Program-made: the position numbers and the translations under genes | Notes under the pieces: generated by a model | What the model was told of the DNA's origin: nothing | What the model saw: only the letters and a program-made list of their open reading frames with translations | Database searches by the model: none | NCBI GenBank assembly: GCA_050950765.1 | Contig: JBMNIF010000002.1 | Coordinates: forward strand, 529,454-593,453 | Length of the DNA stretch: 64,000 nucleotides | Reading direction: 5' to 3' | DNA from: Bdellovibrionota bacterium | Lineage (GTDB): Bacteria > Bdellovibrionota_C > UBA2361 > JAAYZI01 | In this document: positions 1-64,000 of the stretch, piece after piece | How the letters are laid out: each line of letters opens with the position of its first letter | How positions within the stretch are numbered: the first letter of the stretch is position 1

Positions 1-444
1 TCAATAAAGCGTCTCTGCCCTTCTGCAAAAACGGTATCAAACGCCAGTGATGATTTGCCTGATCCGGAAAGCCCCGTTACAACGGTTAAGGTATCGTGCT
101 CAATCTCAAGGTTTAGGTGTTTGAGGTTGTTTTCATGCGCATTTATGATCTTAAGAGAGTGTGTATCCAAGCTTTTATCACCACTTAGAAAAGAACTAAT
201 TAGATTAGAAAGTAATCGTCTTTTAAAATAAATTTGAAGCCTCGATCATAATCAATAAAAATAAGGCTGTCGAGAGAAGGTGATATCGTTTAACATAAGT
301 AAAACGGATTTTTTTTATAGCCGTTTGCAGCGATCTTAAAAATTGATAAAAACCATCTGACTTTTATCATTACTTTTCTAATTTAAAACATTTTAAAAGT
401 ATAACTAGCTGCTCATTTTTAATAAATTATCACAGGTAGTTCAG

Positions 445-1656
445 ATGCTTCGTATCTTAAAAATTTTATTTAGCACCATCCTTATTTCAGCTCTACCTAT
501 CACCCCTGTAAAAGCTGAAGAATCTCCCTGCGATATCGCACAGAGCGCTCTTATGAACGCAGCCAAGTTGCGTCACTTGCAGACAAAACAGGAGGTTCCC
601 TGCGCTGTTTGGAGTAGAGAAAAGATTAGGGAGCACCTCTTGCAAAGAATAGCAGAAGAGATGCCGGGGGATCAGCCTAAGCAGGAAGGAACAATTTTTC
701 GCGCCATCGGCATGATACCTGAAGACTACAACTATGAACGTGAGATTGTTGAACTCTACACCAGCCAAATTAGTGGATTTTACAATCAAAAAGATAAATA
801 TTTTATTATGGTTGATAATGGCGTACAGCAGATGCAGGTCGCTATCCACGAACAAACACACGCCATTCAAGATCAGAACTTCGACCTTGAAAAGTTACTA
901 GACCATAAAAAGTTTTCAGGAGATGAGCTTGCCGCTCGTCTGGCTTTAGTGGAAGGGGATGCTACTGCCGTGATGCTTGACTTTGCAATGCTCTTTAGTT
1001 TTACCAGCCTCAGCAAAACTCCAAATGTAACCGGTATTATCTTACAAAACATTATCGGCACATACTTTATCCCTGCACTACAAGAAGTTCCGCAAAGCAT
1101 CATCTTAACTATGCTTTTCCCGTACACAAGTGGATTACGTTTTGTTCATCATTTTTTATACAACAAGGACTATTCTGAAATTGATAAACTCTATGCAGCA
1201 CCTCCGAGGTCTACTGAAGAGATCCTGCATCCTGAAAAATACGGCACTGCCGCACCTGATTTTAAAGTTTTTTCTGACGCAGATGTTTTAAAGGCTTTTA
1301 AGGTATCTGATCAGAAAGCCCTTTATAGCGATGTGATGGGAGAGTTAGGGATCTCCGCACTATTGCAAAACCTTAAAGCTCCTAACAGCGCCGCTGCTGC
1401 CGCAGGTTGGGGTGGAGATAAAGCCGTTCTTTTAGATTCTGATAATACAAAAGACACCGTCTTATGGCTTACTGCTTGGGATACGGAAAGAGATGCTGAG
1501 GAGTTTTTATCTGCTTATCTAAAAGGACTTGCCAAAACATATCCGAATACCTCACCACAACTCGGAAAAAATAAACTTAGTAAACTTAAAACATTGGAAC
1601 TTAGTAAAGACGGTAAAAATGTGCTGATTACGGTAGAGCTAGAGAGATCTTTTTAA
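445..1656 (+). CDS. Secreted protein with HExxH zinc-metalloprotease-like motif
   Basis: N-terminal signal peptide (MLRILKILFSTILISALPITPVKA). An HEQTH motif sits in a region that could form a zinc-binding helix. No family is recognised beyond the motif. Confidence 0.4.
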   Translation: MLRILKILFSTILISALPITPVKAEESPCDIAQSALMNAAKLRHLQTKQEVPCAVWSREKIREHLLQRIAEEMPGDQPKQEGTIFRAIGMIPEDYNYEREIVELYTSQISGFYNQKDKYFIMVDNGVQQMQVAIHEQTHAIQDQNFDLEKLLDHKKFSGDELAARLALVEGDATAVMLDFAMLFSFTSLSKTPNVTGIILQNIIGTYFIPALQEVPQSIILTMLFPYTSGLRFVHHFLYNKDYSEIDKLYAAPPRSTEEILHPEKYGTAAPDFKVFSDADVLKAFKVSDQKALYSDVMGELGISALLQNLKAPNSAAAAAGWGGDKAVLLDSDNTKDTVLWLTAWDTERDAEEFLSAYLKGLAKTYPNTSPQLGKNKLSKLKTLELSKDGKNVLITVELERSF

Positions 1657-1760
1657 TACTTTTTACTAAAACGCAGCTCGGTAGTAACATTCGATAAAGT
1701 GATGGATATTTTATTAGTAGTAAAAAGATCTTTTTAATACTTTTTACTAAAACACAGCCG
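1646..1760. repeat. Direct repeat of about 35 bp in 2 copies; first copy overlaps the stop codon of the upstream gene
   Basis: agatctttttaatactttttactaaaacgcagc at about 1646-1680 recurs at about 1724-1758 with 2 mismatches. Confidence 0.6.
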
Positions 1761-1779
1761 CACTAAAAAAATCGTCTCA

Positions 1780-2505
1780 CTAAACTTTTAAGATCTGTTT
1801 TATATAATCAAGGTCGATCTTACTAAAATCGGGGGCAGTTGCTACGGTCGGTTGTAACATCTCGGCAGTGTGAGATGTCGTAATTCCGATAGCGACCATT
1901 CCTGCTGCCTGTGCTGCTTTTAAGCCGAGTAGACTATCTTCAAAAACAAGGCAGCACTTTGGAGGAACTTGCAACATTTCAGCTGCTCGTAAAAATATAT
2001 CAGGAGCAGGCTTTCCGTGTTTAACCTGATCGGCATCAACAACAACATTGAAGAGCTCTCTAATCTGCAACCCATCTAAGACCAGATTTACATTTTCTGT
2101 CGGCGCTGCAGTTGCCACCGCCATAGGAACTTGGTGCTGCTTTAGATCTAAGATCAATTCTTTCAAACCGTTCACAAGAGAGAGGTGCGGCGTATAGATC
2201 TCTCTATACAGAACCTCCTTTTCTTCACTCAGTTTTTTCGCTTCTTCTACCGAAACATCTGGTGAGACGATGTATTGAATTGTCTCCAGATTGGTGCGTC
2301 CTGCCAACATTTTATCAAACTCTTCTGCGGAAATGACCTTTTTACGACGCAGAGCGAACTCTTGCCACGCTTCTAAGTGATAGCGCATGTCATCTACAAT
2401 AACGCCATTCATATCAAACAGAACTGCGAATTCTCTATTCATAAGACCCTCCTTTTGAGGTAATATCGTAGAAACGTTATTAACTCTCTCTGATAAAGGT
2501 AACAC
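1780..2505 (-). CDS. HAD-superfamily hydrolase, subfamily IA (beta-phosphoglucomutase/phosphatase-like)
   Basis: N-terminal LFDMNGVIVDD (HAD motif I DxD). Overall length and layout fit HAD-IA with a cap domain. Confidence 0.6.
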   Translation of the reverse strand: MLPLSERVNNVSTILPQKEGLMNREFAVLFDMNGVIVDDMRYHLEAWQEFALRRKKVISAEEFDKMLAGRTNLETIQYIVSPDVSVEEAKKLSEEKEVLYREIYTPHLSLVNGLKELILDLKQHQVPMAVATAAPTENVNLVLDGLQIRELFNVVVDADQVKHGKPAPDIFLRAAEMLQVPPKCCLVFEDSLLGLKAAQAAGMVAIGITTSHTAEMLQPTVATAPDFSKIDLDYIKQILKV

Positions 2506-2509
2506 ACTT

Positions 2510-2962
2510 ATGGTTCAAAGAAGAAAAACAATCCGTCCAAAGGAAAATTATAACGAACTTCTCTACTACGGAGACCATTTCTCCCTCCCGATCTTCAGTA
2601 TCTTTATCTTAGCGCTGGTATCCGTTTCGTTACACGCCTACCTTAACGGTTTTGATATCGTTTTACACACTCTACTTTTCGGCGTGGTTATTATACTTTT
2701 TTTAGCTTTTTTTAAACTAAAAGTTTTAGTTGATAGAAACTCTATCTCTCTAATTTACGGGATAGGTTTTTTTGAAGATACTATATTTTTAGGTGAGATC
2801 GAAAGTTACGCTATTAAACCTAACCGCTTTATCAGAACTTGGTTCTATCTTCCGAATAGCACTTACGTTTTACAGATCCGTTTTAGAGGTGGCGGAAGAG
2901 CTTTAATTCCCGCAGAAGAGCCGAAGAAGTTGGCGGCGATGCTTAGACTACGTAGCGAATGA
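2510..2962 (+). CDS. Small integral membrane protein, unknown function
   Basis: Two to three hydrophobic helices. No recognisable motif. Confidence 0.35.
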   Translation: MVQRRKTIRPKENYNELLYYGDHFSLPIFSIFILALVSVSLHAYLNGFDIVLHTLLFGVVIILFLAFFKLKVLVDRNSISLIYGIGFFEDTIFLGEIESYAIKPNRFIRTWFYLPNSTYVLQIRFRGGGRALIPAEEPKKLAAMLRLRSE

Positions 2963-2994
2963 TATTCTTGAATCACTTCTGTTTTTAATAGACC

Positions 2995-3846
2995 TTGCAG
3001 ATGTTTAATACTGTTTCAAAAAAATTGAAGTTATTATCTACCACCCCTCCTTGGGAATGGCCGATGGATGTAGATAAAATTTTACTTTCAATTATTACAG
3101 ATAAAAACACCCCTTTTTCAGACCGTCTGCGTGGAGTAGACCTTGCAGGAGAGTTATCTGTTATAAATTTAGAACTCGTTCAAGCGCTACAAGATATTAT
3201 AAGCTCAAAAGATGAATCTTATGAATTGCGTGGTGCTGCCATCTCCTCCATAGGTGCTATCCTTGAAGAAGTTAGTAGTGCCAATTACCTTAATGAGATA
3301 ACGTTCATAGACTCTGAAGAAGATCTTATTAAGATTGAAGATCTGCTAGAGATTAGGGATCTTTTACATAACATCTTTAACGATACTTCTGAATTTGATG
3401 AAACTAGACGAAGAGCTTTAGAGAGCGCTGTTCGCACACCAGAGGAGTGGACTAAAGCCGCAGTAGAAGATGCCTATAAAAGCTCAGACGTTGCTTGGAA
3501 AGTAACAGCTCTCTATTGCATGCGTTATTTACCGAACTTTAAAGAGGAGGTCTTAGCAGAACTAACTTCAATAAATCCCGAGATGAAACGTTACGCTGTT
3601 GAAGCCGTAGCGGCACATAAGTTTCAAGAAGCTTGGCCTAAATTAAAAAGTATTATTTTAAGTGAATACTCAGATAAAGATCTACTTGATAGTGCTATCT
3701 ATGCAGCCGTTAAAATTAAAGGGTCAACAGATCTCCTTACTGAACTACCTGAATTAAACGCTCCTGAACTAAAAGAGATCGTCTTAAGTAGTGCGGCGTT
3801 AGAAGACTTTAGTGATACAACAACTTCTGATGCAGATAAGACTTAA
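2995..3846 (+). CDS. Hypothetical acidic protein
   Basis: Long ORF with coding-like composition, directly downstream of the membrane-protein ORF. No recognisable family. Confidence 0.35.
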   Translation: MQMFNTVSKKLKLLSTTPPWEWPMDVDKILLSIITDKNTPFSDRLRGVDLAGELSVINLELVQALQDIISSKDESYELRGAAISSIGAILEEVSSANYLNEITFIDSEEDLIKIEDLLEIRDLLHNIFNDTSEFDETRRRALESAVRTPEEWTKAAVEDAYKSSDVAWKVTALYCMRYLPNFKEEVLAELTSINPEMKRYAVEAVAAHKFQEAWPKLKSIILSEYSDKDLLDSAIYAAVKIKGSTDLLTELPELNAPELKEIVLSSAALEDFSDTTTSDADKT

Positions 3847-3970
3847 TCTTTTTCCCTCACCTCCAAGCCTAGACGCTTTTAACCTCCGTTAAGATCTAGC
3901 CGATTCGTTCCGCAAGTATCAGCCACCTCCAATTTTTTAAGCACTCTTATCGTCAATTTTAGGTGGCTAG

Positions 3971-4735
3971 TTAGAGAGAGATCTCCAAGCCGTCAAAAGC
4001 TGCTCTTGTATTTTCAAAGTCCTGTTTAGCAACTGTTTCCGCTACTTTTCTTGAAGCAGCATCAGGATAGTGAGTAGGATTAAAGTGCATCAACACCAAC
4101 TGTTTTGCTCCTGCTTCCTTAGCGATTTTAGCACCATTTTCAGGGCTAAGGTGTGGCCAATCTCCCACCTCCGGTTGTCCGATAGGGTGTGCGCATTCGG
4201 TAAAGAGGAGGTCTGCTCCCTTAGCTAACTTTACACAGTTCTGGCAATAGCCTGTATCTGCGACATAAGAGATAACCTTACCTTCCAATTCAATACGGAT
4301 CCCGATAGTTGGCACTGCATGGCGCAGCGGCTCTACCGTAAAACGAAAGGGGAAGTCTTCTGTCTTAAACGGTGCTTCAAACACCTTTACATCATAAGGG
4401 TATTTTTCAAACTCAACTGAAAAGGGGTATTTAAAGATCTGTTGCAATTCGCTTTTTATCCCGCTCTGCCCGAAGATGGTTAACCCTGCCGAAAAATTAA
4501 ACTTCATTAAAACATTAATGCCGTATATATGATCAAGGTGGGGGTGGCTGATAAAAAGATAGGTGGGAAGGCTCTGATCGCAATACTTTTCCAAGCGTGA
4601 GATGCCGAGTCCAGCATCAAGAACGATAGAAAAACGATCAGTTTTAATAAGAAGAGATGTTGTATTACCAGCAGGAGTATCGTACCAACCGTTAGACCCT
4701 AATACTAAGGCTTGCACCTGAGCCATATTTCTCAC
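3971..4735 (-). CDS. MBL-fold metallo-hydrolase
   Basis: ISHPHLDH (HxHxDH) metallo-beta-lactamase signature, with downstream His/Asp ligand residues. Confidence 0.65.
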   Translation of the reverse strand: MRNMAQVQALVLGSNGWYDTPAGNTTSLLIKTDRFSIVLDAGLGISRLEKYCDQSLPTYLFISHPHLDHIYGINVLMKFNFSAGLTIFGQSGIKSELQQIFKYPFSVEFEKYPYDVKVFEAPFKTEDFPFRFTVEPLRHAVPTIGIRIELEGKVISYVADTGYCQNCVKLAKGADLLFTECAHPIGQPEVGDWPHLSPENGAKIAKEAGAKQLVLMHFNPTHYPDAASRKVAETVAKQDFENTRAAFDGLEISL

Positions 4736-4845
4736 CCTTATATTTTATTTAAACAACCATATCTTTTACCGTATTTTTTCATAAGAGCAACACTAAAAAA
4801 TGCTCCTAAAAAAATACGGCGTTATCCAAATTAAAAATCACCGTA

Positions 4846-5340
4846 TTATCGATCAGGATACCGTTGAGATCTACTCTTATATTTACTACCGTTTCCGAAG
4901 CGTCCACCGGAACTTTTTGCAGGACGTGCTGGATGTTTTTTCTGCGGCTGCGCCAACTGTTCATGCGACGTTAAAACTGCGCTCTGCCTTGATTCATCAA
5001 TAGGGAAGGGTAAGTTACGGGGTTGGGACTCATTCCAGAGGTCTTCTTCAAGTGCAAATTCAATAATTGAAGCGACGTGATCAAGTGGTACAAGTGTAAC
5101 CTTACCTTCCATGCGATGTCCTTCCTTACCCGTGATCTGTTTTCCCCTGACGAACTTAGTATCTGCGATAGTAACGATCTCCGGCTCTGTCATGCCGTAC
5201 CAATGAGAAGATGATTTTGTGTAAAGCATAATAACGGAACCAAGCTTTACTTCACCTTCTTCCGGAGCTGCCTTTGCAACCTTAGCGGCTGTTTTTGTAG
5301 CGGTTTTAGTACCTGTTTTTGCTGTCTTTGCGGCTACCAT
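4846..5340 (-). CDS. Histone H1-like / lysine-alanine-threonine-rich nucleoid-associated protein (putative)
   Basis: N-terminus is AKTAKTGTKTATKTAAKVAKAA (KTA-type basic repeats, as in Hc1/AlgP-like tails). The C-terminus is basic, preceded by a small beta-rich domain. Confidence 0.4.
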   Translation of the reverse strand: MVAAKTAKTGTKTATKTAAKVAKAAPEEGEVKLGSVIMLYTKSSSHWYGMTEPEIVTIADTKFVRGKQITGKEGHRMEGKVTLVPLDHVASIIEFALEEDLWNESQPRNLPFPIDESRQSAVLTSHEQLAQPQKKHPARPAKSSGGRFGNGSKYKSRSQRYPDR

Positions 5341-5479
5341 AATATCTGCCTTATTAAATTATTACTAAATTATCACTATTATTTTTATCATTAAATTTAT
5401 TTCCTCAAGTAGGTAGTGAGGAGTATCAAGATAGGTTTATCGTATAAGAAGTTATTGAAAATTGAAAGATCTTTGAATT

Positions 5480-5605
5480 ATGCTTTTAATCTAATCAATC
5501 TACACCACCTCTTAACGTTTTTTTACAAGGAAAAACATTCCTTTGCTCTGATTATAAGATATCTACTTATAATCGATAAGGTATAGCAGGGAAGGCTCAA
5601 ACTTT
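5480..5605. repeat. Conserved 3'-flank repeat (copy 1) of the tandem paralog cassette; contains a 9-bp perfect palindrome
   Basis: About 105 bp nearly identical to 6793..6925. Palindrome gattataag-N7-cttataatc lies at 5550..5574. Confidence 0.7.
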
Positions 5606-5607
5606 AG

Positions 5608-5640
5608 ATGCGACAGCTGCACTAAGTACAGCCGTCGCAT
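5608..5640 (-). terminator. GC-rich hairpin downstream of paralog gene 1, with no U-tract
   Basis: atgcgacagctg..cagccgtcgcat imperfect inverted repeat, 44 bp past the stop codon. Confidence 0.25.
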
Positions 5641-5683
5641 TTCACATGGTGTAAGAACTTATCTTCCCTGCTACCGTTCCTTG

Positions 5684-6340
5684 TTAGGATTCGCATTCCT
5701 GCTCGAAGTTAGCACACTCCTTTAAGAGAGTTGCAAGCTCCTTAACTACGGAAGGCTTAAGTTTCTTAAGCACTTCTGCATCAATAGTGCGTAGAGCTTT
5801 TAAGATCTTTACAAAAGGCTGCAGTACATCTTCTGCCACCTCTTCCGCAAACTTATTCGCAGAAGTATCTTTGTTGCCGTCTTTAGGAAAAGCTGACGAT
5901 AGCTTTTTTCCGCAATCCATCAAGGATTCGATTTCAGCCGCGAAGCATTCCCCCATATTTAAAGAGGAAAGCTTTTTAAGCAACATAACGAAGTGGCGAA
6001 TACACTCCAGCAAAGCATCTACAACTTTCCTAGTTGAACTATTTGTAGGCGCTGAGAGAGCGTCTAAAATCGTCCCTCTAAAACCTTGTAGTGCTTCTGC
6101 CCACTTCTCAAAAAGTCCATTCAGAAGAACTCCGCCGTCCTTCTCCTTTTTCCCTTTTTTGAGAAAATCGAGTATACCTTGAAGAGCGCTATTCAGCTCT
6201 TTCTGTGTCACGTTCGGATCTTTCGCTTGTTCAATGATCATTGCGATAGAGACTTTGAACCAACAATCACGTTTGGCAATACGTGCAGCTTTGCGCGCAT
6301 CATCATATGCGCTTTGCCAAGGGGGGGTAGTGATGCTCAT
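5684..6340 (-). CDS. Paralog-family protein (copy 1), unknown function
   Basis: Shares NGLFEKW / VNGLFKAM blocks and the C-terminal ...ES stop context with ORF 6990..7733. Strong AGGAGG RBS. Confidence 0.5.
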   Translation of the reverse strand: MSITTPPWQSAYDDARKAARIAKRDCWFKVSIAMIIEQAKDPNVTQKELNSALQGILDFLKKGKKEKDGGVLLNGLFEKWAEALQGFRGTILDALSAPTNSSTRKVVDALLECIRHFVMLLKKLSSLNMGECFAAEIESLMDCGKKLSSAFPKDGNKDTSANKFAEEVAEDVLQPFVKILKALRTIDAEVLKKLKPSVVKELATLLKECANFEQECES

Positions 6341-6439
6341 AAGAGCACCTCCTTTCTATGTTGTAAAACAACCCACAATTTAACTTCGCTCGGTTCGGTA
6401 AACCTAGCAAAGTAGGCAGAAAACCTTCTTTATCAACCT

Positions 6440-6560
6440 TTATCACAACACACGTGAAAAGTTTGATATTCTCCCTGCCTTGATGAGGTTAGGAAAACTC
6501 TAAAACCATCAAGACAGGAGTTATACCCTTTACATCTACCCTTTAAATTGTAAAAAACGG
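6440..6560 (-). promoter_or_regulatory. Conserved structured 5' leader/promoter region of paralog copy 1
   Basis: About 100 bp nearly identical to 7797..7900. Contains the imperfect inverted repeat CCTGTCTTGATGG-N19-CCTCATCAAGGCAGG (gene strand). Confidence 0.5.
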
Positions 6561-6792
6561 ATGCTACTACGTGCTGCTATATGCTATTTACATTAGCAAA
6601 ATAGTACTTTCGTAAATTAGAACACCTTAACGAGATAAGACACTATATTTAAAGCGTCTTTAAACAGTTCCTTATTGTAATCAAGAAAACACCTTTTTTT
6701 CAAGTCAGGAAGGGCTTGAAAGGGCTTACCTTTTATTTTGCCTTAAATATTTTTGATTGCGTAAAAGGGGTATTTTTAAAGGAAAAAAGCAC

Positions 6793-6925
6793 TATGCTTT
6801 TAAGTCATAAGATCTTTTAACGTTTTTTTACAAGGAAAAACATTCCTTTGCTCTGATTATAAGATATCTACTTATAATCGATAAGGTATAGCAGGGAAGG
6901 CTCTCAAACTTTAGTTAGGTGCGGC
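6793..6925. repeat. Conserved 3'-flank repeat (copy 2) of the tandem paralog cassette
   Basis: Matches 5480..5605. Palindrome lies at 6855..6879. Confidence 0.7.
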
Positions 6926-6950
6926 AAGTCACATCTGCAACTTGCCGCAC
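6919..6950 (-). terminator. Perfect 11-bp-stem hairpin downstream of paralog gene 2, with no U-tract
   Basis: gtgcggcaagt-N10-acttgccgcac, located 40 bp past the stop codon. Confidence 0.3.
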
Positions 6951-6989
6951 TTTCCGAAGTGCGAAAACCTCTTCTGCTATCCCTTTTTT

Positions 6990-7733
6990 TTAGGATTCGC
7001 TGGAGTCGTCGTCAGGATCTTCGTAGTCTTCCAATAGATCCTTGAGTCTCGCTTCCGCGTTGCCTGTGGGATCTTCTACCCCATTAGCTTCACGAAGATA
7101 CGCTTCAAGACACAAAACGAAACGAAGCATATCTTCCGAGGCATCTACGAATTTCTTAACTATAGCAGGATCCGCCGTTTTAAACACGCGTTTCTCGCTG
7201 AACAAAGCGCTTAAGAGCCTCTTGAGAGGTTCTACCGTACCTTTTAATTCGGTATCCAGAAGCTTCTTAAGCGAAGTTCCTCCCTGATCGCCTTCGCAGT
7301 TTTCGAAGAAGCTTTTATACAGCTCCCCATGATAATCCAGCAAGCCTTTGATCCTCTTTATTGCACTATTCGTGCAGCCTTCTCTCTCAATTACGATTGA
7401 GAGAGCATAATCGAAGATCTCCAGCACAGCATCTAAGAACTTCTCGACTACTGGAAGAAGGTCAGGCGCATTAAGCGTTTTTTTGTCAGCGAATACAACT
7501 TTCCTGATAATTACGCCGAGCTTCTTCAGCTCTTCCGTCATCGCCTTAAAAAGTCCGTTTACAAGGGCGGTTTCGTTTTCGCTCTTAGCTAACGCTTCGA
7601 GGAAGATTGAAATCAATACTTGCAGAGATTTCGTTAGATCGTACGCAGCTTGAAAAATTCGAGCCTTGTGACACTTACAATTAGGGTCATAAAAACCCTG
7701 CTTTTCGATGCTCATATGAGCACCTCCTTCCAT
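6990..7733 (-). CDS. Paralog-family protein (copy 2), unknown function
   Basis: Paralog of 5684..6340, sharing flanks and internal blocks. Acidic C-terminal tail DPDDDSSES. Confidence 0.5.
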   Translation of the reverse strand: MEGGAHMSIEKQGFYDPNCKCHKARIFQAAYDLTKSLQVLISIFLEALAKSENETALVNGLFKAMTEELKKLGVIIRKVVFADKKTLNAPDLLPVVEKFLDAVLEIFDYALSIVIEREGCTNSAIKRIKGLLDYHGELYKSFFENCEGDQGGTSLKKLLDTELKGTVEPLKRLLSALFSEKRVFKTADPAIVKKFVDASEDMLRFVLCLEAYLREANGVEDPTGNAEARLKDLLEDYEDPDDDSSES

Positions 7734-7796
7734 AAATTACTTCACTCGGTAAACCAAGCAAAGAAGACAGAAAACCTTTCACTTCGGTGAAAGTTT

Positions 7797-7900
7797 AAAG
7801 TTTGATATTCCCTGCCTTGATGAAGTTAGAAAAACTCTAAAGCCATCAAGACAGGAGTTATACCCTTTACATCTACCCTTTAAATTGTAAAAAAACGCAC
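7797..7900 (-). promoter_or_regulatory. Conserved structured 5' leader/promoter region of paralog copy 2
   Basis: Near-identical to 6440..6560. The stem of the inverted repeat is maintained while its loop differs. Confidence 0.5.
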
Positions 7901-8222
7901 ACCCCCTATATATTATCATATCTTAACAAAATAGTGCTTCCGTAAACTAGATAAGTCACCTTATTTGGAACATTTTTTAAAATCTCCTCAACTTATTAAA
8001 TGAGGGAGATCTTTTTTAAGCGCCAAGACCTTGAAAGGATTTACTTTTAAGTGAGTGTTAAATATCTTCTAATTGTGTCAAAATCATACTTTAAAGGAAC
8101 AACGTACGGTCTAAAAACAGACTTTACACCTTCCAGATTGTGATAATTTGAATTATTGAAGAGAGCAAGGCGTGCAGCAACCTACTTCGCTTTTATTTTA
8201 GAGAGATATAAGGATTTTAATT

Positions 8223-9107
8223 ATGGGAACAGAGAGACATATAAAGATCAGGGTCGGCTTAGCTGAAATGTTAAAAGGCGGTGTAATTATGGATGTAGTT
8301 ACTCCGGAACAGGCTAAGATTGCAGAAAATGCCGGTGCTGCTGCCGTGATGGCGTTAGAAAGGGTTCCGGCTGATATTAGGAGAGATGGCGGTGTAGCCA
8401 GAATGGCTTCAATAGACGTTATTGAAGGGATTAAAAGAGTTGTAACTATTCCGGTTATGGCGAAGGTCAGGATCGGTCATTTTGTTGAAGCTCAAGTTTT
8501 GCAAGCCTTAGGGGTGGATTTTATAGATGAAAGCGAGGTGCTAACCCCTGCCGATGATAAATTACACATCGATAAGTTCGCCTTTGATACGCCTTTTGTC
8601 TGCGGCGCTAGAGATTTAGGCGAAGCATTAAGACGTATCAGTGAGGGTGCTGCTATGATTAGAACGAAGGGTGAGGCTGGATCCGGCAACATCGTTGAAG
8701 CAGTGCGACATATGCGTACCGTCATGAGTCAGATTAAAGCGTTAAAAGGCTTAGATGATGCTGAGTTAGTGGTGCGTGCTAAAGAGTTGGGAGCATCATA
8801 CGACCTTCTTAAAATCGTAGCGGATCAGGGGAAACTACCCGTTCCAAACTTTGCAGCGGGAGGAGTGGCAACACCGGCTGACGCCGCTTTGATGATGCAG
8901 CTTGGTGCTGAATCTGTTTTTGTCGGTTCCGGCATCTTTAAATCAGAAGATCCAGAAGCTAGAGCAAAAGCCATTGTAAAAGCCGTAGCACACTATAACG
9001 ATCCGCAAGTATTGTTAGATGTTTCACGTGGATTACGTGATGCTATGCACGGAATTGAGATCTCTACCTTAAAGCCAGAAGAAAAACTTCAAGAGCGAGG
9101 GTGGTAG
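8223..9107 (+). CDS. pdxS: Pyridoxal 5'-phosphate synthase subunit PdxS (Pdx1)
   Basis: Full-length match to the PdxS pattern: [35 protein letters not shown], and a C-terminal GSGIFKS. Confidence 0.9.
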
Positions 9108-9298
9108 AAAGTAAGTTGAAGGGTGTAAGCGGCAACCTTTTTTAAAGTTGCCGCTGATATACTCCCACCCTACCAACCTAGACGCTTTAAAAACGCTTTA
9201 AAAAAACTTCTCTGCTACACAATAAACAAAAATCACCACCACCATGACAGTTTTTTAAAAGCTTCGCTTTAAAAAAACTTCTCCAAACTACTCGAAAG

Positions 9299-10186
9299 CT
9301 AGGGGCACAGTTGCTGATTTAATATATTCAACAAATTTTTATGCAGCGCCCCCTTACCATTTGATGCAACGATATAACCTATCCTTGGTTCTATATTATT
9401 ATAACTAATAGGACGCCCCCTCTCATCAGTCACCTTTCCCCCCGCCTCTTCTACAAGAAGCGTAGCAAATGCTATATCCCAAACCTTATGTCCGCACATT
9501 TTAATAATAGAGCCATCAATATTACCGTTAGCGACAGCAATTAACGACTCTGGAGTTTCATCCAACCCCAACTCTTTTACCTTATCTTCCTCCAAACTTT
9601 TAAAGGGGGAAGAGGGTAATTCACAAAATACAGTTGCAACTTCTGCTTTTTTAATATTGCTGATTTTAGAAACTTTAAGCTTTGCATTATTAGCAAAAGA
9701 TCCACCTCCTTTTATAGCTGTAAAGATAGCCTCAAAAGCAGGTTGCGCCAGTATGGTATGAGTTGCCTCAAAGTTTTCTAATCTAGTGAGTGAAATAAGA
9801 TAATACGGATCCCCCTCCACAAAACGTCTAGTATGGTCTAACGGATCAAGGATCCAAACTGGTTCAGATGGGAACTTTTTACATCTTTTCAGGAAACTAA
9901 GATCTTCTTCACTAATACACCCTTCATGCGGATACCGTTCTGATAAAAAGCGCATAATCTCTTCTGAAGAATATCGATCAGCAACCGTTACACAAGATCC
10001 ATCTTCTTTCTCTTCGATGGGTAAATTTTTGTGATTTCTCCTCATCATCTCTAAGTGTTTAGCAACAACACCGATATGTTCTATCAACTCAGGAAAAGAA
10101 GTAGCTACATAGCGCTGCGTATGAAAACAAGCGTTTACTAACTTAGTAAAAGATGAAGCAGGAATTTGTTTTAAGGAACCCATCAT
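9299..10186 (-). CDS. Inositol monophosphatase / CysQ-family phosphatase
   Basis: LDPLDHT (DPxDGT-like) and WDIAFATLLVEEAGG (WD..A....EAGG) IMPase family motifs. Confidence 0.7.
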   Translation of the reverse strand: MMGSLKQIPASSFTKLVNACFHTQRYVATSFPELIEHIGVVAKHLEMMRRNHKNLPIEEKEDGSCVTVADRYSSEEIMRFLSERYPHEGCISEEDLSFLKRCKKFPSEPVWILDPLDHTRRFVEGDPYYLISLTRLENFEATHTILAQPAFEAIFTAIKGGGSFANNAKLKVSKISNIKKAEVATVFCELPSSPFKSLEEDKVKELGLDETPESLIAVANGNIDGSIIKMCGHKVWDIAFATLLVEEAGGKVTDERGRPISYNNIEPRIGYIVASNGKGALHKNLLNILNQQLCP

Positions 10187-10299
10187 ATCTAAACAAGGTA
10201 TACTAAGGCACAGGCTCTATTATCACCCCTCTTTATAAGTTCATTACATATTTCACGGCAGCTACTTCAAAGGAGTAGCATCTCTTAGAAAAAAAATTA

Positions 10300-12054
10300 T
10301 CATACCGCTTCAGCACCTTGAATCTGAAGTTGAATCTCTAAGAGACCGTTAAAAGAGTTTAGTGTAGGACGACACGCTAAATTAACCACGCCCCCCCGTT
10401 TTATAGCAGGATGTGAAGTTTGATTCCAGAGTAACGCCGGAAGGGTGCGTTTTCCATCCGACACCAGAGCCTTTAAATGTGTGCTTTTTAAGGTAAATGT
10501 CTCCACTATACGTAGATTTTTCAATAAGATCACAGGCGCAGGATTGCCTATGCCGTAAGGGGTAAAGATAGCAAGCTCATCGATAATTTTAGGTGTTAAC
10601 TCTGATAGATCCGCTACGGTATCAACTTCACAGATCGGAAAAAGATCATCGGGGCTAAGTTGTCTTTCTGCTTCATTATTAAAAGCTATACTAAAAGCCG
10701 AGATATTTTTTTCATCTAACGAAAACCCTCCGGCACCGACATGACCGCCGTAACCTAGTAAATAATCCGCACAATTTTTTAAAGCTTCAACAACATTAAA
10801 ACCTTTAATACCACGACAAGATCCTTTAAAAACTCCATTCTCATCAGATCCGATAATAGCAGTCGGACGGTAAAAGGTCTCAGCGATACGTTGTGCTACA
10901 ATCCCGACTACACCTGTATGAAAACTTTTATCACCTACCACGATACCGTACGGCAAACGTGTCATTAGCGAGATACGAAAGGCGACCTCTTTTTTTATTT
11001 TTTTCTCGAGATCTTGACGTTCAGCATTCAAACGATCAAGTTTATTTGCTAAAGAATCAGCTCTTTTTCGATCTGATGTTGTTAGAAGTTCAATCACCAT
11101 CTCGCCGCTCGACATCCTTCCCGCTGCATTGATTCTAGGCCCCACACCGAAAGAGATATCAGTAGCGCTAAGATTTTTTTTAACACCACTTACATTTAAT
11201 AAAGCTCTTAAACCCACCCTCTGTGTAGTGTTTAAACGCTCCATGCCACGCTTTGCGATTACTCGATTTGCTCCTAATAGCGGCACCATATCGCAGATCG
11301 TTCCCAAGCAGGAGAACTCCAGATAATCTCTAACATCAACAGCGGCAGCTTGCGGTAAAAAAGTTCTAAGTGCCGCTATAAAATACCACGTTAAACCTGC
11401 AGCACATAATTGCAGATCTGAAAAACCGCACCCCTCTTGCTCCGGATTTATAAAGCTATCAACCTCAAGTGGCTTTGTCCCGAGGTGATGGTGATCGATA
11501 ACGATAGTTATTAAGTCACGCTCTTTTGCATAAAGAAGTTCGGAATAATTTGTAGAGCCGAAATCAAGAGCTAAAAGGATACCGCAGCCCTCGTCAACTA
11601 CTTCATCTATCATCCTTTTATTTAAGCCGTAACCTTCTGTAAAACGATCAGGCACAAAGACTTTCGCCTCAATCCCGATCTCAGAAAAAAATGTTTTCAA
11701 CATAGCTCCGCTACTTAAGCCGTCAACATCAAAATCGCAGCAGATAGCTATGGTTTTCCCACGCTCCAGCCCTTCCTTTAAGATTAGGCAAGCTTCACTA
11801 AGATTTTTTAATTTATCAGGATGCGGCAGATCGGAACGTAAAGTTGAATCTAAAAATGATCGCAGCTCTTCCCCAGCCTCAAACCCACGTGCTGCCAAAA
11901 CTCGCGCCGTTAACGGAGAGAAATTAAATTCTTTTTGTATTTTTTCAACGGAATCGGTATTTGGTGATTTTACCCTTATTTTTTTTAGAAGGGGCAAAGG
12001 CTTTAATACTTCTACCCCTTCAAACACCATCTCTTCACAACAATTATTCATCAT
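10300..12054 (-). CDS. recJ: Single-stranded-DNA-specific exonuclease RecJ
   Basis: DHH family motifs: CDFDVDG, IDHHH, GGHVGAGG (DHHA1). The 584 aa length is typical. Confidence 0.85.
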   Translation of the reverse strand: MMNNCCEEMVFEGVEVLKPLPLLKKIRVKSPNTDSVEKIQKEFNFSPLTARVLAARGFEAGEELRSFLDSTLRSDLPHPDKLKNLSEACLILKEGLERGKTIAICCDFDVDGLSSGAMLKTFFSEIGIEAKVFVPDRFTEGYGLNKRMIDEVVDEGCGILLALDFGSTNYSELLYAKERDLITIVIDHHHLGTKPLEVDSFINPEQEGCGFSDLQLCAAGLTWYFIAALRTFLPQAAAVDVRDYLEFSCLGTICDMVPLLGANRVIAKRGMERLNTTQRVGLRALLNVSGVKKNLSATDISFGVGPRINAAGRMSSGEMVIELLTTSDRKRADSLANKLDRLNAERQDLEKKIKKEVAFRISLMTRLPYGIVVGDKSFHTGVVGIVAQRIAETFYRPTAIIGSDENGVFKGSCRGIKGFNVVEALKNCADYLLGYGGHVGAGGFSLDEKNISAFSIAFNNEAERQLSPDDLFPICEVDTVADLSELTPKIIDELAIFTPYGIGNPAPVILLKNLRIVETFTLKSTHLKALVSDGKRTLPALLWNQTSHPAIKRGGVVNLACRPTLNSFNGLLEIQLQIQGAEAV

Positions 12055-12199
12055 AAGTTATCTTTTAACACAGAACCTCTCCTCGTTCATCTCCTTTACT
12101 GACTTCTCTTTCAACTAAATTTCTCCAGTGTGAAAAATCTAAGATATTGGAATATAAGAAGAAGTTTTTAAGTATTTTTATCCACTGGGGACAGCAGAA

Positions 12200-12400
12200 C
12201 GGGCTAATACTGAAAACTGAATTGGCTAGTTTTCTACGAAGGTTAAAGTGCCGCCCTTCAGGGACGATTGAGCGGTCTGCTACTAAAAACTGAATTAGCT
12301 AGATCTTTACGAAGGTCAAAAATATTCTTGTACAATCTTGAAAATAGAGCGACATTTTTTGTCGGAGCGACATTTTTTGTCATATTTTCAAGAAAGCTCT
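12200..12400. promoter_or_regulatory. Repeat-rich region upstream of the pilin gene
   Basis: Two roughly 40-bp direct repeats (ctgaattggctagttttctacgaaggt / ctgaattagctagatctttacgaaggt). A tandem gagcgacattttttgtc x2 is flanked by the inverted repeat cttgaaaata..tattttcaag. Confidence 0.35.
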
Positions 12401-12723
12401 TTTTAGGGCTAACCTACTAGAAATACTCATATAAGCAAAAAACACCTCAAGTATTTTCGTATGGCATCCGAATTGCTTTCTCGATAGGACGTTGTGAGGA
12501 GGCATGCTCAAGAGAGAAAAGCGAGAAGCTTTTCTAAGAGTTGCAGCATCATAATTCTCGTTATCTCTTATTATAAAGAGGTTAATATTCTATCACGGAT
12601 GAGAGTGGCTTTGTATCTGTAAATTTTTCTTAAGAAGAACGGTTGAGTCTTCTAGGGGTATGGAGTGTTTTTAAGATTTTTTTGCAGATGCGTTTTTTAT
12701 TGGTTATTTTTTAGGGAGTTATT

Positions 12724-13113
12724 ATGAACGAAAAAGGTTTTACATTGATTGAACTCTTAGTTGTTGTTGGAATTATCGGCATCTTAGCTGCTATGGCTAT
12801 TCCACAATTCGCAGAGTACAGAAAGAACGCTTACAACGCTTCTGCTTCAAGCGACCTCAGAAATGCCGCCACAGCTGAAGAGGCTTATTATGCGTTAAAT
12901 GAAGAATACCTATCTTGTGAAAATGATGCTTGTGTTCGTAGCGCTGATGGCACCACTGGTCTTCCAGGTGTAAAAGCTATCTCCAGCTCAGTTCAATTAG
13001 CTATGGTAGCTGATGGTGATGAGTTTACAGGAACTGCACACTCTGAAAAAGGTAACAAGCAGTATTCATGGGATAGTGCTAACGGCGGTATGCAGGAGCC
13101 TACTGACCTCTAG
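12724..13113 (+). CDS. pilA: Type IVa pilin (prepilin-type N-terminal cleavage/methylation domain)
   Basis: MNEKG/FTLIELLVVVGIIGILAAMAIPQF has Gly-1, Phe+1 and Glu+5. C-terminal Cys pair (C-x5-C). About 129 aa. Confidence 0.8.
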   Translation: MNEKGFTLIELLVVVGIIGILAAMAIPQFAEYRKNAYNASASSDLRNAATAEEAYYALNEEYLSCENDACVRSADGTTGLPGVKAISSSVQLAMVADGDEFTGTAHSEKGNKQYSWDSANGGMQEPTDL

Positions 13114-13184
13114 TAGTATTTAAAAGAAAAGATTTCTTACGGTGAGTCTCCATAAATAAAAGATACATCGTAATAATATCCACA

Positions 13185-13213
13185 GCCGAGACCCGAGAGT
13201 CTCGGCTTTTTTT
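13185..13213 (+). terminator. Rho-independent terminator after the pilin gene
   Basis: gccgagac-ccgaga-gtctcggc 8-bp GC stem, followed by TTTTTTT. Confidence 0.8.
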
Positions 13214-13342
13214 ATCTAACCCAAACTTTTCTGTGATTTACGTAACAATAAAGTAACATATTGTTATAACCTATAGAAATTTTTTAAAAATTAACAAAAA
13301 AGGGGGTTGACTTTTTTGTTGTTTTGACATACGTATTTAGGT

Positions 13343-14758
13343 ATGGGAAAGAAAGCAAAAATACACCCTGATTGGGCAACAAAATATCGAGAGAAAGGAA
13401 AAGAGGTACGTCTTATCAATGGGAGATATTACCTATATAGCTACAGCTATAAGTATGACCCTGAGAGGAAAAGGAGCGTGAAAGTTACTGGTAAATTACT
13501 TGGACGAATTACAGAAGAGGACGGTTTTATACCAAGTGAGAAGAGAAGCCTTGTACCTGCTGTGAATATTAAGTGCAGAGAGTATGGTTTATCTCAATTT
13601 ATCCTCAATCAAAAAACAATTATTGAAAGACTTCGGTGTTATTTTCCAGATAAGTGGAAGGCTATTTTGCTGATGTCATACAGCAGGATCAAACATTGCT
13701 CTCCTATTAAACGCATGAATGATGATTTTGAAAACAGTATGTTGAGTGAAAAACTTAATTTTCTTCTTAATAAGAAAGCTATTCCGAATATTTTGCAATC
13801 GATTGGGAAAGATGAATTTGCTCGTTCTGAATATATGAAGAGTTTTATTCATGGAAAAGATTTTTTGTTAATTGATTCTACATTTCTTAGAACATCTATG
13901 AGAAAGTCGAGTCTTGCTAAAGGAGGATATAATAAAGACCATTTTTGGGAAACGCAGGCGAGTTTGCTTTATATTTACTCTAAAAAATTGCAACAACCAG
14001 TCTATTATAGGTTATTGGCTGGGAATATAAGAGATGTAAAAGCTCTATCTTTAACTATCCAAGAATCAGAAATTGGTGATGCTACTATTATTGCAGATAA
14101 GGGTTTCTATTCAGAGTCTAACGTTAAAGATCTTATAGAGAATAAACTTAGCTTTGTTATTCCATTGCGTAGAAATAGCTCTCTTATAGACTATGATGGA
14201 ATAGAAACAAGCAGGAACGTTATTGAATATAATAAAACGTACTTAAGATATAAAAAATATAAGATTGGGAATGGATTTATATATCTGTTTAGAGACCCGT
14301 TTTTAGCAGGTGAAGAGGAAAATAACTTAGTTTCATTAACAATATCTCATCCAGAAAAATACAATTTAACAGATGTTGATTTAAAAAAAGTGAGGCTAGG
14401 AACTGTTGCATTCTTTTCAAATTTGGACTCATCCGCAGAAGAAATATACACGTTATACAAAATGCGACTATCTATTGAACAATCTTTTGATACGTTAAAA
14501 ACTGTTTTAAAAGCAGATGCTTCATATATGAGTGATGATGATAAATTTCAGGGATGGATGTTCGTGAATCACATAGCAATACAGTGGAGCTATGAAATAT
14601 TAAAAACAATAAAAAAACATAAACTTTCGACTTCAATATCATTAGAAGATGCTATCAGAAGGTTATCTGAAATTAAAAAAGTTAGGCTTGGGGACTCTTG
14701 GTATTTAGCCGAGCAAACTAAAGCAGAGCTAAAAATAGCCGAACTGTTACTTACTTAA
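13343..14758 (+). CDS. IS4/IS1634-like DDE transposase
   Basis: 471 aa. Has an ADKGFYSESN (DDE D2-like) region and the overall N-terminal architecture of IS1634-type transposases. Sits as an isolated gene between pilin and NUDIX genes. Terminal inverted repeats could not be defined by eye. Confidence 0.5.
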   Translation: MGKKAKIHPDWATKYREKGKEVRLINGRYYLYSYSYKYDPERKRSVKVTGKLLGRITEEDGFIPSEKRSLVPAVNIKCREYGLSQFILNQKTIIERLRCYFPDKWKAILLMSYSRIKHCSPIKRMNDDFENSMLSEKLNFLLNKKAIPNILQSIGKDEFARSEYMKSFIHGKDFLLIDSTFLRTSMRKSSLAKGGYNKDHFWETQASLLYIYSKKLQQPVYYRLLAGNIRDVKALSLTIQESEIGDATIIADKGFYSESNVKDLIENKLSFVIPLRRNSSLIDYDGIETSRNVIEYNKTYLRYKKYKIGNGFIYLFRDPFLAGEEENNLVSLTISHPEKYNLTDVDLKKVRLGTVAFFSNLDSSAEEIYTLYKMRLSIEQSFDTLKTVLKADASYMSDDDKFQGWMFVNHIAIQWSYEILKTIKKHKLSTSISLEDAIRRLSEIKKVRLGDSWYLAEQTKAELKIAELLLT

Positions 14759-14917
14759 CATACGTAAAAAGGGGAAAGTTTGGGATCTAAAAAACAGCCC
14801 CCCTCTTTAACTCTAAGATACGTTTTTTTATTTTTACCTTAATTAAATTTTACCTCAAAAAAGGCTTTTTTCATAACCGTTAAAGGCTCTGTTAAAGTGG
14901 TTATCCTTGTGAGTAGG

Positions 14918-15373
14918 TTAAATTCCTAGCTCGGAAAAAGCTTTTTCATAACCGACTAAACGTCGCGGCTCAGCTAACTTTCTAACCTCTGCCACGCTAC
15001 ACCACCGCCAATTCATCAACTCCTGATCGTAACGATTAAGGGTGATCTCTGCGTCAGAACCCAGATATTCAAGAACAAAAAATGTTTGGACTTGACCTCT
15101 CCACTTTCCGAGATAGTGGGCGGGGATAGGGTCTGAGAACTCATATTCATGTTGCGCTAAAAGGTGCTGCAAGATTTTAAAGTTTTTTTTAGGCACCCCT
15201 AGCTCTTCGTGCGCTTCCTTAATAGCAGCCTCTGCGGGGGTCATGCCCTGCTCTATTCCACCTTGTGGAAGTTGCCAAATACCAGGACAGCCGAACCTTT
15301 CAGCGAGAAAGATCTCCCGCTCTTTATTTAAAATAATAAGGCAAACATTGGGACGAAGCGGTATCTCTGACAT
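14918..15373 (-). CDS. NUDIX hydrolase (RppH / Ap4A-hydrolase-like)
   Basis: Nudix box GGIEQGMTPAEAAIKEAHEELGV (GX5EX7REUXEEXGU). Confidence 0.75.
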   Translation of the reverse strand: MSEIPLRPNVCLIILNKEREIFLAERFGCPGIWQLPQGGIEQGMTPAEAAIKEAHEELGVPKKNFKILQHLLAQHEYEFSDPIPAHYLGKWRGQVQTFFVLEYLGSDAEITLNRYDQELMNWRWCSVAEVRKLAEPRRLVGYEKAFSELGI

Positions 15374-15399
15374 CTTAAATCCGTTTTTATATGAAACAT

Positions 15400-16977
15400 C
15401 TATGCCTCTTTTTGGGCTTCTCTCAACAGGAATAGCTCATATGAATCAATCAATGCTGCATAACTAGCATCTATAATATTGTGAGAGACTCCAACTGTTG
15501 ACCACCGTTCTTTTCCCAAAGCAGCTTCAATAGTTACCCTTGTGGTAGCACCCGTAGCTCGATCAGGATCAAGGATACGCACCTTGTAATCAACTAAGCT
15601 AACATCTTTTAAGGTTGGGAAGTGAGAGAGGAGGGCTTTTCTCAAAGCTTGATCAAGAGCATCCACAGGTCCCACCCCTTCACCGACCATATGAATAATC
15701 TCAGCACCTATCTTCAATTTTACCACCGCTTCAACGGTAAACATGGTGTTTCTGCGACATTCAGAAACCACCATCATATCAATCTTTTCAAAGGGTGGCT
15801 TATAATCGGGGCTATCTTTTCTTAGCAACAGTTCGAAGGTGCCTTCAGCATTTTCAAATTGAAATCCTTTATGCTCAAGCTCCTTAATTTTATCCAAAAC
15901 TGCTTTTTCATTTCCTTGCAACTTTAATCCCAACTCAGCTGCACGAATTCTGATATTACCACGTCCTGAAAGCTCAGAGATTATAAAGGTACGTTTATTA
16001 CCGACTAGCGCAGGTGCGATATGTTCATAACTACTACTCTCTTTTTCAACTGCTGCTACATGAATTCCGCCTTTATGTGCAAAAGCAGAGGATCCGACGT
16101 AAGGTGCCTGCTTATCAGGATTAAGATTAGCAATACCACTGACCTTCAACGAAAGGTCTGTCAACGAACTTAATCCCTCCGGCGTTAAGCAATCAAACCC
16201 CATCTTCAATTGCAAGTTCGGAATTATCGAGATGAGATCGGCATTACCGCAACGCTCACCGTATCCGTTAATTGTTCCCTGTACGTGGTCACAACCAGCT
16301 GCTACCGCAGTTAATGAGTTAGCAACAGCCAAACCGGAATCGTTATGAACGTGTACCCCCAAGTGGCAAGAGATATTTTTTTTAGCTTCAGAGACGATAT
16401 CATTTATCCGCCACGGTAGAGATCCGCCGTTTGTATCACATAAGGTGACGGTATCAGCACCTGCTGCACACGCCGTCTTGATCGTTAAAAGAGCGTATTC
16501 AGGATTGGCGATATAGCCGTCAAAGAAGTGTTCGGCATCAAAAACAACCTCCTTACCGTGCTCTTTCATCCACTTAATACTCTCGGAGATCATGTTTAAG
16601 TTTTCTTCTAAAGTTGTCCGCAAAACTTCCTTTACATGAAAATCCCATGTTTTTCCGACGAGTGCTACAACAGGCGTATTGGCTTGTAAAAGCAACTTTA
16701 AATTTTCATCATCTTCTACATCGATAGAGTGTCTACGCGTACTCCCGAAAGCCGCCATCTTGGCGTGTTGTAAGCCTAGCTCTAAAACTCGTTCGAAGAA
16801 TTCACAATCTTTCGGATTAGATCCCGGCCATCCCCCCTCGATATAATCGAAGCAAACACTATCAAGGAGTGTTGCTATCTTTAATTTATCTTCAACAGAG
16901 AAACTGATCCCACGCCGCTGGCTCCCATCTCGCAAGGTCGTATCATATAATTGAATATGTTTTGTTTTTTCCGTCAT
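15400..16977 (-). CDS. cimA: (R)-citramalate synthase, LeuA-like long form (Geobacter-type CimA)
   Basis: LYDTTLRDGSQ, EGGWPGSNPKD, GSTRR and HxH metal-site blocks, with the C-terminal regulatory domain. 525 aa. Confidence 0.8.
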   Translation of the reverse strand: MTEKTKHIQLYDTTLRDGSQRRGISFSVEDKLKIATLLDSVCFDYIEGGWPGSNPKDCEFFERVLELGLQHAKMAAFGSTRRHSIDVEDDENLKLLLQANTPVVALVGKTWDFHVKEVLRTTLEENLNMISESIKWMKEHGKEVVFDAEHFFDGYIANPEYALLTIKTACAAGADTVTLCDTNGGSLPWRINDIVSEAKKNISCHLGVHVHNDSGLAVANSLTAVAAGCDHVQGTINGYGERCGNADLISIIPNLQLKMGFDCLTPEGLSSLTDLSLKVSGIANLNPDKQAPYVGSSAFAHKGGIHVAAVEKESSSYEHIAPALVGNKRTFIISELSGRGNIRIRAAELGLKLQGNEKAVLDKIKELEHKGFQFENAEGTFELLLRKDSPDYKPPFEKIDMMVVSECRRNTMFTVEAVVKLKIGAEIIHMVGEGVGPVDALDQALRKALLSHFPTLKDVSLVDYKVRILDPDRATGATTRVTIEAALGKERWSTVGVSHNIIDASYAALIDSYELFLLREAQKEA

Positions 16978-17190
16978 TCATTACCTTTTCTTTTAACGTT
17001 TATCTTTTATACTGTCTGCTATACTATCCGCTTCGAAAAATTTATTTAAAAAAAACAATACCTCTTATCAAGAGATCTGATTTTCCCTTGCTCTTAGCAA
17101 ATTAGCAATATAACGTACACGTTGGAGTGCCATCTTGTACACCGTTAAGATAATCAGATGGTATAAAGTTTTCAAGATATTGAAAGTATT

Positions 17191-18318
17191 ATGCGCACAC
17201 CATTCCCTTATTTTGTCTATTTTCTTATCTCTTTTGCTCTGTGCGGTTGCAGTGCCAAAGAGGATCTTCCGCCGTCATTTCTCGCCAATATGGATGACTT
17301 TAAGAAGCATGATATAGTTCCCGATTTTTACCTCTTAAAAACGCCGCAAACTCCAACTACAAAATATCATAGTGTAATTATTGAAACTCCGTTACTGTCT
17401 CTAAACAGGGAGCAGAGATATTATTATGCCGATCCTTCATTTTTAAAGTTCGTGACCGATCTTTTACGAGAACAGGTTGCCCTTAGTGTAGGTAATGATT
17501 TCAAGATAACTGAATCCCCTTCTCCGAAAACTTTCAGGCTACGCCTTGCTATCACAAACGTCACCCTCCCCGATCATAAAACACTCCTCACGGCAAGGCA
17601 CGGCGGTTTAGTGCCGATTAGCCTTGATGATACGATTTTAGAGGCGTATTTTGAAGATTCCTTAAGTGGGGATCTTTTAGGTGGGGTAAGAGATTTAAGG
17701 ATAGGAAAGGTACGAAATCCCAAACTTATTCAAGGTTTTTCATCTCCTCTTTATCTTAAAAGCACCTTCGCCGCATGGAGCGGTGAATTAAGAGCGATCC
17801 TTTATGAGATATGCGTTCCCCCTACACATAAAAAAGATAAGGTGCATTCTAATAAAAAAAGAGAGCTTAAAGAGGGAGAGAGAAAATTCACTTCCAGCAC
17901 AACAGGAGATATTAAAGATGGTGAGGAAAAATTTAACTCCAATACAACAGAAGAGCTTAAAGAGGGAGAGAGAAAATTCACTTCCAGCACAACAGAAGAT
18001 CTTAAAGACGGTGAGGAAAGATCGTATTCTAATGCAAAAGGAAAGCTTAAAGATAGAGAGAGGAAATTCACTTCCAGCACAACAGAAGATCTTAAAGATA
18101 GAGAGGAAAAAACTTCTTCTAATGTAACAGGAGGTCTTAGAGAGGAAAGCAACAAGATAATGCCCTCCTTGCCTATCTTTATTGATAACGAACTATTTAT
18201 TGATAACGAACGAAGAGGTTTTAATTCAGGAAGTGCGTTTAAACCTCAATCTAAAGAAGCGCCTCTTTTTAATGGTGTAGAGAAGAACGAGGATAAAGCT
18301 ATAAAGAAGGTGCTTTAG
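17191..18318 (+). CDS. Putative lipoprotein with internal 20-aa tandem repeats
   Basis: Signal peptide ending ..ALCGCS. About 4.5 repeats of KELKEGERKFTSSTTEDLKDGEE, encoded by 60-bp DNA repeats at about 17850-18130. Confidence 0.5.
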   Translation: MRTPFPYFVYFLISFALCGCSAKEDLPPSFLANMDDFKKHDIVPDFYLLKTPQTPTTKYHSVIIETPLLSLNREQRYYYADPSFLKFVTDLLREQVALSVGNDFKITESPSPKTFRLRLAITNVTLPDHKTLLTARHGGLVPISLDDTILEAYFEDSLSGDLLGGVRDLRIGKVRNPKLIQGFSSPLYLKSTFAAWSGELRAILYEICVPPTHKKDKVHSNKKRELKEGERKFTSSTTGDIKDGEEKFNSNTTEELKEGERKFTSSTTEDLKDGEERSYSNAKGKLKDRERKFTSSTTEDLKDREEKTSSNVTGGLREESNKIMPSLPIFIDNELFIDNERRGFNSGSAFKPQSKEAPLFNGVEKNEDKAIKKVL

Positions 18319-18490
18319 TTAGGGTAAGGGAGAACCGAGCTTCTGAAAATGTAGATTTAAAGAGAAGGAAGTAGATAAAACTATAAATAAGGTACCTTAG
18401 GGTAAGGGAGAACTGAGTTTCTGAAAATGTAGATTTAAAGAGAAGGAAGTAGATAAAACCATAAATAAGGTACCTTAGGGTAAGGGTTTA
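18295..18490. repeat. 78-bp tandem repeat (about 2.3 copies) that begins inside the 3' end of the lipoprotein gene
   Basis: Unit ataaataaggtaccttagggtaagggagaac.gag.ttctgaaaatgtagatttaaagagaaggaagtagataaaac. Confidence 0.7.
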
Positions 18491-18614
18491 GACCTTAGTT
18501 TTTTCCTATTCTCTTTTACCGAGTTATAGAAAGTTACACGGCAGATCAGTTTAAACCTTAACTTTATCTCTACCTTCTTTTATCTATGTTACGTTCTCTA
18601 GTGTTGTATCTAGA

Positions 18615-19604
18615 TCAGAGACACTTTCCGTCTTTATTCGGTGCGGATAGCATCTTTCCATCTAAAATTGTACGAGGCACTGCTTTTAAAACCAATTCAG
18701 ATCCGCCGCCGTAATCGTTATATTCCACCGTTATCTTATGTTTCCCAGGAGTGATAACCGTTGTTGCATTTTTCATAAGAAATGAATGCGCTCCCCAGTT
18801 ATTGATAATAATTTTATCATCTATCATTAACCTTGAGCCGTCATCAGAGCCTAATTCAAAATTAACTTTGAGATCTTCCTTCGTTTCAATACAACTTTCA
18901 AAACGCACGGAGAAGGAGGGGGTAACTCCACTTACCCTTCTTAACTTTGAGCGATTTTTTAAAGAAACTATCTTCTCTGTGGATTTAATTTTAGGCTCTC
19001 CTGCTAGATCGGCATTTGAAAAATAAGAGACGCGCCACGGATTAGGTACGCAGAGATTCCAAACGATAGCCACACAGATCATAACGGCACAGATAGAAAC
19101 AAGATAAAGAGCTGCCGTTTTACGTTTATCATCAAAAAAACTTCGATTAAACCTCTTATCAAGATCCGCATTAGCTTTAGCCAATACATTTCTAAGGGTT
19201 AGATAGTGATCTTGCAAACAATTTGAGGGTAAACTTTCTGGGATAAAATCAGAGTGTAGCGCCGTTTGAAAAATTGAAAGGTGCTGATACAGATTTTCCG
19301 ATGTAACCGTTCCAAAAAGCTCCACCTCTTGCAGATCAAGCACGATATTATCGGGGTCTGGTGTATTTTCACCGTTTAAATACGACTGAAAGATCGCAAA
19401 ATTATACCAAGCTTTCAAAAGGAGAAGGGCTTGTTCTTTCTCCGAACCGTAAACCGCTACCGCAATATTATCGATACATTCAAGGCTTTTTTGCAAAGAG
19501 AGTAAGAGATCCTTTGCCTTTTCGTATGTTACCTGCGCTTCAACGGAATCTTTTTTTTTCGCCATTATCTCCCTCGTTATTAAATGCCTCGATCTGTTAT
19601 TCAT
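18615..19604 (-). CDS. Membrane-anchored protein with C-terminal PA14-like domain
   Basis: Internal TM helix (AALYLVSICAVMICVAIVW). C-terminal GSDDGSRLMIDDKIIINNWGAH...ITVEYNDYGGGSELVLKA matches PA14 signature blocks. Confidence 0.5.
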   Translation of the reverse strand: MNNRSRHLITREIMAKKKDSVEAQVTYEKAKDLLLSLQKSLECIDNIAVAVYGSEKEQALLLLKAWYNFAIFQSYLNGENTPDPDNIVLDLQEVELFGTVTSENLYQHLSIFQTALHSDFIPESLPSNCLQDHYLTLRNVLAKANADLDKRFNRSFFDDKRKTAALYLVSICAVMICVAIVWNLCVPNPWRVSYFSNADLAGEPKIKSTEKIVSLKNRSKLRRVSGVTPSFSVRFESCIETKEDLKVNFELGSDDGSRLMIDDKIIINNWGAHSFLMKNATTVITPGKHKITVEYNDYGGGSELVLKAVPRTILDGKMLSAPNKDGKCL

Positions 19605-19787
19605 CCTAACACGATTTTTTTCTCGGCAATACCCGTATTTTACCTATGAAAAGGTGGTATTACTAATAATTATTCGTAGATAGAGAAGAAAAATCTCTTT
19701 ATTTTACACCAAAGATGAAGCAACATCCTTATTTTTACAGATCTGCTATCACAATAATTGAAGGTTTATTTTTAGAGAGGTTGCGCT

Positions 19788-20702
19788 ATGAGTAATATAG
19801 CTTATGCCTATAACGATGACGAAACTGTTAACGAAGAATATAGGAATCACGCCAAAGAATTAAAATTGATGTACGGCTTTAATGACGGGAGCCCAAGTAT
19901 AATTAGTGCCTTCTGCGGCCTTTTAAAGGGAGCACTTTTACTTGTAATGGTACTGGCGATATTTTCAATCGCCATCTTGATTATTTACCTCAGTCAACAT
20001 CAAGAACAGATCCCTGCTTTTAGAGCAAAAGTCACAAGTATTATCTCCACCTACTCCGGCTTATCATTCGGCGAAATAGAAGAGATGCGTCAAAATGTTT
20101 CAAGCTCCTTAGAAAAAACAATTCCTCAGATAAAAGATCTGGCGCTTTCAGAAACGTCACGCAGCGCTGTCTCTGCTTCTGAAGCAGACCTCGCTCTTCT
20201 AAATAGTAAAGTTGATATGAGCGAGCCTATCGTAAGAGCGCTCTACAATTCAGGGGTAACGGAGCCTGCAAAACTGATTAACGCTGGTATCGTTATTAAA
20301 GAGAGTAGATCCCAAAAGGTCGACCCATTACTAGCGCTTGCAATCGCAATGCGTGACAGTAAACTTGATGCTTCATCAAAAAGCTTACGTGGTTTTGGAC
20401 TTTTTAAGATTAGTAGCAGCAAGATCCCCAATTTAACCAAGTCACTCAATATGGCAACACTTACGGAAGAAGCTCTCCTTATTCCCGAGATCAATGCCAA
20501 GATAGGTGTTAAATATATTGCGTTACTCGGTGAAAAATTTCGTAACGCCCAAGAGTCAATAATTTACGGCTACTATCTTGGTGCTAAACCGTACCTTGCA
20601 ACACTACTAGGAAAAGAAACACTCTCAGAAGACGCTATTAATTACGCACACACTGTTTCAGGCAATTACCTCTCCCTATCAAAGAGAGTACGCCCTAACT
20701 AA
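19788..20702 (+). CDS. Membrane-anchored protein, possible degenerate lytic-transglycosylase-like domain
   Basis: One TM helix. LLALAIAMRDSKLDASSKSLRGFGLFKI and IIYGYYLG resemble the SLT ES..GAxGLMQ / YNxG blocks, but without the catalytic Glu. Confidence 0.3.
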   Translation: MSNIAYAYNDDETVNEEYRNHAKELKLMYGFNDGSPSIISAFCGLLKGALLLVMVLAIFSIAILIIYLSQHQEQIPAFRAKVTSIISTYSGLSFGEIEEMRQNVSSSLEKTIPQIKDLALSETSRSAVSASEADLALLNSKVDMSEPIVRALYNSGVTEPAKLINAGIVIKESRSQKVDPLLALAIAMRDSKLDASSKSLRGFGLFKISSSKIPNLTKSLNMATLTEEALLIPEINAKIGVKYIALLGEKFRNAQESIIYGYYLGAKPYLATLLGKETLSEDAINYAHTVSGNYLSLSKRVRPN

Positions 20703-20852
20703 ACAGCTATAATTTTTTGACCCTCATAAAAATCTAGCTGATTCGGTTTTTAGTCGCAGCCCGCTCAATTATCACTAGAGGAAGGGTCGTCCCTAAAAAG
20801 CTCAAAACCGTCTCTGCTAACATCTTGATATTATTAGCTATTACAATTTTAG

Positions 20853-22478
20853 CTAGAGATAGCCTCTTAGGTTTTCCATAACGGAGGTGATGTTTTGGAA
20901 ATCTACATATTCACGCTGCACCTTAAGCTCTTGCGGTAGCACCTCCTGTTTAGAACCTTTATTATCAAGTCTAATAACGAAGAGGGATATTTTATCGGCG
21001 CACTTTTCATATTCATCTATAAGATCCTGTATACCATCCCCCTTTGTGATCGGAGTGTCCGTTATAACGATTACAGAACGGTTAAACTTAGCCTCTACTG
21101 CACAAACTTCCTTTAGCGCTTGAGTGATAGCACGACCTCCGCCGCTTGGCGCTCCTATATCAGCACGATCTGTTTGCAGACCTTTACCTTTACTTTTACT
21201 TTTTACCTTACTTTTTTGCATCAGATGCAGAGCGTCACTTACCTTACTTTTATCTCCGACCTCAATCACACTATTTTTAGGAGACCCACCGTCTGCAACA
21301 ATCAGGTGTAAAACATCTTCATTTTTAGGAGTAAGCCAAAACTTTCCCTCCTCATTTTTCGCAATATCTGCGAAGGCTTCTTTTAATTCAGCACTAAAAC
21401 TATCTCTTAGCCCCATCTCCGCATTTAAAACAAATACTGCATAGCTCGGCTTTCTTAAAAACTCCTGATACCGTCCTAAAAACCTATTTAATTGAAACTT
21501 ATTTAAGCCGCTCCGCGTTGAAGCCTTTTGCAAGGGGCTTAAACCTCGCCAACTTTCAGAATCGTAATACTTACCGAAAGGAGTTCTGAAAAATGCACCT
21601 GCTAACCTTTTTTGTGCAGTCTTTCCCGTTAAGTAACGTTTAATATCTCTCACAAGTTTTTGTCTCTCCTTATCGCCTTTATGGAGATAAACAAGTTGTG
21701 CACTTATCCCATAAGGAGCTTGTGTAAAGTAGAGTACATCTCTCGGGATGAGCCCTTCTTGACGCATCTTTTTATTAAATCTAGCTGCCATGCGTTCTGT
21801 TACAATAACAGCATCATAGTTGGGGTCTTCAAAAACCCCTCTAAAATCAAGGGGATTAGGAGAGATAAAAGCTGCATTAGCTATAAAACGTTTTAAACTT
21901 TTTCTTAATTCTAACGGATTTTTTTCCGTTCCTTTTTTTTCTGCTAGTTTTAGAACTCCCAGATAAGTAGATAACCCGACGGGATGGTGCGTTGGCGTTA
22001 AAAAAGCGTATTTTAAACCCCCTTTTAAAGTTTCCTCAAAAAAAGCTTCCGCCTTTAAGGTACGATGAAATCCGTCTTGAAACGGCTTCCCCTTATCCTT
22101 ATTAAACGCCACAACTATGGGGCTAAACATAATCTGTTTTATCTCAAGAGCAAGTCTTGTCGCTGCGGAAAGTTGTAGCCACTCTATGGAGGGCATCAGC
22201 ACGATATCTGGATTTTGCAAAAGGTCTTCCTGCTGTAACGTTTGTAAGATCTCCGTGCTGGAGAGGTAGCGCACCCTAAAATCGTATTTATGATCCTTAC
22301 GTTGCTTAGCGTAGATAAATTCAGTAATTGTATTTCCCAACTCGTGCAGATCTGGTGTGGCGATTATCTCAAAGGTGGGACGTTTTATTACGTTATCACT
22401 TTGAAGGTGTCTAAAGACAATTCCGAGTGACACGATACAGATTATACATAAGGTTAAAAAAAGGAGCTTCTGTCTCAT
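20853..22478 (-). CDS. Secreted or membrane-anchored protein with possible C-terminal vWA-like region
   Basis: N-terminal signal/anchor. C-terminal SVIVITDTPITKGDG resembles the vWA TDG block. Last gene in the same orientation as the Tad-like operon. Confidence 0.35.
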   Translation of the reverse strand: MRQKLLFLTLCIICIVSLGIVFRHLQSDNVIKRPTFEIIATPDLHELGNTITEFIYAKQRKDHKYDFRVRYLSSTEILQTLQQEDLLQNPDIVLMPSIEWLQLSAATRLALEIKQIMFSPIVVAFNKDKGKPFQDGFHRTLKAEAFFEETLKGGLKYAFLTPTHHPVGLSTYLGVLKLAEKKGTEKNPLELRKSLKRFIANAAFISPNPLDFRGVFEDPNYDAVIVTERMAARFNKKMRQEGLIPRDVLYFTQAPYGISAQLVYLHKGDKERQKLVRDIKRYLTGKTAQKRLAGAFFRTPFGKYYDSESWRGLSPLQKASTRSGLNKFQLNRFLGRYQEFLRKPSYAVFVLNAEMGLRDSFSAELKEAFADIAKNEEGKFWLTPKNEDVLHLIVADGGSPKNSVIEVGDKSKVSDALHLMQKSKVKSKSKGKGLQTDRADIGAPSGGGRAITQALKEVCAVEAKFNRSVIVITDTPITKGDGIQDLIDEYEKCADKISLFVIRLDNKGSKQEVLPQELKVQREYVDFQNITSVMENLRGYL

Positions 22479-22540
22479 AACAGAATGATTCTATTTAAGT
22501 GCCCCTCACGTCAAGAGAGAGAATATCTAACAAAGCATAA

Positions 22541-22650
22541 TCTTCTTTAAGAACTTATAAAGGTGCCCCTACCTGTGTCAATAAGGGAGGCACTACCTGT
22601 ATCAACTGTAAACTTATAAAGGTGCCGCCCGCATAGATTGGTAAAGATAT
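22541..22650. repeat. Intergenic degenerate duplicate of the 3' coding end of the tadG-like gene
   Basis: cctgtgtcaataagggaggcactacctgtatcaactgtaaacttataaaggtgccgc...catagattggta matches 22858..22945 inside the gene at about 85%. Confidence 0.65.
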
Positions 22651-22698
22651 GGTAGAGATAGAGATCGGTAAAAATAGAGGTGGGGTATTTAACTCCCC

Positions 22699-24600
22699 CT
22701 ACTCAATCTCAACTATCTGATACGGATTAACCCCCACTACATAATCATCCATAGCATCTTTAATCTGCTGGGCTTGCGTTCTGCAATCCGTAGTTACCAA
22801 CTGACCGTAACGTGTTCGATCACATTGATTTTTGCGCCATTCAGCTCCATCACAGATCTCCCCCACCTGTGTTAGTAAGGGAGCCCAGACACCACCTGTA
22901 TCAACTGCAAACTTATAAAGGTGCCGCATAGATTGGTAGAAAGGCTTAGAGGCGGTTTTGTTATTAAATACACCTTCACAATCACTACCAAAATCAGAAC
23001 ACCCTGAGCTCCCTCTTACAAAATCATATATACCGGTTTTATTTTTTGAAGACCTAAACTCAGCATCAGTAAAACACGTCCCCGTCTCAGTATTTTCTAA
23101 AGCAACCCAGTGTGGTCCCACATCCTTACCAACAGGAAAGATGTGTAGAGGGATATTGTTGGCTACCATAGTATTAACTACCCTCTGCAATTCATTCATG
23201 CCGTTTACATAGTAATTATAATCGCTTGCATTGCAATGTACTCCTGTAGTATCTCCATCCCAACAAGTTTGTAAACCATCAGTAAAAAGCACCACTGCAT
23301 TAGAAACGTTTTCAGAAGCCCCCTCACTATCAGCAAGTAACCTCTGAACCGCCTCTTCAAGCGCCTGCTTTATATGTGTTTGCCCCCTATTCGCTTGCGG
23401 ACGTTTATTTATATCTACACTATCAAACATAGGGATTAAACCGTACCTAACAGCACGCTCTACACCAGCACTTACATTTGAAAAAGGATCACGCGTATTA
23501 ATATCATCACTATCAAAGATACAGCCCTCTTCATCTGTATCTCCATCAGAGTAATCGGTAAAATTTATTAGTTGATCTAACTTATCGGTTAAGACCGTCA
23601 TCCTTGGCCAGAAGAGACCGTTTGAAAACATTATAACTCCCGCCTTATCTCCCGCTACGCTACGCGCCTTAAAAGCTTTTAAGGCGTTATGAATACCGTC
23701 ATAGATATCAGCTAACGGTTGAGGTCTCCCTTTAGTGCCTACTCCCCTATAAGCATAAACATGGAAAGACTCTCTACTGCCAAAGTTATATCTTTCATCT
23801 CCGATCTCTCTAGTAAATTTATCTTTACACGGATCAGCTGTGCTTGGGCAAGGGTGGAGATCTCGAAGCTCGTTACAAGTAAAATTATTATAATCGTCAT
23901 CACCAAGTACAAACTTCTGTTTGTAGTGCTTTGTATCTTCTCCAAAAGAAGTAAGCCTAAAAGTATAACAAGTATCACTTATCACATAATCAGGGCAATT
24001 ATACTCAAAATTAAAGGTATCTTGTGTAGTAGAGAAAGAGGTATCAACTAAAAAATAGATATGCCTCGGCACCACCATAGCCGTAGCTTTTACATAGGGG
24101 GCGATCTCTTTTATACCGAAGAACCTTCCAAAAGACATCTCCGTATCTCGTACATAGTTACCTGAGATACGTACGGCGTTAGGAGTGGTGCAATCTCCTG
24201 TCTCATCCGGAGTAAAAACCTGCTTTCCTAAGCTCTCGTCTCTCTTCCAACACCCCAACTCTAAACGAAAGAGGCTTTCTTCACCTAAACCAACTGCCCT
24301 TTGAGCAGACGCAGCATCTTCACTTTTAGGATCGTTATCATTTAATAACTTATTTACAGCCTCTACGGCTGCCTCTTTTGCCGCTTCTTTAGTTTCGTTA
24401 AGTGCCCTCGCTGAAACGTACTCTTCTAAAGCTCTTAAAGTTGCAAGTTTGGTATTTTGTCTCGCTTTTTCAGCGTCGTTCATCATACGACTAACATCGA
24501 TAACTATGGCAGCGAGACCAAAAATAACTATCATCGAGATACAGAAAAGAACCATAAAACCGCCGTTTTCTCGCTTCTTCATTAGCACCTTCCTTTTCAC
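22699..24600 (-). CDS. TadG-like pseudopilin with vWA domain
   Basis: N-terminus FMVLFCISMIVIFGLAAIVIDVSRMMNDAEKARQ is a TadE/G-like hydrophobic segment. MIDAS motif FLVDTSFST (DxSxS). Confidence 0.6.
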   Translation of the reverse strand: MKRKVLMKKRENGGFMVLFCISMIVIFGLAAIVIDVSRMMNDAEKARQNTKLATLRALEEYVSARALNETKEAAKEAAVEAVNKLLNDNDPKSEDAASAQRAVGLGEESLFRLELGCWKRDESLGKQVFTPDETGDCTTPNAVRISGNYVRDTEMSFGRFFGIKEIAPYVKATAMVVPRHIYFLVDTSFSTTQDTFNFEYNCPDYVISDTCYTFRLTSFGEDTKHYKQKFVLGDDDYNNFTCNELRDLHPCPSTADPCKDKFTREIGDERYNFGSRESFHVYAYRGVGTKGRPQPLADIYDGIHNALKAFKARSVAGDKAGVIMFSNGLFWPRMTVLTDKLDQLINFTDYSDGDTDEEGCIFDSDDINTRDPFSNVSAGVERAVRYGLIPMFDSVDINKRPQANRGQTHIKQALEEAVQRLLADSEGASENVSNAVVLFTDGLQTCWDGDTTGVHCNASDYNYYVNGMNELQRVVNTMVANNIPLHIFPVGKDVGPHWVALENTETGTCFTDAEFRSSKNKTGIYDFVRGSSGCSDFGSDCEGVFNNKTASKPFYQSMRHLYKFAVDTGGVWAPLLTQVGEICDGAEWRKNQCDRTRYGQLVTTDCRTQAQQIKDAMDDYVVGVNPYQIVEIE

Positions 24601-24786
24601 TATTATTTAATCGATAACATTACTTTTTCTCGAGCTATTAAGATTATAAATTTAACTCTACTATTTAAGTATTACGTAACACTTACTTCTTAAGATATCT
24701 AAAACTTATTACTAATAAGGTAGAGAGAAGGATTATAAAGTTACTCGCTATCATAATCCTTCTCTGCATTTTTTAATTATTCTTCC

Positions 24787-27700
24787 TTAACCTTGCTTGC
24801 TACGCACAACCCACTCACTTGTCGTTTCCATATAGTCACACCCAGCTATCTTTGTAATATCTCCGCAATTTTCGATCTCAGATTCTGTCATACATACTTT
24901 TTTCTCACCTATGGTAACTTCTTTTTTACCACTTTCACAAACGCACACACACTCACCTTTACTATTTCTTGAAGCAACAAGGCTTTGATGCCCACATTGA
25001 ATTTTTGTCTCATCACATCCGCAAGCGCACTCATCGGCGTAATACCTTTCATCTTCTCCACAGCCGATATTTATTTTAGAATTACCCTTAAGATTTCCAT
25101 TATCATCGTACTTACAGACACAAGTATTGTCTTCTACAATCTCGTTCTCGCCGCAACTTACACACTCTTCATTTTGCATTACAAACCCTGAATTGCAGAT
25201 ACAATCACCTACTTCTTCATCCCATACTGAGTTTTCAGTACACGTCTGACATTCACAATAAGAACCATTCATAACGAGGTGTTGGTTCTCTCCTTGACAG
25301 AAATCTCCTAGGTTTGCAGCACCTGCCCCGTCTTTTTTCTTAGCACGTCCTGTTAATGAGTCTCTATCATAGATACAAGCACACTGCGTATATATAGATG
25401 CAGAACTACTTCCACTATGCGGCACAAGTTCTGTCCCATCAGGGCAAAAATCACAACTACAATTAGTCGTATCTATTAAATATTGCCCCTGCTCATGACA
25501 CTTTTCTTCACTAGTTGTTATATCATCATCACCATCAATCCCAGTTGTACAGTCGCAACCAGTACCATCTTCATTTCCAACAAAAACTGTGCCATCTTCT
25601 GCGCAATCAACACATTCACAAGATGCTTCCTTAAATTGTTTACCTTCATGAGCGCACTTTTCCTTTACAAGCGCTTGAACTTCTTCACTACACTCACAAT
25701 TTAGTGACTTGCTATCAGTTGGTGTTTGAGAATCTTCAAGGGTGTTCGGAGTGCCCGCTCTATAATTACCGTCACAGATACACCCCGACCCATCTTCAGA
25801 TAATCTTTGATTGGGATTAGTAGTGCACGTCACACACGCACACTCTGCATAATCAAAGTATTCATCGTCGTTGTCACATTCTTCTTCGAAGTGTTTTCCA
25901 CCTTCTTCACTATACTTACACTCTTCACAGTTTAACTTTGTTATATCTGAAGACTCACCTAACTTATGATAAGAATCGCACGCACAAGCTTCTACTCCGA
26001 CCCCTCCAGTACTTGTAGTATTCTCTCCGCAAGAGAGGCAGTCACACTTTTCATAATCGAAGTATGTACCTTCAGGACATTTAGTACCATCACTACCAAA
26101 TGCAGCGCCGTCTACGTCTGAAGCATATTTACAAACGCAATCTCCTATCTCTTCACCTTCAGTAGATATAGTTTGATATGGAGTACAACAACTGCACTGA
26201 GTTATACTAAAGTTTCTTGAGTCCTTAATACAGGCTTCGTATTTGGTTTTAGTCTCTCCCTCTGTTATATTACAGGAACAGGTGCTACCTTTTACCGCTA
26301 CACTATCTTCACATTTACAATAAGCAGCGTTACCTTCTCTAATAAACGTACCACCTGTTTTTTCGCATAACTCTTCAAGCGTAGCAATATCAACATTATT
26401 AGGTCCAGCACCGGAGCTATTGCCCTTACCGTCGCCACCGCCGCTACCACCTTTTCCGCACTTTGCAGAATCTGTACAGGTACAACTTAAGCCGTCACCT
26501 TTATAGCCGTTAGTAGTATCACAGACACAAGTTGTACCATTAAAAGTTGCTCCCGTAGCAGTACAACACTTCTCCTCCTTGCAGGAACACGATCCCTTTT
26601 CACTGTAATAACCTTGTGAGTTGTCGCAGACGCAAGTATGGTTACCTTGTGCATCAGTACCTGCCGCATAACCTTTCTTAGAATCACAAACACAGTTCCC
26701 ATTAGCATCTTGGAAGGTATTGGCTATACAAATACACCCTGCTTCTGTTGCTTCTCTAAAATCTTGATTTCGACAAACACAGTTATCTGTCCCTGCTTCA
26801 AACTCATTACTGACACAGGTGCAACTACCATTTATCAGTGAACGATTGTTTTCACAGACACAGTTTCCGCCGTATGCCTTAAAGTATTTATTCTCATCAC
26901 AGACACAGATACCGTCTTTCCTTATATAATTATTACGGCAGACGCAGTTAGGCAGCTTAACAGAAACGCCCTCTATTGTCTCAGTTTTATAACTCAATAC
27001 CTCATTATTCGAACAACTTCCTATACCACCACAATCACAAGTATCTTCGCTAAATGGATTATAACCATGATCCTTACACCAAGCAGAGATCTCTCTTTTT
27101 TGAGCTTCTGTATAATTACATTCACACCTTTCAGTAGCAGAATTGTAAGTTTTATTTCTATCCCTACATTCGCAATCGCAGGTAGCTTTATTAAACTTTA
27201 AACCTCGATCACTACACCATTTTTGCACTGCCGTTTCATTACAAGAGCCGCCACCGCCGCCACCTGCTAGATCTCCAGCAGCTACTCCACCTCCTGTAAT
27301 ACCATCAGAGATATCACAGCTACAGATCTCAGTGTAATACGCCACCTTTTTATCGTAGCAGTATTGTTTAGAATTTGGTGTATTAGCCTCCTCATCATCA
27401 CACTCACAGGCACAGGTATCTGTATTTAACTTACCAAGCCCGTTCTTTGTTATACAATCTTCAGGGGTAAGGGGGCACTCACAAACCATACTCCCCTCTT
27501 CCTCTGTAACTACAAAGTTCTCAGGACAGACACACTCATAATACCCTTTTTTAGTCTCTTTTACCGTCCAAGCTCCACTTCCACAAGAATCACAGGAGCA
27601 GGTCTCTGCGTTAAAGATAGAAGCTCCTTGCCTAGTACAATCATCTTGAGAATCCCTATATTTAGGACATTGACATTCACAATAATACTTCGTCTCTTTT

Positions 27701-29475
27701 TTTTCATTTATAGTTATAGTTTTAGATTTTTTACTAGGTACCTTATTCCCCTTACATCCATTAGGATCACAACTAAGCTCACATGTATATTTATCGTTAT
27801 TTTTAATAAGGTGTGCTTGGAGCATTTTATCTCCATCTAATCCACCTAGCTTTGAAACATCACATTCGCACATACAGTTATCTTGATTAACTTTCTGATG
27901 GTCAGGATCGTAGCAGTTACTATTCTCTTTAAAATATTCTTTTAAAGTATATATTTTGTAACAATCACAACTATCACGTGCCGTTCTTCCCTTTTTAGCT
28001 GGATCGCTACAAGCACAATATAAAGATGAAGAGTTAGCACTTCTCTCAGTGCCTTCAGGACAATCGACACAAGTCCAGTGCCCATCGATTACTTGTACAG
28101 TTTGATTATCTTCACAATCACAATCACAAGTTGGAATTTGGCTTGAAGGTGTCAAGCTTTTACAAAGCCCTTTTTCACATTCGCACCATTCATTTCCTGC
28201 CCCATCACTCTTTTTAACAGAGCCTCGATTACATATTTGACAATTACCGCTGGCATTTTTTACATAATTATCATTACAAACACACTCTAAACCATCTTCA
28301 GAGGCGTGCGCATTAGATCCGCACTGTACGCACTGACAGGCACTATTAACTACTGTTTTACACCCTTCAAAAGTTGCCTCATCAGTAGGTTTAAGATCTG
28401 TTGGTGTAGGATTAGCACTATTGTCGCAACAGATACTATCACCAACCTCCTTCCAAACTAGCTTTGAATAATCGCAGACACAACTGTTATCTTCTGCGCT
28501 ATACTCTTGATTCTCCGCACAGTTATTACAGTAACAGCCGCCACCTGTCTCGTAAGTGCCGACTACGCCTGCACACACAAAGCCACTCCCCTCGATATCA
28601 TAGAGGCATCGACATCCACTCCCTTCTTCATCTGTATACAACACCTCATTTGGTCCACAATTTGTTGTATTATTTACACATGCACAGACTCCACGCTCAT
28701 CTCTAATAGCGACCTGATAGGCGGTATTACAATTAATCAGTTCAGGCTTACAAAGACACTTTCCATCTTCATCCTTTTCACACTCTAATAACGGCGGCAT
28801 ATTTGATTTCGTACTAAGCTCTCTATAAGCAGAAGCTTTAGCTGTAAAAACAAAATCAGGTATCCACGGTGAAAGTGTTTTATACTTGGTGTGGACTGTC
28901 ACTTCTATTGGGATTCTAGTTAGACCGTCTCTTAACGATTTCGATTCCTCAGTAGCTTCACCCTCAAGAGCGTACTTAGCTCCTTGAACGGGGAGTTTAA
29001 TCTCTATTATTCCTTTATCTGTTGCTTTTCCTTGCTCGTCATCTCTTACAGCTAATAGCTGCACAACCCCTTTGTCATTAACCTTTCTCTCTTCAATCTC
29101 TTTATCGTTTAGAGTTCCGATTAAAAAACCCTCCATATACTTATAAGCACGGTCTCTAATGCTTATCATCGCAGGTGCATTTTCTTGAATACCAACTTCA
29201 CTACACTCTTCCTGACCAGTATTCATATTCACTACGCAAAGATCTTTGACCACATCTTCAAGATCCGGCACAACAGCTGCCAGTTGTGCAGCCTGTTCTG
29301 CTGCATTTTGGATGGTGGTCTTAGCATAAAGCGCAAATGAAAAGTCTATAATTCCTAAAATTAGGATTAGGAATATCGGTATTCCTATGGCGAACTCAAC
29401 CATCGTTGCACCACAATTTCTTACGTTGTTATTTTTAATAGTAGTCATAATAATTACCTCATTAAATACCAACAC
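24787..29475 (-). CDS. Giant (1562 aa) TadE-like pseudopilin-N-terminus protein made of cysteine-rich CxC repeats
   Basis: N-terminus GATMVEFAIGIPIFLILILGIIDFSFALY (TadE-like). About 1300 aa of repeating C-x-C-x(10-16)-C units (CVCDENKY.., CVCENN.., CTCVSN.., CVCRNQ..). Gly-rich linkers (GGGGGGS). Start overlaps the stop of the upstream tadE-like gene. Confidence 0.6.
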   Translation of the reverse strand: MLVFNEVIIMTTIKNNNVRNCGATMVEFAIGIPIFLILILGIIDFSFALYAKTTIQNAAEQAAQLAAVVPDLEDVVKDLCVVNMNTGQEECSEVGIQENAPAMISIRDRAYKYMEGFLIGTLNDKEIEERKVNDKGVVQLLAVRDDEQGKATDKGIIEIKLPVQGAKYALEGEATEESKSLRDGLTRIPIEVTVHTKYKTLSPWIPDFVFTAKASAYRELSTKSNMPPLLECEKDEDGKCLCKPELINCNTAYQVAIRDERGVCACVNNTTNCGPNEVLYTDEEGSGCRCLYDIEGSGFVCAGVVGTYETGGGCYCNNCAENQEYSAEDNSCVCDYSKLVWKEVGDSICCDNSANPTPTDLKPTDEATFEGCKTVVNSACQCVQCGSNAHASEDGLECVCNDNYVKNASGNCQICNRGSVKKSDGAGNEWCECEKGLCKSLTPSSQIPTCDCDCEDNQTVQVIDGHWTCVDCPEGTERSANSSSLYCACSDPAKKGRTARDSCDCYKIYTLKEYFKENSNCYDPDHQKVNQDNCMCECDVSKLGGLDGDKMLQAHLIKNNDKYTCELSCDPNGCKGNKVPSKKSKTITINEKKETKYYCECQCPKYRDSQDDCTRQGASIFNAETCSCDSCGSGAWTVKETKKGYYECVCPENFVVTEEEGSMVCECPLTPEDCITKNGLGKLNTDTCACECDDEEANTPNSKQYCYDKKVAYYTEICSCDISDGITGGGVAAGDLAGGGGGGSCNETAVQKWCSDRGLKFNKATCDCECRDRNKTYNSATERCECNYTEAQKREISAWCKDHGYNPFSEDTCDCGGIGSCSNNEVLSYKTETIEGVSVKLPNCVCRNNYIRKDGICVCDENKYFKAYGGNCVCENNRSLINGSCTCVSNEFEAGTDNCVCRNQDFREATEAGCICIANTFQDANGNCVCDSKKGYAAGTDAQGNHTCVCDNSQGYYSEKGSCSCKEEKCCTATGATFNGTTCVCDTTNGYKGDGLSCTCTDSAKCGKGGSGGGDGKGNSSGAGPNNVDIATLEELCEKTGGTFIREGNAAYCKCEDSVAVKGSTCSCNITEGETKTKYEACIKDSRNFSITQCSCCTPYQTISTEGEEIGDCVCKYASDVDGAAFGSDGTKCPEGTYFDYEKCDCLSCGENTTSTGGVGVEACACDSYHKLGESSDITKLNCEECKYSEEGGKHFEEECDNDDEYFDYAECACVTCTTNPNQRLSEDGSGCICDGNYRAGTPNTLEDSQTPTDSKSLNCECSEEVQALVKEKCAHEGKQFKEASCECVDCAEDGTVFVGNEDGTGCDCTTGIDGDDDITTSEEKCHEQGQYLIDTTNCSCDFCPDGTELVPHSGSSSASIYTQCACIYDRDSLTGRAKKKDGAGAANLGDFCQGENQHLVMNGSYCECQTCTENSVWDEEVGDCICNSGFVMQNEECVSCGENEIVEDNTCVCKYDDNGNLKGNSKINIGCGEDERYYADECACGCDETKIQCGHQSLVASRNSKGECVCVCESGKKEVTIGEKKVCMTESEIENCGDITKIAGCDYMETTSEWVVRSKQG

Positions 29476-29478
29476 TTC

Positions 29479-30147
29479 CTAGTTTCTAATCAGATATGGA
29501 GTAGTCTCCGTTATAGTAACGTCAGCCTTACCTCCTATAAACACCGCGAAATTAAAGATACTTTTATACGGCACCGAGACCTCTACCTTCACACGAGTGA
29601 CTGAGGAAACTGAATAAACAACATCCTCTGTATTATCATTTTTTTCAGCACACGGTTTGTACTCATCGCCACACAAGGTTTCAACTTTTCTAATAGATCC
29701 CTCTGGCTCAATATAATTCGAATATCCCGCCCATCTAGGCGGTTTTTGTCTTCTTAAAAGTGAATTAACCCTATCTAATACAGCGTACTGCGCAACGTTA
29801 CTGCCATCTATAACAGAAGAACGCTCTCCATTCCCCACCTCCGTAGCATACCCCTTTCCGATACTCGGTCTCGAAGCAGCAAACCTAGCACCTTCATAAG
29901 CGATACTTTTTAATTTGAAGTATTCGTTCAAATAACAGGAGACTTCAAAGATGCCGACCAATATCAGTAGCATCACAGGAGCAACCAGCGCTAACTCTAC
30001 TAAAACCAATCCACGCTCTTTTATATTTTTCCTGCTCGTGCTTTTAGAAGAGGGGAAAAGGTGAGATAACCCTCTGTAAAATTTTGTCCTTTCTGTTTTT
30101 TCTGAAGCACTAAGCATAATTAAACCGAAAAAACTTATAACAACCAC
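29479..30147 (-). CDS. TadE-like pseudopilin
   Basis: ERGLVLVELALVAPVMLLILVGIFEVSCYL matches the TadE N-terminal consensus. First gene of the operon. Has an extra hydrophobic N-terminal extension. Confidence 0.6.
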   Translation of the reverse strand: MVVISFFGLIMLSASEKTERTKFYRGLSHLFPSSKSTSRKNIKERGLVLVELALVAPVMLLILVGIFEVSCYLNEYFKLKSIAYEGARFAASRPSIGKGYATEVGNGERSSVIDGSNVAQYAVLDRVNSLLRRQKPPRWAGYSNYIEPEGSIRKVETLCGDEYKPCAEKNDNTEDVVYSVSSVTRVKVEVSVPYKSIFNFAVFIGGKADVTITETTPYLIRN

Positions 30148-30621
30148 ATAAAAACTGCCGCCTTTCTCTTAAGAAAGGTCACTACCGAACAGACAAGAGA
30201 GAACGTGGTACCTAAAAAACGGTACTCACAACTCACGCAAAAAAACGTACTTAGGGAGTCTGCAAGAAACGATCCTTATTTATATTTAAAAAAACTCCCT
30301 TTGTTACCGTTTATTCAATAACTAGCAATTTCTTGTAGATGCAGATCACTTCAAAAAAGATCTTTTTATTTTATTATGAATAGAGCACCCCTATGCTCCT
30401 CCAACGCTCTATTCTAGGCAAGAGTAAAAGATTACGGGATAAAGCGCTGAATATCATTCATAAAAAGGGGAATTACTCAACACAAAGAACGTTAGGCGCC
30501 CCCTTTCACTTAACCTTAAAGGTAAAAAGAATCACTATTTTCTGAATCCTCACCACCAAACCTCTAATCTATGAAAGGTGCTGTCTTTTCATTTTAATAT
30601 TTTTAAGGATGCTTTTTTAAG

Positions 30622-31203
30622 GTGCTAAGCATGTTTAACATTACTAATCTTTTTCAAGATTTTTCCCTCGAACTCTTCTTCTGGATCTGCGCCATAATAG
30701 GTACATTGATCTTTTCCATCCGCCTTTTTATGACGATTTCAGGGCTCGGTGGTGATGATTTAATCTCAGAAGGTGTAGATGATATCGATGCAGATAGCGG
30801 ATTAAACCTCATCTCTCTTACAACTGTTGTCGCCTTTATAATGATGTTCGGCTGGGTCGGTATCGCCAGTCTAAAAGCAGATAATGTCGGCGCTGGATTT
30901 TCAATATTATTTGCCACCGTCGCCGGTCTCTTGACTATGGTTCTTATCGCTTACCTTTTTAAGTGGATCTTCTCTCTGACAGAGCAAGGTGATGTTTTTC
31001 AACCTTCCGACGCTCTAGGAAAAACTGCTGAAGTTTTTGAAAAGATCTCAGCAGGGGGTAAGGGTATGGTCTTTTTAAATATGCAAGGTCATAGAAGAGA
31101 GTTTACAGCCACTTCCGAAGATGGCGAGGAGATCCCCTCTTTTACTAAAGTAGTTATTCAAAAGATCGTTGATCAATCTTCAGTTGTAGTAAAAAAACTT
31201 TAA
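30622..31203 (+). CDS. NfeD-like membrane protein (flotillin partner)
   Basis: Multiple TM helices plus a C-terminal OB-fold-like soluble domain. Directly upstream of the flotillin gene, the classic nfeD-floT pairing. Confidence 0.6.
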   Translation: MLSMFNITNLFQDFSLELFFWICAIIGTLIFSIRLFMTISGLGGDDLISEGVDDIDADSGLNLISLTTVVAFIMMFGWVGIASLKADNVGAGFSILFATVAGLLTMVLIAYLFKWIFSLTEQGDVFQPSDALGKTAEVFEKISAGGKGMVFLNMQGHRREFTATSEDGEEIPSFTKVVIQKIVDQSSVVVKKL

Positions 31204-31223
31204 CCCTATTTAAGGAGCATACT

Positions 31224-32777
31224 ATGCCAACAGCTTTTGCAATTATCCTAATTATCCTATTTTTAATAGGCTTTTCAGTGATGCTGACGATCCCGCGCAT
31301 CTATGTGCGCTGCCCCTCTAATAAAGTATTGGTAGTTTGGGGTAAAGTGAAGGGAGGAAGCGCAAAGTGTCATTTAGGCGGAGCACATCTTATTATTCCT
31401 ATTTTTCAGGATGCAGCTTTTCTGGACTTAACTCCGATGACGATCAATATTCCACTGCGAGGGGCACTCTCAAAGGAAAATATCCGTGTAAATGTACCCA
31501 GCACATTTACCATTAAGATCGATGCTCGTCCTGATTCTGTAGGTAACGCCGCTACCTCACTACTCGGTTTAGCACGCCATGAAATAGAATCTATGGCGAC
31601 AGAGATCTTAACAGGACAACTTCGTTTGACGGTAGCATCTTTAACTATTGAAGAGATCAATCAGAACAGAGAACGGTTCTTAGAAGTTATCCGTGACAAT
31701 ATCCAGCCGGAGCTGCAAAAGATCGGCTTAAGTCTAATTAACGTTAATATTACAGATATCACCGATGAATCAGGTTACATCGAAAGCATCGGTAAAAAGG
31801 CGGCTTCAACAGCTCTTAACCAAGCTAAAATTGATGTTGCTCAACAAGAAAAACTTGGAGAGGTCGGTAAGGCTCAAGCTGATAGAGACCGTCGTATGCA
31901 AGTTGCACAACTTAACGCAGAAGCGGTTGAAGGTGAAAATGTTGCAGCAGCTAAGATCGCTTCCTTTAATGCAGATTTAGCAGAAAAAAATGCAGAAGCG
32001 CAGCGTCGTTCTGAAATTGCAGCACAGATTGCAGATGCTAAGATCCAAGAAGAGCGCGCTAACGCTGAAAAAGCCAGACTCCTCGCCGACGAAGTTGTTC
32101 CGAGAGAGATCGCAAAACGTAAACTTGAGATCGATTCTGCTGCTCGAGCAGCACAGATGAAGATCGAAGCCGAAGGTCGCTCTTCTCAATTACAGATCGA
32201 CTCCTCAGCACGCGCTGCACAGATGAAGATCGAGGCTGAAGGTAGAGCGGCACAGATGGAGATCGAGGCTGGTGGTAAATCAGCGCAGATGAAGATCGAG
32301 GCTGAAGGTAGAGCGGAGCAACTTCGGGCGGAAGCAGCAGGTCAAGCTGATGCTATCATCTCCGTACAAAGTGCAGAAGCTGAAGGTCAATACAAGGTGC
32401 TTGTTTCAAAAGCACGCGGTTATCAAGACCTCGTAAAGTCCTGCACCACCGCACAAGATGCCACAACTATCTTATTAGTTGAAAAGATGGAAGACCTTGT
32501 AAAACTTCAAACAGAAGCTATCAAAAACATCAAGATTGATAAGATCACAGTTTGGGATAGTGGCAACAACGAAAAAGGTAGCTCAACTGCTAACTTTATG
32601 AGTAGTATGGTTAAAAGCTTACCAACATTGCACGATGTAGCAGGTATGGCGGGAGTTAATTTACCTGCTTACTTAGGTGATATAAAACCTATCGCCAAGC
32701 CTCTGCCAAGCGCTCAAGGTGGTATCCCAACTCAATCAACAGAGAAAAGCACTCCACCAAGTGCACCTGCTAAATAA
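31224..32777 (+). CDS. floT: Flotillin-like SPFH/band-7 protein
   Basis: N-terminal anchor, SPFH domain, long A/E/Q-rich coiled coil with repeated AAQMKIEAEGR units (flotillin EA repeats). Confidence 0.8.
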   Translation: MPTAFAIILIILFLIGFSVMLTIPRIYVRCPSNKVLVVWGKVKGGSAKCHLGGAHLIIPIFQDAAFLDLTPMTINIPLRGALSKENIRVNVPSTFTIKIDARPDSVGNAATSLLGLARHEIESMATEILTGQLRLTVASLTIEEINQNRERFLEVIRDNIQPELQKIGLSLINVNITDITDESGYIESIGKKAASTALNQAKIDVAQQEKLGEVGKAQADRDRRMQVAQLNAEAVEGENVAAAKIASFNADLAEKNAEAQRRSEIAAQIADAKIQEERANAEKARLLADEVVPREIAKRKLEIDSAARAAQMKIEAEGRSSQLQIDSSARAAQMKIEAEGRAAQMEIEAGGKSAQMKIEAEGRAEQLRAEAAGQADAIISVQSAEAEGQYKVLVSKARGYQDLVKSCTTAQDATTILLVEKMEDLVKLQTEAIKNIKIDKITVWDSGNNEKGSSTANFMSSMVKSLPTLHDVAGMAGVNLPAYLGDIKPIAKPLPSAQGGIPTQSTEKSTPPSAPAK

Positions 32778-32813
32778 CCTACTAGGTAATGCTTTAAATA
32801 ACATTACTACCTA

Positions 32814-32851
32814 AGAGCGGGCTGTTTAAAAAACAGAACCCGCTCTTTTTT
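32814..32851 (+). terminator. Rho-independent terminator after the flotillin gene
   Basis: agagcgggctgtt-taaaaa-aacagaacccgctct followed by TTTTTT. Confidence 0.7.
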
Positions 32852-32874
32852 AATCCTTATACACTACAATTTTT

Positions 32875-35800
32875 CTACATCGCTGCTAATTTCTGATAGT
32901 AAGCAAAACGATCCGTTACATTCTTCTGTAACTTCTCCAGTAGAAGTGCAGCACGCTCAGGATTCTTAGTCCTTAAAATATTAAAGCGATTTTCGCCGTA
33001 GATATAATCTGTAAGGGGCAAAGTCGGCTCTTTAGAATCAAAGATAAGTGGATTCTTACCCTCTTTTGCCAAATCAGGATTATACCGATACAACAACCAA
33101 GAACCGCTATTAACTGCTTTCTTCTGCTCTTCCAGCCCCTTCTTAAGATCAATGCCGTGCGCAATACAGTGCGAATAGCAGATAATCAGAGATGGGCCAT
33201 CATAAGCTTCGGCTTCCTTAATCGCCTTCACAGCGTGCTGGTCATTAGCACCAAGCGAGATACTAGCAACATAAACGTGCTTATAACTCATCGCCTGTAA
33301 GCCGATATCTTTCTTGTTCATTGTTTTACCAGCAGCAGCAAAGAGCGCGACAGCTCCTGTCGGTGTAGATTTTGACATCTGTCCACCTGTATTTGAATAC
33401 ACTTCAGTATCCAGCAATAACACATTAATGTTCTCACCTGATGCTAAAGCGTGATCCAATCCGCCGTAACCGATATCATACGCCCAGCCGTCACCACCGA
33501 TAATCCAGACACTCTTCTTAGAGAGGTAATCAGCCAAAGAAAGTAAAGACTGCGCCTCAAAGGATTTGTTATTAGCTATGGCAGCCTTTAGTTGTGCAAT
33601 CCTCTCTCGTTGAGCTTTAATCTCTGACTCATCATGCTCTGTGGCGTTTAAGATATCGTTAGCTAAACTCTCACCGATTTCAGCCTTCAACGCACTTACT
33701 AACTCTCTAGCCTGTTCAGCTTTTTTATTCACTGTTAAACGGAAGCCTAAACCGTATTCGGCATTGTCTTCGAAAAGTGAATTTGACCAAGCAGGACCAC
33801 GCCCCTCTGCATTCTTACAATACGGAGTGGTCGGTAAATTACCGCTATAAATTGAAGAGCACCCCGTTGCATTAGCCACAAGCATTCTGTCGCCAAAAAG
33901 TTGTGTTACGAGTTTAATGTACGGAGTTTCTCCACAACCGGCGCAAGCACCTGAGAACTCAAAAAGAGGTCTAAGCAACTGAGAGCCTTTAACGGTTGCT
34001 TGGTTAACAGCCGAACGGTCAGTATAATCAAGCGTCTCAAAGAACTCCCAATTCTTAACTTCACGCTCTCTAATCGGTACAAACGGTACCATGTTAATAG
34101 CTTTCTGCCCTTCAACCTTTTTGCTCTTAACAGGACAAGCATCGATACAGATTCCGCAACCGGTACAATCTTCCGTAGAGATCTGTAAGATGAATTGTGT
34201 TCCTTCCGGAAAATCTTTGCCCTTTGTTGGAGCTGACTTAAAGCCTTGCGGTGCAGATTTTAACTTTGCACCTTCACAAGTTTTCATCCTGATAACTGCG
34301 TGCGGACAAACAATGGAGCACTTACCACACTGAATACACGCTTCAGGATCCCACTCCGGAACTGTTAATGAGATAGCACGTTTTTCCCACTGCGTGGTGG
34401 CAGTCGGATAAGCACCATCGGCAGGCATCTGACTTACCTTCAAAGCTTCGCCCTCATCAATCATCATCGGAGCTAAAACTTCCTTAACGAACTTAGGCGC
34501 ATGCTCAGGCACAGCACTCTTACGACGGATTGTGCTAGTTGGTGTTGCCGGAACAGGGATCTCATGCAAATTACTCAGAGACTCATCAACAGCCTTGAAG
34601 TTTTTCTGAACGACATCTTCACCCTTACTACTGTAAGATTTTTTAATAGCACCTTTAATCTTCTCAATCGCCTCTTCTCGCGGAAGGATATTAGCGATAG
34701 CAAAGAAACAGGCTTGCAGGATGGTATTTATTCTGCTGCCCATACCGGTCTTCTTAGCTACTTCATAAGCATTGATTGAATAGAACTTGATCTTCTTTTC
34801 GATAATTGTTTGTTGAATCTCATAAGGTAACTTGTCCCAAACTTCATCCTTAGAATACGGTGCATTCAAAAGGAAGGTTGCTCCAGAACACGCTTCTTTT
34901 AAGACATCTAATTTTTCCAATAAGCTGAACTGATGACACGCTACAAAGTTGGCGTGGTCGATCAGATAGATTGAACGGATCGGATCTTTACCAAACCTTA
35001 AGTGCGATTTTGTTAAACCACCCGATTTTTTAGAGTCATAAACAAAGTAGCCTTGTGCATGGTTATCAGTCTCTGTACCGATGATCTTAATGGAGTTTTT
35101 ATTAGCACCAACTGTGCCATCAGAGCCGAGTCCGATAAAAACACCGCGGAAGGAGTTCTCGTTTTCAGTTCTAAAGTCTACATCATAAGTAAGGCTGGTA
35201 TGAGAAACATCATCATTAATACCAACAGTAAAGTGATTCTTCGGATCATCTTTTTTAAGTTCATCAAAAACCGCCTTGATCATAGCCGGTGTAAACTCTT
35301 TGGAAGATAAGCCATAACGTCCGCCGATAATCTTGGCATGTCGTCCTGCTTCTGCAAAGGCAGCAACAACATCAAGATAGAGCGGCTCACCAACACAACC
35401 TGACTCTTTAGTTCTATCCAAAACTGCTACGCTCTTTACAGTAGTTGGGATAGCAGCCATAAGATCTTTTATTGAGAAAGGACGGTATAAACGCACCTTC
35501 AAGACACCGACCTTCTCACCCATCTTCTTAGTCATATAATCTACAACTTCAGAAGAGGTTTCAGCGCCGGAGCCCATCAAGATCAGTAAACGCTCGGCAT
35601 CAGGAGCGCCATAATAATCAAAGAGGTGATACTCACGTCCCGTTACCTTAGCAAACTCTTTCATAGCAGTTTTAACGATCTCAGGAGTAGCTGCATAATA
35701 CGGATTACAAGCTTCTCTAGACTGGAAGAAGGTGTCTGGATTTTGTGCGGTACCTCCGATCCTCGGTTGTTCAGGACGCAAGCCGCGCTCTCTATGAGCG

Positions 35801-36402
35801 ATCACATCTTTAATATCGATCAAACTCTTCATCTGATCTTGCGTTAACTTTTCAATCTTCATCAACTCGTGCGAAGTTCTAAAACCATCAAAGAAGTGAA
35901 GGAATGGAACTCTAGCTTTTAACGTTGACATATAAGCTATCATCGCTAAGTCCATCGCCTCTTGCACTGAATTAGAAGCAAGCATGGCGAACCCTGTCTG
36001 ACGACAAGCATAAACATCGCTATGGTCGCCAAAGATTGAGAGGGCGTGAGTCGCTAAAGTACGCGCTGCTACATGGAAAACAGTTGAGGTCAACTCACCT
36101 GCAATCTTATACATATTAGGGATCATTAAGAGCAGACCTTGAGAGGCAGTAAAAGTCGTACTTAAAGCACCTGCTTGTAAGGCTCCGTGTACAGCACCTG
36201 CAGCACCTGCTTCACTCTGCATCTCATAAACTTTAGGAGTAATGCCAAAGATGTTCTTCATATTTTTGGCACTCCAACTATCTGAGTATTCACCCATCGG
36301 AGAAGAAGGGGTGATCGGGTAAATCGCGATAACCTCACTCAAATTAAAACCAACATGCGCCGCAGCTTCATTGGCATCCATAATAACTTTTTCAGTAGTC
36401 AT
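32875..36402 (-). CDS. nifJ: Pyruvate:ferredoxin (flavodoxin) oxidoreductase, single-chain PFOR
   Basis: 1175 aa with an N-terminal PFOR domain I pattern. Two 4Fe-4S ferredoxin motifs (CIQCGKCSIVCP; CTGCGICIDACP). TPP-binding GGDGWAYDIG block. Confidence 0.9.
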   Translation of the reverse strand: MTTEKVIMDANEAAAHVGFNLSEVIAIYPITPSSPMGEYSDSWSAKNMKNIFGITPKVYEMQSEAGAAGAVHGALQAGALSTTFTASQGLLLMIPNMYKIAGELTSTVFHVAARTLATHALSIFGDHSDVYACRQTGFAMLASNSVQEAMDLAMIAYMSTLKARVPFLHFFDGFRTSHELMKIEKLTQDQMKSLIDIKDVIAHRERGLRPEQPRIGGTAQNPDTFFQSREACNPYYAATPEIVKTAMKEFAKVTGREYHLFDYYGAPDAERLLILMGSGAETSSEVVDYMTKKMGEKVGVLKVRLYRPFSIKDLMAAIPTTVKSVAVLDRTKESGCVGEPLYLDVVAAFAEAGRHAKIIGGRYGLSSKEFTPAMIKAVFDELKKDDPKNHFTVGINDDVSHTSLTYDVDFRTENENSFRGVFIGLGSDGTVGANKNSIKIIGTETDNHAQGYFVYDSKKSGGLTKSHLRFGKDPIRSIYLIDHANFVACHQFSLLEKLDVLKEACSGATFLLNAPYSKDEVWDKLPYEIQQTIIEKKIKFYSINAYEVAKKTGMGSRINTILQACFFAIANILPREEAIEKIKGAIKKSYSSKGEDVVQKNFKAVDESLSNLHEIPVPATPTSTIRRKSAVPEHAPKFVKEVLAPMMIDEGEALKVSQMPADGAYPTATTQWEKRAISLTVPEWDPEACIQCGKCSIVCPHAVIRMKTCEGAKLKSAPQGFKSAPTKGKDFPEGTQFILQISTEDCTGCGICIDACPVKSKKVEGQKAINMVPFVPIREREVKNWEFFETLDYTDRSAVNQATVKGSQLLRPLFEFSGACAGCGETPYIKLVTQLFGDRMLVANATGCSSIYSGNLPTTPYCKNAEGRGPAWSNSLFEDNAEYGLGFRLTVNKKAEQARELVSALKAEIGESLANDILNATEHDESEIKAQRERIAQLKAAIANNKSFEAQSLLSLADYLSKKSVWIIGGDGWAYDIGYGGLDHALASGENINVLLLDTEVYSNTGGQMSKSTPTGAVALFAAAGKTMNKKDIGLQAMSYKHVYVASISLGANDQHAVKAIKEAEAYDGPSLIICYSHCIAHGIDLKKGLEEQKKAVNSGSWLLYRYNPDLAKEGKNPLIFDSKEPTLPLTDYIYGENRFNILRTKNPERAALLLEKLQKNVTDRFAYYQKLAAM

Positions 36403-36956
36403 GACCTTTACTTCCCTTATTTAAATTAAGTAGGGGTGTCTGTTCTTCCCCCATCTCTTGCAATTTACTAAAGATTTTAACGTCGAACAGGATAAACGGA
36501 TAAACTTAAAAAAGTAGCGTGGCGAACAGAATAAGCCCCTTCCTTCTTCTCCCCCCTCTTAAAAGTTATACCTTATTATTACGTGTATTATTTTAAGATA
36601 CTCTCAAAAAAGGAACTCCGCTCTAACCCCTCATTAACAATGAAGAATTTACACCGGTTACGACGCCCGTATACTATTACAGACAGACTAAATCCACAAA
36701 TACAAGAATTGCTTCTTATTTGGTAAAAGCTTCGCATTGATAAAGGAGCAGGTTTTGCTGCAATACTCCAAAAATTAGGGTAAGTATCAATAAAGACTAG
36801 ACGATATCTTTTATTTGATCACTTCATTACCGTTTTTTTTACATTTTTTAGATGAAAAAAAGAAAAAAATTATAAAAAACACCTTTATTTAAAAATTTCA
36901 CTAAAGCTTTTCCTAAAAGATACCGACCCACCTTCTAGGGGAATAAGAGGGGTTGT

Positions 36957-39900
36957 ATGCAGAAGTTTACCTTAAGAACCTTGAAATTAGTTGTGCTGTT
37001 TAGCTTTTTCTGTGGCAGTCTGGCAGGTGCGGAAACTTTTTTGCCAACCACTCAAAATTATAACTATAATTTCAACATCCTAAACAACTTATCAACACCG
37101 CCTACTGCACAAAACTTTAATATTAAAAACTTCTCTCTCTTCTCTACCTTAAAAAAATCACTCCCCTTTAGAAGAGAGTTCTTTGGAAATCCTCCCCCTT
37201 ATCTAGCAGCGCAAGTAACCTCCATCTCTATGGGCTACTTTCACGCCTGTGCTATTGTAGGAGGGCGTCTCTATTGTTGGGGGCTTAACTCCTCCGGTCA
37301 ACTCGGGATTAACAGCACTGACACCACAACAACTCCAACTTTAACTTACGACCCTAGCACAACCTCTTTTACAGGTTTATTAGGTGGTCAAGGTGTCTCT
37401 TCTGTTTCTGCTAATGGTTATAACACCTGCGCTATCAACGCAGACGGTAAACTTTACTGTTGGGGAGAAAATGACTCTGGTCAAGTCGGGAATGGAACTC
37501 TAGGATTTGATTGTAAGTATCCAGTATTAATTGAAGATCCAAGTACACTTTCTTGTAGTGGTCTTCTAGGTTCAGAAACAGTTATCGCCGTTTCAGTAGG
37601 TGCTTCGCCCAACGACACTCCTGAAGGAGAGAGCTCCGGTAGAACTCACGTTTGCGCTATAAATGCAGATGATAAACTTTACTGTTGGGGAGATAACACC
37701 TTCGGACAATTAGGCGACGGACAAAGCGGAGGGTCTTTACCGCGTCTTGTAGGGGATAGCGGAACTTTAAATGGAAGAGGTGTTGTTCAAGTTTCAGCAG
37801 GATACAGTTTTACCTGTGCTATCAATACAGAGAGTCTCCTTTTTTGTTGGGGCAAAAACGATTACGGACAGTTGGGGATTTATTCAACAGAAAATACCAC
37901 CTCCCCCACACCTATATATAATGCAGATCCAGAAAAAGTTGGTGGACTTGGAACTGGAAACGATCCAGCGGTTATGTCAGTTTCAGCAGGTACAACTCAC
38001 ACCTGTGCCATAGAGAGCGGATATCTTTTCTGTTGGGGAGATGGTAGTTATGGAGCGCTTGGAAATGGTGATGGAACAGATAGAAGTTTTCCAGTCGCTA
38101 TCAATAAAGGATCTCCACCAGGTCAATTAGACGGAAGTATTGTTCTATCTACCTCTTCAGGATCTGGTTTTACCTGCGCTATCAACGAGATCGGTGAAAT
38201 TTATTGCTGGGGGAAAAATACTGATAAAAAACTACTCGGGATTAGTGGAGTAGATACTAGATTTCCCCAGCTTGTGGCAGGTTCAGATAGTAATCCCAAT
38301 CCTGGCTTACTAGGCACATATACTGTAAATGCCGTTTCTTGTTCAAACTCCGGTCCCTCCTATCAATCGATCTGCGGCATAAACTCACAACATAATCTTT
38401 ATTGCTGGGGAGATAGTAACTTTGGTCAATTAGGACAAAACTCTACCACTACCAATACAACACCGACACAAACACTCTTTAATGAAGACTCCACTTGTAA
38501 CGGTATCGATGATGATGGTGATGGATTAACTGATGAAGATTACGTTTCTGTATCTTGTAACACAGGGCTACACGGTTTATGCGCAGCAGGAACAACATCT
38601 TGTAACGCCGGAAGTGTAGTTTGTAATCAGACAAATTCTCCTACAACTGAGATCGCTTGTAATAATATCGATGATGACTGTGACGGTATAACTGATACTG
38701 ATGCTGCAGGTTACGGAGCTGCTTGTAATAACGGGCTACTCGGTGCGTGTTACAAAACAGGCACGATGTCAGTTTGTGATGGAGGAGTTTTAACGTGCTC
38801 TGCTCCAAACGTTGAACCTACAACTGAAGTCGCTTGTAATAATATCGATGATGACTGTGATGGAGTAACTGATACTGATGCTGCAGGTTACGGAGCTGCT
38901 TGCAATAACGGGTTACTCGGTGCGTGTTATAAAACAGGCACGATGTCAGTTTGTGATGGAGGAGTTTTAACGTGCTCTGCTCCAAACGTTGAACCTACAA
39001 CTGAAGTCGCTTGTAATAATATCGATGATGACTGTGATGGAGTAACTGATACTGATGCTGCAGGTTACGGAGATGCTTGTAATAACGGACTACTCGGTGC
39101 GTGTTATAAAACAGGCACGATGTCAGTTTGTGATGGAGGAGTTTTAACGTGCTCTGCTCCAAACGTTGAACCTACAACTGAAGTCGCTTGTAATAATATC
39201 GATGATGACTGTGATGGAGTAACTGATACTGATGCTGCAGGTTACGGAGCTGCTTGTAACAACGGACTACTCGGTGCGTGTTATAAAACAGGCACGATGA
39301 CTCTTTGTGAAGGAGGGGTTTTAACGTGTTCTGCTCCAGATGCAGATCCAGTAAGTGAAATTTGCGGTAACGGCATTGATGATGATTGTGATGGTGAAAC
39401 TGATGAAGATTGCAATGCAGAAACTCCTACCCCTACCCCTCCAGCGCCTTTTGTAGATGCTTGTCCTACCGACCCGAATAAAACTGAAGCAGGAGTTTGC
39501 GGCTGCGGTATAGCCGATAGCGATCATAACAATAACGGCATAATTGATTGCCTTGACCCGAAGTGGCCGACAACAAAAATAGATAGTATCGTTACACCAA
39601 ACACCAAACCTGTCACTCCACGGGTAGATGTAGTAAAGAAAAAGGTCGTCGTTTATATGCAACGTTTTAAACGTGCCGAGCTACTGAAAAAATTACGTAA
39701 CGTAGTTAACTATGCCAAAAAAAATAAAAGGAAAAAAATTACCTTTAGGTATGAAGTTGTTCTAAGACAGGTCTCTACTAAAACAACGTATAAAAGTATC
39801 ACGAAGAAAAAGATTCAATCTCGGATCTCAAAACGTAATAAAGTAATCTTTAAGAAACAGCGGCAAGGAACTTACAAAATTAAGTACAGAGTTAAGATCT

Positions 39901-39971
39901 ATAAGAACGGTAAACTTGCTAAGAACACGAAGTGGAGCGATTCTAAAACTGTTACAGTTTCGAAAAAGTAG
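36957..39971 (+). CDS. Secreted RCC1-repeat protein with MopE-like cysteine repeats and lysine-rich C-terminal tail
   Basis: Signal peptide. About 7 RCC1 blades (YCWG.N..GQLG). Four near-identical 56-aa repeats CNNIDDDCDGVTDTDAAGYGAACNNGLLGACYKTGTMSVCDGGVLTCSAPNVEPTTEVA (CxxxDDDCDG metal-binding-type motif). Basic K-rich C-terminus. Confidence 0.7.
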   Translation: MQKFTLRTLKLVVLFSFFCGSLAGAETFLPTTQNYNYNFNILNNLSTPPTAQNFNIKNFSLFSTLKKSLPFRREFFGNPPPYLAAQVTSISMGYFHACAIVGGRLYCWGLNSSGQLGINSTDTTTTPTLTYDPSTTSFTGLLGGQGVSSVSANGYNTCAINADGKLYCWGENDSGQVGNGTLGFDCKYPVLIEDPSTLSCSGLLGSETVIAVSVGASPNDTPEGESSGRTHVCAINADDKLYCWGDNTFGQLGDGQSGGSLPRLVGDSGTLNGRGVVQVSAGYSFTCAINTESLLFCWGKNDYGQLGIYSTENTTSPTPIYNADPEKVGGLGTGNDPAVMSVSAGTTHTCAIESGYLFCWGDGSYGALGNGDGTDRSFPVAINKGSPPGQLDGSIVLSTSSGSGFTCAINEIGEIYCWGKNTDKKLLGISGVDTRFPQLVAGSDSNPNPGLLGTYTVNAVSCSNSGPSYQSICGINSQHNLYCWGDSNFGQLGQNSTTTNTTPTQTLFNEDSTCNGIDDDGDGLTDEDYVSVSCNTGLHGLCAAGTTSCNAGSVVCNQTNSPTTEIACNNIDDDCDGITDTDAAGYGAACNNGLLGACYKTGTMSVCDGGVLTCSAPNVEPTTEVACNNIDDDCDGVTDTDAAGYGAACNNGLLGACYKTGTMSVCDGGVLTCSAPNVEPTTEVACNNIDDDCDGVTDTDAAGYGDACNNGLLGACYKTGTMSVCDGGVLTCSAPNVEPTTEVACNNIDDDCDGVTDTDAAGYGAACNNGLLGACYKTGTMTLCEGGVLTCSAPDADPVSEICGNGIDDDCDGETDEDCNAETPTPTPPAPFVDACPTDPNKTEAGVCGCGIADSDHNNNGIIDCLDPKWPTTKIDSIVTPNTKPVTPRVDVVKKKVVVYMQRFKRAELLKKLRNVVNYAKKNKRKKITFRYEVVLRQVSTKTTYKSITKKKIQSRISKRNKVIFKKQRQGTYKIKYRVKIYKNGKLAKNTKWSDSKTVTVSKK
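38630..39300. repeat. Four near-identical 168-bp tandem repeats inside the RCC1 protein gene
   Basis: Copies differ by only a few nucleotides at the DNA level. Confidence 0.8.
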
Positions 39972-40086
39972 GTGTATGTTTTTATACACCCTATTTTTTA
40001 AATGTTGGTAGCCTACCCATTCCACTTTTACAGAAATTTATATTTCTATTGAAGTATCTTTGAAAAATAACGAAAAGAGAGTCCAC

Positions 40087-41052
40087 TTAGGAAAGTTCCA
40101 GCAAGTCAGAACCTCCATTAGAATCTGCCTTATCAAAATCTACTTCATTAAGGCTTCCAGCAGGACCTCCATCGCTGCCTCTCGATTCAAGAAAGTCATC
40201 GAGGGATTGGTCTACACGTTCTCCCATTGTTCTATGAAAGTCTTCTTCAGGAACATGTTCAATAAAATTTTCTATCCTTTCTATCCTTTCTTTTAAAGTG
40301 TCTGCTATTTCAGGACCACACTCTTCTGCTAAGCGCTTAATTTCCTTAAGATAAGAAGAAAGGTTCCTAGGATCTCTATCTTTAACTTGTTCTTCAGAGA
40401 TTTTTAAATAATTGTCAATACACCTCTTCCTTACATTTTGGTAAGAATCTTTAAGTAATTGTGCATCATCTTCAGACAATTTAATATTTGCCTTTTCATA
40501 AGAGAACTTAATATCTTCTATTAAGCTATCGGCAAAAGCTACATCATCTTTATTTACTCCCTGCTTTTCTACTATTTGTTGCAAATGATACTTTAAAGAG
40601 GAAATTGAGTTCTCACAACAACGCTGTAAAAATTCATCGAGCAGCTCACTTTGATATTTTTTAATTTTTTCAATTGCTCCACTTGCAAACGAGACACTAC
40701 CACTTGCAGCGTACTCCTCCAAACATTGCAAATAGTGCTGAATACCGTTTCTTCGTGCTGAGAGTAAACAAGATTGCAGCTCTCCAAGCTCTTCTGCACT
40801 AAACAGATTAGTATTAGAAGAACCAACTTTAGCTTTACGCATCTCATCAAAGACCTTATCTGCTCTAGCAACAGCCCCATACTTGGCATAAAATTTTAAG
40901 CGCCACAGGAAAAAATCTTTGGAGACACTTGGACTGAGAAAAGACGCTTCTTCTAGTGGAGGACTTTCGGAACCCTCTTTAGGATCTATGCCTTGACGAT
41001 CTTGACGAGTTCGTTTTTGATATGACGGATTATCTGATTTTATTGGCGGCAT
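40087..41052 (-). CDS. Paralog-family B protein (copy 1), unknown function
   Basis: Pro/Ser-rich N-terminus. Shares LQSCLLSARRNGIQHYLQC and YLKISEEQVKDRDPRNLSSYLKEIKRLAEECG blocks with 41305..42135. Confidence 0.45.
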   Translation of the reverse strand: MPPIKSDNPSYQKRTRQDRQGIDPKEGSESPPLEEASFLSPSVSKDFFLWRLKFYAKYGAVARADKVFDEMRKAKVGSSNTNLFSAEELGELQSCLLSARRNGIQHYLQCLEEYAASGSVSFASGAIEKIKKYQSELLDEFLQRCCENSISSLKYHLQQIVEKQGVNKDDVAFADSLIEDIKFSYEKANIKLSEDDAQLLKDSYQNVRKRCIDNYLKISEEQVKDRDPRNLSSYLKEIKRLAEECGPEIADTLKERIERIENFIEHVPEEDFHRTMGERVDQSLDDFLESRGSDGGPAGSLNEVDFDKADSNGGSDLLELS

Positions 41053-41089
41053 TAAAAACTTATTTTTACTACTTTACTACAACTATCTG

Positions 41090-41118
41090 ATTTTAGCCCG
41101 CCCCTCCTACCTCGTCAA
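41090..41118 (-). promoter_or_regulatory. Sigma70-like promoter TTGACG-N17-TAAAAT for paralog B copy 1
   Basis: Near-consensus -35/-10 with 17-nt spacer about 40 nt upstream of the ATG. The whole roughly 135-bp upstream block is near-identical to 42140..42270. Confidence 0.55.
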
Positions 41119-41304
41119 TTTTACTAAAAAATAATGCTTTATCAGACAGTTGCGCACAAAAAAGCGCTGTTAAAAACGGTCTCGCCCTCTTTTTCTTAGC
41201 TTCTAAGCCTAAAGCTAGAGGCTGAAGAAAAGCATCAAAGGCACTTTTTAAAACGCTTTGCTTTTAAAAAGTGTATCTCTGTATCTATCCACTCGTCCTA
41301 TCCT

Positions 41305-42135
41305 TTATTTTAAAGTGTCTACTATTTTAAGACCACATTCTTCTGCTAAGCGCTTAATTTCCTCAAGATAAGGGGAAAGGTTCCTAGAATCTCCATCTTT
41401 AACTTGTTCTTCAGAGATTTTTAAATAAATTTCAATACTCTTTTGCCTTACACTTTTGTAAGAATCTTTAAGGAATTGTGCGACCTCTTCAGGCATTTCA
41501 CGCTTTGCATATACATAGTAGAGCTCGAGATCATTTTTAAATTGATCAGCATCAGCGATATACGCTTTTAATACATTAACAACATCTAGATCGATATTTA
41601 GATCTATTTCATACTTTTTTAATTTGGCGGCATAATTTTTTAATATTTCAACATCACTTAGTTTTACTATCTTGTTCAATTTATACTTAGCAGAAGGAAT
41701 CGCTACCGCCAAACATTCCCTAAAAAGTTCATCAACCCACTCCTGAGTAGCAGGAGCCTTTTCAGTACCCAGAACTTTTTCATATTGTGTAATTTTATTA
41801 AGTGTTTTTAGTGCAAGCCCAACATCACCACCTTGAGCGTACTCCTTAAAGCATTGCAGCAAGTGCTGAATACCGTTTTTTCGTGCTGAGAGTAAACAAG
41901 ATTGCAGTTTTTCGAGCTCTTCTGCACTAAGTAGATCGTGCTCACGTAATAAGTCAAAGTACCTATGAGTCCTATCAACATTTCCGATCTTGGCATAAAA
42001 TTTTAAGCGAGCTAATAGATCATCTACATTAGGTAAAGACGCTTCCTCTAATGGAGAACTTTCGGGGGAACTCCCTTGAGAGGGATTAGAACCTTGAGAG
42101 TGGTTAGGAGGTGTGGAGCTTAAGTTTATCGACAT
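41305..42135 (-). CDS. Paralog-family B protein (copy 2), unknown function
   Basis: Paralog of 40087..41052 with the same conserved blocks. Confidence 0.45.
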   Translation of the reverse strand: MSINLSSTPPNHSQGSNPSQGSSPESSPLEEASLPNVDDLLARLKFYAKIGNVDRTHRYFDLLREHDLLSAEELEKLQSCLLSARKNGIQHLLQCFKEYAQGGDVGLALKTLNKITQYEKVLGTEKAPATQEWVDELFRECLAVAIPSAKYKLNKIVKLSDVEILKNYAAKLKKYEIDLNIDLDVVNVLKAYIADADQFKNDLELYYVYAKREMPEEVAQFLKDSYKSVRQKSIEIYLKISEEQVKDGDSRNLSPYLEEIKRLAEECGLKIVDTLK

Positions 42136-42166
42136 TATTAAAACTTCGTTTTACTACAACTATCTG

Positions 42167-42195
42167 ATTTTAGCCCGCCCCTCCTACCTCGTCAA
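42167..42195 (-). promoter_or_regulatory. Sigma70-like promoter TTGACG-N17-TAAAAT for paralog B copy 2
   Basis: Identical to the promoter at 41090..41118. Confidence 0.55.
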
Positions 42196-42274
42196 TTTTA
42201 CTAAAAAATAATGCTTTATCAGACAGTTACGCACAAAAAAGCGCTGTTAAAAACGGTCTCGCCCTCTCTTCCCA

Positions 42275-43375
42275 TTAAACATTAAAGAGGAACTCTACAA
42301 CATCACCGTCTTCCATCACGTAATCTTTTCCCTCTGTGCGTAACACACCCGCTGTGCGACACGCTGCCACACTTTTGTATTGGAGATAATCTTCATACTT
42401 AATGACCTGTGCGCGGATAAAGCCACGTTCGAAATCAGTATGAATCACACCGGCAGCTTGTGGAGCCTTCCACCCTTTTTCTATCGTCCAAGCACGCACC
42501 TCTTTCGGACCTGCTGTAAAAAAACTTTGCAAACCGAGGGTGTCGTATCCGATCCTCGTTAAGCCTTGTAAGGCGCTCTCTTTTAAACCGTATTCCTGTA
42601 AAAGCTCTGCCGCTTCTTGATCTGAAAGTCCGATCATATCCTCTTCGATCTTAGCGCAGATCGTAACACACCCAGCCTTAGACTTTTCAGCGTGTGCCTT
42701 AACAGCCTTAACATAACTGTTCTCTTTATTGATCTCATCCTCTCCGATATTCATAGCGTAAACTACACGTTTATCAGTTAAGAAGGAGGACTGCTTTAAA
42801 AAGAATTCGAAGTCGGCGTCATCGCGCTGTCCAAATGAAGATACGGGATGACCTGTATTTAAGTGTTCAACTAAAGCATTAACAATCTCCACTAGTGGTA
42901 GCAATTTTTTGTCGCCTTTGGCTTGCTTCTGCACCCGCTCAAGTTGTCTTTCGATACTCTGCAGATCAGCTAAGATTAACTCCGTTTCAATCACCTCAAT
43001 ATCTCGTAACGGATCAACACTACCATCAACATGAACTATATTTTCATCATCAAAACACCTGACTACATGCAAAATAGCATTAGCTTCTCTGATATTTGCT
43101 AAAAACTTATTTCCCAAACCTTCACCACGACTAGCACCTTTAACAAGCCCTGCGATATCTACAAAATCAACTGTGGCATAAATAGTTTTTTGTGGTTTTA
43201 CGAACTCACTTATTAGATCAATACGAGGGTCTTTTAGAGGAACCGTTGCTTTATTCGGTTCTATCGTACAAAAAGGATAGTTAGCGCTCTCTGCATTTTG
43301 CGCTCTTGTTAAAGCATTAAAAATCGTTGATTTTCCAACATTCGGCAGTCCAACAATTCCGATATTTAGTCCCAT
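42275..43375 (-). CDS. ychF: Ribosome-binding ATPase YchF
   Basis: [19 protein letters not shown]-loop, C-terminal TGS domain. 366 aa. Confidence 0.9.
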
Positions 43376-43622
43376 AGCACACCGCTCTCAGATAGAAATG
43401 ATAAATTAAGGTGCAGAAGCGCATTCAAAAACAGATCAGCCCGTTAAGCGGCGTCATTTTAGCCCATATCAATAAAATAACAATATCACCTTTTCTATCC
43501 TGACAAATCAATTAATCTCACGTATTGTCAAGAGATACTCACATTGTAGCCGCTCCTTCAAAACCCTTACTGTTATAATCGAGGTTGAGGTCTAAGGATA
43601 ATTTTTATACATTGCTATCACC

Positions 43623-45356
43623 ATGCGCCTTTCTTTTTTTAATAAGTTTAAACAGATACCTTTCTTTAAAATTTTCTTACTAATCTCTGTCTGTTCTTAC
43701 GGATTCCTTGCTTGGAAAACCGTAGCTCCTTTCTGGTTTAATCTCTCTTATTCAACTAACGACGCCTATCAACAGGTTTATCCGTTTCACAAAGTATTAA
43801 ACCCGCTCCTATTTAAAGATGATGTCATTACTGAATATATGCAGCTCTACCTGCCGCCCCTGCACTATCTAATCTGTTCCGTAATAACTTGGCTCTCTTC
43901 TAACGTTATTTTAATGTCTCACATCGTGACGCTGCTTCAGATCTCGTTACTAATACTCTTTATGTTTTTAGGAGTTCGCCGTGCGGCAGGTAGCAGTGCT
44001 GCCCTATTTGCTACACTCTGGCTTTTACACACACGTAGCATCCTCGATCGTGCCACAGGCGGTTTGGCGCGTGGCTGGCTAGCGGTAATCATTGCCTGTT
44101 TTTTATACCTACTTGTCAGTAAACGGCACCGATCTATTATCTTCCTTTTGTTTTTCGGATGTCTTCTAAATCAAGTAGGCACATTTGTTAGCGCTTTCAG
44201 TTATGGTCTTTTCTTGTGTTGTAAAATTTTATCTCGTAAAAGTCGTAAAGAATATCTACCGCACCTTATCAGACTTGGCATTGCTGCACCCTTTATAATT
44301 TTACTTACCTTTATTACCACTCAAAAACCTGCCGAGATAGGAGAGATGGCAACTCTAAAAGAAGCCTCCACTCTAAGCACATTCAGCAAAACAGGACGTT
44401 TTCCACTTCTTCCTTTTAAAAGCATTACAAGTGAAATAACTGATTATGCGCTGTCACCTTTTAACACCAAAAAAGTTTGGTACAAACCACCAGAGATTGT
44501 CCGCAAAGCAACTCTTCCCTTTGTGATACTCCTATTTTTGGGGCTTTACTTAATGGCAGCATTTAAAAAACAGAAGAGCTTAATAGTAGAAGCGCTATCT
44601 TGTTTTTCAGCCTCTTTAATGGCTTATCTTTTAGCAAGACACTTTGCCTTTCGCCTTTTTGTACCGAATAGGTATCTTCTTGTTCCGATGGGACTTTTCT
44701 CTATTTTCTTCGTTTCCGCGATAGGTTTTAACGTATTTAAAAATATAAAAATTAAACCTTTAAACTTAGACGGCTCTGTTATCTTTGCCTGTTTTATGGC
44801 GTGCGCTATCCTTCTATTTTCAGGGCATGGCTTGTACGGTCACGGTAGGTTTGATGTAACAAGTACAAAAAGAGAAAACCTCTGGAAGTGGCTTAAGTTA
44901 AACACTCCCCACGATGCTCTTTTTGCAGGGCACCCTTCTTATATTAATGGTTTGCAATTATGGGCAGAAAGAACAGCTTACATCACAACAGAAACGGCGC
45001 ACCCCTTTTATTCAGAGTATCGTAAAGAATCAGAACGTCGCTTAGCAAACTCCTTCAAAGCGTATTACGCCACAACACCACTCGCCTTTACTGAAGTGCT
45101 AGAGAATGAAGGGATCGATTATTTCATCTTTAATAAAAAAGATTTTTCAGATGCAGCTATCAAGCGAGCAACTTACAGAGACCCTATTAGGGAAGTGGTG
45201 CAAGAATTATGCAAAGATAAAGTTGCAGCGGATTTTCTTTATGCAAAGTTTTCTAATGCCGAATCTCCATTATCGCAAAGTGTAGCTTACGAAGATCAAG
45301 ATTCTCTTGTTGTCGATCTAAAGCACCTCCTTAAAATAAGCCAAGTAACAAATTGA
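43623..45356 (+). CDS. Polytopic membrane protein with C-terminal soluble domain, unknown function
   Basis: About 10 predicted TM helices in the first 400 aa. No confident family assignment. Confidence 0.4.
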   Translation: MRLSFFNKFKQIPFFKIFLLISVCSYGFLAWKTVAPFWFNLSYSTNDAYQQVYPFHKVLNPLLFKDDVITEYMQLYLPPLHYLICSVITWLSSNVILMSHIVTLLQISLLILFMFLGVRRAAGSSAALFATLWLLHTRSILDRATGGLARGWLAVIIACFLYLLVSKRHRSIIFLLFFGCLLNQVGTFVSAFSYGLFLCCKILSRKSRKEYLPHLIRLGIAAPFIILLTFITTQKPAEIGEMATLKEASTLSTFSKTGRFPLLPFKSITSEITDYALSPFNTKKVWYKPPEIVRKATLPFVILLFLGLYLMAAFKKQKSLIVEALSCFSASLMAYLLARHFAFRLFVPNRYLLVPMGLFSIFFVSAIGFNVFKNIKIKPLNLDGSVIFACFMACAILLFSGHGLYGHGRFDVTSTKRENLWKWLKLNTPHDALFAGHPSYINGLQLWAERTAYITTETAHPFYSEYRKESERRLANSFKAYYATTPLAFTEVLENEGIDYFIFNKKDFSDAAIKRATYRDPIREVVQELCKDKVAADFLYAKFSNAESPLSQSVAYEDQDSLVVDLKHLLKISQVTN

Positions 45357-45489
45357 ATATCTTAGTGTTGTAAGTAGATGATCTATAAATTGATTGCACC
45401 GTGCTTAAGCGTTTGTCATAATTTAATACCTTAAATGCGAAATATCCTATCGCCAAAGATAGACTTTAGTTTTTTATGGATCTTAAAAT

Positions 45490-45909
45490 ATGAACCTTCT
45501 TTTATTAGCTATGTCTTCAACTTTTATTTTAGTAGGTAGCGCGCTTTCTCAAAATAACTCGTACGATAAATACGGCAACAAAACAGGTTCTTATCACACG
45601 AACTCAAGTGGTGACATCACTTCCTATAATAAATACGGAAGTAAGATCAAAACTTATAACAAAACTTCCGATGGCTATAATATCTACGATAAGTATGGGA
45701 GTAAAAGCGGAACACTCAGAAAAACAACAAACGGATATAACACTTACGACAAATACGGTAGCAGAACAGGTAGCTTCAAAACAGATTCGAACGGTACTAC
45801 TACACACTATGATAAATATGGAAATAAAACAGGCACTTTTAAAAAAGATTCAACAGGTCGCATAACTCATTACGATAAATACGGACATAAAATTAAAAGC
45901 TATAAGTGA
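45490..45909 (+). CDS. Small secreted protein built of about 20-aa YDKYG tandem repeats
   Basis: Signal peptide, then 6-7 repeats of YDKYGxKxGxxKxxxxGxxTx. Confidence 0.5.
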   Translation: MNLLLLAMSSTFILVGSALSQNNSYDKYGNKTGSYHTNSSGDITSYNKYGSKIKTYNKTSDGYNIYDKYGSKSGTLRKTTNGYNTYDKYGSRTGSFKTDSNGTTTHYDKYGNKTGTFKKDSTGRITHYDKYGHKIKSYK

Positions 45910-46035
45910 ATACCTTACGGCGTAAAGATATGCTTATGATAAAAAAGGGGTGGGTGCTGCTTAGGCTTTTTTTGAATAATTTTTTAGATAAGAATCCTGC
46001 ACAATTGATTGATGCTAAATTTATGGAGTTTTATT

Positions 46036-47070
46036 ATGCATAAAAAAATCGTTAGTTTATTTTCAGGAGCAGGTGGCTTGGATAAAGGCTTTGAAAAAGC
46101 CGGATTTGATATTGTATGGGCAAATGAATTTGATCCTACAATTTGGGAAACTTTTGAACACAACTTCCCTAACACCTATCTAGACAAAAGAAGCATACGG
46201 GATGTTCCGTCAAATGATATTCCGGAGTGTATTGGTATTATTGGTGGACCTCCGTGTCAAAGTTGGTCGGAAGCCGGTTCATTACGAGGCATCAACGACT
46301 CAAGGGGACAACTCTTTTATGAATTCATAAGAACCTTAAGAGATAAAAAACCACTATTCTTTTTAGCTGAAAATGTTGAGGGGATGCTTGCACAAAGACA
46401 TGCGCAAGCTTTAGCCAAGATAAAGTATCTGTTTAAAGAGTCAGGCTATAATCTAAGTTTTAAATTGATTAATGCAAATAATTACAACGTCCCTCAAGAT
46501 AGGAAGCGTGTAATTTTTATAGGATATAGAGATGATTTAAATTTAACTTTTGAATTTCCAAAAGAATCTAACTACAAACCTGTTCTGCAAGATGCCATTT
46601 GGGATTTAAAAGATTCAGCGATACCAGCGAAAGAAAAGAATTACACGAATGGAACAAAATGTATTGTTCCTAATCATGAATATATGATCGGTGGATTTTC
46701 AACGATATATATGTCAAGAAACCGAGTTAGGGCTTGGGATGAACCGTCTTTTACAATTCAAGCAGGCGGCAGGCACGCCCCCATACATCCACAAGCACCA
46801 AAGATGACATTCATTGAACAAAATAAACGTGAATTTGTAAAAGGAAAAGAGGACTTGTATCGTAGGCTATCGTTACGTGAATGTGCGAGAATTCAAACTT
46901 TCCCAGATGATTTTATCTTTAAATATGACAATCTGATAAATGGTTACAAGATGGTTGGAAATGCTGTGCCTGTAAACATGGCGTACATTCTCGCAACTAA
47001 AATAATGCAAGATCTGTCAGCAATCTTAAATTTTGAAGATATACAGGAAAAGAGATCGGTTAATTTTTAA
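46036..47070 (+). CDS. DNA (cytosine-5)-methyltransferase
   Basis: [13 protein letters not shown] (motif I), GGPPCQSWS (motif IV PCQ), ENVEG (motif VI), C-terminal QTFPDDF. The ORF track start at 46009 probably over-extends. ATG at 46036 has a GGAG RBS. Confidence 0.8.
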
Positions 47071-47785
47071 TGGCTAAAACCTCTGCTCTTTGAGCGCCTT
47101 TTAGATCTCTAATGGCATAGAGGGTGATTGTTGAACTTACGCCCCGCTTTCTCAAATCCTTAACATATTGCAGAACCTTTTCTTGGTCGCCACGCAGCAC
47201 ATCCTTAAGACACCAACCTACCCCTTTTCGTACGAGATCCTCCTTGTCTTTAAGTAAGTTTTCACATAACGCCAAGGCAGGCTTAGTGAACTTACCACTC
47301 TCGCCACATTTACGAGTAAAAGCTACTACACTTGCTCGACGCTTCCACATATTTTTAGACCTGTTCCAGTTGCTAATCAATTTCAAGACCTCTTGGGGAT
47401 ACCTATTAAGAAGGGGTTGTAATACATCGATGCAAAAATCATCAATAGTAGACCAACTATTAAAATAGTTTAAAGCTCTATCTAAAAAAGCTAAGTGATC
47501 TACGCCGAGAGAATCGATATTAGTTTGTAAGATAAAATTTCCTGCTAGAACTGTTTCCTCTACTCTATCACGATAAAAAAGAAGTGCTAACGCCACACTG
47601 TCTTTGCAAGAAAGCGCACTAATGCGGCGTTTGTATGATTTAAGAATCCGGTCACGCACGGAGGTCTTCACACCGTAAGAACGATACCCGTCGTACTTAT
47701 GATACCTTGCGCTATCTTGAGCTACTTTTTTATCAGCAGCACAAAGCAACTCATTCTTAATCTCTTGATATAAACTTTTTATCAC
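47060..47785 (-). CDS. AlkD-like DNA alkylation repair (HEAT-like repeat) protein, putative
   Basis: About 240 aa helical-repeat protein. [18 protein letters not shown] resembles AlkC/AlkD family tryptophan motifs. Confidence 0.4.
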
Positions 47786-47837
47786 TTTAGTTCCTTAGTG
47801 AGTCGGATAGTTGAATATCTTAGTCTGATCTAATGAT

Positions 47838-47960
47838 AGCAACGGAGTGATTATAACAGAACTTTTTTATCACCACCCTTGTAGCAACGGAGTGGTTACA
47901 ACAGATCTTTTTTATCACCACCCTTGTAGCAACGGAGTGATTATAACAGAACTTGTCTTA
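47838..47960. repeat. 45-bp tandem repeat, about 2.7 copies
   Basis: Unit agcaacggagtgattataacagaacttttttatcaccacccttgt. Confidence 0.75.
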
Positions 47961-47996
47961 CCGACACCTACTTAATATCGATGCCAAAATAAAAGT

Positions 47997-48085
47997 TGGC
48001 GGAGAGAGGGGGATTCGAACCCCCGGTAGGGGTAACCTACACACGCTTTCCAAGCGTGCGCCTTCAGCCACTCGGCCATCTCTCC
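47997..48085 (-). tRNA. tRNA-Ser (anticodon GGA)
   Basis: Reverse complement gives GGAGAGATGGCCGAGTGG..., a long variable arm, anticodon loop TTGGAAA and an encoded CCA. Confidence 0.8.
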
Positions 48086-48169
48086 ATTAAGACGGTAACG
48101 GTGCAACTCTATCGACGAGCACCTTTTTTAAAAACAGATAAAAAACCATCTTTCAAGGTGTAAAGAGAA

Positions 48170-48256
48170 CGGAGAGGAAGAGATTCGAACTCTCGGTACA
48201 GTTTCCCGTACACACACTTAGCAGGCGTGCGCCTTCAGCCACTCGGCCACCTCTCC
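48170..48256 (-). tRNA. tRNA-Ser (anticodon GCT)
   Basis: Reverse complement gives GGAGAGGTGGCCGAGTGG..., anticodon loop CTGCTAA and a long variable arm. Confidence 0.8.
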
Positions 48257-48360
48257 AAATCAGAATACCTTTCTCTCAAAAAAGGCTCTTCTTGGTTTTT
48301 ATCACTTTTTTATAGCATAAAAAATAATATGTTTAATAATATCAATTGATAAACAACAAT

Positions 48361-48447
48361 CGGTGGGAAAGGGATTCGAACCCCCGGACCCCTTTCGAGA
48401 TCTCTGGTTTTCAAGACCAGCGCCTTCAACCACTCGGCCATCCCACC
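48361..48447 (-). tRNA. tRNA-Ser (anticodon TGA)
   Basis: Reverse complement gives GGTGGGATGGCCGAGTGG..., anticodon loop CTTGAAA and a long variable arm. Confidence 0.8.
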
Positions 48448-48728
48448 ATATTTTAAACGCTATAAGGTGCGTAGAGTAGGCAGAAACGGTAAAAATGGCA
48501 AGTCTCTAAACGCTTTTTCCTAATATAGTTATAAGTTTTAGTTAAAGCTTTTAATTCACTAGCTAGAATAAAAATCGCACGCGGCTCTAAACGCTTTTTC
48601 CTAATACTCCTAACTACTTTTCAAAAGAGATCACCTTTAAAGCATCTACTTTGTAACGTTTTTTATGCTCTAAAATATTTCTTCAAAAGACTCCCAAAAA
48701 ATCTTCCTTTGTGTAAAAATGCGCTTGT

Positions 48729-48805
<77 letters not shown>

Positions 48806-48851
48806 CTTCTTACACCTCTTTCTTTTTCTTTTCATCTTGAGTTAACTCATT

Positions 48852-49322
48852 GTGATAACTAAAAAAACTCCTGATTTTTTAGATATGCTTATGCAGGAAG
48901 CTCTGCAGGAGGCTCGTATGGCCATGCAAGCAGGGGATGTTCCGATAGGGGCTGTCATAGCGCTAAAAGGAGAGATTATTGCGCGCGCGCATAATGAGAT
49001 AGAGCGTTTAAAAGATGCTACAAAACACGCCGAGCTAACAGCTATTCAACGTGCTTCGCAAGTTTTAGGAGATTGGCGGCTTTCTGAAACAACTCTGTGC
49101 GTTACCTTAGAGCCGTGTCCGATGTGTGCCGGAGCTATTAGACAGGCACGGATCGGAACAGTTGTTTTTGCTGCTCACGATGAAAAACGGGGAGCGCTGG
49201 GATCTCTCTTTGATCTCTCTCTGGATAAACGCTTAGGAGCACTTCCCCGTGTTATTAGTGGCATCAGAAGTGCTGAAGCAATAACGTTGTTACAAGATTT
49301 TTTTAAAAATCACAGATCTTAA
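48852..49322 (+). CDS. tadA: tRNA-specific adenosine deaminase TadA
   Basis: HAELTAIQ (HAE) and TLEPCPMCAGAI (PCxxC) CDA-fold zinc motifs. 156 aa. Confidence 0.85.
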   Translation: MITKKTPDFLDMLMQEALQEARMAMQAGDVPIGAVIALKGEIIARAHNEIERLKDATKHAELTAIQRASQVLGDWRLSETTLCVTLEPCPMCAGAIRQARIGTVVFAAHDEKRGALGSLFDLSLDKRLGALPRVISGIRSAEAITLLQDFFKNHRS

Positions 49323-49324
49323 CT

Positions 49325-49612
49325 TTAAATGCCGAGCTCTTTAATAAAGGCGACTGAGATCTCTTCAGAGGTCGGGCGATACGCTCCGCTTTCAATCTGA
49401 GACGAGATGCGCTCTATCTTAGCTCGACGTTGAGCCTGCTCGCTTTCTTCGGCTTTACTATTATAAAGTGAAGAGTCTACCGTGACAGCATCATCATTAG
49501 CAAAAGATGCTACCTTGTTTGTATCTGTCTGAATTTTTTTTGGTCCTGAATATAATTGATGGGCAGGATTTCCCAATGCTGTAATAAGTCTGTCTAATTT
49601 TTCTGTTCGCAT
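49325..49612 (-). CDS. flgM: Anti-sigma-28 factor FlgM (putative)
   Basis: 95 aa. The C-terminal RRAKIERISSQIESGAYRPTSEEISVAFIKE resembles the FlgM sigma-28-binding helix (..IESGTY.VD...IA..). Confidence 0.55.
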   Translation of the reverse strand: MRTEKLDRLITALGNPAHQLYSGPKKIQTDTNKVASFANDDAVTVDSSLYNSKAEESEQAQRRAKIERISSQIESGAYRPTSEEISVAFIKELGI

Positions 49613-49880
49613 GATTTTACCTCATCCATGAATAGATAACTCCGAGTGGTACTGCATCAAAGAAACTGCGCTTCACAACTAGCCCCGTCCTTAGGCATTA
49701 TAAAAATGCGTCTATACAATCCTGACGCAGAGAATCCATTCTAAGTTTAATTGTCGTCCAAGCTACAAATATCCTTTAGTGGTTTTTTTAAATTTGTAAG
49801 AAAATTCCTAAAAAATATAAAATAGGTAACAAAATCAGGGTGTTGCACTACGCATTTTTTACACTTTTTGCTATGGAGCG

Positions 49881-50075
49881 CCCTCTCTAAGAAGGTAAAA
49901 GGTAGTGACTGTGTGATTGATATTAGTGAGAATGTTTTTACCCCCTTTACTACAAAGCACTTCCTCTAAAAAAGTAAAAAGTAGTTACTGTGCGATTGAT
50001 ATTAGTGAGAATGTTTTTACTCCCTTTGTCACAAAGCACTTCCTCTAAAAAAGTAAAAAGGCATTTACTGTAATT
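49881..50075. repeat. Tandem repeat of about 83 bp, about 2.3 copies
   Basis: Unit ..ctctaa.aa.gtaaaa.gtagt.actgtg.gattgatattagtgagaatgtttttac.ccctt..cacaaagcacttcct. Confidence 0.75.
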
Positions 50076-50252
50076 GGTGTCAAAGAAAAATATTTTTAAA
50101 AAGTGTAAGAGATCTTACAGCAAATTAGAAAAAAATTTGAACGTAACTTAAGAGCTAGCTATGGTTTATCACACTTATTAAAATTATCACCTTTACAAAG
50201 GTAAAAGATTTATTACGAACGTTGAGATTATCAGAGTAAGGTAAAATTTATT

Positions 50253-50711
50253 ATGAACATTGAGATCTTTAGCTTTACAAAGGTAAAAGATTTAGTAGAG
50301 GCAGAGCTTCAATATCTTAAACGGCTACAAGGAGACCTATCGCTAAAGGTGACTGTACTTTCTCAATCAAAGATAAAAGCTACTCCTACTCTTATTCTTG
50401 CTGATGAAGCGAAAGAGCTACTCTCTCACTTAAGGCCGACGCAGTACCTTATTATTCTGGATGAATACGGATCGCAGATGACTTCAAAAGGTTTTGCGGA
50501 GTTGTTGCAAAAGCATCGTAATCAATCAACAGGAGAGTTAGTGTTTGCTATCGGAGGACCTTACGGCTGGGATGATTCTATTAGAAAAAGGGCGAATGCT
50601 ACCTTTTCACTATCGAAACTAACCTTCCCTGCGCACGTCGCTAAGTTTTTATTGATTGAACAACTTTATCGAGCGATGACTATTATTAACGGACATCCGT
50701 ATCATAAATAA
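50253..50711 (+). CDS. rlmH: 23S rRNA (pseudouridine1915-N3)-methyltransferase RlmH
   Basis: SPOUT family. GGPYGW, SLSKLTFPAH, EQLYRAMTIINGHPYHK match the RlmH C-terminus. Confidence 0.85.
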   Translation: MNIEIFSFTKVKDLVEAELQYLKRLQGDLSLKVTVLSQSKIKATPTLILADEAKELLSHLRPTQYLIILDEYGSQMTSKGFAELLQKHRNQSTGELVFAIGGPYGWDDSIRKRANATFSLSKLTFPAHVAKFLLIEQLYRAMTIINGHPYHK

Positions 50712-50798
50712 GTCGCACTCTTTTTCAGTTGTCCTAAATTGACAACAGATAATAGGCTTTTATACTTTTAGAGACCTTTTATTAAATACTATTTTCTT

Positions 50799-52166
50799 AT
50801 GAAACAACCACAGAAGAGAGGAAAAAATTCTTCATGCTTGGAAGTTAGTACAGCAGCAGAGAGAACTTCTCCTAATAAGATCGCTGAACAGAAGAGGAAA
50901 AAAAATTCTCTCTGTTTGGGAGAACGTGTCCGCGTCCACTTTAAAGCGTTAGCGCACGGCGGCACCTGTATCGGAGACATTACGGAGGGGGCGGCTAAAG
51001 GTGTAAAGGTTTTTGCTGCGGGGGTAATTCCTGGAGAAGATGCAGTTATCACTATTAAAGAGAATAGAGGTAATTTTTGTGAAGGAGAGTTATCTGAACT
51101 TTTAAGCACGGCACCAGCAAGGGTAACTCCCCCTTGCCCTTATTTTACACAACCATTAAATGGGTGTGGTGGTTGCGATCTGCAACACATTGAGGTTAAA
51201 ACTCAACGACAACTAAAACTCGCTTTAGTTCAAAATACGATCTTACATCAAGGAGGAGCTTCGGCAAAGAATGGTGCTTCTGATGCTTCAGATGGACTTC
51301 CTCCTTTTCACTATCGTCACAGAGTTACGTTACACACTGATAGTAACGGTAAGGTTGGCTTCTATAAGAAAAAAAGTGGAGAGTTAATTGAGATTGAACG
51401 GTGCTTACTTGTTACAGATGAGATCAATTTAGTTCTTCCTTTTGTTAAAGAGTTTGTAAAAAAACACCCTGCTTTAATAAGTGGAGTGGTGCTTGAGTTT
51501 CATGAAGGAGAGCACTTTTTATTATTAAAGATTGTAAAAGGTAAGGTGACGGCTTGGGATAGTTGGTTAACGGAGTTAAAACCACATTTTCACAGTATTA
51601 AACTTGAAAGTGATGGCGTTCAACTTTTTCAATATAAAAGAAGGGATAACACCATCCCTTTTGGACATTTTTCTCAAGTTAATGAAGAAGCAAACGTGCG
51701 CTTGGTTAACCTTGTCTGTTCTGAGATAACGGGGAGTGTTATCACGGAGCTCTACGCCGGTGCTGGAAACTTTAGTATTCCGTTAGCTCAGATGGGAAAA
51801 AAGGTTACAGCGGTTGAACTAGATCCTGAATTAACAAAGTATGGCACTCTTTTAGCATCTCAGAAAAATATCGCTCCTGAAGATCTGCACTTTATCAACT
51901 CTTCTGTTGAACGGTATTTAAAGAGAGCGTCACTTGCAGAAAGTGTTTTACTTGACCCACCACGTTCAGGTGCGCGCGTTGTAGCGGAAGTTTGTGACCC
52001 GACAAAGCAGAGAGAGATCGTGTATGTTAGTTGCAATCCAGCTACTTTAGCACGTGATATAAAAATCTTTACAACTAACGGTTTTATCTTACAAAAAATA
52101 ATAACCTTAGATATGTTTTCACAAACTCAACACATTGAGACGGTCGCTTTACTTTCAAATAAATAA
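50799..52166 (+). CDS. rlmD: 23S rRNA (uracil-5)-methyltransferase RlmD/RumA-type (TRAM + Fe-S + SAM MTase)
   Basis: TRAM-like N-terminus, Cys cluster CPYFTQPLNGCGGCDLQH, SAM motif ELYAGAGNFS, catalytic DPPRSG and VSCNP. The true start may be downstream of 50799. Confidence 0.8.
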   Translation: MKQPQKRGKNSSCLEVSTAAERTSPNKIAEQKRKKNSLCLGERVRVHFKALAHGGTCIGDITEGAAKGVKVFAAGVIPGEDAVITIKENRGNFCEGELSELLSTAPARVTPPCPYFTQPLNGCGGCDLQHIEVKTQRQLKLALVQNTILHQGGASAKNGASDASDGLPPFHYRHRVTLHTDSNGKVGFYKKKSGELIEIERCLLVTDEINLVLPFVKEFVKKHPALISGVVLEFHEGEHFLLLKIVKGKVTAWDSWLTELKPHFHSIKLESDGVQLFQYKRRDNTIPFGHFSQVNEEANVRLVNLVCSEITGSVITELYAGAGNFSIPLAQMGKKVTAVELDPELTKYGTLLASQKNIAPEDLHFINSSVERYLKRASLAESVLLDPPRSGARVVAEVCDPTKQREIVYVSCNPATLARDIKIFTTNGFILQKIITLDMFSQTQHIETVALLSNK

Positions 52167-52183
52167 TAACGAGGTGATATAGA

Positions 52184-53302
52184 GTGAACGAAGATCCGTT
52201 TAAGGAATATATCAAAGAATCCGAACCAACAAAAAGAGATAAAGGTTACGCTTGGCATACAGCCATTGGTCTGCAGGCGATAGACGGACTAAAAACATCA
52301 CAATATCTGGCGCATACTGCCGTTCGAAACATTGAAGGTGAGATCTCTTTTGAAGAGGTTAATACACTTTTGCACACCTACTATAAGGAAAACCCTACCC
52401 GTGATGCGACAGACCGCACTGAAGAAGCTGACAAGGTCTCAGCTCGAATCGTTGCACTCCTTTCCGAACGTGCCTTCACCTTTACGCCTAATGAGTACCT
52501 TTCCATTCACAAAAAATTATTTACAGGTATTTATCCCCATGCTGGACACCTTCGGGATTACAACATCACAAAAAAAGAATGGGTCTTAAATGGTGCGACC
52601 GTACTTTACGGCAGCGCTGCAGAGCTGCGGGCAACACTGAATTACGATTTTTCTAAAGAGAAAAAGTTCTCCTACAAGAATCTTTCGATGGATGAGATTA
52701 TCCATCACCTTGCTGTATTTATCTCCAAGTTGTGGCAGATCCATGTCTTCGGTGAGGGCAACACCAGAGCGACAGCGGTCTTCTTCATCAAGTACCTGCG
52801 CACGCTAGGCTTTGATATGACAAATAACACTTTCGCCGAGAACGCATGGTATTTTCGCAATTCACTGGTTAGAGCAAACTATAACGATCTTAAAAACGGC
52901 ATTCATGAAACAACGGAGTACCTTGAATTGTTCCTGCGTAATCTCCTTTTGAATGAGAACCATCCACTGCATAACAGAACATTACATATCAGCGGAAAAT
53001 TCAAAGAAGTAGAAAAAGTGAACATTGGACCTGAAAAAGCGAACATTGAAACACAAAAAGTGAACATTGAAACACAAAAAGTGAACATTGAAACTCTATT
53101 CACTGCAAAGACCGCTTCTCATATTCAGAAATTAAGAGAGACTTTAGGCGATAACAAAACATTTGGGAGGTCCGACCTTCAAAAAATACTTGGGTTAAAG
53201 TCAACAAGGAGTTCTGCACTGCTACGCGAAATGAGAGCACACGGAATTATAGAGCCTGTCTACGGACACGGAAAAGGAAAGTATCGTTTTTCCAACTTCT
53301 AA
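52184..53302 (+). CDS. Fic/Fido-family protein with variant motif and C-terminal KVNIETQ repeats
   Basis: HVFGEGNTRATAV matches HxFx(D/E)GN(G/T)R. C-terminal tandem KVNIETQ x3 and a winged-helix-like tail. Confidence 0.6.
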   Translation: MNEDPFKEYIKESEPTKRDKGYAWHTAIGLQAIDGLKTSQYLAHTAVRNIEGEISFEEVNTLLHTYYKENPTRDATDRTEEADKVSARIVALLSERAFTFTPNEYLSIHKKLFTGIYPHAGHLRDYNITKKEWVLNGATVLYGSAAELRATLNYDFSKEKKFSYKNLSMDEIIHHLAVFISKLWQIHVFGEGNTRATAVFFIKYLRTLGFDMTNNTFAENAWYFRNSLVRANYNDLKNGIHETTEYLELFLRNLLLNENHPLHNRTLHISGKFKEVEKVNIGPEKANIETQKVNIETQKVNIETLFTAKTASHIQKLRETLGDNKTFGRSDLQKILGLKSTRSSALLREMRAHGIIEPVYGHGKGKYRFSNF

Positions 53303-53379
53303 GTTGTTTAGAAGTTTTTTAAAAGCTGCCAAGCTTTTAAAAAAGTGTCTGGGCTTATCTTAGGATAGTGCAACTTTTA

Positions 53380-56010
53380 CTACTCTTTTTTAGCTTTCGA
53401 CTTACGTGTTGTTTTCTTTTTCTCTTCCACTTCCTCACTATCTTCTACTTCCGCAACTTTAGTTGCACGTAACTCCAAAAGATTAACTGCATCATCTAAA
53501 GTCAGAGCTTCAATGTCTGCTCCCTTAGGTATAGAAGCATTGATCTTACCATCAGTCACATAAGGACCAAAACGACCACTACGAAGAGAGATCTCTTTCT
53601 CTGTCGTTGGATGCTTTCCAAGAGCCTTTAATTTTAAAGGACTACTTCCGCCACGTCCACGCCTCTTAGGCTCTGCCAAGATCTCTAAAGCCCTCTCAAG
53701 TGTAATCGTTAAAGGAGAATCGGTTGCTGCCAAACTACGCGTATCACTACCACATTTGATATAGGGACCGTAGCGACCGTTAGCTGCTATAACCTCTTCA
53801 CTGTTTTGCGGATTACTACCTAACGACCTCGGCAAGGCGAGTAATTTTAAAGCAAGCTCAAGGTCAACCTCTTCAAGTGTCATCCCTGCTAATAATGAAG
53901 CTGTTTTATTAGGATTCTTTTTATCGTTCCGACTCTCTCCCAACTGTACATACGGACCGAACGGTCCATTTTTAATAAAGAAAACTGGCTCATTCGTTTC
54001 TGGATCCGTTCCTAAATTTTGAGGCCCCTCACTAGCAGACTTTAAAAGCTCTTCTGCTTTTTCAAGGGTTAACTCATCAGGTGGTAATAACGGCGGCACA
54101 CCAGCTCTATTTGTGCCGTCTGTTAAGAAAGCCCCGTAGCGCCCGACGCGAACTTCTATCTCTGCACCTTCTGCCGTTTTTGCTAACGGCATGCCACAAA
54201 CTAAACGGGGATCAATATTTTTTTCACCGTCTTCAACCATACCCTTTAAGCCAAGATGTCCGTTACCGTAATAAAACGTTTTTAAATACGTTAAATTATC
54301 CGCCTCTCCGCGAGAGATTGAATCTAAATTATCCTCAAACCCCGCCGTAAAACCGTAATCAACAAGGGTAGCAAAGTTTTTTTCCATTAAAGATGTTAAA
54401 ATCATCGCTAAAAAGGTCGGAACTAAAGCCGTCCCTTTTTTAAAAGCGTATTCACGCGATTGAATTACTCCAACTATTGAAGCCCAAGTGCTCGGTCTAC
54501 CGATACCCAACCTTTCCAGCTCTTTAATTAAACTACCTTCAGTATAACGCGCCGCCGGTAGTGTTGTATGTTGTAACGCTTCAAGGTGTTTAATACTTAA
54601 AGGATCGCCCTGCTTTAAAGGTGGAAGGATCTTCTCCTGATCTGCTAACTCGGCATCAGGATCATCAGAGCCTTCTACATAAGCTCTTAAAAATCCCGGA
54701 AAAGTTATGGTTTTACCAGAAGCTCTAAAACGAGCGTCGTCACATAAAATTGATGCTGTGATCCGCGTGCCGTGCGCATCAGTCATCTGCGAAGCGATCG
54801 TTCTCTTCCAGATCATCTCATAAAGTTTAAACGCCTCAATCCCGAAACGTGCTTGCACTTCAGAGAGTGGTACAAAATGCTCTCCAGCGGGACGGATCGC
54901 TTCATGCGCTTCCTGCGCATTTTTTACCTTTGTTTTATAAAGACGTGGGGATGCGGGTAAGTATTCTTTTCCAAAATCACGCTCAATTAAAGTTCTCGAT
55001 GCACGCAGAGCTTCTTCAGAGAGATTGGTTGAGTCAGTTCTCATATAGGTTATTAAACCGTTTTCATAAAGCGTCTGTGCAATCTTCATCGTACGTTGTG
55101 CTGTAAAGCGCAACTTTCTACTAGCTTCCTGTTGCAAAGTGCTTGTTGTAAAAGGTGCCGCTGGTTTATTGGTAAACGGCTTAGACTCTACGGAGCTAAC
55201 TTTTATATCTCCATTTTTTAACTTAGAGCAAAGCTCTTCAGCGCTCTTTTTATTAAGGAACACGACCGCTTCAGGCTTATCAAGCTTTCCTGTTAATGGG
55301 TTAAAATCTTTACCCTCAGCTATCCTTTTTTCTCCAACGTGCGTTAACTCCGCTTCAAAGAGGGCATTATCTTGCGTTTTAAAAACTCCTTTTAATCCCC
55401 AGAAATCAGCACTTTTAAAAGACAAACGCTCTCTTTCTCGTTCAACTAAAAGCCGCATGGCAACGCTCTGCACACGTCCAGCACTTAAGCCACGCTTAAC
55501 TTTTTTCCAAAGAAGTGGACTGACTTCATATCCGAATAAGCGGTCAACGATACGCCGCGTCTCTTGAGCACGCACCAACGCCATATCGATCTCCCTAGAA
55601 GATGAGATCGCTTTCTGAATGGCATCTTTTGTAATTTCATGAAAAACCATCCGACGCACTGGAACTTTCGGTTTTAAAACCTCCACTAAGTGCCAACTGA
55701 TCGACTCCCCTTCGCGGTCACCGTCAGTCGCCAGTAAAAGTTCAGAGGCATCTTTTATCAATTTTTTTAATTCAGTAACGTGTTTCTTCTTTCCGTCAGG
55801 AATGACATAGATCGGTTCAAAATTATTCTCTACATTAACACCGAGACTCGCCCACTTCTCCTTTTTATACTTTAACGGCACCTCTGCTGCATTATTAGGC
55901 AGGTCTCTAACGTGCCCAAAAGAAGATGCAATTGTATAATTATCGCCCAAAAAGCGTTTAATTGTTTTCGCCTTTGTTGGCGACTCCACTATCACAAGTC
56001 GATTAACCAT
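53380..56010 (-). CDS. topA: DNA topoisomerase I
   Basis: Toprim N-terminus (LVIVESPTKAKTI). Active-site region GLITYMRTDS. Multiple C-terminal Topo_C_Rpt-like repeats and a K-rich tail. Confidence 0.9.
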   Translation of the reverse strand: MVNRLVIVESPTKAKTIKRFLGDNYTIASSFGHVRDLPNNAAEVPLKYKKEKWASLGVNVENNFEPIYVIPDGKKKHVTELKKLIKDASELLLATDGDREGESISWHLVEVLKPKVPVRRMVFHEITKDAIQKAISSSREIDMALVRAQETRRIVDRLFGYEVSPLLWKKVKRGLSAGRVQSVAMRLLVERERERLSFKSADFWGLKGVFKTQDNALFEAELTHVGEKRIAEGKDFNPLTGKLDKPEAVVFLNKKSAEELCSKLKNGDIKVSSVESKPFTNKPAAPFTTSTLQQEASRKLRFTAQRTMKIAQTLYENGLITYMRTDSTNLSEEALRASRTLIERDFGKEYLPASPRLYKTKVKNAQEAHEAIRPAGEHFVPLSEVQARFGIEAFKLYEMIWKRTIASQMTDAHGTRITASILCDDARFRASGKTITFPGFLRAYVEGSDDPDAELADQEKILPPLKQGDPLSIKHLEALQHTTLPAARYTEGSLIKELERLGIGRPSTWASIVGVIQSREYAFKKGTALVPTFLAMILTSLMEKNFATLVDYGFTAGFEDNLDSISRGEADNLTYLKTFYYGNGHLGLKGMVEDGEKNIDPRLVCGMPLAKTAEGAEIEVRVGRYGAFLTDGTNRAGVPPLLPPDELTLEKAEELLKSASEGPQNLGTDPETNEPVFFIKNGPFGPYVQLGESRNDKKNPNKTASLLAGMTLEEVDLELALKLLALPRSLGSNPQNSEEVIAANGRYGPYIKCGSDTRSLAATDSPLTITLERALEILAEPKRRGRGGSSPLKLKALGKHPTTEKEISLRSGRFGPYVTDGKINASIPKGADIEALTLDDAVNLLELRATKVAEVEDSEEVEEKKKTTRKSKAKKE

Positions 56011-56289
56011 AATTCACCTGAGTTGTTGAACTTCAATAAAATACCTCCGAAGCATACCTATATTTGCACACGGTGCAAGAAGCAAGGGGAAAAAGCTCCC
56101 CTCTCTTTATTCCCTTGATAAAGATAACTACTTTATTTTTTTAATATATTACTCTCTAAAGGAAAGTTTTTTCTTTTAGGAAAAGTCTTCTCCATTTTTT
56201 AGTTAGGGGTCTAATACTTCTAAGAGACTATCAGGTTGGGCGCAGATATAATTTTTTAAAACGTACCTCCATTAAGGTTTTAATATAAA

Positions 56290-56485
56290 AAACAATGTGC
56301 CGCTTTAACAGGTAAAAAATTCGCCGCAAGGAAAAAGCACGCGGTTTTAGTAGAAAAAAACTTTACCATAAGAAAAAAATCATGCGGTTTTAGGAGGAAA
56401 AAGCTTTACTATAAAAATAATATGCGGCTTTAGTAGGTAAAATTCGCCGTAAGGAAAAAATCATGCGGTTTTAGGAGGTAAAAAA
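56290..56485. repeat. Intergenic tandem repeats of about 40 bp, each carrying an SD-like and ATG-like element
   Basis: atgcgg.tttag.agg(t)aaaaa... recurs 4-5 times, and taggagg recurs twice. Confidence 0.7.
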
Positions 56486-56566
56486 TCTCTATACTTTCAA
56501 GTTGTTCCAAATTAGCTACAATGATTATATATTGAGCAAGCGGGTTTCTCCATAGGAAATATCATT

Positions 56567-57625
56567 ATGAAATACGAATTCGGAAAAGCGGAAGATGCTT
56601 TAGGAGCAGAACGTTTACAATATCAAAAATTAAGGAAAAGACACTCTAGTTTAAAAAAATGGTCTTTTTTTATATCTCTACTCTTACTTGTCGGCGTCGG
56701 CTACTGGTATTTTTATGTTTCTTCTCAACAACGTTTTCCCAAATTACCAGAGGGATCTTATTTAGGTAGGATTTATGAGATCTTTCCTGATGAGCCCTCA
56801 GGGGTACAATTTTTTGTTGAGAGCTTACCGACGGAGGAATTGCTTTTTTCTTTGCAGCACCCAAAATGGAAACAGCAACGGGTAACAATGGTGCTAGGAG
56901 ATAGTCAAGGCAACTGGTTGCATCCGATAGTTATTGTTGGAAGTGATACGAAGTTAAAGTTTATCGGAAAGAGTAACGGGGGTATCTATCAAGGGAGCGT
57001 AGCAACACAAGATGGGAGTAAAAAAGGGCGTTGGGAGCTCACTATGATCTCATCCCCCGATCACAACGCCCTTGAAGACCTGACTAAACTGGAAGAGTGG
57101 TTAACTTTAAAGTTACAATCTGAACGTCTCTCTCAAGAAATTTTAGCCTCTAAAAGATCGGTTTCTGAACAAAATAAAGAGATCACGAAGTTGACTAATT
57201 TCATCACTGATGTTGATAGCCTTAAAGCTCGTGCTGAAAAAAAGTTTCGTGAAGTTACGGAAAAGATCACTGAGGAGGAAAAGGTTTTAAAGCAGAAAGA
57301 GAAGGAGGCGCAAGTAGTAGAAAATCAACTGGTTTTAGCGCAAGTAGTAACAGACATGGGAAAGTTAGTCTCGTTATCAAGACAAACTCTTGAACGTGAA
57401 AATCGATGGATTGATTCTGTCTTAGGTAGCGCCCTACCCCCACTCGGAGAAGATTTTCAATTAGCTGTTGAACAGGCAAAAAAAATCATCGGTGTAAAAA
57501 AAGCCATCGCCGAAGAGGAGGAGTATATCAATCACCTACGTAGTTTAATGCAGGGCGGAGCGCCGCAAGCTACGCCTCCACCACCACCGACTACTTTTGG
57601 ATCTTTGTGGGGGAATGCGCAATGA
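56567..57625 (+). CDS. Membrane-anchored coiled-coil protein
   Basis: N-terminal TM helix (FFISLLLLVGVGYWYFYV). Long heptad-rich region. C-terminal PPPPPTTFGSLWG. Confidence 0.4.
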   Translation: MKYEFGKAEDALGAERLQYQKLRKRHSSLKKWSFFISLLLLVGVGYWYFYVSSQQRFPKLPEGSYLGRIYEIFPDEPSGVQFFVESLPTEELLFSLQHPKWKQQRVTMVLGDSQGNWLHPIVIVGSDTKLKFIGKSNGGIYQGSVATQDGSKKGRWELTMISSPDHNALEDLTKLEEWLTLKLQSERLSQEILASKRSVSEQNKEITKLTNFITDVDSLKARAEKKFREVTEKITEEEKVLKQKEKEAQVVENQLVLAQVVTDMGKLVSLSRQTLERENRWIDSVLGSALPPLGEDFQLAVEQAKKIIGVKKAIAEEEEYINHLRSLMQGGAPQATPPPPPTTFGSLWGNAQ

Positions 57626-58473
57626 AACGAGGTATTATCTTTTTTGCTCTGATTTTTTTAGCACTATTAACTTGTAGCAGTAACGCCTTTACTCAAGAAC
57701 AAGTTATTGAGGTTGTAGTTAGTAGGTTAGTTAAGACCTCCTTTGAGCCGAAGGAAGCTTTTTTTATACTTAATCTTAACGAAGAGGTACAAAAAGTTCC
57801 TGTAAAACTTTGGATTACAGATCCTAATGATACAAAAACGGAAGGGAGTGATCTTTACAGATATTTTGGCACTTTATTTAAACTTCCTGCTACTCAAGAA
57901 AGTTTTCAAGAAGCTCTTCTAATTCTTGGCAACAATGGAGAAGGTGAATTTTTCCCGTTTAAAACTCATCAAACAGCAGATGATGTTGTTTCGAATGAAG
58001 AGCTTTTAAATCTCCTTCAAAAACAGAAAGAAGCTATTGAAAGTTGGCGGGTGCAATTACGAGTGCAATCAGAAAGTTTAGAACGTTTACGTTCTGATGC
58101 TGAAATTATCGGCAACTTAGGAAAGATTGCAGAAAAAACCACAGAGCTACAACGTATGAAGATACAACGCCGCAACCTTGATCGTGATATGGAGAACTTA
58201 AAACGTTTTATCAAGATCGCTGGTAAAACTCCAAAGCCACACAATTTTACACGCCGTCAAAATATGTTGACTGAACAGTTAGAGGAGATCGCTAAAGCTG
58301 CTAAAGCGATGGAGGCGGGAGAGAGAGATCGTAAGAATCAGAGCGAAAGCGAGTTGCAACAACAGCTGCGCATGGTAGAAGAAACTAGAGACGAAGATTA
58401 TGATGCTCTAAGAGAAAGGCTTAAAGCACTTAGACAAGAAAAAGTTGCACTTGAAGATTCTTATATGAGGTAA
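57620..58473 (+). CDS. Secreted coiled-coil protein
   Basis: ATGA start-stop overlap with the upstream ORF. Signal peptide MKRGIIFFALIFLALLTCSS. Coiled-coil C-terminal half. Confidence 0.4.
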
Positions 58474-58483
58474 AAGGTATATT

Positions 58484-58786
58484 ATGACGGAGTCGCTATC
58501 AAACACCGCTGACTATCACCGTTTAGCTCAGTTGGTGTGCGATCGAGGCTTGGCGGCTCCAGCAGTATTTTTTCTTGAAATGTATAAACCTGTTTCTACA
58601 TTAATCGGTTCTGGAGCTCTCCTCTGCGAACCCCTCTTAAAGATCTTCTTTACAGGTGAGGCAACAGCAACAGCTATTGATTTTTTACAATCAAGGGAAA
58701 ACATAGAACGTTTAATCTACGAGATAGAAGAGATAAGTCGCCTTAATAAAGCGCAGAATAGAGAAAAGACTCAAAATTTATCTTAA
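58484..58786 (+). CDS. Small hypothetical protein
   Basis: ORF 10 bp after the preceding gene, same strand. Confidence 0.3.
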   Translation: MTESLSNTADYHRLAQLVCDRGLAAPAVFFLEMYKPVSTLIGSGALLCEPLLKIFFTGEATATAIDFLQSRENIERLIYEIEEISRLNKAQNREKTQNLS

Positions 58787-58943
58787 TAAATTCAATATAT
58801 TACAAATAGGAGATCTCCATCAAAGCCGCATAACATATTAGGTTTATTGTTATTTTTACCTATCTGGACAAATCCAAACTTAAACTTTGACATTGTCGAA
58901 GTTTAAGTTTGACATTGCCAAAGCTGTAAAGTATATTTGTCTT

Positions 58944-60152
58944 ATGTACTACATCCGTGACATTACAGATAGGCTTAAAGAATTAGCAAGCACATTTAAT
59001 GTTGTAATCGTTACAGGTGCAAGACAGACAGGAAAGACCACATTACTTAAAGAGGTATTCCCTAATTATGAATACATCTCCCTTGATCTTCCCAGTGTAG
59101 CTGAACAAGCTGAAAAACAACCGCAGGATTTTTTTTCAAGACACTCTGAATATCTTATTATTGATGAGGTGCAATACGCCCCCTCTTTGTTTAGACACAT
59201 CAAGTATCTTGTCGATGAAGATAGACAAAAAAAAGGAAGATATATCCTTTCCGGATCGCAAAAATTTAATTTAATGAAAGAAGTTTCAGAAAGTTTAGCA
59301 GGACGGTGTGCCGTCCTTAATTTAGAAACATTCTCTTTTTCTGAAATAAAGAGTCATAATCGCTTTAAAAGTGTCTTAGATTACCAAACAATGCTTATGA
59401 AAGGCGGTTTTCCTGAACTTTGGGAGAACAGAGATCTTAAACGACAAGATTTTTTTTACAGCTATTTATCGACATACCTTGAAAGAGATGTCAGACAACT
59501 TCTCGGAATCGCAAGTCTAAGAGATTTTGAAAGATTTATCCGTCTCTGTGCTTCAAGAAATGCACAATTACTGAATAAAACCGAACTCGCAAAAGATGTT
59601 GGCGTCTCTGCTACAACCATTAACAACTGGTTGTCTGTTATGGAGGCTTCAAACCAAATAGTCTTATTGGAGCCGTATTATGAAAACTTGGGAAAAAGAA
59701 TTATTAAGACACCCAAATTGTATTTTTGCGATACGGGATTACTGACATACCTACTCGGCTTACAAAGCCTCTCAAAAACCCCTTTTACTGGAATGATTTG
59801 GGAAACATTTATTTTTTCTGAATTAAGAAAATATCTACATAAGGCTACTTCAGGATCTTCTTTGTGGTTTTATAGAGATAAAAACGGCACAGAGGTGGAT
59901 TTTGTAATCATACAAGGGGCTGAAGTTACCCTCTTTGAATGTAAGTGGTCCGAGCTACCTGTAAAGCAAGATGCCGCAGGACTACTTAAGGTAGGATCTT
60001 ACTTTAAAGAAAAGAAGCCGATCCCTTTCGAAGTTAAACAGAATTTTATCGTTTGCAGAACGGAGACCCCATTCCCTATCGCACACGATGTTACAGCCAT
60101 AAACGGATTTAATTTAGCTGAAGATATGAAAAGACACTTTCAAGATACTTAA
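58944..60152 (+). CDS. AAA+ ATPase (AAA_14 + DUF4143-type)
   Basis: VVIVTGARQTGKTTLLK Walker A about 35 aa from the proposed Met (MYYIRD). IIDEVQ Walker B. C-terminal DUF4143-like region. Confidence 0.6.
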   Translation: MYYIRDITDRLKELASTFNVVIVTGARQTGKTTLLKEVFPNYEYISLDLPSVAEQAEKQPQDFFSRHSEYLIIDEVQYAPSLFRHIKYLVDEDRQKKGRYILSGSQKFNLMKEVSESLAGRCAVLNLETFSFSEIKSHNRFKSVLDYQTMLMKGGFPELWENRDLKRQDFFYSYLSTYLERDVRQLLGIASLRDFERFIRLCASRNAQLLNKTELAKDVGVSATTINNWLSVMEASNQIVLLEPYYENLGKRIIKTPKLYFCDTGLLTYLLGLQSLSKTPFTGMIWETFIFSELRKYLHKATSGSSLWFYRDKNGTEVDFVIIQGAEVTLFECKWSELPVKQDAAGLLKVGSYFKEKKPIPFEVKQNFIVCRTETPFPIAHDVTAINGFNLAEDMKRHFQDT

Positions 60153-60468
60153 ATCAGAGAAAAGACAAGTGTTTTTTCGTTTCGAAGAGATATAAAAGAA
60201 CCTTCTAAAAAAACAATTTTAAATTCGCATAATAACCTAAATTGATTATACTTATTCTTATATTTTAGACTAACTTTAGGATACTTGACCGAATCTGGTG
60301 GCGGCGGCGTCTATTTACGCAGCAGAAACTCACTCCTTACAAAAGGAAGTAAAATTTGCTATAGACTCGTCCCCTTATTACTATCAGTATCTAAGTTTAC
60401 TTTAGTTTTACATTAGAAGTGTAACCTTAACCGTGTATGCAGTTTTATAAATTAACTTAGGAGGATCT

Positions 60469-61977
60469 GTGGCTATTATTATTGATGACATATCTAGAAC
60501 TTTCCAAGAATATCTACTCCTACCTGGGTTAACGAAAAAGGAAAATATCCCATCTAATGTTAATTTAAAGGTTCCCATTCAACGCTTAACTAAAGATAGA
60601 AAGCAGGGGTTATCCGCAAATATACCGATCGTCTCTGCTGCAATGCAGGCAGTAACAGGTTCTGATTTAGCGATCGCTTTAGCCAGAAAGGGTGGTATCG
60701 GATTCGTCTATTGCTCACAATCCGTTGAAGAAGAAGCTAAAATCGTACGCAAAGTTAAGGAACATAAGGCGGGCTTTGTGGAGTCAGATTCAAACCTTGC
60801 ACCTGATGCTACCTTAAGAGATGCACTTAAGTTAAGGGAAAAAACGGGGCACTCCACGATAGCAATTACGCAAGACGGCACCGCTCATTCAAAATTATTA
60901 GGCATTCTAACCGGCAAAGATTTTTGGGAGTTTAAAGACGACCTCTCTAAACCTGTTTCAGAATACTACACCCCACTAGATAAGTTAGTCTACGGCGAAG
61001 AGGGTATCTCGTTGCAGGAGGCAACAGAAAAGTTGTGGTTAAATAAGAAAGAGTGCCTACCGATCGTTGATAAGACAGGGCGGCTTTCTGCTCTCGTTTT
61101 CAGAAAAGATTACTTTGATCATAAATCAAACCCTTATGAATTATCTGACGCAAAGAAGAGACTTATTGTCGGTGCTGCTCTCAACACTCACGATTTTAAA
61201 GTGCGTGGTCCAGCTATGTTTGATGCCGGTGCAGATTGTGTCTGCTTGGACTCTTCTGATGGCTATGGCGAATGGCAAAAAGAGGCTGCGCACTGGTTAC
61301 GTAAAGAGTGTGGCAGTGATGTAGTTATCGGCGGCGGCAATGTGGTAAGTGGCGACGGTTTTCGTTATTTAGCAGAAGAAGCGAAGCTTGATTTTGTTAA
61401 AGTCGGTATCGGCGGTGGTTCGATCTGTATTACACGCGAACAGAAGGGGATCGGGCGTGGACAGGCATCGGCAGTTTTAGATGTGGCGGCAGCACGTGAT
61501 GCTTATTACGCAGAAACTGGGAATTATGTACCGATCTGTTCAGATGGCGGATTATTAAATGATACTCATGTAATCTTGGCACTCGCTATGGGAGCCGATT
61601 TTGTAATGATGGGACGTTATTTTGCTATGACAGAAGAGAGTCCAACTCCGAAGATCACTTATAAAGGAAGGATGTATAAGCCGTACTGGGGAGAGGGTTC
61701 AAACCGTGCTCGCAACTGGCAACGTTATAAACAATCAGAGAGAGAGCAACTTATTTTTGAAGAAGGTGTTGATGCTTACGTACCGTTTAGCGGAACTCTT
61801 TCAGAAAAGATTGATGTTACTATCGCAAAATTAAAATCAACGATGTGCAATATAGGTGTAACAACTATTAAAGAGCTACATCAGAACGCTCGCTTAACGC
61901 GAGTCTCTCCGATGACCTTAGTAGAAGGTGGCACTTCACACGTTGAAAATTTAGATAGAACACAATCTAATCAGTAA
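60469..61977 (+). CDS. guaB: IMP dehydrogenase (IMPDH/GMPR family with CBS pair)
   Basis: IPIVSAAM, GGIGFV, catalytic loop VGIGGGSICITRE, CBS-domain insert. 502 aa. Confidence 0.75.
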   Translation: MAIIIDDISRTFQEYLLLPGLTKKENIPSNVNLKVPIQRLTKDRKQGLSANIPIVSAAMQAVTGSDLAIALARKGGIGFVYCSQSVEEEAKIVRKVKEHKAGFVESDSNLAPDATLRDALKLREKTGHSTIAITQDGTAHSKLLGILTGKDFWEFKDDLSKPVSEYYTPLDKLVYGEEGISLQEATEKLWLNKKECLPIVDKTGRLSALVFRKDYFDHKSNPYELSDAKKRLIVGAALNTHDFKVRGPAMFDAGADCVCLDSSDGYGEWQKEAAHWLRKECGSDVVIGGGNVVSGDGFRYLAEEAKLDFVKVGIGGGSICITREQKGIGRGQASAVLDVAAARDAYYAETGNYVPICSDGGLLNDTHVILALAMGADFVMMGRYFAMTEESPTPKITYKGRMYKPYWGEGSNRARNWQRYKQSEREQLIFEEGVDAYVPFSGTLSEKIDVTIAKLKSTMCNIGVTTIKELHQNARLTRVSPMTLVEGGTSHVENLDRTQSNQ

Positions 61978-61987
61978 TTGTTAAGAG

Positions 61988-62581
61988 ATGGATTGCAAAG
62001 ATAATCAGGTGGTTCGTGAGCTTATCTTAGCCTCTGCTTCAGAGATGCGTAGTGAACTACTTAAGGTGTGCGGTGTTTCCTTTAAAGTCTGCCCTGCCGA
62101 TATAGATGAAACGACTTTCCCTGAAGAAACTCCACTAGATGCCATTAAACGTTTAGCCTTAACAAAGGCCAAAGTTATTAGCGCTAAGTATCCTGACGCT
62201 TACGTTATAGGCGCAGATACAGATGTGGTTATTGATGGTGAGGTCTTAGGGAAACCGTTATGCGCCGAACGTGCAGAGGAGATGTTGCACCGTTTACAGG
62301 GACGAGAGCACTCTGTCATCGGATCTTTTGCCATCGTCTGCAAAACAAAGCCTCTTGAGGTGGTGGAATCAAGCGTTACAAAAGTTAAGTTTTTACCGAT
62401 GACACCTGCGGAGATACGTGGCTATGTTGAAACAGGCGAGCCTCTTAATAAAGCAGGAGCCTGTTCCATTCAAGGTTGCGGCATGCAATTTATAAGTGAA
62501 ATCTGCGGCTCTTACAGCAATGTGATCGGATTAGACGTTGCAGCTTTATTAAAAAAGATGAAAACTCTCTCCATTATATAA
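61988..62581 (+). CDS. maf: Maf-like nucleoside triphosphate pyrophosphatase
   Basis: LILASASEMRSELL N-terminus, the IGADTDVVIDGEVLGKP block, 197 aa. Confidence 0.8.
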   Translation: MDCKDNQVVRELILASASEMRSELLKVCGVSFKVCPADIDETTFPEETPLDAIKRLALTKAKVISAKYPDAYVIGADTDVVIDGEVLGKPLCAERAEEMLHRLQGREHSVIGSFAIVCKTKPLEVVESSVTKVKFLPMTPAEIRGYVETGEPLNKAGACSIQGCGMQFISEICGSYSNVIGLDVAALLKKMKTLSII

Positions 62582-62605
62582 ATAGCATTAAAGCGTTATT
62601 TAAAT

Positions 62606-63301
62606 ATGGAAACTCTTATTTCACGCTATCTAAATATTATTACAAACTTAAACTCAATAGCCTCCCGCAAAGGGCTTTCTGCGCCAACCCTTGTCGCCGT
62701 TTCAAAATACCAAGCGGTGGAGCAGATGCGGATTTTGGCTGATTTTTTAATCTCTAAAGGTGAATTAGCGTTTTTTGGAGAAAGTTACATTCAAGAATAT
62801 CGCGCCAAACAAAAGCTTTTACCTCCGCACCGCTCACACCTAATCGGTCGCTTGCAACGGAATAAAGCGCGTGAAGCAGTGGAGCTTTTTGATGTGATAG
62901 AAAGCGTGCACTCACTCCCCCTAGCGGAAGCGTTACAACGAGAAGCAGAGAGATGTAATAAAATACAGGATATCTTCTTACAAATTAACGTTTCAGAAGA
63001 GGAGGGTAAGGCCGGTTTTTATAAAACTGACCTTCCTGCTGTGCTAAAGGAGGTTTTATCTTTTACAGCATTAAAACTTTGCGGTGTAATGACTATCACA
63101 AGGTATTATAAAAATCGGGAAGAGGTTAGACCTGATTTTGCTAAAATGAAGAACCTAGCCGATATCATACAGGAAAAGCACCCTTCTTTAAGCAAACCTT
63201 TTCAGATCAGTATGGGCATGTCTGCTGATTATGATATCGCCACAGAGGAGGGCGCAACCTTTGTAAGGGTCGGTAGCGCTCTTTTCGGAGAGCGTTACTA
63301 A
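62606..63301 (+). CDS. yggS: YggS-family pyridoxal-phosphate homeostasis protein (PLPBP)
   Basis: LVAVSKYQ (PLP-Lys), GESYIQE, RLQRNKAR, SMGMSADY, VRVGSALFGER. Confidence 0.85.
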   Translation: METLISRYLNIITNLNSIASRKGLSAPTLVAVSKYQAVEQMRILADFLISKGELAFFGESYIQEYRAKQKLLPPHRSHLIGRLQRNKAREAVELFDVIESVHSLPLAEALQREAERCNKIQDIFLQINVSEEEGKAGFYKTDLPAVLKEVLSFTALKLCGVMTITRYYKNREEVRPDFAKMKNLADIIQEKHPSLSKPFQISMGMSADYDIATEEGATFVRVGSALFGERY

Positions 63302-63535
63302 CCACCTCTAAAGCTAATTGTTTTTAAATATTTTAGCGGTATCTTCTAGGTAATTTTTAGGCAGATGTGCCCTTAGTTACAGGTTGGCTAAAGATAAGCT
63401 AAGGATATTTTACTGGTATCTTTTAGCTAATTATTAGGTAAAGGGATCGCTCTTTACAGTATGGTATGTTTTATAAAGTTTTTGTAAACTCCGTAATATC
63501 TATAAACAGTGCACTTTTAAGCAGGCGGTGATATT

Positions 63536-64000
63536 ATGAAACATTTATTTATCCTTACTTTAATACTTATCACTTCTATGACTACTTCTTGTAGTCCCAG
63601 ATGGCCCCACAGATACGATACCTTAGCGCCGCGCGCACCATTTCACGGCTTTGGAAAAGTTGTGGTCTTAGTACGTGATAATCGTGCTGAAGTTTTAAAC
63701 GGCTTAAGGAACCCGCAAGATGTCGGTACTGTCGAATCAATGGGCAAAACATTTCCGATTGAGATAGCAACCGGTCACGCCTTTGCTCAAGATGTAGGAG
63801 TTTCCGTTTGTAATTCTCTGATAGGTAAAGGCTTTGAATGTGTCCCCCTTGTATCCGGCAGATCTGAGATTGCAGAAGAGTTAGATTACATTAAAGAAAC
63901 GCAAGCTCCTGTCAGAACTTTATTTGTCACCGTTGAAGAGTGGAATGTTGAGGTCTTTGTTAAAACCCGTGTTCAATACAACTTTGCATTAAAAGTTTTT
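63536..64000 (+). CDS. Putative lipoprotein, 3'-truncated by the window end
   Basis: MKHLFILTLILITSMTTSCS lipobox-like signal. The ORF runs to the end of the window. Confidence 0.3.
   Translation, partial: MKHLFILTLILITSMTTSCSPRWPHRYDTLAPRAPFHGFGKVVVLVRDNRAEVLNGLRNPQDVGTVESMGKTFPIEIATGHAFAQDVGVSVCNSLIGKGFECVPLVSGRSEIAEELDYIKETQAPVRTLFVTVEEWNVEVFVKTRVQYNFALKVF

Follow-up and report, generated by a model that had tools for sequence, protein, structure and literature searches.

Near-identical flanks and divergent cores in a strain-variable pair of orphan genes adjoining pdxS in a Bdellovibrionota lineage

How can two neighbouring genes keep almost identical flanks around coding sequences that hardly resemble each other? 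This question is raised by a locus in the MAG of an uncultured Bdellovibrionota bacterium, where two head-to-tail repeat units of ~1.3 kb each (5440-6760 and 6761-8120) carry one minus-strand gene apiece (Table 1; positions refer to the window, the whole 64-kb stretch of DNA analysed). Per 50-column alignment slice, gaps counted, the identity between unit A and unit B amounts to 50/50 and 44-45/50 in the two conserved blocks and to ~16-25/50 in the coding sequence. The distal spacer 6560-6755 reaches ~27-33/50; the U2 segment of unit A, which contains it, is ~55-65% identical to U2 of unit B, with indels; small conserved ORFs were not found in the spacers. Both the upstream block (U1) and the downstream block (D1) occur exactly twice in the window, with 0 occurrences expected by chance. 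The sequence features listed in a first-pass annotation of this DNA are all present, with small corrections. The explanation which on balance is probably correct is that of a strain-variable, lineage-restricted orphan locus adjoining pdxS, with the conserved flanks and scrambled core arising mainly from recombination.

Table 1 Features of the two repeat units and their neighbourhood (positions in the window)
Feature	Position	Strand	Properties
Gene A	5684..6340	-	218 aa ORF; pI 8.1; predicted all-helical orphan protein
Gene B	6990..7715	-	241 aa; starts MSIEK; predicted all-helical, acidic (pI 4.9), acidic C-terminal tail
pdxS	8223-9107		divergent from gene B
U1 of unit A, 5' conserved block	6458..6557	-	versus 7797-7894: 3 mismatches and a 2-nt indel
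U1 of unit B, 5' conserved block	7797..7894	-	contains direct repeat 7861-7882 and hairpin P1 7810-7856
U2 of unit A, spacer	6558..6790	-	decayed version of the gene B-pdxS spacer
U2 of unit B, spacer toward pdxS	7895..8120	-	98.6% identity between strains
Direct repeat TAAAGGGTA-N4-TAAAGGGTA	6524-6545 (A), 7861-7882 (B)		only these two sites in the window
P1 inverted-repeat hairpin	6473-6519 (A), 7810-7856 (B)	-	14+4 bp; inverted repeat at 6474-6518 (A), 7811-7855 (B)
5' UTR conserved island	6395..6427	-	pyrimidine-rich (AAGGUUUUCUGCC...GGUUUACCGA); 91% identical to 7746-7778
Start-codon hairpin of A	6332..6349	-	GGUGCUC-UUAU-GAGCAUC; -10.9 to -11.2 kcal/mol
Start-codon hairpin of B	7707..7724	-	GGUGCUC-AUAU-GAGCAUC; -10.2 kcal/mol
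GC-rich hairpin directly after gene A	5608..5640	-	15-bp stem; 95-nt fold -33.4 kcal/mol, z -4.5
GC-rich hairpin after gene B	6920..6950	-	14-bp stem; 96-nt fold -36.0 kcal/mol, z -5.2
D1 of unit A, 3' conserved block	5509..5607	-	versus 6814-6914: 1 mismatch and a 2-nt indel
D1 of unit B, 3' conserved block	6814..6914	-	contains palindrome 6855-6879
D1 palindrome GATTATAAG-N7-CTTATAATC	5550-5574 (A), 6855-6879 (B)		

The earlier proposal that the two genes are diverged paralogs is borne out by an identity of 25% over 170 aa between their products (pairwise E=1e-5) and by the structured promoter-leader that they share. A short motif reads LLNGLFEKW in A and LVNGLFKAM in B, and the N-termini are unlike except for a common Met-Ser-Ile. 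The program-listed ORF of gene B extends over 6990..7733; its true start lies almost certainly at 7715 and not at 7733, to judge from the sequence, because AAGGAGGTGCTCnTATGAGCATC is common to both genes. The product of gene A is identical to ACOX2O_04490, an NCBI MAG protein of a Bdellovibrionota bacterium, and that of gene B to ACOX2O_04495. Gene B furthermore has a relative at the same locus in another strain, the 53% identical P0003 (C). Word-indexed searches and an exhaustive HMMER profile search detected these three members of the family among 1.84 billion representatives and no homolog of A, B or C outside this lineage; a match to a repeat protein (P0004) was spurious. The leader and the 3' element gave 0 matches in public genome, metagenome and viral contig collections, which contain neither the source MAG nor its JGI samples. 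With two leader copies in 64 kb, three family members and these empty DNA searches, the larger family or regulon that had been envisaged did not emerge.

Sequence searches against Pfam, NCBIfam, PADLOC, PHROGs and PDB matched the proteins to no known family, defence system or fold. The AlphaFold2 model of the gene A product (pLDDT 62.8) is a helical bundle, and the predicted fold of the orphan protein is a generic helical bundle only. Neither a signal peptide nor a lipobox nor a hydrophobic run of >=8 residues is present in the proteins, which leaves the suggestion of secreted or surface proteins without these hallmarks.

The upstream block comprises an A/T tract, the direct repeat, a TATAAC, the hairpin P1 and ATATCAAACTTT, and differs among A, B and the sister-strain gene by 2-3 mismatches per ~100 nt; the near-identity of the upstream regions reported before is thus confirmed. 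No sigma-70 promoter was called in U1 by the scan, and neither the sigma-28 nor the sigma-54 consensus fits by eye. The best match by eye is TTTAAA-16-TATAAC; if TATAAC is a real -10 element, transcription would begin within the hairpin P1, in its 5' arm. The hairpin folds stably, as the inverted repeat had led one to expect, with -22.6 (A) and -24.3 (B) kcal/mol and z values of -3.9 and -5.6. In unit A the antisense strand reaches -17.9 kcal/mol; two G.U pairs give the sense strand its advantage of ~5 kcal/mol. The stem pairs shared by all three sequences are unchanged (18/18), and the three differences between A and B either affect bases outside the stem or contribute one further pair at its apex. 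P1 therefore shows no covariation, and its conservation is not of the compensatory kind that had been read into it. A search of region 5300-8300 against Rfam 15 gave nothing at the gathering threshold; an aspC match from a permissive scan was at chance level (31 bits versus a threshold of 100, E=0.031).

A second hairpin, present in 3/3 genes, has a 7-bp stem that covers the start codon and the edge of the Shine-Dalgarno sequence. In A it extends over codons 1-3 and the last two G of the Shine-Dalgarno sequence, which explains the conservation of these codons between A and B. In the copy of strain L004 a U.A pair is changed to C.G. Across the three genes one two-sided (compensatory) and one one-sided pair change are seen, a covariation that with three sequences is not statistically significant (174/500 shuffles). 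In sequestering the Shine-Dalgarno edge and the start codon, the element resembles the translation-initiation hairpins of RNA thermometers and of other elements that occlude the start site. In contrast to these it has no ROSE or fourU signatures and no Rfam match, and a helix of -10 to -11 kcal/mol is not obviously temperature-labile. For the pyrimidine-rich island between the two hairpins, folding predicts a putative pairing, its partner being either the 3' arm of P1 or the ribosome-binding region.

The leaders of E. coli ompA and papA carry 5'-terminal hairpins which protect the mRNA from 5'-end-dependent decay. Such stem-loops are reportedly the mRNA stabilisers described by Emory, Bouvet and Belasco in 1992 and by Bouvet and Belasco in the same year (both cited in PMC3997798). 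P1 is likewise a stable hairpin, and it lies close to or at the 5' end predicted for the transcript; unlike in those leaders, the best -10 candidate places the predicted start within its 5' arm.

On the 3' side, a copy-specific GC-rich hairpin after each gene was confirmed, the sequence of A being unrelated to that of B at the same position. Neither hairpin has the U-tract of an intrinsic terminator, AUCUAAAG and CUAACUAA following instead, and neither was called by the terminator scan. The hairpin of gene A is likely a terminator or a 3' stabiliser; as a pair, the two may be 3' stabilisers or U-tract-independent terminators. Farther downstream, the near-identity noted before holds for D1 proper, but the outer parts (5480-5508 and 6793-6813) are only partly similar. 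The palindrome described earlier is present in both copies, and D1 of unit A also has a small AAGGAA/TTCCTT hairpin. That D1 might drive the downstream 164-aa gene as its promoter was considered and rejected: in more distant relatives the orthologs lack D1 and are preceded by unrelated DNA, so D1 is part of the variable-gene unit. The copy in the sister strain differs by 5 mismatches and a 3-nt indel, and part of the palindrome is lost. Since the two copies in this genome are more alike than either is to the sister-strain copy, their likeness speaks for a recent duplication or for gene conversion rather than for purifying selection, and a constrained regulatory site, as had been assumed, does not fit this divergence. 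From the sequences, its pattern is one of concerted evolution or of a recent event. The near-identity of paralogous non-coding DNA is by itself no evidence of constraint, as the sister strain shows the 3' block to be free to change.

The sister strain (L004-6, L019, L023, L024) has flanks of 96.7-98.6% identity and the same locus order (pdxS ... 160-aa ... MBL), but carries there one gene, C, instead of two; the 1.3 kb missing there are bounded by direct D1 repeats. Between the strains an identity of 98.6% over 1460 nt gives way at the ribosome-binding site and start to sequence that is unalignable or 71% identical, and recovers toward the 3' end of the gene to 91.5% and then to ~97%. The unusually fast coding evolution that had been postulated is well founded: C versus B gives a dS of 0.275 and a dN of 0.282 (dN/dS ~1.0), against a dS of 0.056 and a dN of 0 in the adjacent pdxS, with the frames intact. 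Along the gene from 5' to 3', dS takes the values 0.63, 0.29, 0.45, 0.10 and 0.04. In many independent samples the window-type alleles are 100% identical and the C type differs by <=2 aa, so the alleles are stable and not continuously mutated. More distant relatives lack the variable gene at this locus. There are no silent donor cassettes in the window, where A, B and C match only themselves in tblastn and blastn. Protein homology searches likewise found no donor alleles, and the import of alleles is for this reason inferred only from the elevated dS.

These rates and flanks bear differently on the other explanations. An old tandem duplication in which purifying selection alone keeps the cis elements identical and the proteins are under diversifying selection, all in the absence of recombination, is the model of the first-pass annotation. 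It would account for the structured leader, whose promoter-proximal part is invariant in 3/3 units, and the decay of the distal spacer to ~55-65% identity is what it predicts. It is nevertheless unlikely, given that D1 is not strongly constrained (one mismatch within the genome against the altered copy and damaged palindrome of the sister strain) and that a between-strain coding dS 5-10 times that of the flanks is not explained by selection on the protein. Quite improbable, too, is the view that the genes, once duplicated, were dispensable and now decay under relaxed selection, with flanks that are conserved simply as the youngest parts. The ratio of ~1.0 between B and C, the want of a detected homolog outside the lineage and the absence of the gene in more distant relatives would agree with such a decay. 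However, the frames stay open over 218-332 codons despite >=6 indels, all of them in frame as multiples of three; the ribosome-binding site and start hairpin are kept, with a compensatory change; and dN/dS between A and B is 0.47, with dS saturated. Moreover, dS between B and C lies far above the local background, and this elevation rules out simple relaxed selection in place. Relaxed selection with a dN/dS of about 1 and frameshifts had been named at the outset as the opposing case: the ratio was indeed found between B and C, the frameshifts were not. Targeted hypermutation, with a diversity-generating retroelement or a similar mechanism acting on the coding region, we hold to be extremely unlikely; for it one could cite that dS and dN are both high and increase abruptly at the start codon. 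Such retroelements introduce substitutions, only at template adenines, within a short 3' stretch, yet here the whole gene varies, with many and large indels; moreover, the window contains neither a reverse transcriptase nor a template repeat nor a second copy of any part of the coding sequence, and alleles are nearly identical across independent samples.

Two further alternatives start from symmetries between the ends of the units. The leader-plus-coding segment might be an exchangeable or invertible cassette whose core is swapped, inverted or excised by a site-specific recombinase between ~20-bp inverted repeats (TAAAGTTTGA..TTCCCTGC, 6458-6478 with 5586-5605 and 7796-7815 with 6891-6913). 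The real inverted repeat is exceeded by 6/2000 shuffles in B and 80/2000 in A, a moderate significance judged after the fact; CAAACTTT and AAAGTTTG coincide with the inner edges of both conserved blocks, and D1 on the plus strand (AAGGTATAGCAGGGAAGGCTCTCAAACTTTAG) resembles by eye a U1 from which the hairpin is taken out. Against this stand the ~12 assembled contigs, which are all collinear with the locus in a single orientation, the absence of a recombinase gene within ~5 kb on either side (the nearest mobile gene is an IS4-type transposase at 13343-14758), the conserved islands within the putative cassette, and the direct and not inverted repeats which bound the unit missing in the sister strain. 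An integron is not indicated either, CAAACTTT and AAAGTTTG missing by eye the RYYYAAC...GTTRRRY core of attC and no tyrosine recombinase occurring among the scanned ORFs. We regard a recombinase-driven cassette as very unlikely. The same small chance is given to an undescribed kind of cassette in which a dedicated recombination mechanism would swap, duplicate or delete whole cores from strain to strain, with the inverted repeats exactly at the inner edges of a constant promoter module and a constant 3' module; if true, a predatory-bacterium lineage would hold a strain-specific helical-bundle repertoire under one fixed control circuit. Finally, a hok/sok-like control of a costly protein, by antisense RNA or by long-range RNA pairing, seems highly improbable. 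Either a helix between the 5' leader (GCAGGGA..CAAACUUU) and the 3' block (AAAGUUUG..UCCCUGC) would lock the full-length mRNA, or a convergent promoter in D1 would yield a short antisense RNA ending at the GC hairpin. The 5' and 3' ends of both units are indeed complementary over 7+8 bp, the Shine-Dalgarno sequence is sequestered together with the start codon, TATAAT is found on both D1 strands, and UUUC follows the GC hairpins on the antisense strand. Minimum-free-energy folds of the whole mRNA nonetheless skip the 5'-3' helix (0 and 3 long-range pairs), no promoter in D1 passes the scan, and the products are soluble helical bundles of 218-332 aa and not small membrane toxins.

According to the recombination-based explanation, each gene would form its own expression unit consisting of promoter, leader, protein, GC-rich 3' hairpin and D1. 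A putative promoter region common to both genes would carry the direct repeat and the transcription start. It would be followed by a 5' leader of ~150-190 nt, with P1 at or near the start of the transcript, the pyrimidine-rich island and the start-codon hairpin, and each unit would yield a soluble all-helical protein. Most likely the leader acts in the same way on both paralogs, holding back the initiation of translation and setting the stability of the mRNA, and the direct repeat or the P1 palindrome is most likely a putative site for a shared regulator. The repeated flanks would recombine by unequal crossing-over or gene conversion, which would change the copy number, two genes here versus one in the sister strain, and keep the flanks alike. 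The coding cores may be old or imported alleles, under little sequence constraint and yet kept open. As to the history, the sequences fit an old duplication with continuing gene conversion and a recent duplication with one core replaced equally well; this history and any selective agent behind it we infer from the comparisons above.

Similar arrangements are known from other systems. The staphylococcal agr specificity groups and the Helicobacter bab paralogs are polymorphic via recombination in conserved flanks, with known functions and many alleles. The locus shares with them the sharp breaks of identity at the edges of the core and a raised dS that fits old alleles with flank conversion or unequal crossing-over; in contrast to them, three alleles are known here. 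The erp paralogs of Borrelia burgdorferi combine a conserved promoter-operator and first codons ('upstream homology box') with diverse, recombined coding sequence (PMC10016077). Like erp, the locus has a near-identical upstream block, common to A, B and the sister-strain gene, with two copies per genome known. However, the erp family is large, resides on cp32 prophages and codes for surface lipoproteins whose leader peptide is conserved, whereas here two chromosomal copies are found with no signal peptide or lipobox, an extra conserved 3' block and no known regulator.

With three alleles from one lineage, a larger question is neither opened nor settled, and the locus is best seen as a curiosity of modest interest, with no claim to be a system of a new kind. 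The orphan helical-bundle family may act in antagonistic interactions of a Bdellovibrionota lineage, and the leader, with its putative direct-repeat operator, 5' hairpin and start-codon hairpin, is a candidate new cis-regulatory element. If the favoured explanation is true, the locus would be a compact natural example of recombination between regulatory flanks keeping the control regions of paralogs identical, with cores that are replaced or diverge, and would show a change in copy number of such a locus between ~98% identical strains.

The region 5440-8120 is made up of two head-to-tail units of 1.31-1.34 kb (unit A, 5440-6760; unit B, 6761-8120), each consisting of one gene and its flanks. 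The proteins of genes A and B are 25% identical over 170 residues (pairwise E 1e-5), with L(L/V)NGLF as the sole obvious motif in common. The start of gene B is most likely at 7715, because AAGGAGGTGCTCnTATGAGCATC is common to A and B. When the units are aligned and read in slices of 50 columns, two blocks reach 50/50 and 44-45/50, while the coding sequence stays at about 16-25/50. Both the 5' conserved block (U1) and the 3' conserved block (D1) occur exactly twice in the 64-kb window, where chance would give none. The first-pass annotation had described a diverged pair with near-identical flanks; this anatomy is real, with small boundary shifts, and richer than was described.

Features of the paralog locus (window positions unless a contig is named)
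Feature	Position	Strand	Remarks
Gene A	5684..6340	minus	218 aa
Gene B	6990..7715	minus	241 aa, MSIEK...; 6990..7733 in the ORF list
U1, 5' conserved block	6458-6557 vs 7797-7894	minus	3 mismatches and a 2-nt indel between units
U2, distal spacer	6558-6790 vs 7895-8120	minus	about 27-33/50 identical per 50-column slice
D1, 3' conserved block	5509-5607 vs 6814-6914	minus	1 mismatch and a 2-nt indel between units
Direct repeat TAAAGGGTA-N4-TAAAGGGTA	6524-6545, 7861-7882		just upstream of leader hairpin P1, overlapping the best -35/-10 candidates
Pyrimidine-rich conserved island	6395-6427 / 7746-7778		downstream of P1; 91% identity
Start hairpin A	6332-6349		GGUGCUC-UUAU-GAGCAUC
Start hairpin B	7707-7724		GGUGCUC-AUAU-GAGCAUC
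Start hairpin C (sister strain)	contig L004, 1455-1470		GGUGCC-CAUG-GGCACC
Imperfect inverted repeat	6458-6478 with 5586-5605; 7796-7815 with 6891-6913		about 20 nt

The product of gene A is identical to ACOX2O_04490 and that of gene B to ACOX2O_04495. No match to the A and B proteins was found in Pfam, NCBIfam, PADLOC, PHROGs or the PDB sequences. An exhaustive HMMER profile search of 1.84 billion representatives returned only A, B and the 332-aa protein P0003, the allele of a closely related sister strain (here C), besides a repeat protein that was rejected as spurious. All three proteins are all-helical and lack hydrophobic stretches of at least 8 residues, and therefore have neither a signal peptide nor a membrane helix. 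B (pI 4.9) and P0003 (pI 5.3) are acidic and carry an acidic tail; the pI of A is 8.1. The best structure model, that of A (pLDDT 62.8), resembles only generic four-helix-bundle repeats.

In sense order U1 comprises an A/T tract, the direct repeat TAAAGGGTA-GATG-TAAAGGGTA, TAAC, the hairpin P1 and ATATCAAACTTT. The tandem repeat of TAAAGGGTA is confined to these two sites within the window and is a candidate transcription-factor site. A sigma-70 scan of U1 called no promoter; from the best candidate found by eye, TTTAAA-16-TATAAC, transcription would begin a few bases into the 5' arm of P1, so that about 8+4 bp would remain as a terminal hairpin. P1 itself has 14 pairs, a 2x2 internal loop and 4-5 further pairs, and folds at -22.6 kcal/mol (z -3.9) in A and -24.3 kcal/mol (z -5.6) in B. 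Owing to two G.U pairs its sense-strand fold is favoured by about 5 kcal/mol over the antisense one, a slight argument for an RNA structure and against a protein-binding DNA palindrome. The three differences between A and B lie in the internal and apical loops, one of them giving B an extra apical A-U pair. This is compatible with the conserved stem proposed earlier, but its "compensatory-style" conservation is not borne out, as the 18 pairs common to all three sequences are invariant and show no covariation. The pyrimidine-rich island has two alternative predicted partners, the ribosome-binding region and the 3' arm of P1. To judge from these sequence features, the two paralogs probably have a structured regulatory leader in common, which may be likened to 5'-terminal stabiliser hairpins (references cited in PMC3997798) and start-site occlusion elements. 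Rfam gave no family match for the region; a weak match to the aspC ncRNA motif at 6779-6848 (minus strand; 31 bits against a gathering score of 100, E=0.031) was regarded as chance.

A second hairpin, absent from the first-pass annotation, forms at the translation start of all three family members, where 7 bp cover the start codon and reach onto the edge of the Shine-Dalgarno sequence (-10 to -11 kcal/mol each). This hairpin explains why 5' conservation between the coding sequences of A and B is limited to codons 1-3. Between the strains, a U.A pair is replaced by C.G in a double change and a G.U pair is improved to G.C, with 21/21 cells paired. With three sequences this retention of pairing is equalled in 174 of 500 shuffles, and the compensatory change is only suggestive. 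The amino-acid replacements at codons 2-3 seem to be linked to the RNA structure.

In the sister strain the locus carries one gene instead of two, in the order pdxS, C gene, 160-aa gene and MBL-fold gene (L004-L006, L019, L023, L024), and its flanks are 96.7-98.6% identical to the window. The 1.3 kb absent from it correspond to unit A, bounded by D1. Upstream of the gene the strains differ by 18 mismatches in 1460 nt, and the alignment collapses at the ribosome-binding site and start codon. Over their 5' part B and C either cannot be aligned or are 71% identical, and the large indels there keep the frame; the 3' part reaches 91.5% identity, and the downstream DNA returns to about 97%. By the Nei-Gojobori method B and C have a dS of 0.275 and a dN of 0.282 (dN/dS about 1.0), and dS runs 0.63, 0.29, 0.45, 0.10 and 0.04 from 5' to 3' along the gene. 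For the adjoining pdxS the values are 0.056 (dS) and 0 (dN); between A and B dS is saturated (1.76) and dN is 0.83. The window-type locus is 100% identical across six samples, and copies of the C allele from several unrelated projects differ in no more than 2 aa. One contig (L002, JGI 3300060823) ends at window position 6709, where unit A has its weakly conserved spacer and no high-identity repeat, and a separate contig of the same sample (L013) starts at 6769; strain heterogeneity or copy-number variation inside the sample may account for the break.

More distant relatives, found through orthologs of the 164-aa gene (51-72% identity), keep the pair of 164-aa and MBL-fold genes, carry different neighbours upstream of it (lpxB or an AAA_14 ATPase) and lack D1; the family and its flanks are therefore confined to a narrow lineage. 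The 164-aa protein (4846-5340) has an Ala/Lys/Thr-rich, histone-H1-like N-terminus and belongs to no known family. The MBL-fold gene (3971-4735; RNase Z / Apyc1-like cyclic-nucleotide phosphodiesterase) comes directly after it in relatives as low as 62% identity (L007-L010), an arrangement suggestive of a conserved module of two genes.

Simple decay of the coding sequence is excluded, since broken frames would be expected and all indels keep the frame; so is simple relaxed selection in place, under which dS would match the local background, whereas it is higher. Two readings are left: old or imported alleles entered by recombination through the conserved flanks, or mutation is faster in the coding region than around it. 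Continuous hypermutation is unlikely because the alleles are stable across samples, the indels are many and no template copy of the coding sequence exists in the 64-kb window. The best explanation would be an ordinary mechanism acting on an orphan locus, namely recombination between repeated flanks combined with allele turnover. The two D1 copies of the window differ at a single base, and 5 mismatches and a 3-nt indel separate each of them from the sister-strain D1; D1 can therefore vary between strains, and does so faster than the surrounding DNA. The 3' palindrome noted earlier as perfect is so in the window copies, but in the sister strain its left arm loses two bases and a second small hairpin is altered. 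The near-identity of D1 within this genome thus probably reflects recent duplication or gene conversion rather than strong constraint. For U1, 2-3 positions differ in every pairwise comparison, compatible with constraint, conversion or both. The decay of U2 to about 55-65% identity between units fits an old duplication with later homogenisation of U1 and D1, and equally a recent duplicate whose interior was replaced by a diverged allele.

A strong GC-rich hairpin follows each gene at the same position, with sequences unrelated between the copies; neither has a U-tract on its 3' side, and a terminator scan calls neither. D1 starts 0-5 nt further on, and its 5' end (AAAGTTTGAG..CCTTCCCTGC) repeats the 3' end of U1 (GCAGGGA..ATATCAAACTTT) imperfectly in inverted orientation. 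Shuffled sequences match or beat this repeat in 6/2000 (B) and 80/2000 (A) cases. It may represent a cassette boundary, 5'-3' RNA pairing, a mirrored promoter or chance. That the repeat coincides exactly with the inner edges of both conserved blocks would suit a cassette bounded by inverted repeats; this is nevertheless very improbable, as all assemblies are collinear, no recombinase gene was found near the locus and the unit absent from the sister strain is delimited by direct D1 repeats. The same position at the inner edges would suit a 5'-3' mRNA lock or a convergent antisense promoter, both speculative, and for the lock the long-range helix is unused in folds of the whole transcript. The one mobile-element gene detected in the vicinity encodes an IS4-type DDE transposase (PF01609, 13343-14758).

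Among described patterns, that of the Borrelia erp ("upstream homology box") family comes closest; in it, conserved promoter-operator DNA and first codons are followed by highly diverse, recombining coding sequences (PMC10016077). However, A and B are not lipoproteins, a defining feature of erp, and number only two genes. Tested features of integron attC sites, diversity-generating retroelements and known defence systems were not found at the locus.

The remainder of the window is ordinary chromosome (pdxS, inositol monophosphatase, recJ, a leuA-like gene, pyruvate:ferredoxin oxidoreductase, Tad pilus genes and tRNAs). At 24787-30147 lies a 1562-aa protein with a TadE/TadG-like domain at its N-terminus; it adjoins a second TadE-like gene and two VWA-domain proteins (20853-24600), and looks like an unusually large Tad/Flp pilus-associated protein. 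A 1004-aa protein (36957-39971) combines at least 6 RCC1 repeats with a MopE-like metal-binding motif. Three tRNA-Ser genes (GGA, GCT, TGA; 47997-48805, minus strand) adjoin a tRNA-Arg (ACG) on the plus strand. The 403-aa protein at 445-1656 matches NF038145, the model for archaeal surface proteins of the Hvo_1808 family, with E=7e-43 but short of the curated cut-off, and its gene carries the precomputed Pfam annotation DUF8575 in L001 and L002.

Follow-up and report, generated by a model that had tools for sequence, protein, structure and literature searches.

The described class closest to the locus reported here is that of duplications and deletions produced at short direct repeats by slipped misalignment, which is RecA-independent, or by template switching in replication (e.g. 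PMC1428787). The locus resembles this class in an insertion/deletion bounded by perfect 16-nt direct repeats, in a GG/GGG microhomology junction and copies that lie a few hundred nucleotides apart, and in small tandem duplications within the same spacer (GCGG, and units of 11-14 nt). It departs from the class in no respect; the event is here inferred from sequence, and it was not a simple head-to-tail tandem duplication. Partial pseudogenes and intergenic gene remnants are likewise comparable, in that the spacer copy (A' in the following) is a promoterless, frame-disrupted and lineage-specific fragment of a neighbouring gene; it differs from them in being very short (about 95 nt) and in coming from the adjacent gene itself, not from a decayed paralogue. 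The diversity-generating retroelement (DGR), with its template repeat (TR) and variable repeat (VR), is similar in placing a near-copy of a 3'-proximal coding segment in the downstream spacer, whereas the present locus has no reverse transcriptase, mismatches that are not adenine-specific, indels, and a target segment that is conserved. The pilE/pilS silent cassettes of Neisseria and the R64 shufflon share the setting of a pilus-associated gene that has a partial copy downstream of it; here, in contrast, the one copy is frame-broken and matches an invariant segment, the repeats stand in direct and not in inverted orientation, and the neighbouring genes include no recombinase. The feature described below is of an ordinary, already known kind.

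The window, i.e., the whole 64-kb stretch of DNA that was analysed, comes from an uncultured Bdellovibrionota bacterium, and the repeat pair sits at a pilus-associated gene for a vWA-domain protein (the 'tadG-like' gene; coordinates are collected in the table). The product of this gene contains a VWA domain (PF00092, E = 2.4e-08). From residue 7 onward it is identical to NCBI MGI6524551.1 ('MAG: VWA domain-containing protein [Bdellovibrionota bacterium]'), and an exact protein look-up with the full 633-aa ORF gave no match, the annotated protein beginning at M7; this is probably the start, giving a protein of 627 aa. The gene belongs to a Tad-like cluster, with a 222-aa and a 1562-aa TadE-like protein upstream and the SBP-vWA gene downstream. 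The distance to the next gene, which an earlier reading of the sequence alone (the sequence-only reading) had given as a 220-bp gap, is indeed 220 nt. Because a scan of this spacer found no terminator-like site, the vWA gene and the downstream SBP-vWA gene are probably co-transcribed.

The remainder of the window is ordinary chromosome, with recJ, leuA-like, PFOR, topA and IMPDH genes. A DDE_Tnp_1 transposase ORF of 471 aa (13343-14758) stands between recJ and the NUDIX/leuA-like block, and is probably an IS element. Among 185,579 GTDB species representatives, the top match to the PFOR (pyruvate:ferredoxin oxidoreductase, 32875-36402) has just 64% identity, and its matches are spread over different phyla; a close relative of the vWA protein is likewise absent from these representatives. 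The source lineage is sparsely sampled.

Table. Features of the vWA locus, in window coordinates
Feature	Position	Strand	Remarks
vWA-domain ('tadG-like') gene	22699..24600	minus	Longest ORF, 633 codons
Downstream gene (SBP-vWA gene)	20853..22478	minus	SBP_bac_11 + VWA_3, 541 aa
Spacer between these two genes	22479-22698		220 nt
Copy A, coding source segment	22858..22947	minus	Codons ~553-582 (KPFYQSMRHLYKFAVDTGGVWAPLLTQVGE); conserved family motif PF..Y..A..T.G...P.R
Copy A', degenerate spacer copy of A	22548..22647	minus	
Segment B, true 3' end of the gene	22699..22857	minus	Last 52 sense codons and stop; final 51 codons follow the copied segment
R16 copy 1	22910..22925	minus	Inside the vWA gene, codons RHLYKF
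R16 copy 2	22611..22626	minus	Left boundary repeat of the 59-nt haplotype indel
R16 copy 3	22552..22567	minus	Right boundary repeat of the 59-nt indel
Mini-array	22635..22672	minus	11-14 nt per unit, TTACCAATCT-like and degenerate; source: 5' edge of copy A

A degenerate spacer copy of an internal coding segment

When the coding segment was compared by blastn with the whole 64-kb window, it aligned with A' over 83 columns (E = 1e-18). The identity is 81.9% when the 2 gaps are counted along with the 6 mismatches, and 91.8% over the 73 columns free of gaps. The similarity is far above background on rigorous alignment, and the '~85% identity' of the sequence-only reading is a fair description, the figure being 82% with gaps and 92% without. 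A repeat search of the window resolved the pair into co-linear direct blocks of 41 nt (93%), 24 nt (88%) and 15 nt (100%), and blastn shows a 34-nt block of 97% identity in direct orientation, at a distance of 299 nt. Neither blastn nor a pattern search found a further copy in the 64-kb window, where the repeat is unique to this locus, and a 24-nt sub-pattern of it has no exact match in JGI metagenome contigs; on these grounds a dispersed repeat or MITE is rejected. The 16-mer R16, AACTTATAAAGGTGCC (GGCACCTTTATAAGTT on the sense strand), was correctly noticed to occur twice in the spacer copy; it occurs once more in the gene and nowhere else in the window, with 0.09 matches expected by chance. 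TRF finds an internal period of 24 nt in A' and one of 29 in the coding copy. The mini-array stands just before the 5' edge of A'.

It had been proposed that the last codons of the gene were duplicated in the spacer. The repeat is real, but the copied part comprises codons ~553-582 of 633, and the final 51 codons are unduplicated. The two copies are 295-299 nt apart, with 210 nt between them, and the true 3' end of the vWA gene, which lies in this interval, is present in one copy only; the arrangement is therefore not a simple tandem duplication. An assembly artefact is ruled out, because four independent assemblies carry identical coding and spacer sequence.

An exhaustive HMMER search returned 309 homologues of the vWA protein. 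Homologues at 30-42% identity align through the last residue, both of the query and of themselves, and an alignment of 22 homologues shows that the conserved C-terminal signature PF..Y..A..T.G...P.R...C...C...DP.CR..Q..M...G.NP..V spans the copied segment and the tail. The Cys-rich part of this signature, C...C...DP.CR..Q..M...G.NP..V, is the conserved C-terminus encoded by segment B. Since the C-terminus is conserved to the last residue in these homologues, the expressed A+B 3' end is ancestral, and A' is derived from an internal conserved segment. In distant homologues (36-42% identity), only about 9 nt separate the vWA-type gene from the next gene; A' is therefore specific to the lineage.

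The spacer copy differs from A by six substitutions, all of them transitions, and by two indels, one a tandem duplication of GCGG (+4) and the other a deletion of 5 nt. In the frame of the vWA gene it runs into a stop after 9 codons, and no ORF of at least 20 aa was found to cross it. There is no Rfam match in A'; the sole Rfam signal of the spacer, suhB, lies outside A' and is sub-threshold (17.7 bits vs a gathering score of 41). The fold z-scores of the spacer RNA relative to shuffles are -0.08 and -0.91, and promoter-like matches number 2, vs 1.4 expected from shuffles. A structured RNA, a terminator and a small ORF in the spacer are rejected on the basis of Rfam, the fold z-scores, and the terminator and ORF scans. 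Four transitions are private to A', and at alignment columns 84 and 95 A' agrees with the coding allele of another assembly, L001 (see below), and not with the window's own. Because of the two bases held in common with the L001 allele and the four private transitions, A' is not recent.

Two haplotypes and the origin of the spacer copy

Relatives of the locus were found as a single 90%-identity cluster among 5.8 billion proteins; searches of genome and metagenome contig collections with the vWA protein gave nothing further, and the locus had no match in the plasmid collection. Only two haplotypes are present in public data. The long form, an exact match of the window, is carried by four assemblies; the contigs L083 (JGI 3300060823), L084 and L085 (SRR31061296, SRR31066035) show no difference from the window in the 3' end of the gene and throughout the spacer. 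The short form is carried by two, L001 (SRR11702768) and L002 (ERZ28614917), where the vWA protein is 92% identical. Relative to the long form, exactly 59 nt are missing between the two perfect spacer copies of R16, and just CCAATCTATGTGGCACCTTTATAAGTT is kept ahead of the common downstream sequence. Further, it lacks a 27-nt stretch bounded by TTTACCRATCT (about 27 nt of the mini-array are missing) and the GCGG duplication. Neither the three R16 copies of the window haplotype nor the two of the short haplotype contain a mismatch. The two natural haplotypes differ exactly at repeat boundaries, and a 59-nt indel between perfect 16-nt direct repeats reads as the signature of misalignment or template switching. 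Segment A has no amino-acid difference between the alleles, residues 553-580 of the protein being identical in both.

Identity between the haplotypes is 98-100% from R16 copy 3 downstream and 82-93% just upstream. They are 100% identical over the 88 nt that lead from R16 copy 3 up to the start codon of the SBP-vWA gene, which is itself 98-100% identical over its whole length. The variable patches of the vWA protein lie outside the copied segment, and one of them (residues 581-597) begins where A ends. Compared with L001, a 100-nt patch of the vWA gene (23926-24025) has 72% identity, and the C-terminal part of the 1562-aa TadE-like protein (24730-25650) has 50-80% identity, in patches. Such mosaic divergence suggests that diversifying selection or recombination may act on the pilus-associated surface proteins, and its mosaic distribution across the locus means that no single clock applies. 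Biologically, more is to be expected of the hypervariable patches in these neighbouring Tad-like surface proteins than of the repeat.

Most likely, A' is a neutral, non-functional, decaying partial duplicate, which arose from misalignment or template switching at short direct repeats in replication or repair; the repeat, its degeneracy, the ancestral status of the real 3' end and the repeat-bounded indel are shown by the data, and the order of events and the absence of function we infer from them. The first state would be a short copy of about 28 nt (TACCAATCTATGYGGCACCTTTATAAGTT) already in the spacer. A nascent strand would then anneal to the coding copy, at a distance of 299 nt, through R16, copy about 48 nt more, and return to the spacer R16 via GG(G) microhomology, giving R16-Y'-R16; unequal exchange followed by internal deletion would be an equivalent route. 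The 299-nt separation falls in the range given for template switching inside one replication fork (PMC1428787). Later drift of the copy would account for the four private transitions, the 5-nt deletion and the 4-nt GCGG duplication, and misalignment between the two spacer R16 copies could interconvert the long and short haplotypes. Most simply, the R16 that adjoins the common downstream sequence is the original short copy, and the suggested polarity is from the short form, by templated extension from the coding copy, to the long form; the present short form would accordingly be the ancestral state, or else have been restored by a deletion between R16 copies. The idea that this is the scar of a tandem duplication or a remnant fragment holds in that the copy is frame-broken and lineage-specific, has no ORF or RNA signal, and is associated with a repeat-bounded haplotype indel, but a simple tandem event it was not.

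A counter-point to decay is that R16 is intact in every copy although the neighbouring bases have diverged, and these perfect copies could hint at constraint. An intact R16 is also expected by chance, at (0.92)^16 ~ 0.26 per copy, and is unsurprising because one copy is coding and because intact repeats are needed to see the indel at all. A protein-binding site in A' would be compatible with the absence of a predicted RNA structure or ORF. The present consequence of A' is as a recombination substrate only. The last 51 codons of the vWA gene lie between near-identical direct repeats of 34-41 nt, and an A/A' deletion, a physically possible and rare event, would truncate the vWA protein, whose predicted product ends in ...HLYKFTVDTGSASLIDTGRGTFISS followed by a stop. 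On a small scale, the locus illustrates cleanly how sequence in bacterial spacers is both created and lost through short direct repeats, and it shows that slippage can by chance produce a layout like that of a DGR or a cassette. In annotation, the spacer fragment is not to be called a gene or a cassette.

Alternative readings of the spacer copy

One could instead regard the spacer R16 or X motifs as a cis-regulatory element, i.e., as binding sites for a protein or sRNA or as a 3'UTR/5'UTR element, by which the SBP-vWA gene downstream would be controlled or the operon mRNA stabilised or destabilised; the likeness to the coding segment would then reflect the origin of the site. We regard this as unlikely. 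It gains from the constancy of R16 in every copy of both haplotypes, from loosely similar 15-mers (AGGGGCAC[C/T]T..A) at 22492, 22556 and 22686, and from a weak sigma-70-like site at 22514-22485; yet one spacer copy of R16 is tolerated as well as two, and so is the loss of the 43 nt between them, the promoter-like matches are in no excess over shuffles, Rfam and the fold z-scores give no signal of a structured RNA, and distant relatives have virtually no spacer. The perfect identity of the 88 nt upstream of the downstream start codon, which would also suit a regulatory role, is unexceptional when the whole downstream gene is 98-100% identical. A still less probable reading, to which we give very little credence, makes A' a displaced older 3' end: the gene would once have had its end within A' or close to it, with the present A+B inserted or recombined upstream. 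The 28-nt copy of the short haplotype, taken in the gene's frame, does run on as ...YQSMWHLYKFLKKIMLC to a stop, making a short open tail, but the present C-terminus B is conserved family-wide to the last residue, which marks it as the ancestral end, and blastn with a word size of 7 detected no second B after A'.

The sequence-only reading had also raised the possibility of a silent cassette for C-terminal variation. Through recombination with A, such a donor cassette, or deletion switch, would give a pilus-associated adhesin a varied or shortened C-terminus, and the locus has some of the attributes that this would call for, namely 34 nt of 97% identity repeated in direct orientation 299 nt apart, a gene for a surface or pilus-associated vWA protein within a Tad-like cluster, hypervariable patches between haplotypes, and one patch (residues 581-597) that begins exactly at the end of A. 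The proposal is not supported, and we consider it very improbable: there is one copy only, of a conserved segment that has no amino-acid difference between alleles; the variable patches are elsewhere; conversion across A', with its +4 and -5 indels, would bring a frameshift and an early stop; recombination between direct repeats would lead to irreversible deletion and not to switching; and the four long-haplotype assemblies are identical. The chance that A' is the TR of a DGR and A its variable repeat is practically nil. The layout is superficially alike, a near-copy of a 3'-proximal coding segment standing just downstream, and three of the six mismatches have A in the spacer copy; the remaining mismatches, however, are C>T, T>C and G>A, and the alignment also has two indels. 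A reverse transcriptase (RVT) domain is found in 0 of the 42 ORFs of at least 150 aa across the 64 kb, and the would-be VR is invariant at the protein level between alleles and contains a conserved family motif; a DGR is ruled out by the mismatch spectrum together with the lack of an RT in the window. A shufflon is rejected on the grounds that the repeats are direct, inverted pairs are just weak (78-85%), and there is no recombinase among the neighbouring genes. Nor are A and A' an attL/attR duplication made by an integrated element, for the intervening 210 nt encode the conserved ancestral C-terminus and not mobile DNA with an integrase.

Other tandem arrays in the window

A 78-nt tandem array (18319-18486; 2.2 copies, 96%) starts right after the stop of ORF 17191..18318(+), which encodes a DUF3313-like protein and has in-frame 45/90-nt tandem repeats of its own at 17846-18145. 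The last ~40 nt of this ORF (from 18279) match the end of the 78-nt unit at ~78%, and the array appears to be a second degenerate reappearance of a 3' coding end in a downstream spacer. The two candidate cases of recurrent copying, at 22.5 kb and 18.3 kb, are 4 kb apart. It seems very unlikely that a recurrent process in this lineage copies 3' portions of genes into downstream spacers, the repeats then serving as deletion/truncation switches for surface proteins. The motif TATAAA-N0-3-GGTRCY occurs at 22552-22567, 22611-22626, 22910-22925, 18300-18314 and 18382-18396 (5 occurrences vs 0.11 expected), and has no evidential weight, since it was derived post hoc from these very loci, the two with duplicated gene ends, and has no occurrence outside them.

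Further intergenic tandem arrays are found at 47837-47954 (45 nt, 2.6 copies), 49856-50098 (79 nt, 2.7 copies) and 56310-56486 (43 nt, 4.3 copies), and the source genome evidently accumulates slippage products in its spacers. Together with the array at 18.3 kb, these arrays speak for the ordinary reading of A' as a duplication scar. Within coding sequence, ORF 36957..39971(+), which encodes a 1004-aa RCC1-repeat/MopE-motif protein, contains a 177-nt repeat in 3.9 copies at 96% identity (38640-39431); these Cys-rich modules have been homogenised or expanded very recently.

Follow-up and report, generated by a model that had tools for sequence, protein, structure and literature searches.

A stand-alone TadE/TadF/TadG-like module of a Bdellovibrionota bacterium that probably encodes a Tad pilus tip complex with a giant cysteine-rich subunit

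Three consecutive minus-strand genes in the window (by which we mean the whole 64-kb stretch of DNA analysed here) probably encode a stand-alone minor-pilin module, i.e. the tip or initiation complex of a Tad/type IVc pilus whose machinery is encoded elsewhere. We put the probability of this reading at roughly 0.6. The arrangement is of a known kind, represented by the stand-alone TadEFG-like Tips of Myxococcus and the dispersed tad genes of Bdellovibrio, and is not a new system. What is unusual here is that a subunit which is normally tiny bears a 1,330-residue disulfide-rich stalk, the far end of which varies strongly between strains.

Organisation of the locus

ORF calling over the window returned three consecutive minus-strand ORFs of 222, 1562 (maximal) and 633 (maximal) amino acids, as the initial annotation had described, and the public gene calls on identical metagenome contigs agree, giving 222, 1553 (ATG at 29448) and 627 (ATG at 24582) amino acids. 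All three genes are real. Gene 1 (29479-30147, minus strand) encodes a TadE-like small minor pilin of 222 residues, or of 212 residues from an alternative ATG. Gene 2 (24787-29448, minus strand; maximal ORF 24787-29475), hereafter the giant, encodes a TadE-type minor pilin with a CxC-repeat extension. Gene 3 (22699-24582, minus strand; maximal ORF 22699-24600) encodes a TadG/CpaL-like vWA protein.

Genes 1 and 2 had initially been described as overlapping start-to-stop and hence translationally coupled, which the coordinates contradict. The TAG stop of gene 1 lies at 29481-29479, the earliest possible GTG of gene 2 is at 29475, and the called ATG at 29448 is preceded by a GAGGT ribosome-binding site; this ATG is separated from the gene 1 stop by 30 nt. 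Genes 2 and 3 are separated by 204 nt, in which a 14-bp stem-loop (24724-24766, minus strand; -22.1 kcal/mol, z = -3.39) is found 20 nt past the gene 2 stop. This hairpin has no U-tract and may either stabilise the mRNA or act in partial termination. Because of the gap and the hairpin, it is uncertain whether gene 3 shares a transcript with genes 1 and 2, and so whether the locus forms one operon.

Neighbouring genes were also considered as members of the module. The downstream 541-aa gene with SBP_bac_11 and VWA_3 domains (20853-22478) lies away from the module in three other loci (L010, L013 and L014), and neither the SLT gene nor the PA14 gene adjoins the module in these loci. None of the three was retained.

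Pilin-type N-termini and the search for Tad machinery

Gene 1 scores 39.5 bits against Pfam TadE (PF07811, cut-off 22.9). The giant scores 54.4 bits against the same model (57.9 bits for its isolated N-terminal fragment) and 25.2 bits against Tad (PF13400, cut-off 22.3); its NCBI label is [quoted passage not shown]. Gene 3 exceeds the threshold of VWA (PF00092; 34.9 bits, cut-off 23.8) and stays below that of Tad (16.2 bits, cut-off 22.3), with weak Tad matches in 3 of its 5 homologues (best E 9e-4). The initial annotation had proposed TadE/TadG-type N-termini for all three proteins: at Pfam thresholds this holds for genes 1 and 2, and gene 3 falls short. In a profile-profile alignment (hhalign), the N-terminus of gene 3 nevertheless lines up in register with that of the TadE type (E = 1.3e-4, probability 54%). 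NCBIfam returned no family for any of the three.

All three proteins carry prepilin-peptidase motifs of the form G-X4-E/F, in register with each other. Gene 1 reads KERG/LVLVELALVAPV, a G-X4-E motif followed by a hydrophobic helix, and the giant reads RNCG/ATMVEFAIGIPIF, with Gly at -1 and Glu at +5, again followed by a hydrophobic helix. In gene 3, the N-terminal helix is found with ENGG/FMVLF, i.e. G-X4-F. The motif G-X4-E is kept, Glu5 included, in homologues of genes 1 and 2, and the gene 1 orthologues in L010, L011 and L009 also have "ISYEGARF" and a C-terminal "PYL" in common.

None of TadA/B/C/Z, RcpA/C, TadV or Flp was detected with Pfam or NCBIfam among the 42 ORFs of 150 aa or longer that the window contains, and a six-frame motif scan of the window for Flp/pilin-type N-termini found no Flp. 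The absence of such genes nearby, also pointed out in the initial annotation, is thus borne out at this scale.

A type IVa pilin gene (GFTLIELL) lies 10 kb away from the module, at 12724-13113. Could a type IVa pilus (or T2SS-like) machinery service the module, which would then be an alternative T4aP tip set? The nearby pilin gene would fit, as would a weak resemblance of the gene 3 N-terminus to GspG (E = 0.005) and the situation in Bdellovibrio bacteriovorus, where the tad loci contain no TadV and PilD processes Flp (bioRxiv 10.64898/2026.07.08.737194). We nonetheless consider this quite improbable: the N-termini are of the TadE/Flp type and not of the GFxxxE methylation type, the Pfam matches are to TadE and Tad, and T4aP use PilVWX/FimU and PilY1 sets.

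The cysteine-rich stalk of the giant

As the initial annotation had noted, the middle protein is rich in cysteine: 161 of its residues (10.4%) are Cys, an even number of which (160) are in the mature part, and 57 Cys pairs have CxC spacing. Its only hydrophobic segment is N-terminal. Alignment to homologues places the pilin-like N-terminal domain at residues 1-222 (28783-29448, minus strand). The remainder, residues 223-1553 (24790-28782, minus strand), is the stalk. It contains 157 Cys, most of them in CxC pairs spaced at 11-16 residues (e.g. "CVCxxN(F/Y)xxxxGxC"), and is highly acidic and soluble-looking. It could form up to about 80 disulfides. We propose that its units are CxC beta-hairpin-like (EGF/DUF5874-like), and the stalk as a whole may be rod-shaped.

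Searches of two protein libraries (5.8 billion and 1.84 billion sequences) returned the giant itself as its sole full-length match. Its N-terminal ~220 residues are 25-32% identical to the N-termini of P0064, P0005, P0019 and P0008, and residues 834-994 of the stalk align to P0004, P0006, P0027 and P0071 with E values of 1e-11 to 1e-4. The giant scores 20.1 bits against DUF5874 (PF19202; four stretches, fragment aa 722-980), which is below the gathering threshold of 27.1 bits; the distant CxC proteins P0006, P0027 and P0071 exceed this threshold. The DUF5874 family is itself uncharacterised. Tandem-repeat and self-BLAST searches of the giant revealed no recent internal duplications, and expansion by recent repeat slippage was rejected on these grounds.

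PDB sequence/profile searches returned nothing for either the giant or the TadG-like family. AlphaFold2 (AF2) models of the N-terminal 281 residues of the giant (5-sequence alignment) and of gene 3 (3-sequence alignment) were also computed. The former shows a long helix at residues 10-59 with a mean pLDDT of only 47 (low confidence), and the latter, at a pLDDT of 35, is too poor for a C-terminal strand to be seen. Since both models are of low confidence, what is said here of pilin folds, of a trimer and of a rod-shaped stalk is to be read as prediction.

The soluble-looking character of the stalk bears on another reading, in which the module forms a short, T2SS piston-like pseudopilus and the giant, instead of staying on a fibre, leaves the cell to act in the medium as a secreted adhesin or a carrier of toxins. 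The Myxococcus Tips have been proposed to aid effector delivery, which would agree with such a role. Against this, Pfam, NCBIfam and PDB profile searches gave no sign of a protease site or of an effector or enzyme domain in the giant, and its hydrophobic alpha-1 helix would hold it in the fibre or membrane, making release very unlikely.

The TadG/CpaL-like vWA protein

The vWA assignment of gene 3 made in the initial annotation was confirmed. Its MIDAS motif DTSFS (DxSxS) is at residues 180-184 of the 627-aa protein (24031-24045, minus strand), and the D, S and S residues are invariant in five homologues. The vWA domain is split: the remainder of the VWA profile (positions 69-164) is matched at residues 392-508, including "LFTDG" at residues 432-436, past an insertion of about 200 residues. 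At the level of sequence, gene 3 therefore has the split vWA domain and MIDAS of TadG/CpaL. CpaL is laid out in this way, as a protein of about 600 aa with a pilin-like module followed by an insert-split vWA domain (PMC12607857).

The extreme C-terminus of gene 3, "NPYQIVEIE" (22702-22728, minus strand), is conserved across homologues of 25-37% identity, and the motif G-V-N-P-Y-x-I-V-(E/D)-x-(E/H) is kept in 5 homologues down to 25% identity. By analogy with CpaL (PMC13533445), this is a candidate C-terminal beta-strand that would fold back onto the pilin-like domain. Identities of gene 3 to individual homologues are 92% for P0002, 33% for P0003, 30% (best segment) for L013 and 25% for L010.

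Recurrence of the module in other genomes

The full three-gene order, TadE-like, TadE with CxC stalk and TadG-like, recurs in other metagenomic lineages: it is complete in L010, with proteins of 188, 665 and 811 aa (gene 3 match, E = 1e-28), and partial copies were found in L011, L012, L009, L013 and L014. These recurring loci (at least one full and five partial) are never beside tad machinery and always have housekeeping neighbours, and the GC content of the lineages with the same gene order ranges from 37 to 48%. The pilin domain is conserved and stalk length varies among complete homologues: because complete copies elsewhere have a middle protein of 355 or 665 aa, vs 1,553 aa here, the giant is, judged by sequence, an extreme member of a small family that combines a TadE pilin domain with a CxC-repeat stalk. 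No relatives emerged from two scans in which TadG-like alignments were run against the GTDB species-representative genomes, and a word-indexed search with the profile of the N-terminal domain recovered only one true family member.

Absence of machinery nearby in every locus seen is what might be expected if the three were envelope proteins with a TadE/Tad N-terminus serving as a mere signal anchor. No pilus would then be involved, and the giant would stay bound to the cell as a disulfide-rich protein of the surface or periplasm and act together with the vWA protein. The stalk is apparently too long to be handled as a pilus-tip subunit and the Tad domain of gene 3 is sub-threshold, both of which would agree with such an arrangement. 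We regard it as unlikely, however, since a plain anchor needs no G-X4-E/F motif with a Glu5 kept in genes 1 and 2 and in their homologues. In addition, the triad fits the logic of CpaJ/CpaK/CpaL, the conserved C-terminal motif of gene 3 suits the beta-strand addition required in pilus initiation, and there is no apparent route to the outer surface that would bypass a secretin.

Variation of the distal stalk between sister strains

Neighbouring genes are 92-98% identical between the strain studied here and its sister strain L003. In the giant, 69 of the 70 alignable Cys are retained and non-Cys identity is 68%. Divergence is greatest in the distal (C-terminal) stalk (roughly residues 1275-1553; 24790-25630, minus strand), which is hypervariable: about 40-55% identical, with many indels and with its Cys still conserved. 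In the same comparison, dS and dN are 0.057 and 0.007 for the downstream SBP-VWA gene, 0.141 and 0.042 for the TadG-like gene and 0.336 and 0.189 for the C-terminus of the giant, with local values of up to 0.74 (dS) and of 0.40 (dN) in the distal stalk. In the variable region, overall dN/dS is 0.56 and dS is raised too, which suggests recombination or mosaicism; positive selection was not accepted as proven on these values.

These comparisons also speak to a reading in which a tad locus has been lost and the cluster is what is left of it, decaying and now functionless. Its isolation from machinery would be explained in this way, and in L009 an IS element interrupts the homologous gene. Yet contigs from 4 or more metagenome samples/sequencing runs carry the 4.7-kb ORF of the giant, intact and identical, Cys conservation between strains is near-perfect, dN/dS is <1 in all three genes, and gene order is kept over lineages that differ in GC content. 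Decay is thus extremely improbable.

A model for the module

In the mechanism that we propose, the pilin-type N-terminal helix of each of the three proteins would insert into the inner membrane, and a prepilin peptidase, either TadV/CpaA or the T4aP peptidase PilD, would cut after the Gly of G-X4-E/F. The alpha-1 helices would then assemble into a heterotrimer that primes polymerisation of the Flp pilin on a Tad machinery assumed to be encoded elsewhere in the genome. This partner has to be assumed because no gene for a Tad ATPase, platform, secretin, peptidase or Flp lies within the window. Gene 3 would be the TadG/CpaL (PilK-like) apical subunit, its MIDAS vWA domain serving adhesion or mechanosensing. 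Gene 1 would be a plain TadE/F-type partner, and gene 2 a second such partner that has gained the ~1,330-residue stalk, the strain-variable distal end of which may be a ligand-, surface- or prey-recognition element. An extended stalk of 1,330 residues would far exceed the width of the periplasm, and its folding, oxidation and passage through an RcpA-type secretin are not explained by the model.

The initial annotation had arrived at a stand-alone minor-pilin or tip module, with which the TadE domains, prepilin motifs, split vWA domain and recurring gene order all fit. It had also taken the arrangement to be nearly unprecedented, and in this it was superseded by published cases, namely Tip1-3 of Myxococcus (PMC12075869) and, in B. 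bacteriovorus, a dispersed set of tad genes (bioRxiv 10.64898/2026.07.08.737194). Its alternative, a distinct secretion or display system, gained no positive support.

A bolder version of the model, which we hold to be doubtful, would make the stalk a rigid, disulfide-laddered rod tens of nm long at the tip of a predator's Tad pilus. Such a rod would act as a strain-specific "probe", with a recombining distal end that sets prey or surface recognition and a length tuned by evolution; in its most radical form, the module would be self-sufficient for display and dispense with Tad machinery altogether.

Recent work has established that exchangeable minor-pilin tip complexes functionalise Tad pili and are the source of the prey specificity of predators. 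The locus described here would take this further on three counts: the specialised variable element is carried by a TadE/F-type subunit and not by TadG/KilN, it has the form of a disulfide-rich repeat stalk that is very long and can evolve in length, and its distal end diversifies among close strains with the scaffold cysteines fixed. If the model is correct, few of the pilin-type proteins described would be as large as the giant. The locus would also provide a tractable case for the folding, oxidation and threading of bulky cargo through the secretin of a type IV filament, and a handle on target recognition by uncultured Bdellovibrionota.

Comparison with known systems

The stalk on its own resembles DUF5874/EGF-like CxC-repeat extracellular proteins (P0004, P0006, P0027 and P0071), which have 13-17-residue units of the type "CVCxxxxGY...C". 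Unlike the giant, the DUF5874-type proteins have Sec/lipoprotein signals or eukaryote-like architectures and contain no pilin domain.

As a set, the three proteins resemble in composition CpaJ/CpaK/CpaL of Caulobacter crescentus and TadE/TadF/TadG of Aggregatibacter (PMC12607857, PMC13533445), which likewise consist of two TadE-type minor pilins and a ~600-aa minor-pilin-like protein. Common to the module and to these systems are the insert-split vWA domain and the G/A-X4-F/E cleavage motif, and the conserved C-terminus of gene 3 is a candidate for their C-terminal strand. Canonical TadE and TadF have about 150-200 aa with one pilin-like globular domain, and their genes are in or beside a tad/cpa locus (flp, tadV, rcpCAB, tadZABCD). 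Gene 1, with 222 aa, conforms in size, whereas the giant, with 1,553 aa, is about eight times larger, and the module is isolated, with no tad locus in or beside it within the window.

Dispersal of this sort is found in the same phylum. B. bacteriovorus has its tad genes at no fewer than 5 separate loci, including a lone tadG for the tip protein (bioRxiv 10.64898/2026.07.08.737194). The likeness is one of description, and the B. bacteriovorus description, unlike the locus here, includes no cysteine-rich giant minor pilin.

Close counterparts in organisation are the "Tip" clusters KilL/KilM/KilN of the Myxococcus xanthus Kil pilus (Herrou et al. 2025, PMC12075869); Bdellovibrio and Bradymonas are reported to have structural analogues of them. 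Of the four Kil clusters, three lie apart from the Tad-like machinery. The Tips are predicted to contain many disulfides, and a variable distal domain displayed by one subunit is believed to mediate prey recognition (PMC12075869). By description, the module is again built like a Kil-type Tip: its three genes stand side by side and away from machinery, and they encode TadE-, TadF- and TadG-like minor pilins, every one of which has a prepilin site and an alpha-1N helix. Two differences stand out. Neither T3SS* nor Kil machinery is seen in the 64-kb window. And whereas the large variable domain of the Kil Tips, of mixed alpha/beta fold, is on the TadG-like KilN, here the TadG-like subunit is unremarkable, a vWA protein of the CpaL kind, and it is a TadE/F-type subunit that carries the extension, of ~1,330 residues and built of CxC repeats.

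Gene organisation and surroundings

The module consists of three consecutive minus-strand ORFs, as originally described: gene 1 (29479-30147; 222 aa), gene 2, referred to here as the giant (24787-29475; maximal ORF 1562 aa, called as 1553 aa), and gene 3 (22699-24600; maximal ORF 633 aa, called as 627 aa). Identical DNA was found in several metagenome contigs (JGI 3300060803, 3300060823, Logan runs), where the called lengths are 222, 1553 and 627 aa, and the giant is deposited at NCBI as MGI6524552.1, 'MAG: TadE/TadG family type IV pilus assembly protein [Bdellovibrionota bacterium]', on a 1.25-Mb contig. The start-to-stop overlap that the initial annotation had proposed for genes 1 and 2 was refuted: the TAG stop of gene 1 lies at 29481-29479 and the first possible GTG of the giant at 29475. 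The called ATG of the giant, at 29448, is preceded by a GAGGT site and leaves a spacer of 30 nt. Between the giant's stop and gene 3 lies a gap of 204 nt in which a 14-bp hairpin occurs (-22.1 kcal/mol, z = -3.4; no U-tract). Another 220 nt lie between gene 3 and its next neighbour. Because of these gaps, a single operon for genes 1-3 is plausible only.

That neighbouring gene (20853-22478, minus) encodes a 541-aa protein with a periplasmic solute-binding SBP_bac_11 domain (43.6 bits) and a weak C-terminal VWA_3 match. It was considered as a part of the module and rejected because other lineages do not carry it beside the module.

When all 42 of the window's ORFs that reach 150 aa were scanned with Pfam or NCBIfam, they returned only housekeeping and miscellaneous genes (PFOR, a flotillin-like SPFH protein, RecJ, a LeuA-like protein, topoisomerase I, IMPDH and an IS transposase, for example), and a six-frame motif scan of the window gave no Flp- or TadE-type N-termini beyond the module. 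Thus, the claim that Tad machinery is absent within 20 kb on either side is correct, the flanks covered measuring 22 and 34 kb.

The same motif scan revealed a 129-aa type IVa pilin (MNEKGFTLIELL...; IV_pilin_GFxxxE domain) at 12724-13113 (plus), directly followed by an IS transposase gene (DDE_Tnp_1; 13343-14758, plus). This pilin gene shows a T4aP system to be present in the organism and suggests that it has the PilD peptidase too, a putative enzyme that could serve the TadE-like proteins as well. One less likely reading is that the module is served by T4aP or T2SS-like machinery, beside which the N-termini described below, of the type found in Tad minor pilins, are to be set. Another less likely reading is that its product is secreted by a pseudopilus.

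Several other genes in the window were recorded. A second Cys-rich surface protein is encoded at 36957-39971 (plus; 1,004 aa, secreted), with RCC1 repeats followed by four near-identical Cys-rich MopE-like repeats of ~58 aa ('ACNNIDDDCDGVTDTDAAGYG'). It is followed by an adjacent pair of paralogues (40087-41052 and 41305-42135, both minus) without Pfam or NCBIfam match, sharing an N-terminal 'SPLEEAS...RLKFYAKYG' and a C-terminal 'YLKISEEQVKD.D.RNLS.YL.EIKRLAEECG'. The 139-aa product of 45490-45909 (plus) has a signal-peptide-like N-terminus, the rest being nearly all 'YDKYG(N/S)K(T/I)G(S/T)' repeats. The 403-aa product of 445-1656 (plus) scores 147 bits, under the cut-off of 200, for the archaeal model 'Hvo_1808 family surface protein', a match unexpected in Bdellovibrionota. 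A C-5 cytosine DNA methylase gene (46009-47070, plus), for which no restriction partner was recognised among the scanned neighbours, precedes a cluster of three tRNA-Ser (GGA, GCT, TGA; minus) and one tRNA-Arg (ACG; plus) at 47997-48805, an adjoining tRNA-adenosine-deaminase-like gene (48852-49322) and, farther along, a gene for a Fic-domain protein (52184-53302, plus).

Pilin-type N-termini and a split vWA domain

TadE/TadG-type N-termini had been assigned to all three proteins. Genes 1 and 2 exceed the Pfam TadE (PF07811) cut-off of 22.9 bits, at 39.5 and 54.4 bits respectively, and gene 2 also exceeds that of Tad PF13400 (25.2 versus 22.3 bits), but the N-terminus of gene 3 scores only 16.2 bits for the latter. 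Weak Tad matches occur in 3 of 5 members of the gene 3 family (best E = 9e-4), and profile-profile alignment places gene 3 in register with TadE-type N-termini (E = 1.3e-4, probability 54%). All three proteins begin with a short polar leader, a Gly, X4-E or X4-F and a hydrophobic helix (KERG/LVLVEL, NCG/ATMVEF and ENGG/FMVLF in genes 1, 2 and 3, respectively), and fit the published G/A-X4-F/E consensus of Caulobacter CpaA substrates.

Gene 3 also exceeds the Pfam VWA cut-off (34.9 versus 23.8 bits). The predicted MIDAS motif DTSFS is indeed present, at residues 180-184, and the rest of the vWA profile aligns at residues 392-508 (LFTDG at 432-436); an insert thus splits the domain, as has been described for CpaL/TadG. 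At its extreme C-terminus, gene 3 carries GVNPYQIVEIE, kept in homologues with just 25-37% identity. The final six residues of CpaL make up a β-strand which completes a pilin-like sheet and is required for pilus assembly (PMC13533445), a role that the conserved gene 3 C-terminus would fit.

The giant and its CxC stalk

The giant contains 161 Cys (10.4%), of which 160 lie beyond residue 60, so that all of these could pair. Fifty-seven Cys pairs have CxC spacing, mostly 11-16 residues apart, and the protein is strongly acidic (D+E = 261, K+R = 144). There are no tandem DNA repeats and self-BLAST gave no hits, meaning that the CxC repeats are old and degenerate. The stalk reaches 20.1 bits against Pfam DUF5874 (cut-off 27.1) and matches no other Pfam family, no NCBIfam family and no PDB sequence. 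Residues 834-994 resemble the CxC repeats of unrelated extracellular proteins, several of which exceed the DUF5874 threshold.

Among 5.8 billion proteins searched by word index, the giant retrieved only itself. When 1.84 billion representatives were scanned exhaustively by HMMER, using residues 1-1200, no full-length relative emerged and ~240 small TadE proteins matched at residues ~10-70. The whole N-terminal domain of ~220 aa is shared, at 25-32% identity, with four homologues, P0064 (665 aa), P0005 (355 aa), P0019 (262 aa) and P0008 (a 248-aa fragment), in each of which CxC repeats of varying length follow. By this shared architecture, these proteins make up a small family combining a TadE pilin domain with a CxC stalk, of which the giant is the longest member known. 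It has one hydrophobic segment only (residues 16-40). The most serious rival reading, though a less likely one, takes it for a pilus-independent anchored envelope protein; against that reading stands the G-X4-E motif, which is kept in genes 1 and 2 and their homologues.

Divergence between sister strains

Identity to the contig of a sister strain (L003) stands at 98% for the SBP_bac_11 gene and 92-93% for gene 3. For the last 614 residues of the giant it is 68%, with gaps at 39 positions, and it drops to about 40-55% over the final ~280 residues. Despite this divergence, 69 of 70 alignable Cys are conserved. Nei-Gojobori estimates climb along the locus, from dS 0.057 and dN 0.007 in the SBP_bac_11 gene, through 0.141 and 0.042 in gene 3, to 0.336 and 0.189 in the giant's C-terminus (local dS up to 0.74). 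The raised dS and an overall dN/dS of 0.56, which does not prove positive selection, together point to allelic recombination with selection, either relaxed or diversifying, acting on the loops of what would be a fixed disulfide scaffold. Reading the module as a decaying remnant is at odds with its intact 4.7-kb ORF, the Cys conserved between strains and dN/dS below 1.

Recurrence of the module

The module recurs, in full or in part, in six metagenomic loci. The most complete, L010, encodes a TadE-like protein of 188 aa, P0064 and an 811-aa protein homologous to gene 3 from end to end (E = 1e-28); the flanking genes encode DnaK, PurL and a subtilase. A TadE-like protein followed by a TadE+CxC protein is encoded in L011 and L012, the latter from a Candidatus Dadabacteria MAG, and in L009 (10001-12356), where an IS (DDE_Tnp_1) interrupts the pair and shortens P0019; the module can thus be lost or inactivated in some lineages. 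In L013 and L014, the C-terminus of a Cys-rich protein precedes TadG-like proteins of 765 and 776 aa. These two differing pairs come from one assembly of >14 million contigs (JAEEGL01..., GCA_016648615.1), and represent either several modules in one organism, as with the four Tips of Myxococcus, or two related organisms. Two motifs, 'ISYEGARF' and, at the C-terminus, 'PYL', are common to the gene 1 orthologues. The module-bearing loci have a GC content of 37-48%, and no tad machinery was seen in the available sequence of L009-L014. The module is conserved and, as far as this sequence reaches, habitually stand-alone. No gene 3 relatives were found in GTDB species-representative genomes, indicating that the family is rare.

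A probable minor-pilin tip complex

The observation underlying the initial annotation was largely correct and its interpretation, a stand-alone minor-pilin or tip module using a Tad or T4P system encoded elsewhere or a distinct secretion/display system, reasonable. NCBI already assigns the giant to the TadE/TadG family, and as a concept, the stand-alone TadEFG-like module has been established since 2025. What appears to be new is a family of TadE-type minor pilins with CxC stalks, on which our literature search found no paper, its extreme 1,553-aa member, the placing of the variable element on a TadE/F-type subunit, and a hypervariable distal end over a fixed Cys scaffold.

In the simplest model, genes 1-3 would form the minor-pilin tip or initiation complex of a Tad (T4c) pilus, with gene 3 as the CpaL/TadG (PilK-like) subunit and genes 1 and 2 as its CpaJ/CpaK (TadE/TadF) partners; the variable distal end of the giant's long disulfide-rich stalk would bind ligand or prey. 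We infer the cleavage, trimer formation, tip location, rod shape and function of the module proteins. A real difficulty is that the stalk, if extended, would be longer than the periplasm is wide, and that its folding and passage through a secretin are problematic.

This tip-complex model follows three published descriptions. Firstly, CpaJ-CpaK-CpaL is predicted to sit at the pilus tip (PMC12607857). Secondly, in B. bacteriovorus, tad genes are spread over at least five separate loci, with a lone tadG among them, the tad loci lack TadV, and Flp is processed by PilD (bioRxiv 10.64898/2026.07.08.737194). Thirdly, the four KilLMN 'Tip' clusters of Myxococcus, three of them away from the machinery, are all disulfide-rich and confer prey specificity (PMC12075869).

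Follow-up and report, generated by a model that had tools for sequence, protein, structure and literature searches.

A giant TadE-family pilin with a cysteine-rich repeat extension, possibly displayed at the tip of a Tad pilus

Recent work has shown that Tad (type IVc) pili are tailored through exchangeable minor-pilin tips. In Kil/Tad systems, homologs of TadE, TadF and TadG form heterotrimeric tips, for which numerous disulfides are predicted and whose distal domains vary; they are encoded in stand-alone clusters apart from the machine and have analogs also in Bdellovibrio (Herrou et al., 2025; PMC12075869). For instance, the Tip of Myxococcus xanthus comprises three TadE/F/G-type pilins, KilL, KilM and KilN, whose genes are separable from the core machine; each has a prepilin motif and an α1N helix, and one subunit bears a large variable distal domain (PMC12075869). 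Tip complexes also include a capping subunit that lacks Glu5. In B. bacteriovorus, the tad genes are scattered, and one tip protein is the product of a solitary tadG.

Likewise, modular type IV pilins with grafted modules are widespread, the most extreme one in a 2021 survey having 860 residues (Raynaud et al., 2021; PMC8179133). In Streptococcus sanguinis PilB (vWA) and PilC (lectin), ETEC CofB, Thermus ComZ and the type II secretion protein GspK, a pilin serves as the carrier of a grafted effector that is expected at the tip (PMC8179133). Lastly, the large PilY1 tip adhesins of myxobacteria are β-propeller proteins rather than pilins and contain 7–30 cysteines with 5–20 predicted disulfides; their higher cysteine content has been proposed to stabilise extended extracellular domains (PMC13190605).

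Here, we describe a far larger pilin, encoded on the minus strand of the 64-kb stretch of DNA analysed in this study (hereafter the window; Table 1). Its open reading frame, 24787..29475, is uninterrupted and counts 1,562 codons from the GTG at 29475, which the earlier note had taken as the start. This GTG is an in-frame codon upstream of the ATG at 29448, which is likely the true start; public gene calls begin at the same ATG, and a GAGG ribosome-binding site, read directly from the sequence, falls within the 29-nt gap that separates the gene from the stop of the upstream tadE. The same gene recurs, with 100% identity at the DNA level, in four further assemblies (JGI 3300060823 and three Logan SRA runs); it is thus neither an assembly artefact nor a pseudogene, and the interruption considered earlier was not seen. 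With a GC content of 0.405 and a GC3 of 0.29, the gene lies inside the range of its neighbours, and no DNA-level repeat pointing to recent acquisition was found in it. The label ‘Bdellovibrionota’ is that of NCBI, and the YchF protein is at most 63% identical to that of any GTDB species representative; a predatory lifestyle can therefore not be taken as given. The genome encodes a pyruvate:ferredoxin oxidoreductase (PFOR).

Table 1. Coordinates of the giant pilin gene, its parts and its same-strand neighbours in the window
Feature	Position	Strand	Description
Upstream TadE pseudopilin	29479..30147	minus	222 aa; PF07811, 39.5 bits; G/LVLVE with Glu5
GAGG ribosome-binding site	29457..29460	minus	8 nt upstream of ATG
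Giant TadE-family minor pilin, CDS	24787..29448	minus	1,553 aa plus stop, from ATG at 29448
Leader peptide MTTIKNNNVRNCG	29410..29448	minus	residues 1–13; ends in Gly of the G/XXXXE prepilin-peptidase motif
TadE domain (PF07811)	29287..29412	minus	residues 13–54; ATMVEF with Glu5 and hydrophobic α1N helix
Low-Cys region	28786..29286	minus	residues 55–221; 2 Cys; presumed globular pilin head
Cys-rich segment 1	27316..28785	minus	residues 222–711; 62 Cys; CxC hairpins mixed with six-Cys modules
Gly-rich linker 1, DISDGITGGGVAAGDLAGGGGGGS	27244..27315	minus	residues 712–735
Cys-rich segment 2	26458..27243	minus	residues 736–997; 36 Cys
Regular array of ~11 CxC β-hairpins	26476..26949	minus	residues 834–991; DUF5874 match
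Gly-rich linker 2, GKGGSGGGDGKGNSSGAGPNN	26395..26457	minus	residues 998–1018
Cys-rich segment 3	24790..26394	minus	residues 1019–1553; 60 Cys; most six-Cys modules
TadG-like minor pilin	22699..24582	minus	627 aa; 17 Cys; vWA with DxSxS MIDAS (FLVDTSFS)
Membrane-anchored SBP_bac_11 protein	20853..22478	minus	541 aa; weak vWA_3 match; fourth same-strand gene

The pseudopilin-like N-terminus that had been noted before can be assigned more specifically. The Pfam TadE model (PF07811) matches the whole protein with 54.4 bits and its N-terminal piece with 58 bits, against a cut-off of 22.9, and the N-terminus is thus that of a Tad/Flp pseudopilin of the TadE/TadF type. It shares with TadE and TadF of Aggregatibacter actinomycetemcomitans (PF07811) an N-terminal leader, a hydrophobic helix and, between them, the G/XXXXE(F) motif. 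Here, the short polar leader MTTIKNNNVRNCG ends in Gly and is followed by ATMVEFAIGIPIFLILILGII, with Glu5 and then α1N. This helix is the sole hydrophobic window above 1.6 and the sole transmembrane-like segment of the protein, and a homolog search with the presumed pilin head behind it gave no detectable match. Typical TadE/TadF members have roughly 150–220 residues, a size close to that of the 222-aa neighbour; compared with the A. actinomycetemcomitans tad locus, the giant pilin has 1,553 residues and no adjacent tad machinery genes. It carries the G/XXXXE prepilin-peptidase motif as defined for the Kil/Tad system (PMC12075869).

On the same strand, the gene stands between those of a small TadE and a TadG-like vWA protein, which corresponds to the adjacent-gene layout of a Tip cluster. 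The TadG-like protein has a hydrophobic N-terminus without Glu5 and sub-threshold matches to Tad (18.2 bits) and Tad_C (19.5 bits); its lack of Glu5 fits the published capping subunit and thereby counts for a tip complex. In the intergenic gaps of the four-gene run that ends with the SBP_bac_11 gene, no terminator-like site was found, and this fourth gene possibly belongs to the operon as well. The products of genes adjoining the pilin cluster include a PA14 protein and a lytic transglycosylase (SLT) with a membrane anchor, and a neighbouring RCC1-repeat protein matches the putative metal-binding motif of MopE. The window contains no gene for an Flp pilin, TadA/B/C, RcpA, TadV or a Dsb protein, the Dsb system being one of the checks proposed earlier. 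The link to a working pilus machine is an assumption because of this lack of core tad genes in the window, beside which one has to set the stand-alone Tip clusters and the dispersed tad genes of Bdellovibrio.

It is therefore worth asking whether the TadE-type N-terminus is a mere inner-membrane anchor or export signal, with the array remaining periplasmic or attached to the cell body outside any pilus, for example as an envelope-spanning tether, a ruler or a surface fibre. The window without core tad genes would agree with this, as would the adjoining SLT transglycosylase and PA14 protein and one review table that places TadG in the cytoplasmic membrane and not among the filament subunits; moreover, the 1,500-residue ectodomain far exceeds any pilin shown in a filament, given the survey extreme cited above (PMC8179133). 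Yet Glu5 and a complete processing motif have both been retained, and these serve filament packing and peptidase cleavage rather than simple anchoring; also, the three-gene TadE/F/G layout agrees with tip clusters. We consider a role as a plain anchor unlikely.

Cysteine accounts for 161 residues of the giant protein (10.3%); the leader has one, residues 14–221 have two and residues 222–1553 have 158, just as the earlier note had described a low-Cys region followed by a Cys-dense part. The Cys-rich part of ~1,330 residues is divided into three segments by two Gly-rich linkers, both of which are present as quoted. The head and each of the three segments have even cysteine counts (Table 1), and only the leader cysteine is left unpaired by count. 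The spacing of the cysteines is strongly non-random, in keeping with the recurring CxC units reported before. There are 57 CxC motifs, whereas 5,000 shuffles gave 18.5±3.8 and never more than 34; CC is rarer than in shuffled sequences (3 against 18.6), and CxxC shows no enrichment (13, with 18.6 expected); gaps of 3–9 residues between cysteines are depleted (16 against 63) and gaps of 10–17 residues enriched (60 against 28). Besides the CxC hairpins, the protein has 15 copies of a six-Cys module, C-x3-G-x2-F-x4-CxC-x2-C-x7-20-CxC.

These repeats have hardly any relatives. As a separate piece, residues 834–991 match the Pfam family DUF5874 (PF19202) in four stretches (E 1.7e-11, 44.7 bits against a cut-off of 27.1), a match that spans ~12% of the Cys-rich region and is missing in the whole-protein Pfam scan. 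DUF5874 is an uncharacterised CxC hairpin repeat, for which a literature search gave no function or paper, and its relatives include proteins from bacterial metagenome-assembled genomes. When 1.84 billion representatives were scanned exhaustively with HMMER, only four weak matches emerged, all aligned to residues 834–991 and three of them in proteins carrying DUF5874. The giant protein is a singleton among 5.8 billion clusters, and a search for an orthologous locus to compare found none. It is as exceptional among pilus proteins as had been supposed, and its module family is previously unknown on any pilin.

AlphaFold2 predicts strand-turn-strand hairpins with the CxC in the second strand for residues 834–991 (pLDDT 80–88 in blocks over ~120 residues) and hairpins plus a helix for the six-Cys modules (pLDDT 75–81), both from shallow alignments of eight rows each. 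Fold searches, as suggested earlier, added to DUF5874, the sole family reached, a likeness to the cysteine-rich domains of TNFR, EGF, EphA2 and meckelin that stays below significance. Weak as this likeness is, the nearest folds of the predicted models would all be extracellular disulfide-rich rods. Eukaryotic TNFR, EGF, ephrin-receptor and meckelin (TMEM67) cysteine-rich domains are likewise built as long series of small hairpin modules stapled by disulfides, and the meckelin motif ‘C..YF.....C..C......G.sCvC’ (residues 49–80) aligns with the six-Cys module at a sub-significant level.

Several known families were considered and rejected. Unlike Giardia VSPs, the protein shows no CxxC enrichment, no VSP match in Pfam at E≤10, no C-terminal hydrophobic segment and no CRGKA tail, its C-terminus reading ...EWVVRSKQG; for furin-like, EGF and laminin-EGF repeats, no Pfam match appeared even when 170-aa pieces were scanned with the threshold relaxed to E≤10; and metallothionein and MopE-type repeats were dismissed for the missing Pfam match, the 12% cysteine content of the region and the depletion of CC.

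CxC motifs are found in metallothioneins, whose cysteine content is roughly 30%. The cysteines could also be imagined to bind Zn or Cu, so that the exported protein would soak up metals or buffer redox changes and would not be a disulfide-stapled rod; apart from CxC itself, the low-oxygen niche suggested by PFOR and the MopE-like motif of the RCC1-repeat neighbour would suit such a function. At 12%, however, the region falls well short of metallothioneins, CC is depleted and CxxC not enriched, the whole protein has just 14 histidines, and no MopE or other metal-binding family matches even at E≤10. Regular predicted β-hairpins and even cysteine numbers per segment suit disulfide pairing instead, as do closest folds that are disulfide-rich ectodomains, and we regard metal binding as very improbable.

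Finally, the earlier note saw typically eukaryotic modules in the array and, as a possibility, the mimicry of a host surface protein. Repeats of the VSP, furin, EGF or ephrin-receptor type acquired by horizontal transfer would account for the likeness to eukaryotic domains, but this likeness is below significance throughout, and the Pfam models of VSP, furin, EGF and laminin remain unmatched. Bacterial proteins are among the DUF5874 relatives, no eukaryotic homolog was found, the nucleotide composition is that of the neighbouring genes, the gene shows no DNA-level repeat of the kind left by recent acquisition, and no host is known. Membership in these families is thus not borne out, and we would be most surprised if mimicry proved to be the explanation.

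On balance, we lean towards a modular Tad minor pilin whose disulfide-rich extension is shown at the pilus tip as a stalk or adhesin. The tip-displayed rod of the earlier note agrees in this respect with the Tad ‘Tip’ model and the gene order; the lack of core tad genes in the window weighs against it. We infer that the giant prepilin would enter the inner membrane, where a TadV-type prepilin peptidase cuts off the leader, and that its C-terminal ~1,500 residues would undergo oxidative folding on the periplasmic side. With 160 cysteines, the mature protein could form up to 80 disulfides. These would hold ~57 CxC β-hairpins and 15 six-Cys modules together in three segments, which would be thin, acidic and presumably protease-resistant and for which the Gly-rich linkers would act as flexible hinges. 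Together with the small TadE and the Glu5-less, MIDAS-bearing TadG-like vWA protein, the giant pilin may then constitute a minor-pilin tip complex that primes the assembly of the Flp filament and remains at its distal end, from where the Cys-rich array would project towards a prey cell or surface as a long stalk, an adhesin for a presumed ligand, or a reach-extender. A thin rod could pass lengthwise through the secretin channel; a 150-kDa globule could not. Against this reading counts PFOR, a hint of low-oxygen life, in which keeping 80 disulfides is harder.

The likeness to the Kil tips is one of layout and motifs. There, a compact α/β fold makes up the large domain, which belongs to TadG/KilN; here, the extension is carried by the TadE/F-type subunit, a placement that counts against our reading, and forms a repetitive array of ~1,330 residues with 158 cysteines, and it is the TadG-like partner that carries the vWA domain with its MIDAS. 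Similarly, the modular type IV pilins belong to the N-methylation class (IPR012902), whereas the giant pilin belongs to the TadE class and is nearly twice as long as their 860-residue extreme. A bolder proposal, which we find possible but doubtful, is that a previously unseen class of bacterial extracellular modules was grafted onto a TadE/F-type minor pilin. It would be made of ~57 disulfide-stapled CxC hairpins, among them six-Cys ‘helix-hairpins’ converging on the cysteine-rich domains of meckelin and ephrin receptors, and would provide a deep-branching and possibly predatory lineage with a hinged stalk of some tens of nanometres on the end of its Tad pilus.

This protein would stretch the limit of tip customisation, being about twice as long as the longest modular pilin of the 2021 survey and having several times the cysteines of the Cys-rich PilY1 adhesins (160 in the mature protein), with a module family to which 15 billion predicted proteins offer practically no relatives. 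One may ask how a 150-kDa ectodomain with 80 disulfides is folded and passed through a secretin, to which a thin rod shape may be the answer, and whether bacteria independently invented the hairpin-ladder design of eukaryotic receptor ectodomains. DUF5874, in turn, gains its first functional context from the giant pilin. If the bolder proposal is true, the pilus of this organism would carry its own fishing line, and no known pilin would come near its tip protein in size or in number of disulfides.

The gene for the giant pilin is a single unbroken open reading frame on the minus strand, at 24787 to 29475, and its translation is the one described in the earlier note. Its more likely start is the in-frame ATG at 29448, since a GAGG lies 8 nt upstream of this codon, within the gap of 29 nt that separates the gene from the stop codon of its predecessor; public gene calls likewise start there and yield a product of 1,553 residues. 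The earlier note had named an interrupted frame as a finding that would speak against it. Instead, the gene is intact, and its DNA recurs with 100% identity in the JGI metagenome 3300060823 and in three Logan assemblies, of the SRA runs SRR31061295, SRR31066035 and SRR31066156. This excludes a pseudogene or an assembly artefact and confirms the observation. With a GC content of 0.405 and a GC3 of 0.29, the gene resembles its neighbors.

At its N-terminus, MTTIKNNNVRNCG/ATMVEFAIGIPIFLILILGII, the protein carries a G/XXXXE motif with Glu at mature position 5, the cleavage motif of Flp-type pilins (PMC12075869). Residues 13–54 match the Pfam family TadE (PF07811) with 54–58 bits against a cut-off of 22.9, which bears out the proposed pseudopilin N-terminus, and the N-terminal helix after MTTIKNNNVRNCG is the only transmembrane-like segment. 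With these three features, the protein belongs to the Tad (type IVc) pseudopilins rather than to those of type II secretion. It matched no NCBIfam family.

The open reading frame encodes 161 cysteines (10.3%), one in the leader, two in residues 14–221 and 158 in residues 222–1553. In the latter region, the spacing profile called for in the earlier note is clearly non-random: CxC occurs 57 times, compared with 18.5±3.8 in shuffled sequences (n = 5,000; maximum 34), and Cys–Cys gaps of 10–17 residues are enriched (60 versus 28), while gaps of 3–9 residues (16 versus 63) and CC pairs (3 versus 18.6) are depleted. The region is acidic (230 D+E versus 120 K+R) and only 20% hydrophobic. Both glycine-rich linkers quoted in the earlier note are present, at residues 712–735 and 998–1018, and divide it into three parts that hold 62, 36 and 60 cysteines, respectively. 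Together with the two in the pilin head, the mature protein has 160; the count is even in every unit, which is weak evidence compatible with complete disulfide pairing.

Two types of repeat unit can be distinguished. Type A is a hairpin of 13–20 residues with a terminal CxC, most regular at residues 834–991. Type B, a module with 15 copies and five invariant Cys columns, has six cysteines in the pattern C-x3-G-x2-[FY]-x4-CxC-x2-C-x7-20-CxC, often with a short, helix-like sequence ahead of it (for example, EEVQALVKEKC). An HMM of module B had no further match in the window. When the whole protein was compared with itself by BLAST, only the identity match was returned, and chunked BLAST aligned modules at 30–37% identity, mostly through their cysteines. 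As the gene has no tandem repeats at the DNA level, the array is old and degenerate, not recently expanded.

The rarity claimed for the protein stood: in a word-indexed search of 5.8 billion clusters, the full-length sequence found only itself. The same kind of search with a hairpin piece and with the N-terminal 222 residues gave no match, not even to the protein itself, and thus carries little weight. NCBI annotates the protein, MGI6524552.1 on a 1.25-Mb contig, as ‘MAG: TadE/TadG family type IV pilus assembly protein [Bdellovibrionota bacterium]’. In an exhaustive scan of 1.84 billion representatives with residues 222–1421, phmmer retrieved four further proteins (E 2.5e-9 to 1.8e-4), all aligning at residues ~834–1000; three contain Pfam DUF5874 and one EGF domains, and at least one is a lipoprotein from a bacterial MAG. 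Scanned as a separate piece, residues 830–995 match DUF5874 themselves (E 1.7e-11, 44.7 bits versus 27.1). The best non-self match is a metagenomic protein of 956 residues, ~550 of which form very regular CxC hairpins of the DUF5874 type; a hydrophobic stretch then follows close to the C-terminus. Its apparent identity as a eukaryotic protein of the receptor type suggests that DUF5874 spans domains of life. Our literature search found no paper mentioning DUF5874.

The other eight pieces of the giant protein matched no Pfam family even at E≤10, and the VSP, furin-like, EGF, laminin-EGF, TNFR and MopE models were likewise without a match there. As CxxC is also not enriched in residues 222–1553 (13 versus 18.6 expected), the ‘VSP/furin/EGF-like’ label of the earlier note describes a resemblance rather than membership.

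We modeled two regions with AlphaFold2. For residues 826–1000, aligned with DUF5874 pieces, the model (mean pLDDT 73; 80–88 over ~120 residues) consists of regular strand-turn-strand hairpins with the CxC in the second strand; for residues 1186–1316, aligned with seven paralogous module pairs, it shows hairpins and a helix ahead of the second module (pLDDT 63 overall, 75–81 in the module cores). Foldseek found no match in the PDB at E <0.015 (TM ≤0.24), and its top names, EGF arrays and TNFR CRDs, are not significant. At the sequence level, the whole protein had no match in the PDB, and the profile of the 15 modules matched only meckelin residues 49–80, with a visibly similar motif at a non-significant E of 0.13. 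These resemblances, in part from models, indicate a general class of thin extracellular disulfide-stapled hairpin arrays and do not imply family membership. Metal binding by the cysteines is quite improbable: their pattern, the predicted hairpins and the absence of family matches speak against it. Still more improbable is mimicry of, or transfer from, a eukaryote, for which sub-significant similarity is all that speaks; the host mimicry proposed in the earlier note found no support. A recent horizontal transfer from a eukaryote is likewise unsupported, with no match to the VSP, furin-like, EGF or laminin-EGF models and a composition like that of neighboring genes.

Synteny searches found no relatives of the giant protein in JGI metagenomes, and none of its TadG-like neighbor in GTDB genomes or JGI metagenomes. 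Given that no related locus was found and that YchF is at best 62–63% identical to any species representative, with best matches scattered over several phyla, the lineage is poorly sampled and has no close genome. A predatory lifestyle is suggested only by the phylum label.

Coordinates and characteristics of features in the window
Feature	Position	Strand	Characteristics
Type IVa-style N_methyl pilin/pseudopilin	12724-13110	+	129 aa; G/FTLIELLVV; Pfam N_methyl 34.9 bits
DDE transposase gene	13343-14758		Adjoins the N_methyl pilin gene
DUF3313 lipoprotein-like protein	17191-18318	+	C-terminal half of ~17-residue charged repeats (KEGERKFTSSTTEDLKDGEE...)
PA14-domain membrane protein	18615-19604	-	Just past the SBP_bac_11 gene
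Membrane-anchored SLT lytic transglycosylase	19788-20702	+	Also just past the SBP_bac_11 gene
Fourth gene, membrane-anchored SBP_bac_11 protein	20853-22478	-	541 aa; weak vWA_3 match
TadG-like protein	22699-24582	-	627 aa; 17 Cys
Giant TadE-family pilin	24787-29448	-	1,553 aa
Ordinary TadE protein	29479-30147	-	222 aa; G/LVLVE
15-nt unit TAAATATAAATAAGG	~30274		Intergenic, ~125 nt upstream of the TadE start (30147); single in the window
Membrane protein, then SPFH/Band 7 protein	30622-32777	+	193 aa and 517 aa; divergent from the pilin operon
RCC1-repeat (beta-propeller) protein	36957-39971	+	1,004 aa; 54 Cys; match to MopE putative metal-binding motif
C-5 cytosine DNA methylase	46009-47070	+
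Fic-domain protein	52184-53302	+

The ordinary TadE gene lies directly upstream of the giant gene, and the alpha1N regions of the two products align. Downstream follows the TadG-like protein, which lacks Glu5 in its hydrophobic N-terminus, matches Tad and Tad_C below threshold (18.2 and 19.5 bits, respectively) and has a vWA domain whose DxSxS MIDAS motif reads FLVDTSFS. The fourth gene is on the same strand, and the intergenic gaps of the cluster contain no terminator-like sites. The window contains only one further prepilin, the N_methyl protein, which is unrelated to Tad-type pilins. Lytic transglycosylases of the sort encoded nearby commonly accompany envelope-spanning machines. The RCC1-repeat protein is a second Cys-rich, probably exported protein close to the cluster, and the methylase and Fic-domain protein may be mobile or defense-related.

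In two further assemblies of this strain (L002 and L003), the TAAATATAAATAAGG unit, which belongs to the pilin operon's divergent promoter region, occurs as a tandem duplication. This is the sole difference over ~14 kb and may represent a promoter-length polymorphism. Between the JGI assembly (L001) and the window, there are 12 mismatches across 18488–39161; in L001, the repeat copies at ~38.6–39.6 kb cross-match each other.

These genes can be compared with the published Tad/Kil framework. In Myxococcus, the TadE/F/G homologs KilM/L/N form heterotrimeric tips with many predicted disulfides and exposed, variable distal domains; paralogous tip clusters sit apart from the machine genes, and analogs are found in Bdellovibrio and in pathogens (PMC12075869). 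In B. bacteriovorus, the tad genes are scattered, with a tip protein encoded by a lone tadG, and prey invasion requires the Tad machine. Assembly is primed by tip complexes, whose cap is a subunit without Glu5; here, this would be the vWA/MIDAS TadG-like protein. Given this good fit, we lean towards a stand-alone tip cluster as the reading of this locus, in which the subunit in TadF position would bear a hinged stalk or adhesin, rich in disulfides and without precedent. The pilin fusion described in the earlier note holds up, and so, by this comparison, does its tip-adhesin idea.

The giant protein might instead serve as an anchor only, without incorporation into a pilus. Its sheer size speaks for this, as does the lack of machinery nearby, there being no Flp pilin, TadA/B/C, RcpA, TadV or Dsb genes among the open reading frames of the window; we nevertheless consider such a role rather unlikely. 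In the favored reading of a tip cluster, the protein would extend a known theme. Module-grafted pilins are widespread, the most extreme in a 2021 survey having 860 residues (PMC8179133), and Cys-rich PilY1 tip adhesins contain 7–30 cysteines (PMC13190605). To the modular Tad minor pilins and tips already known, the giant protein would add an unprecedented disulfide-rich extension.
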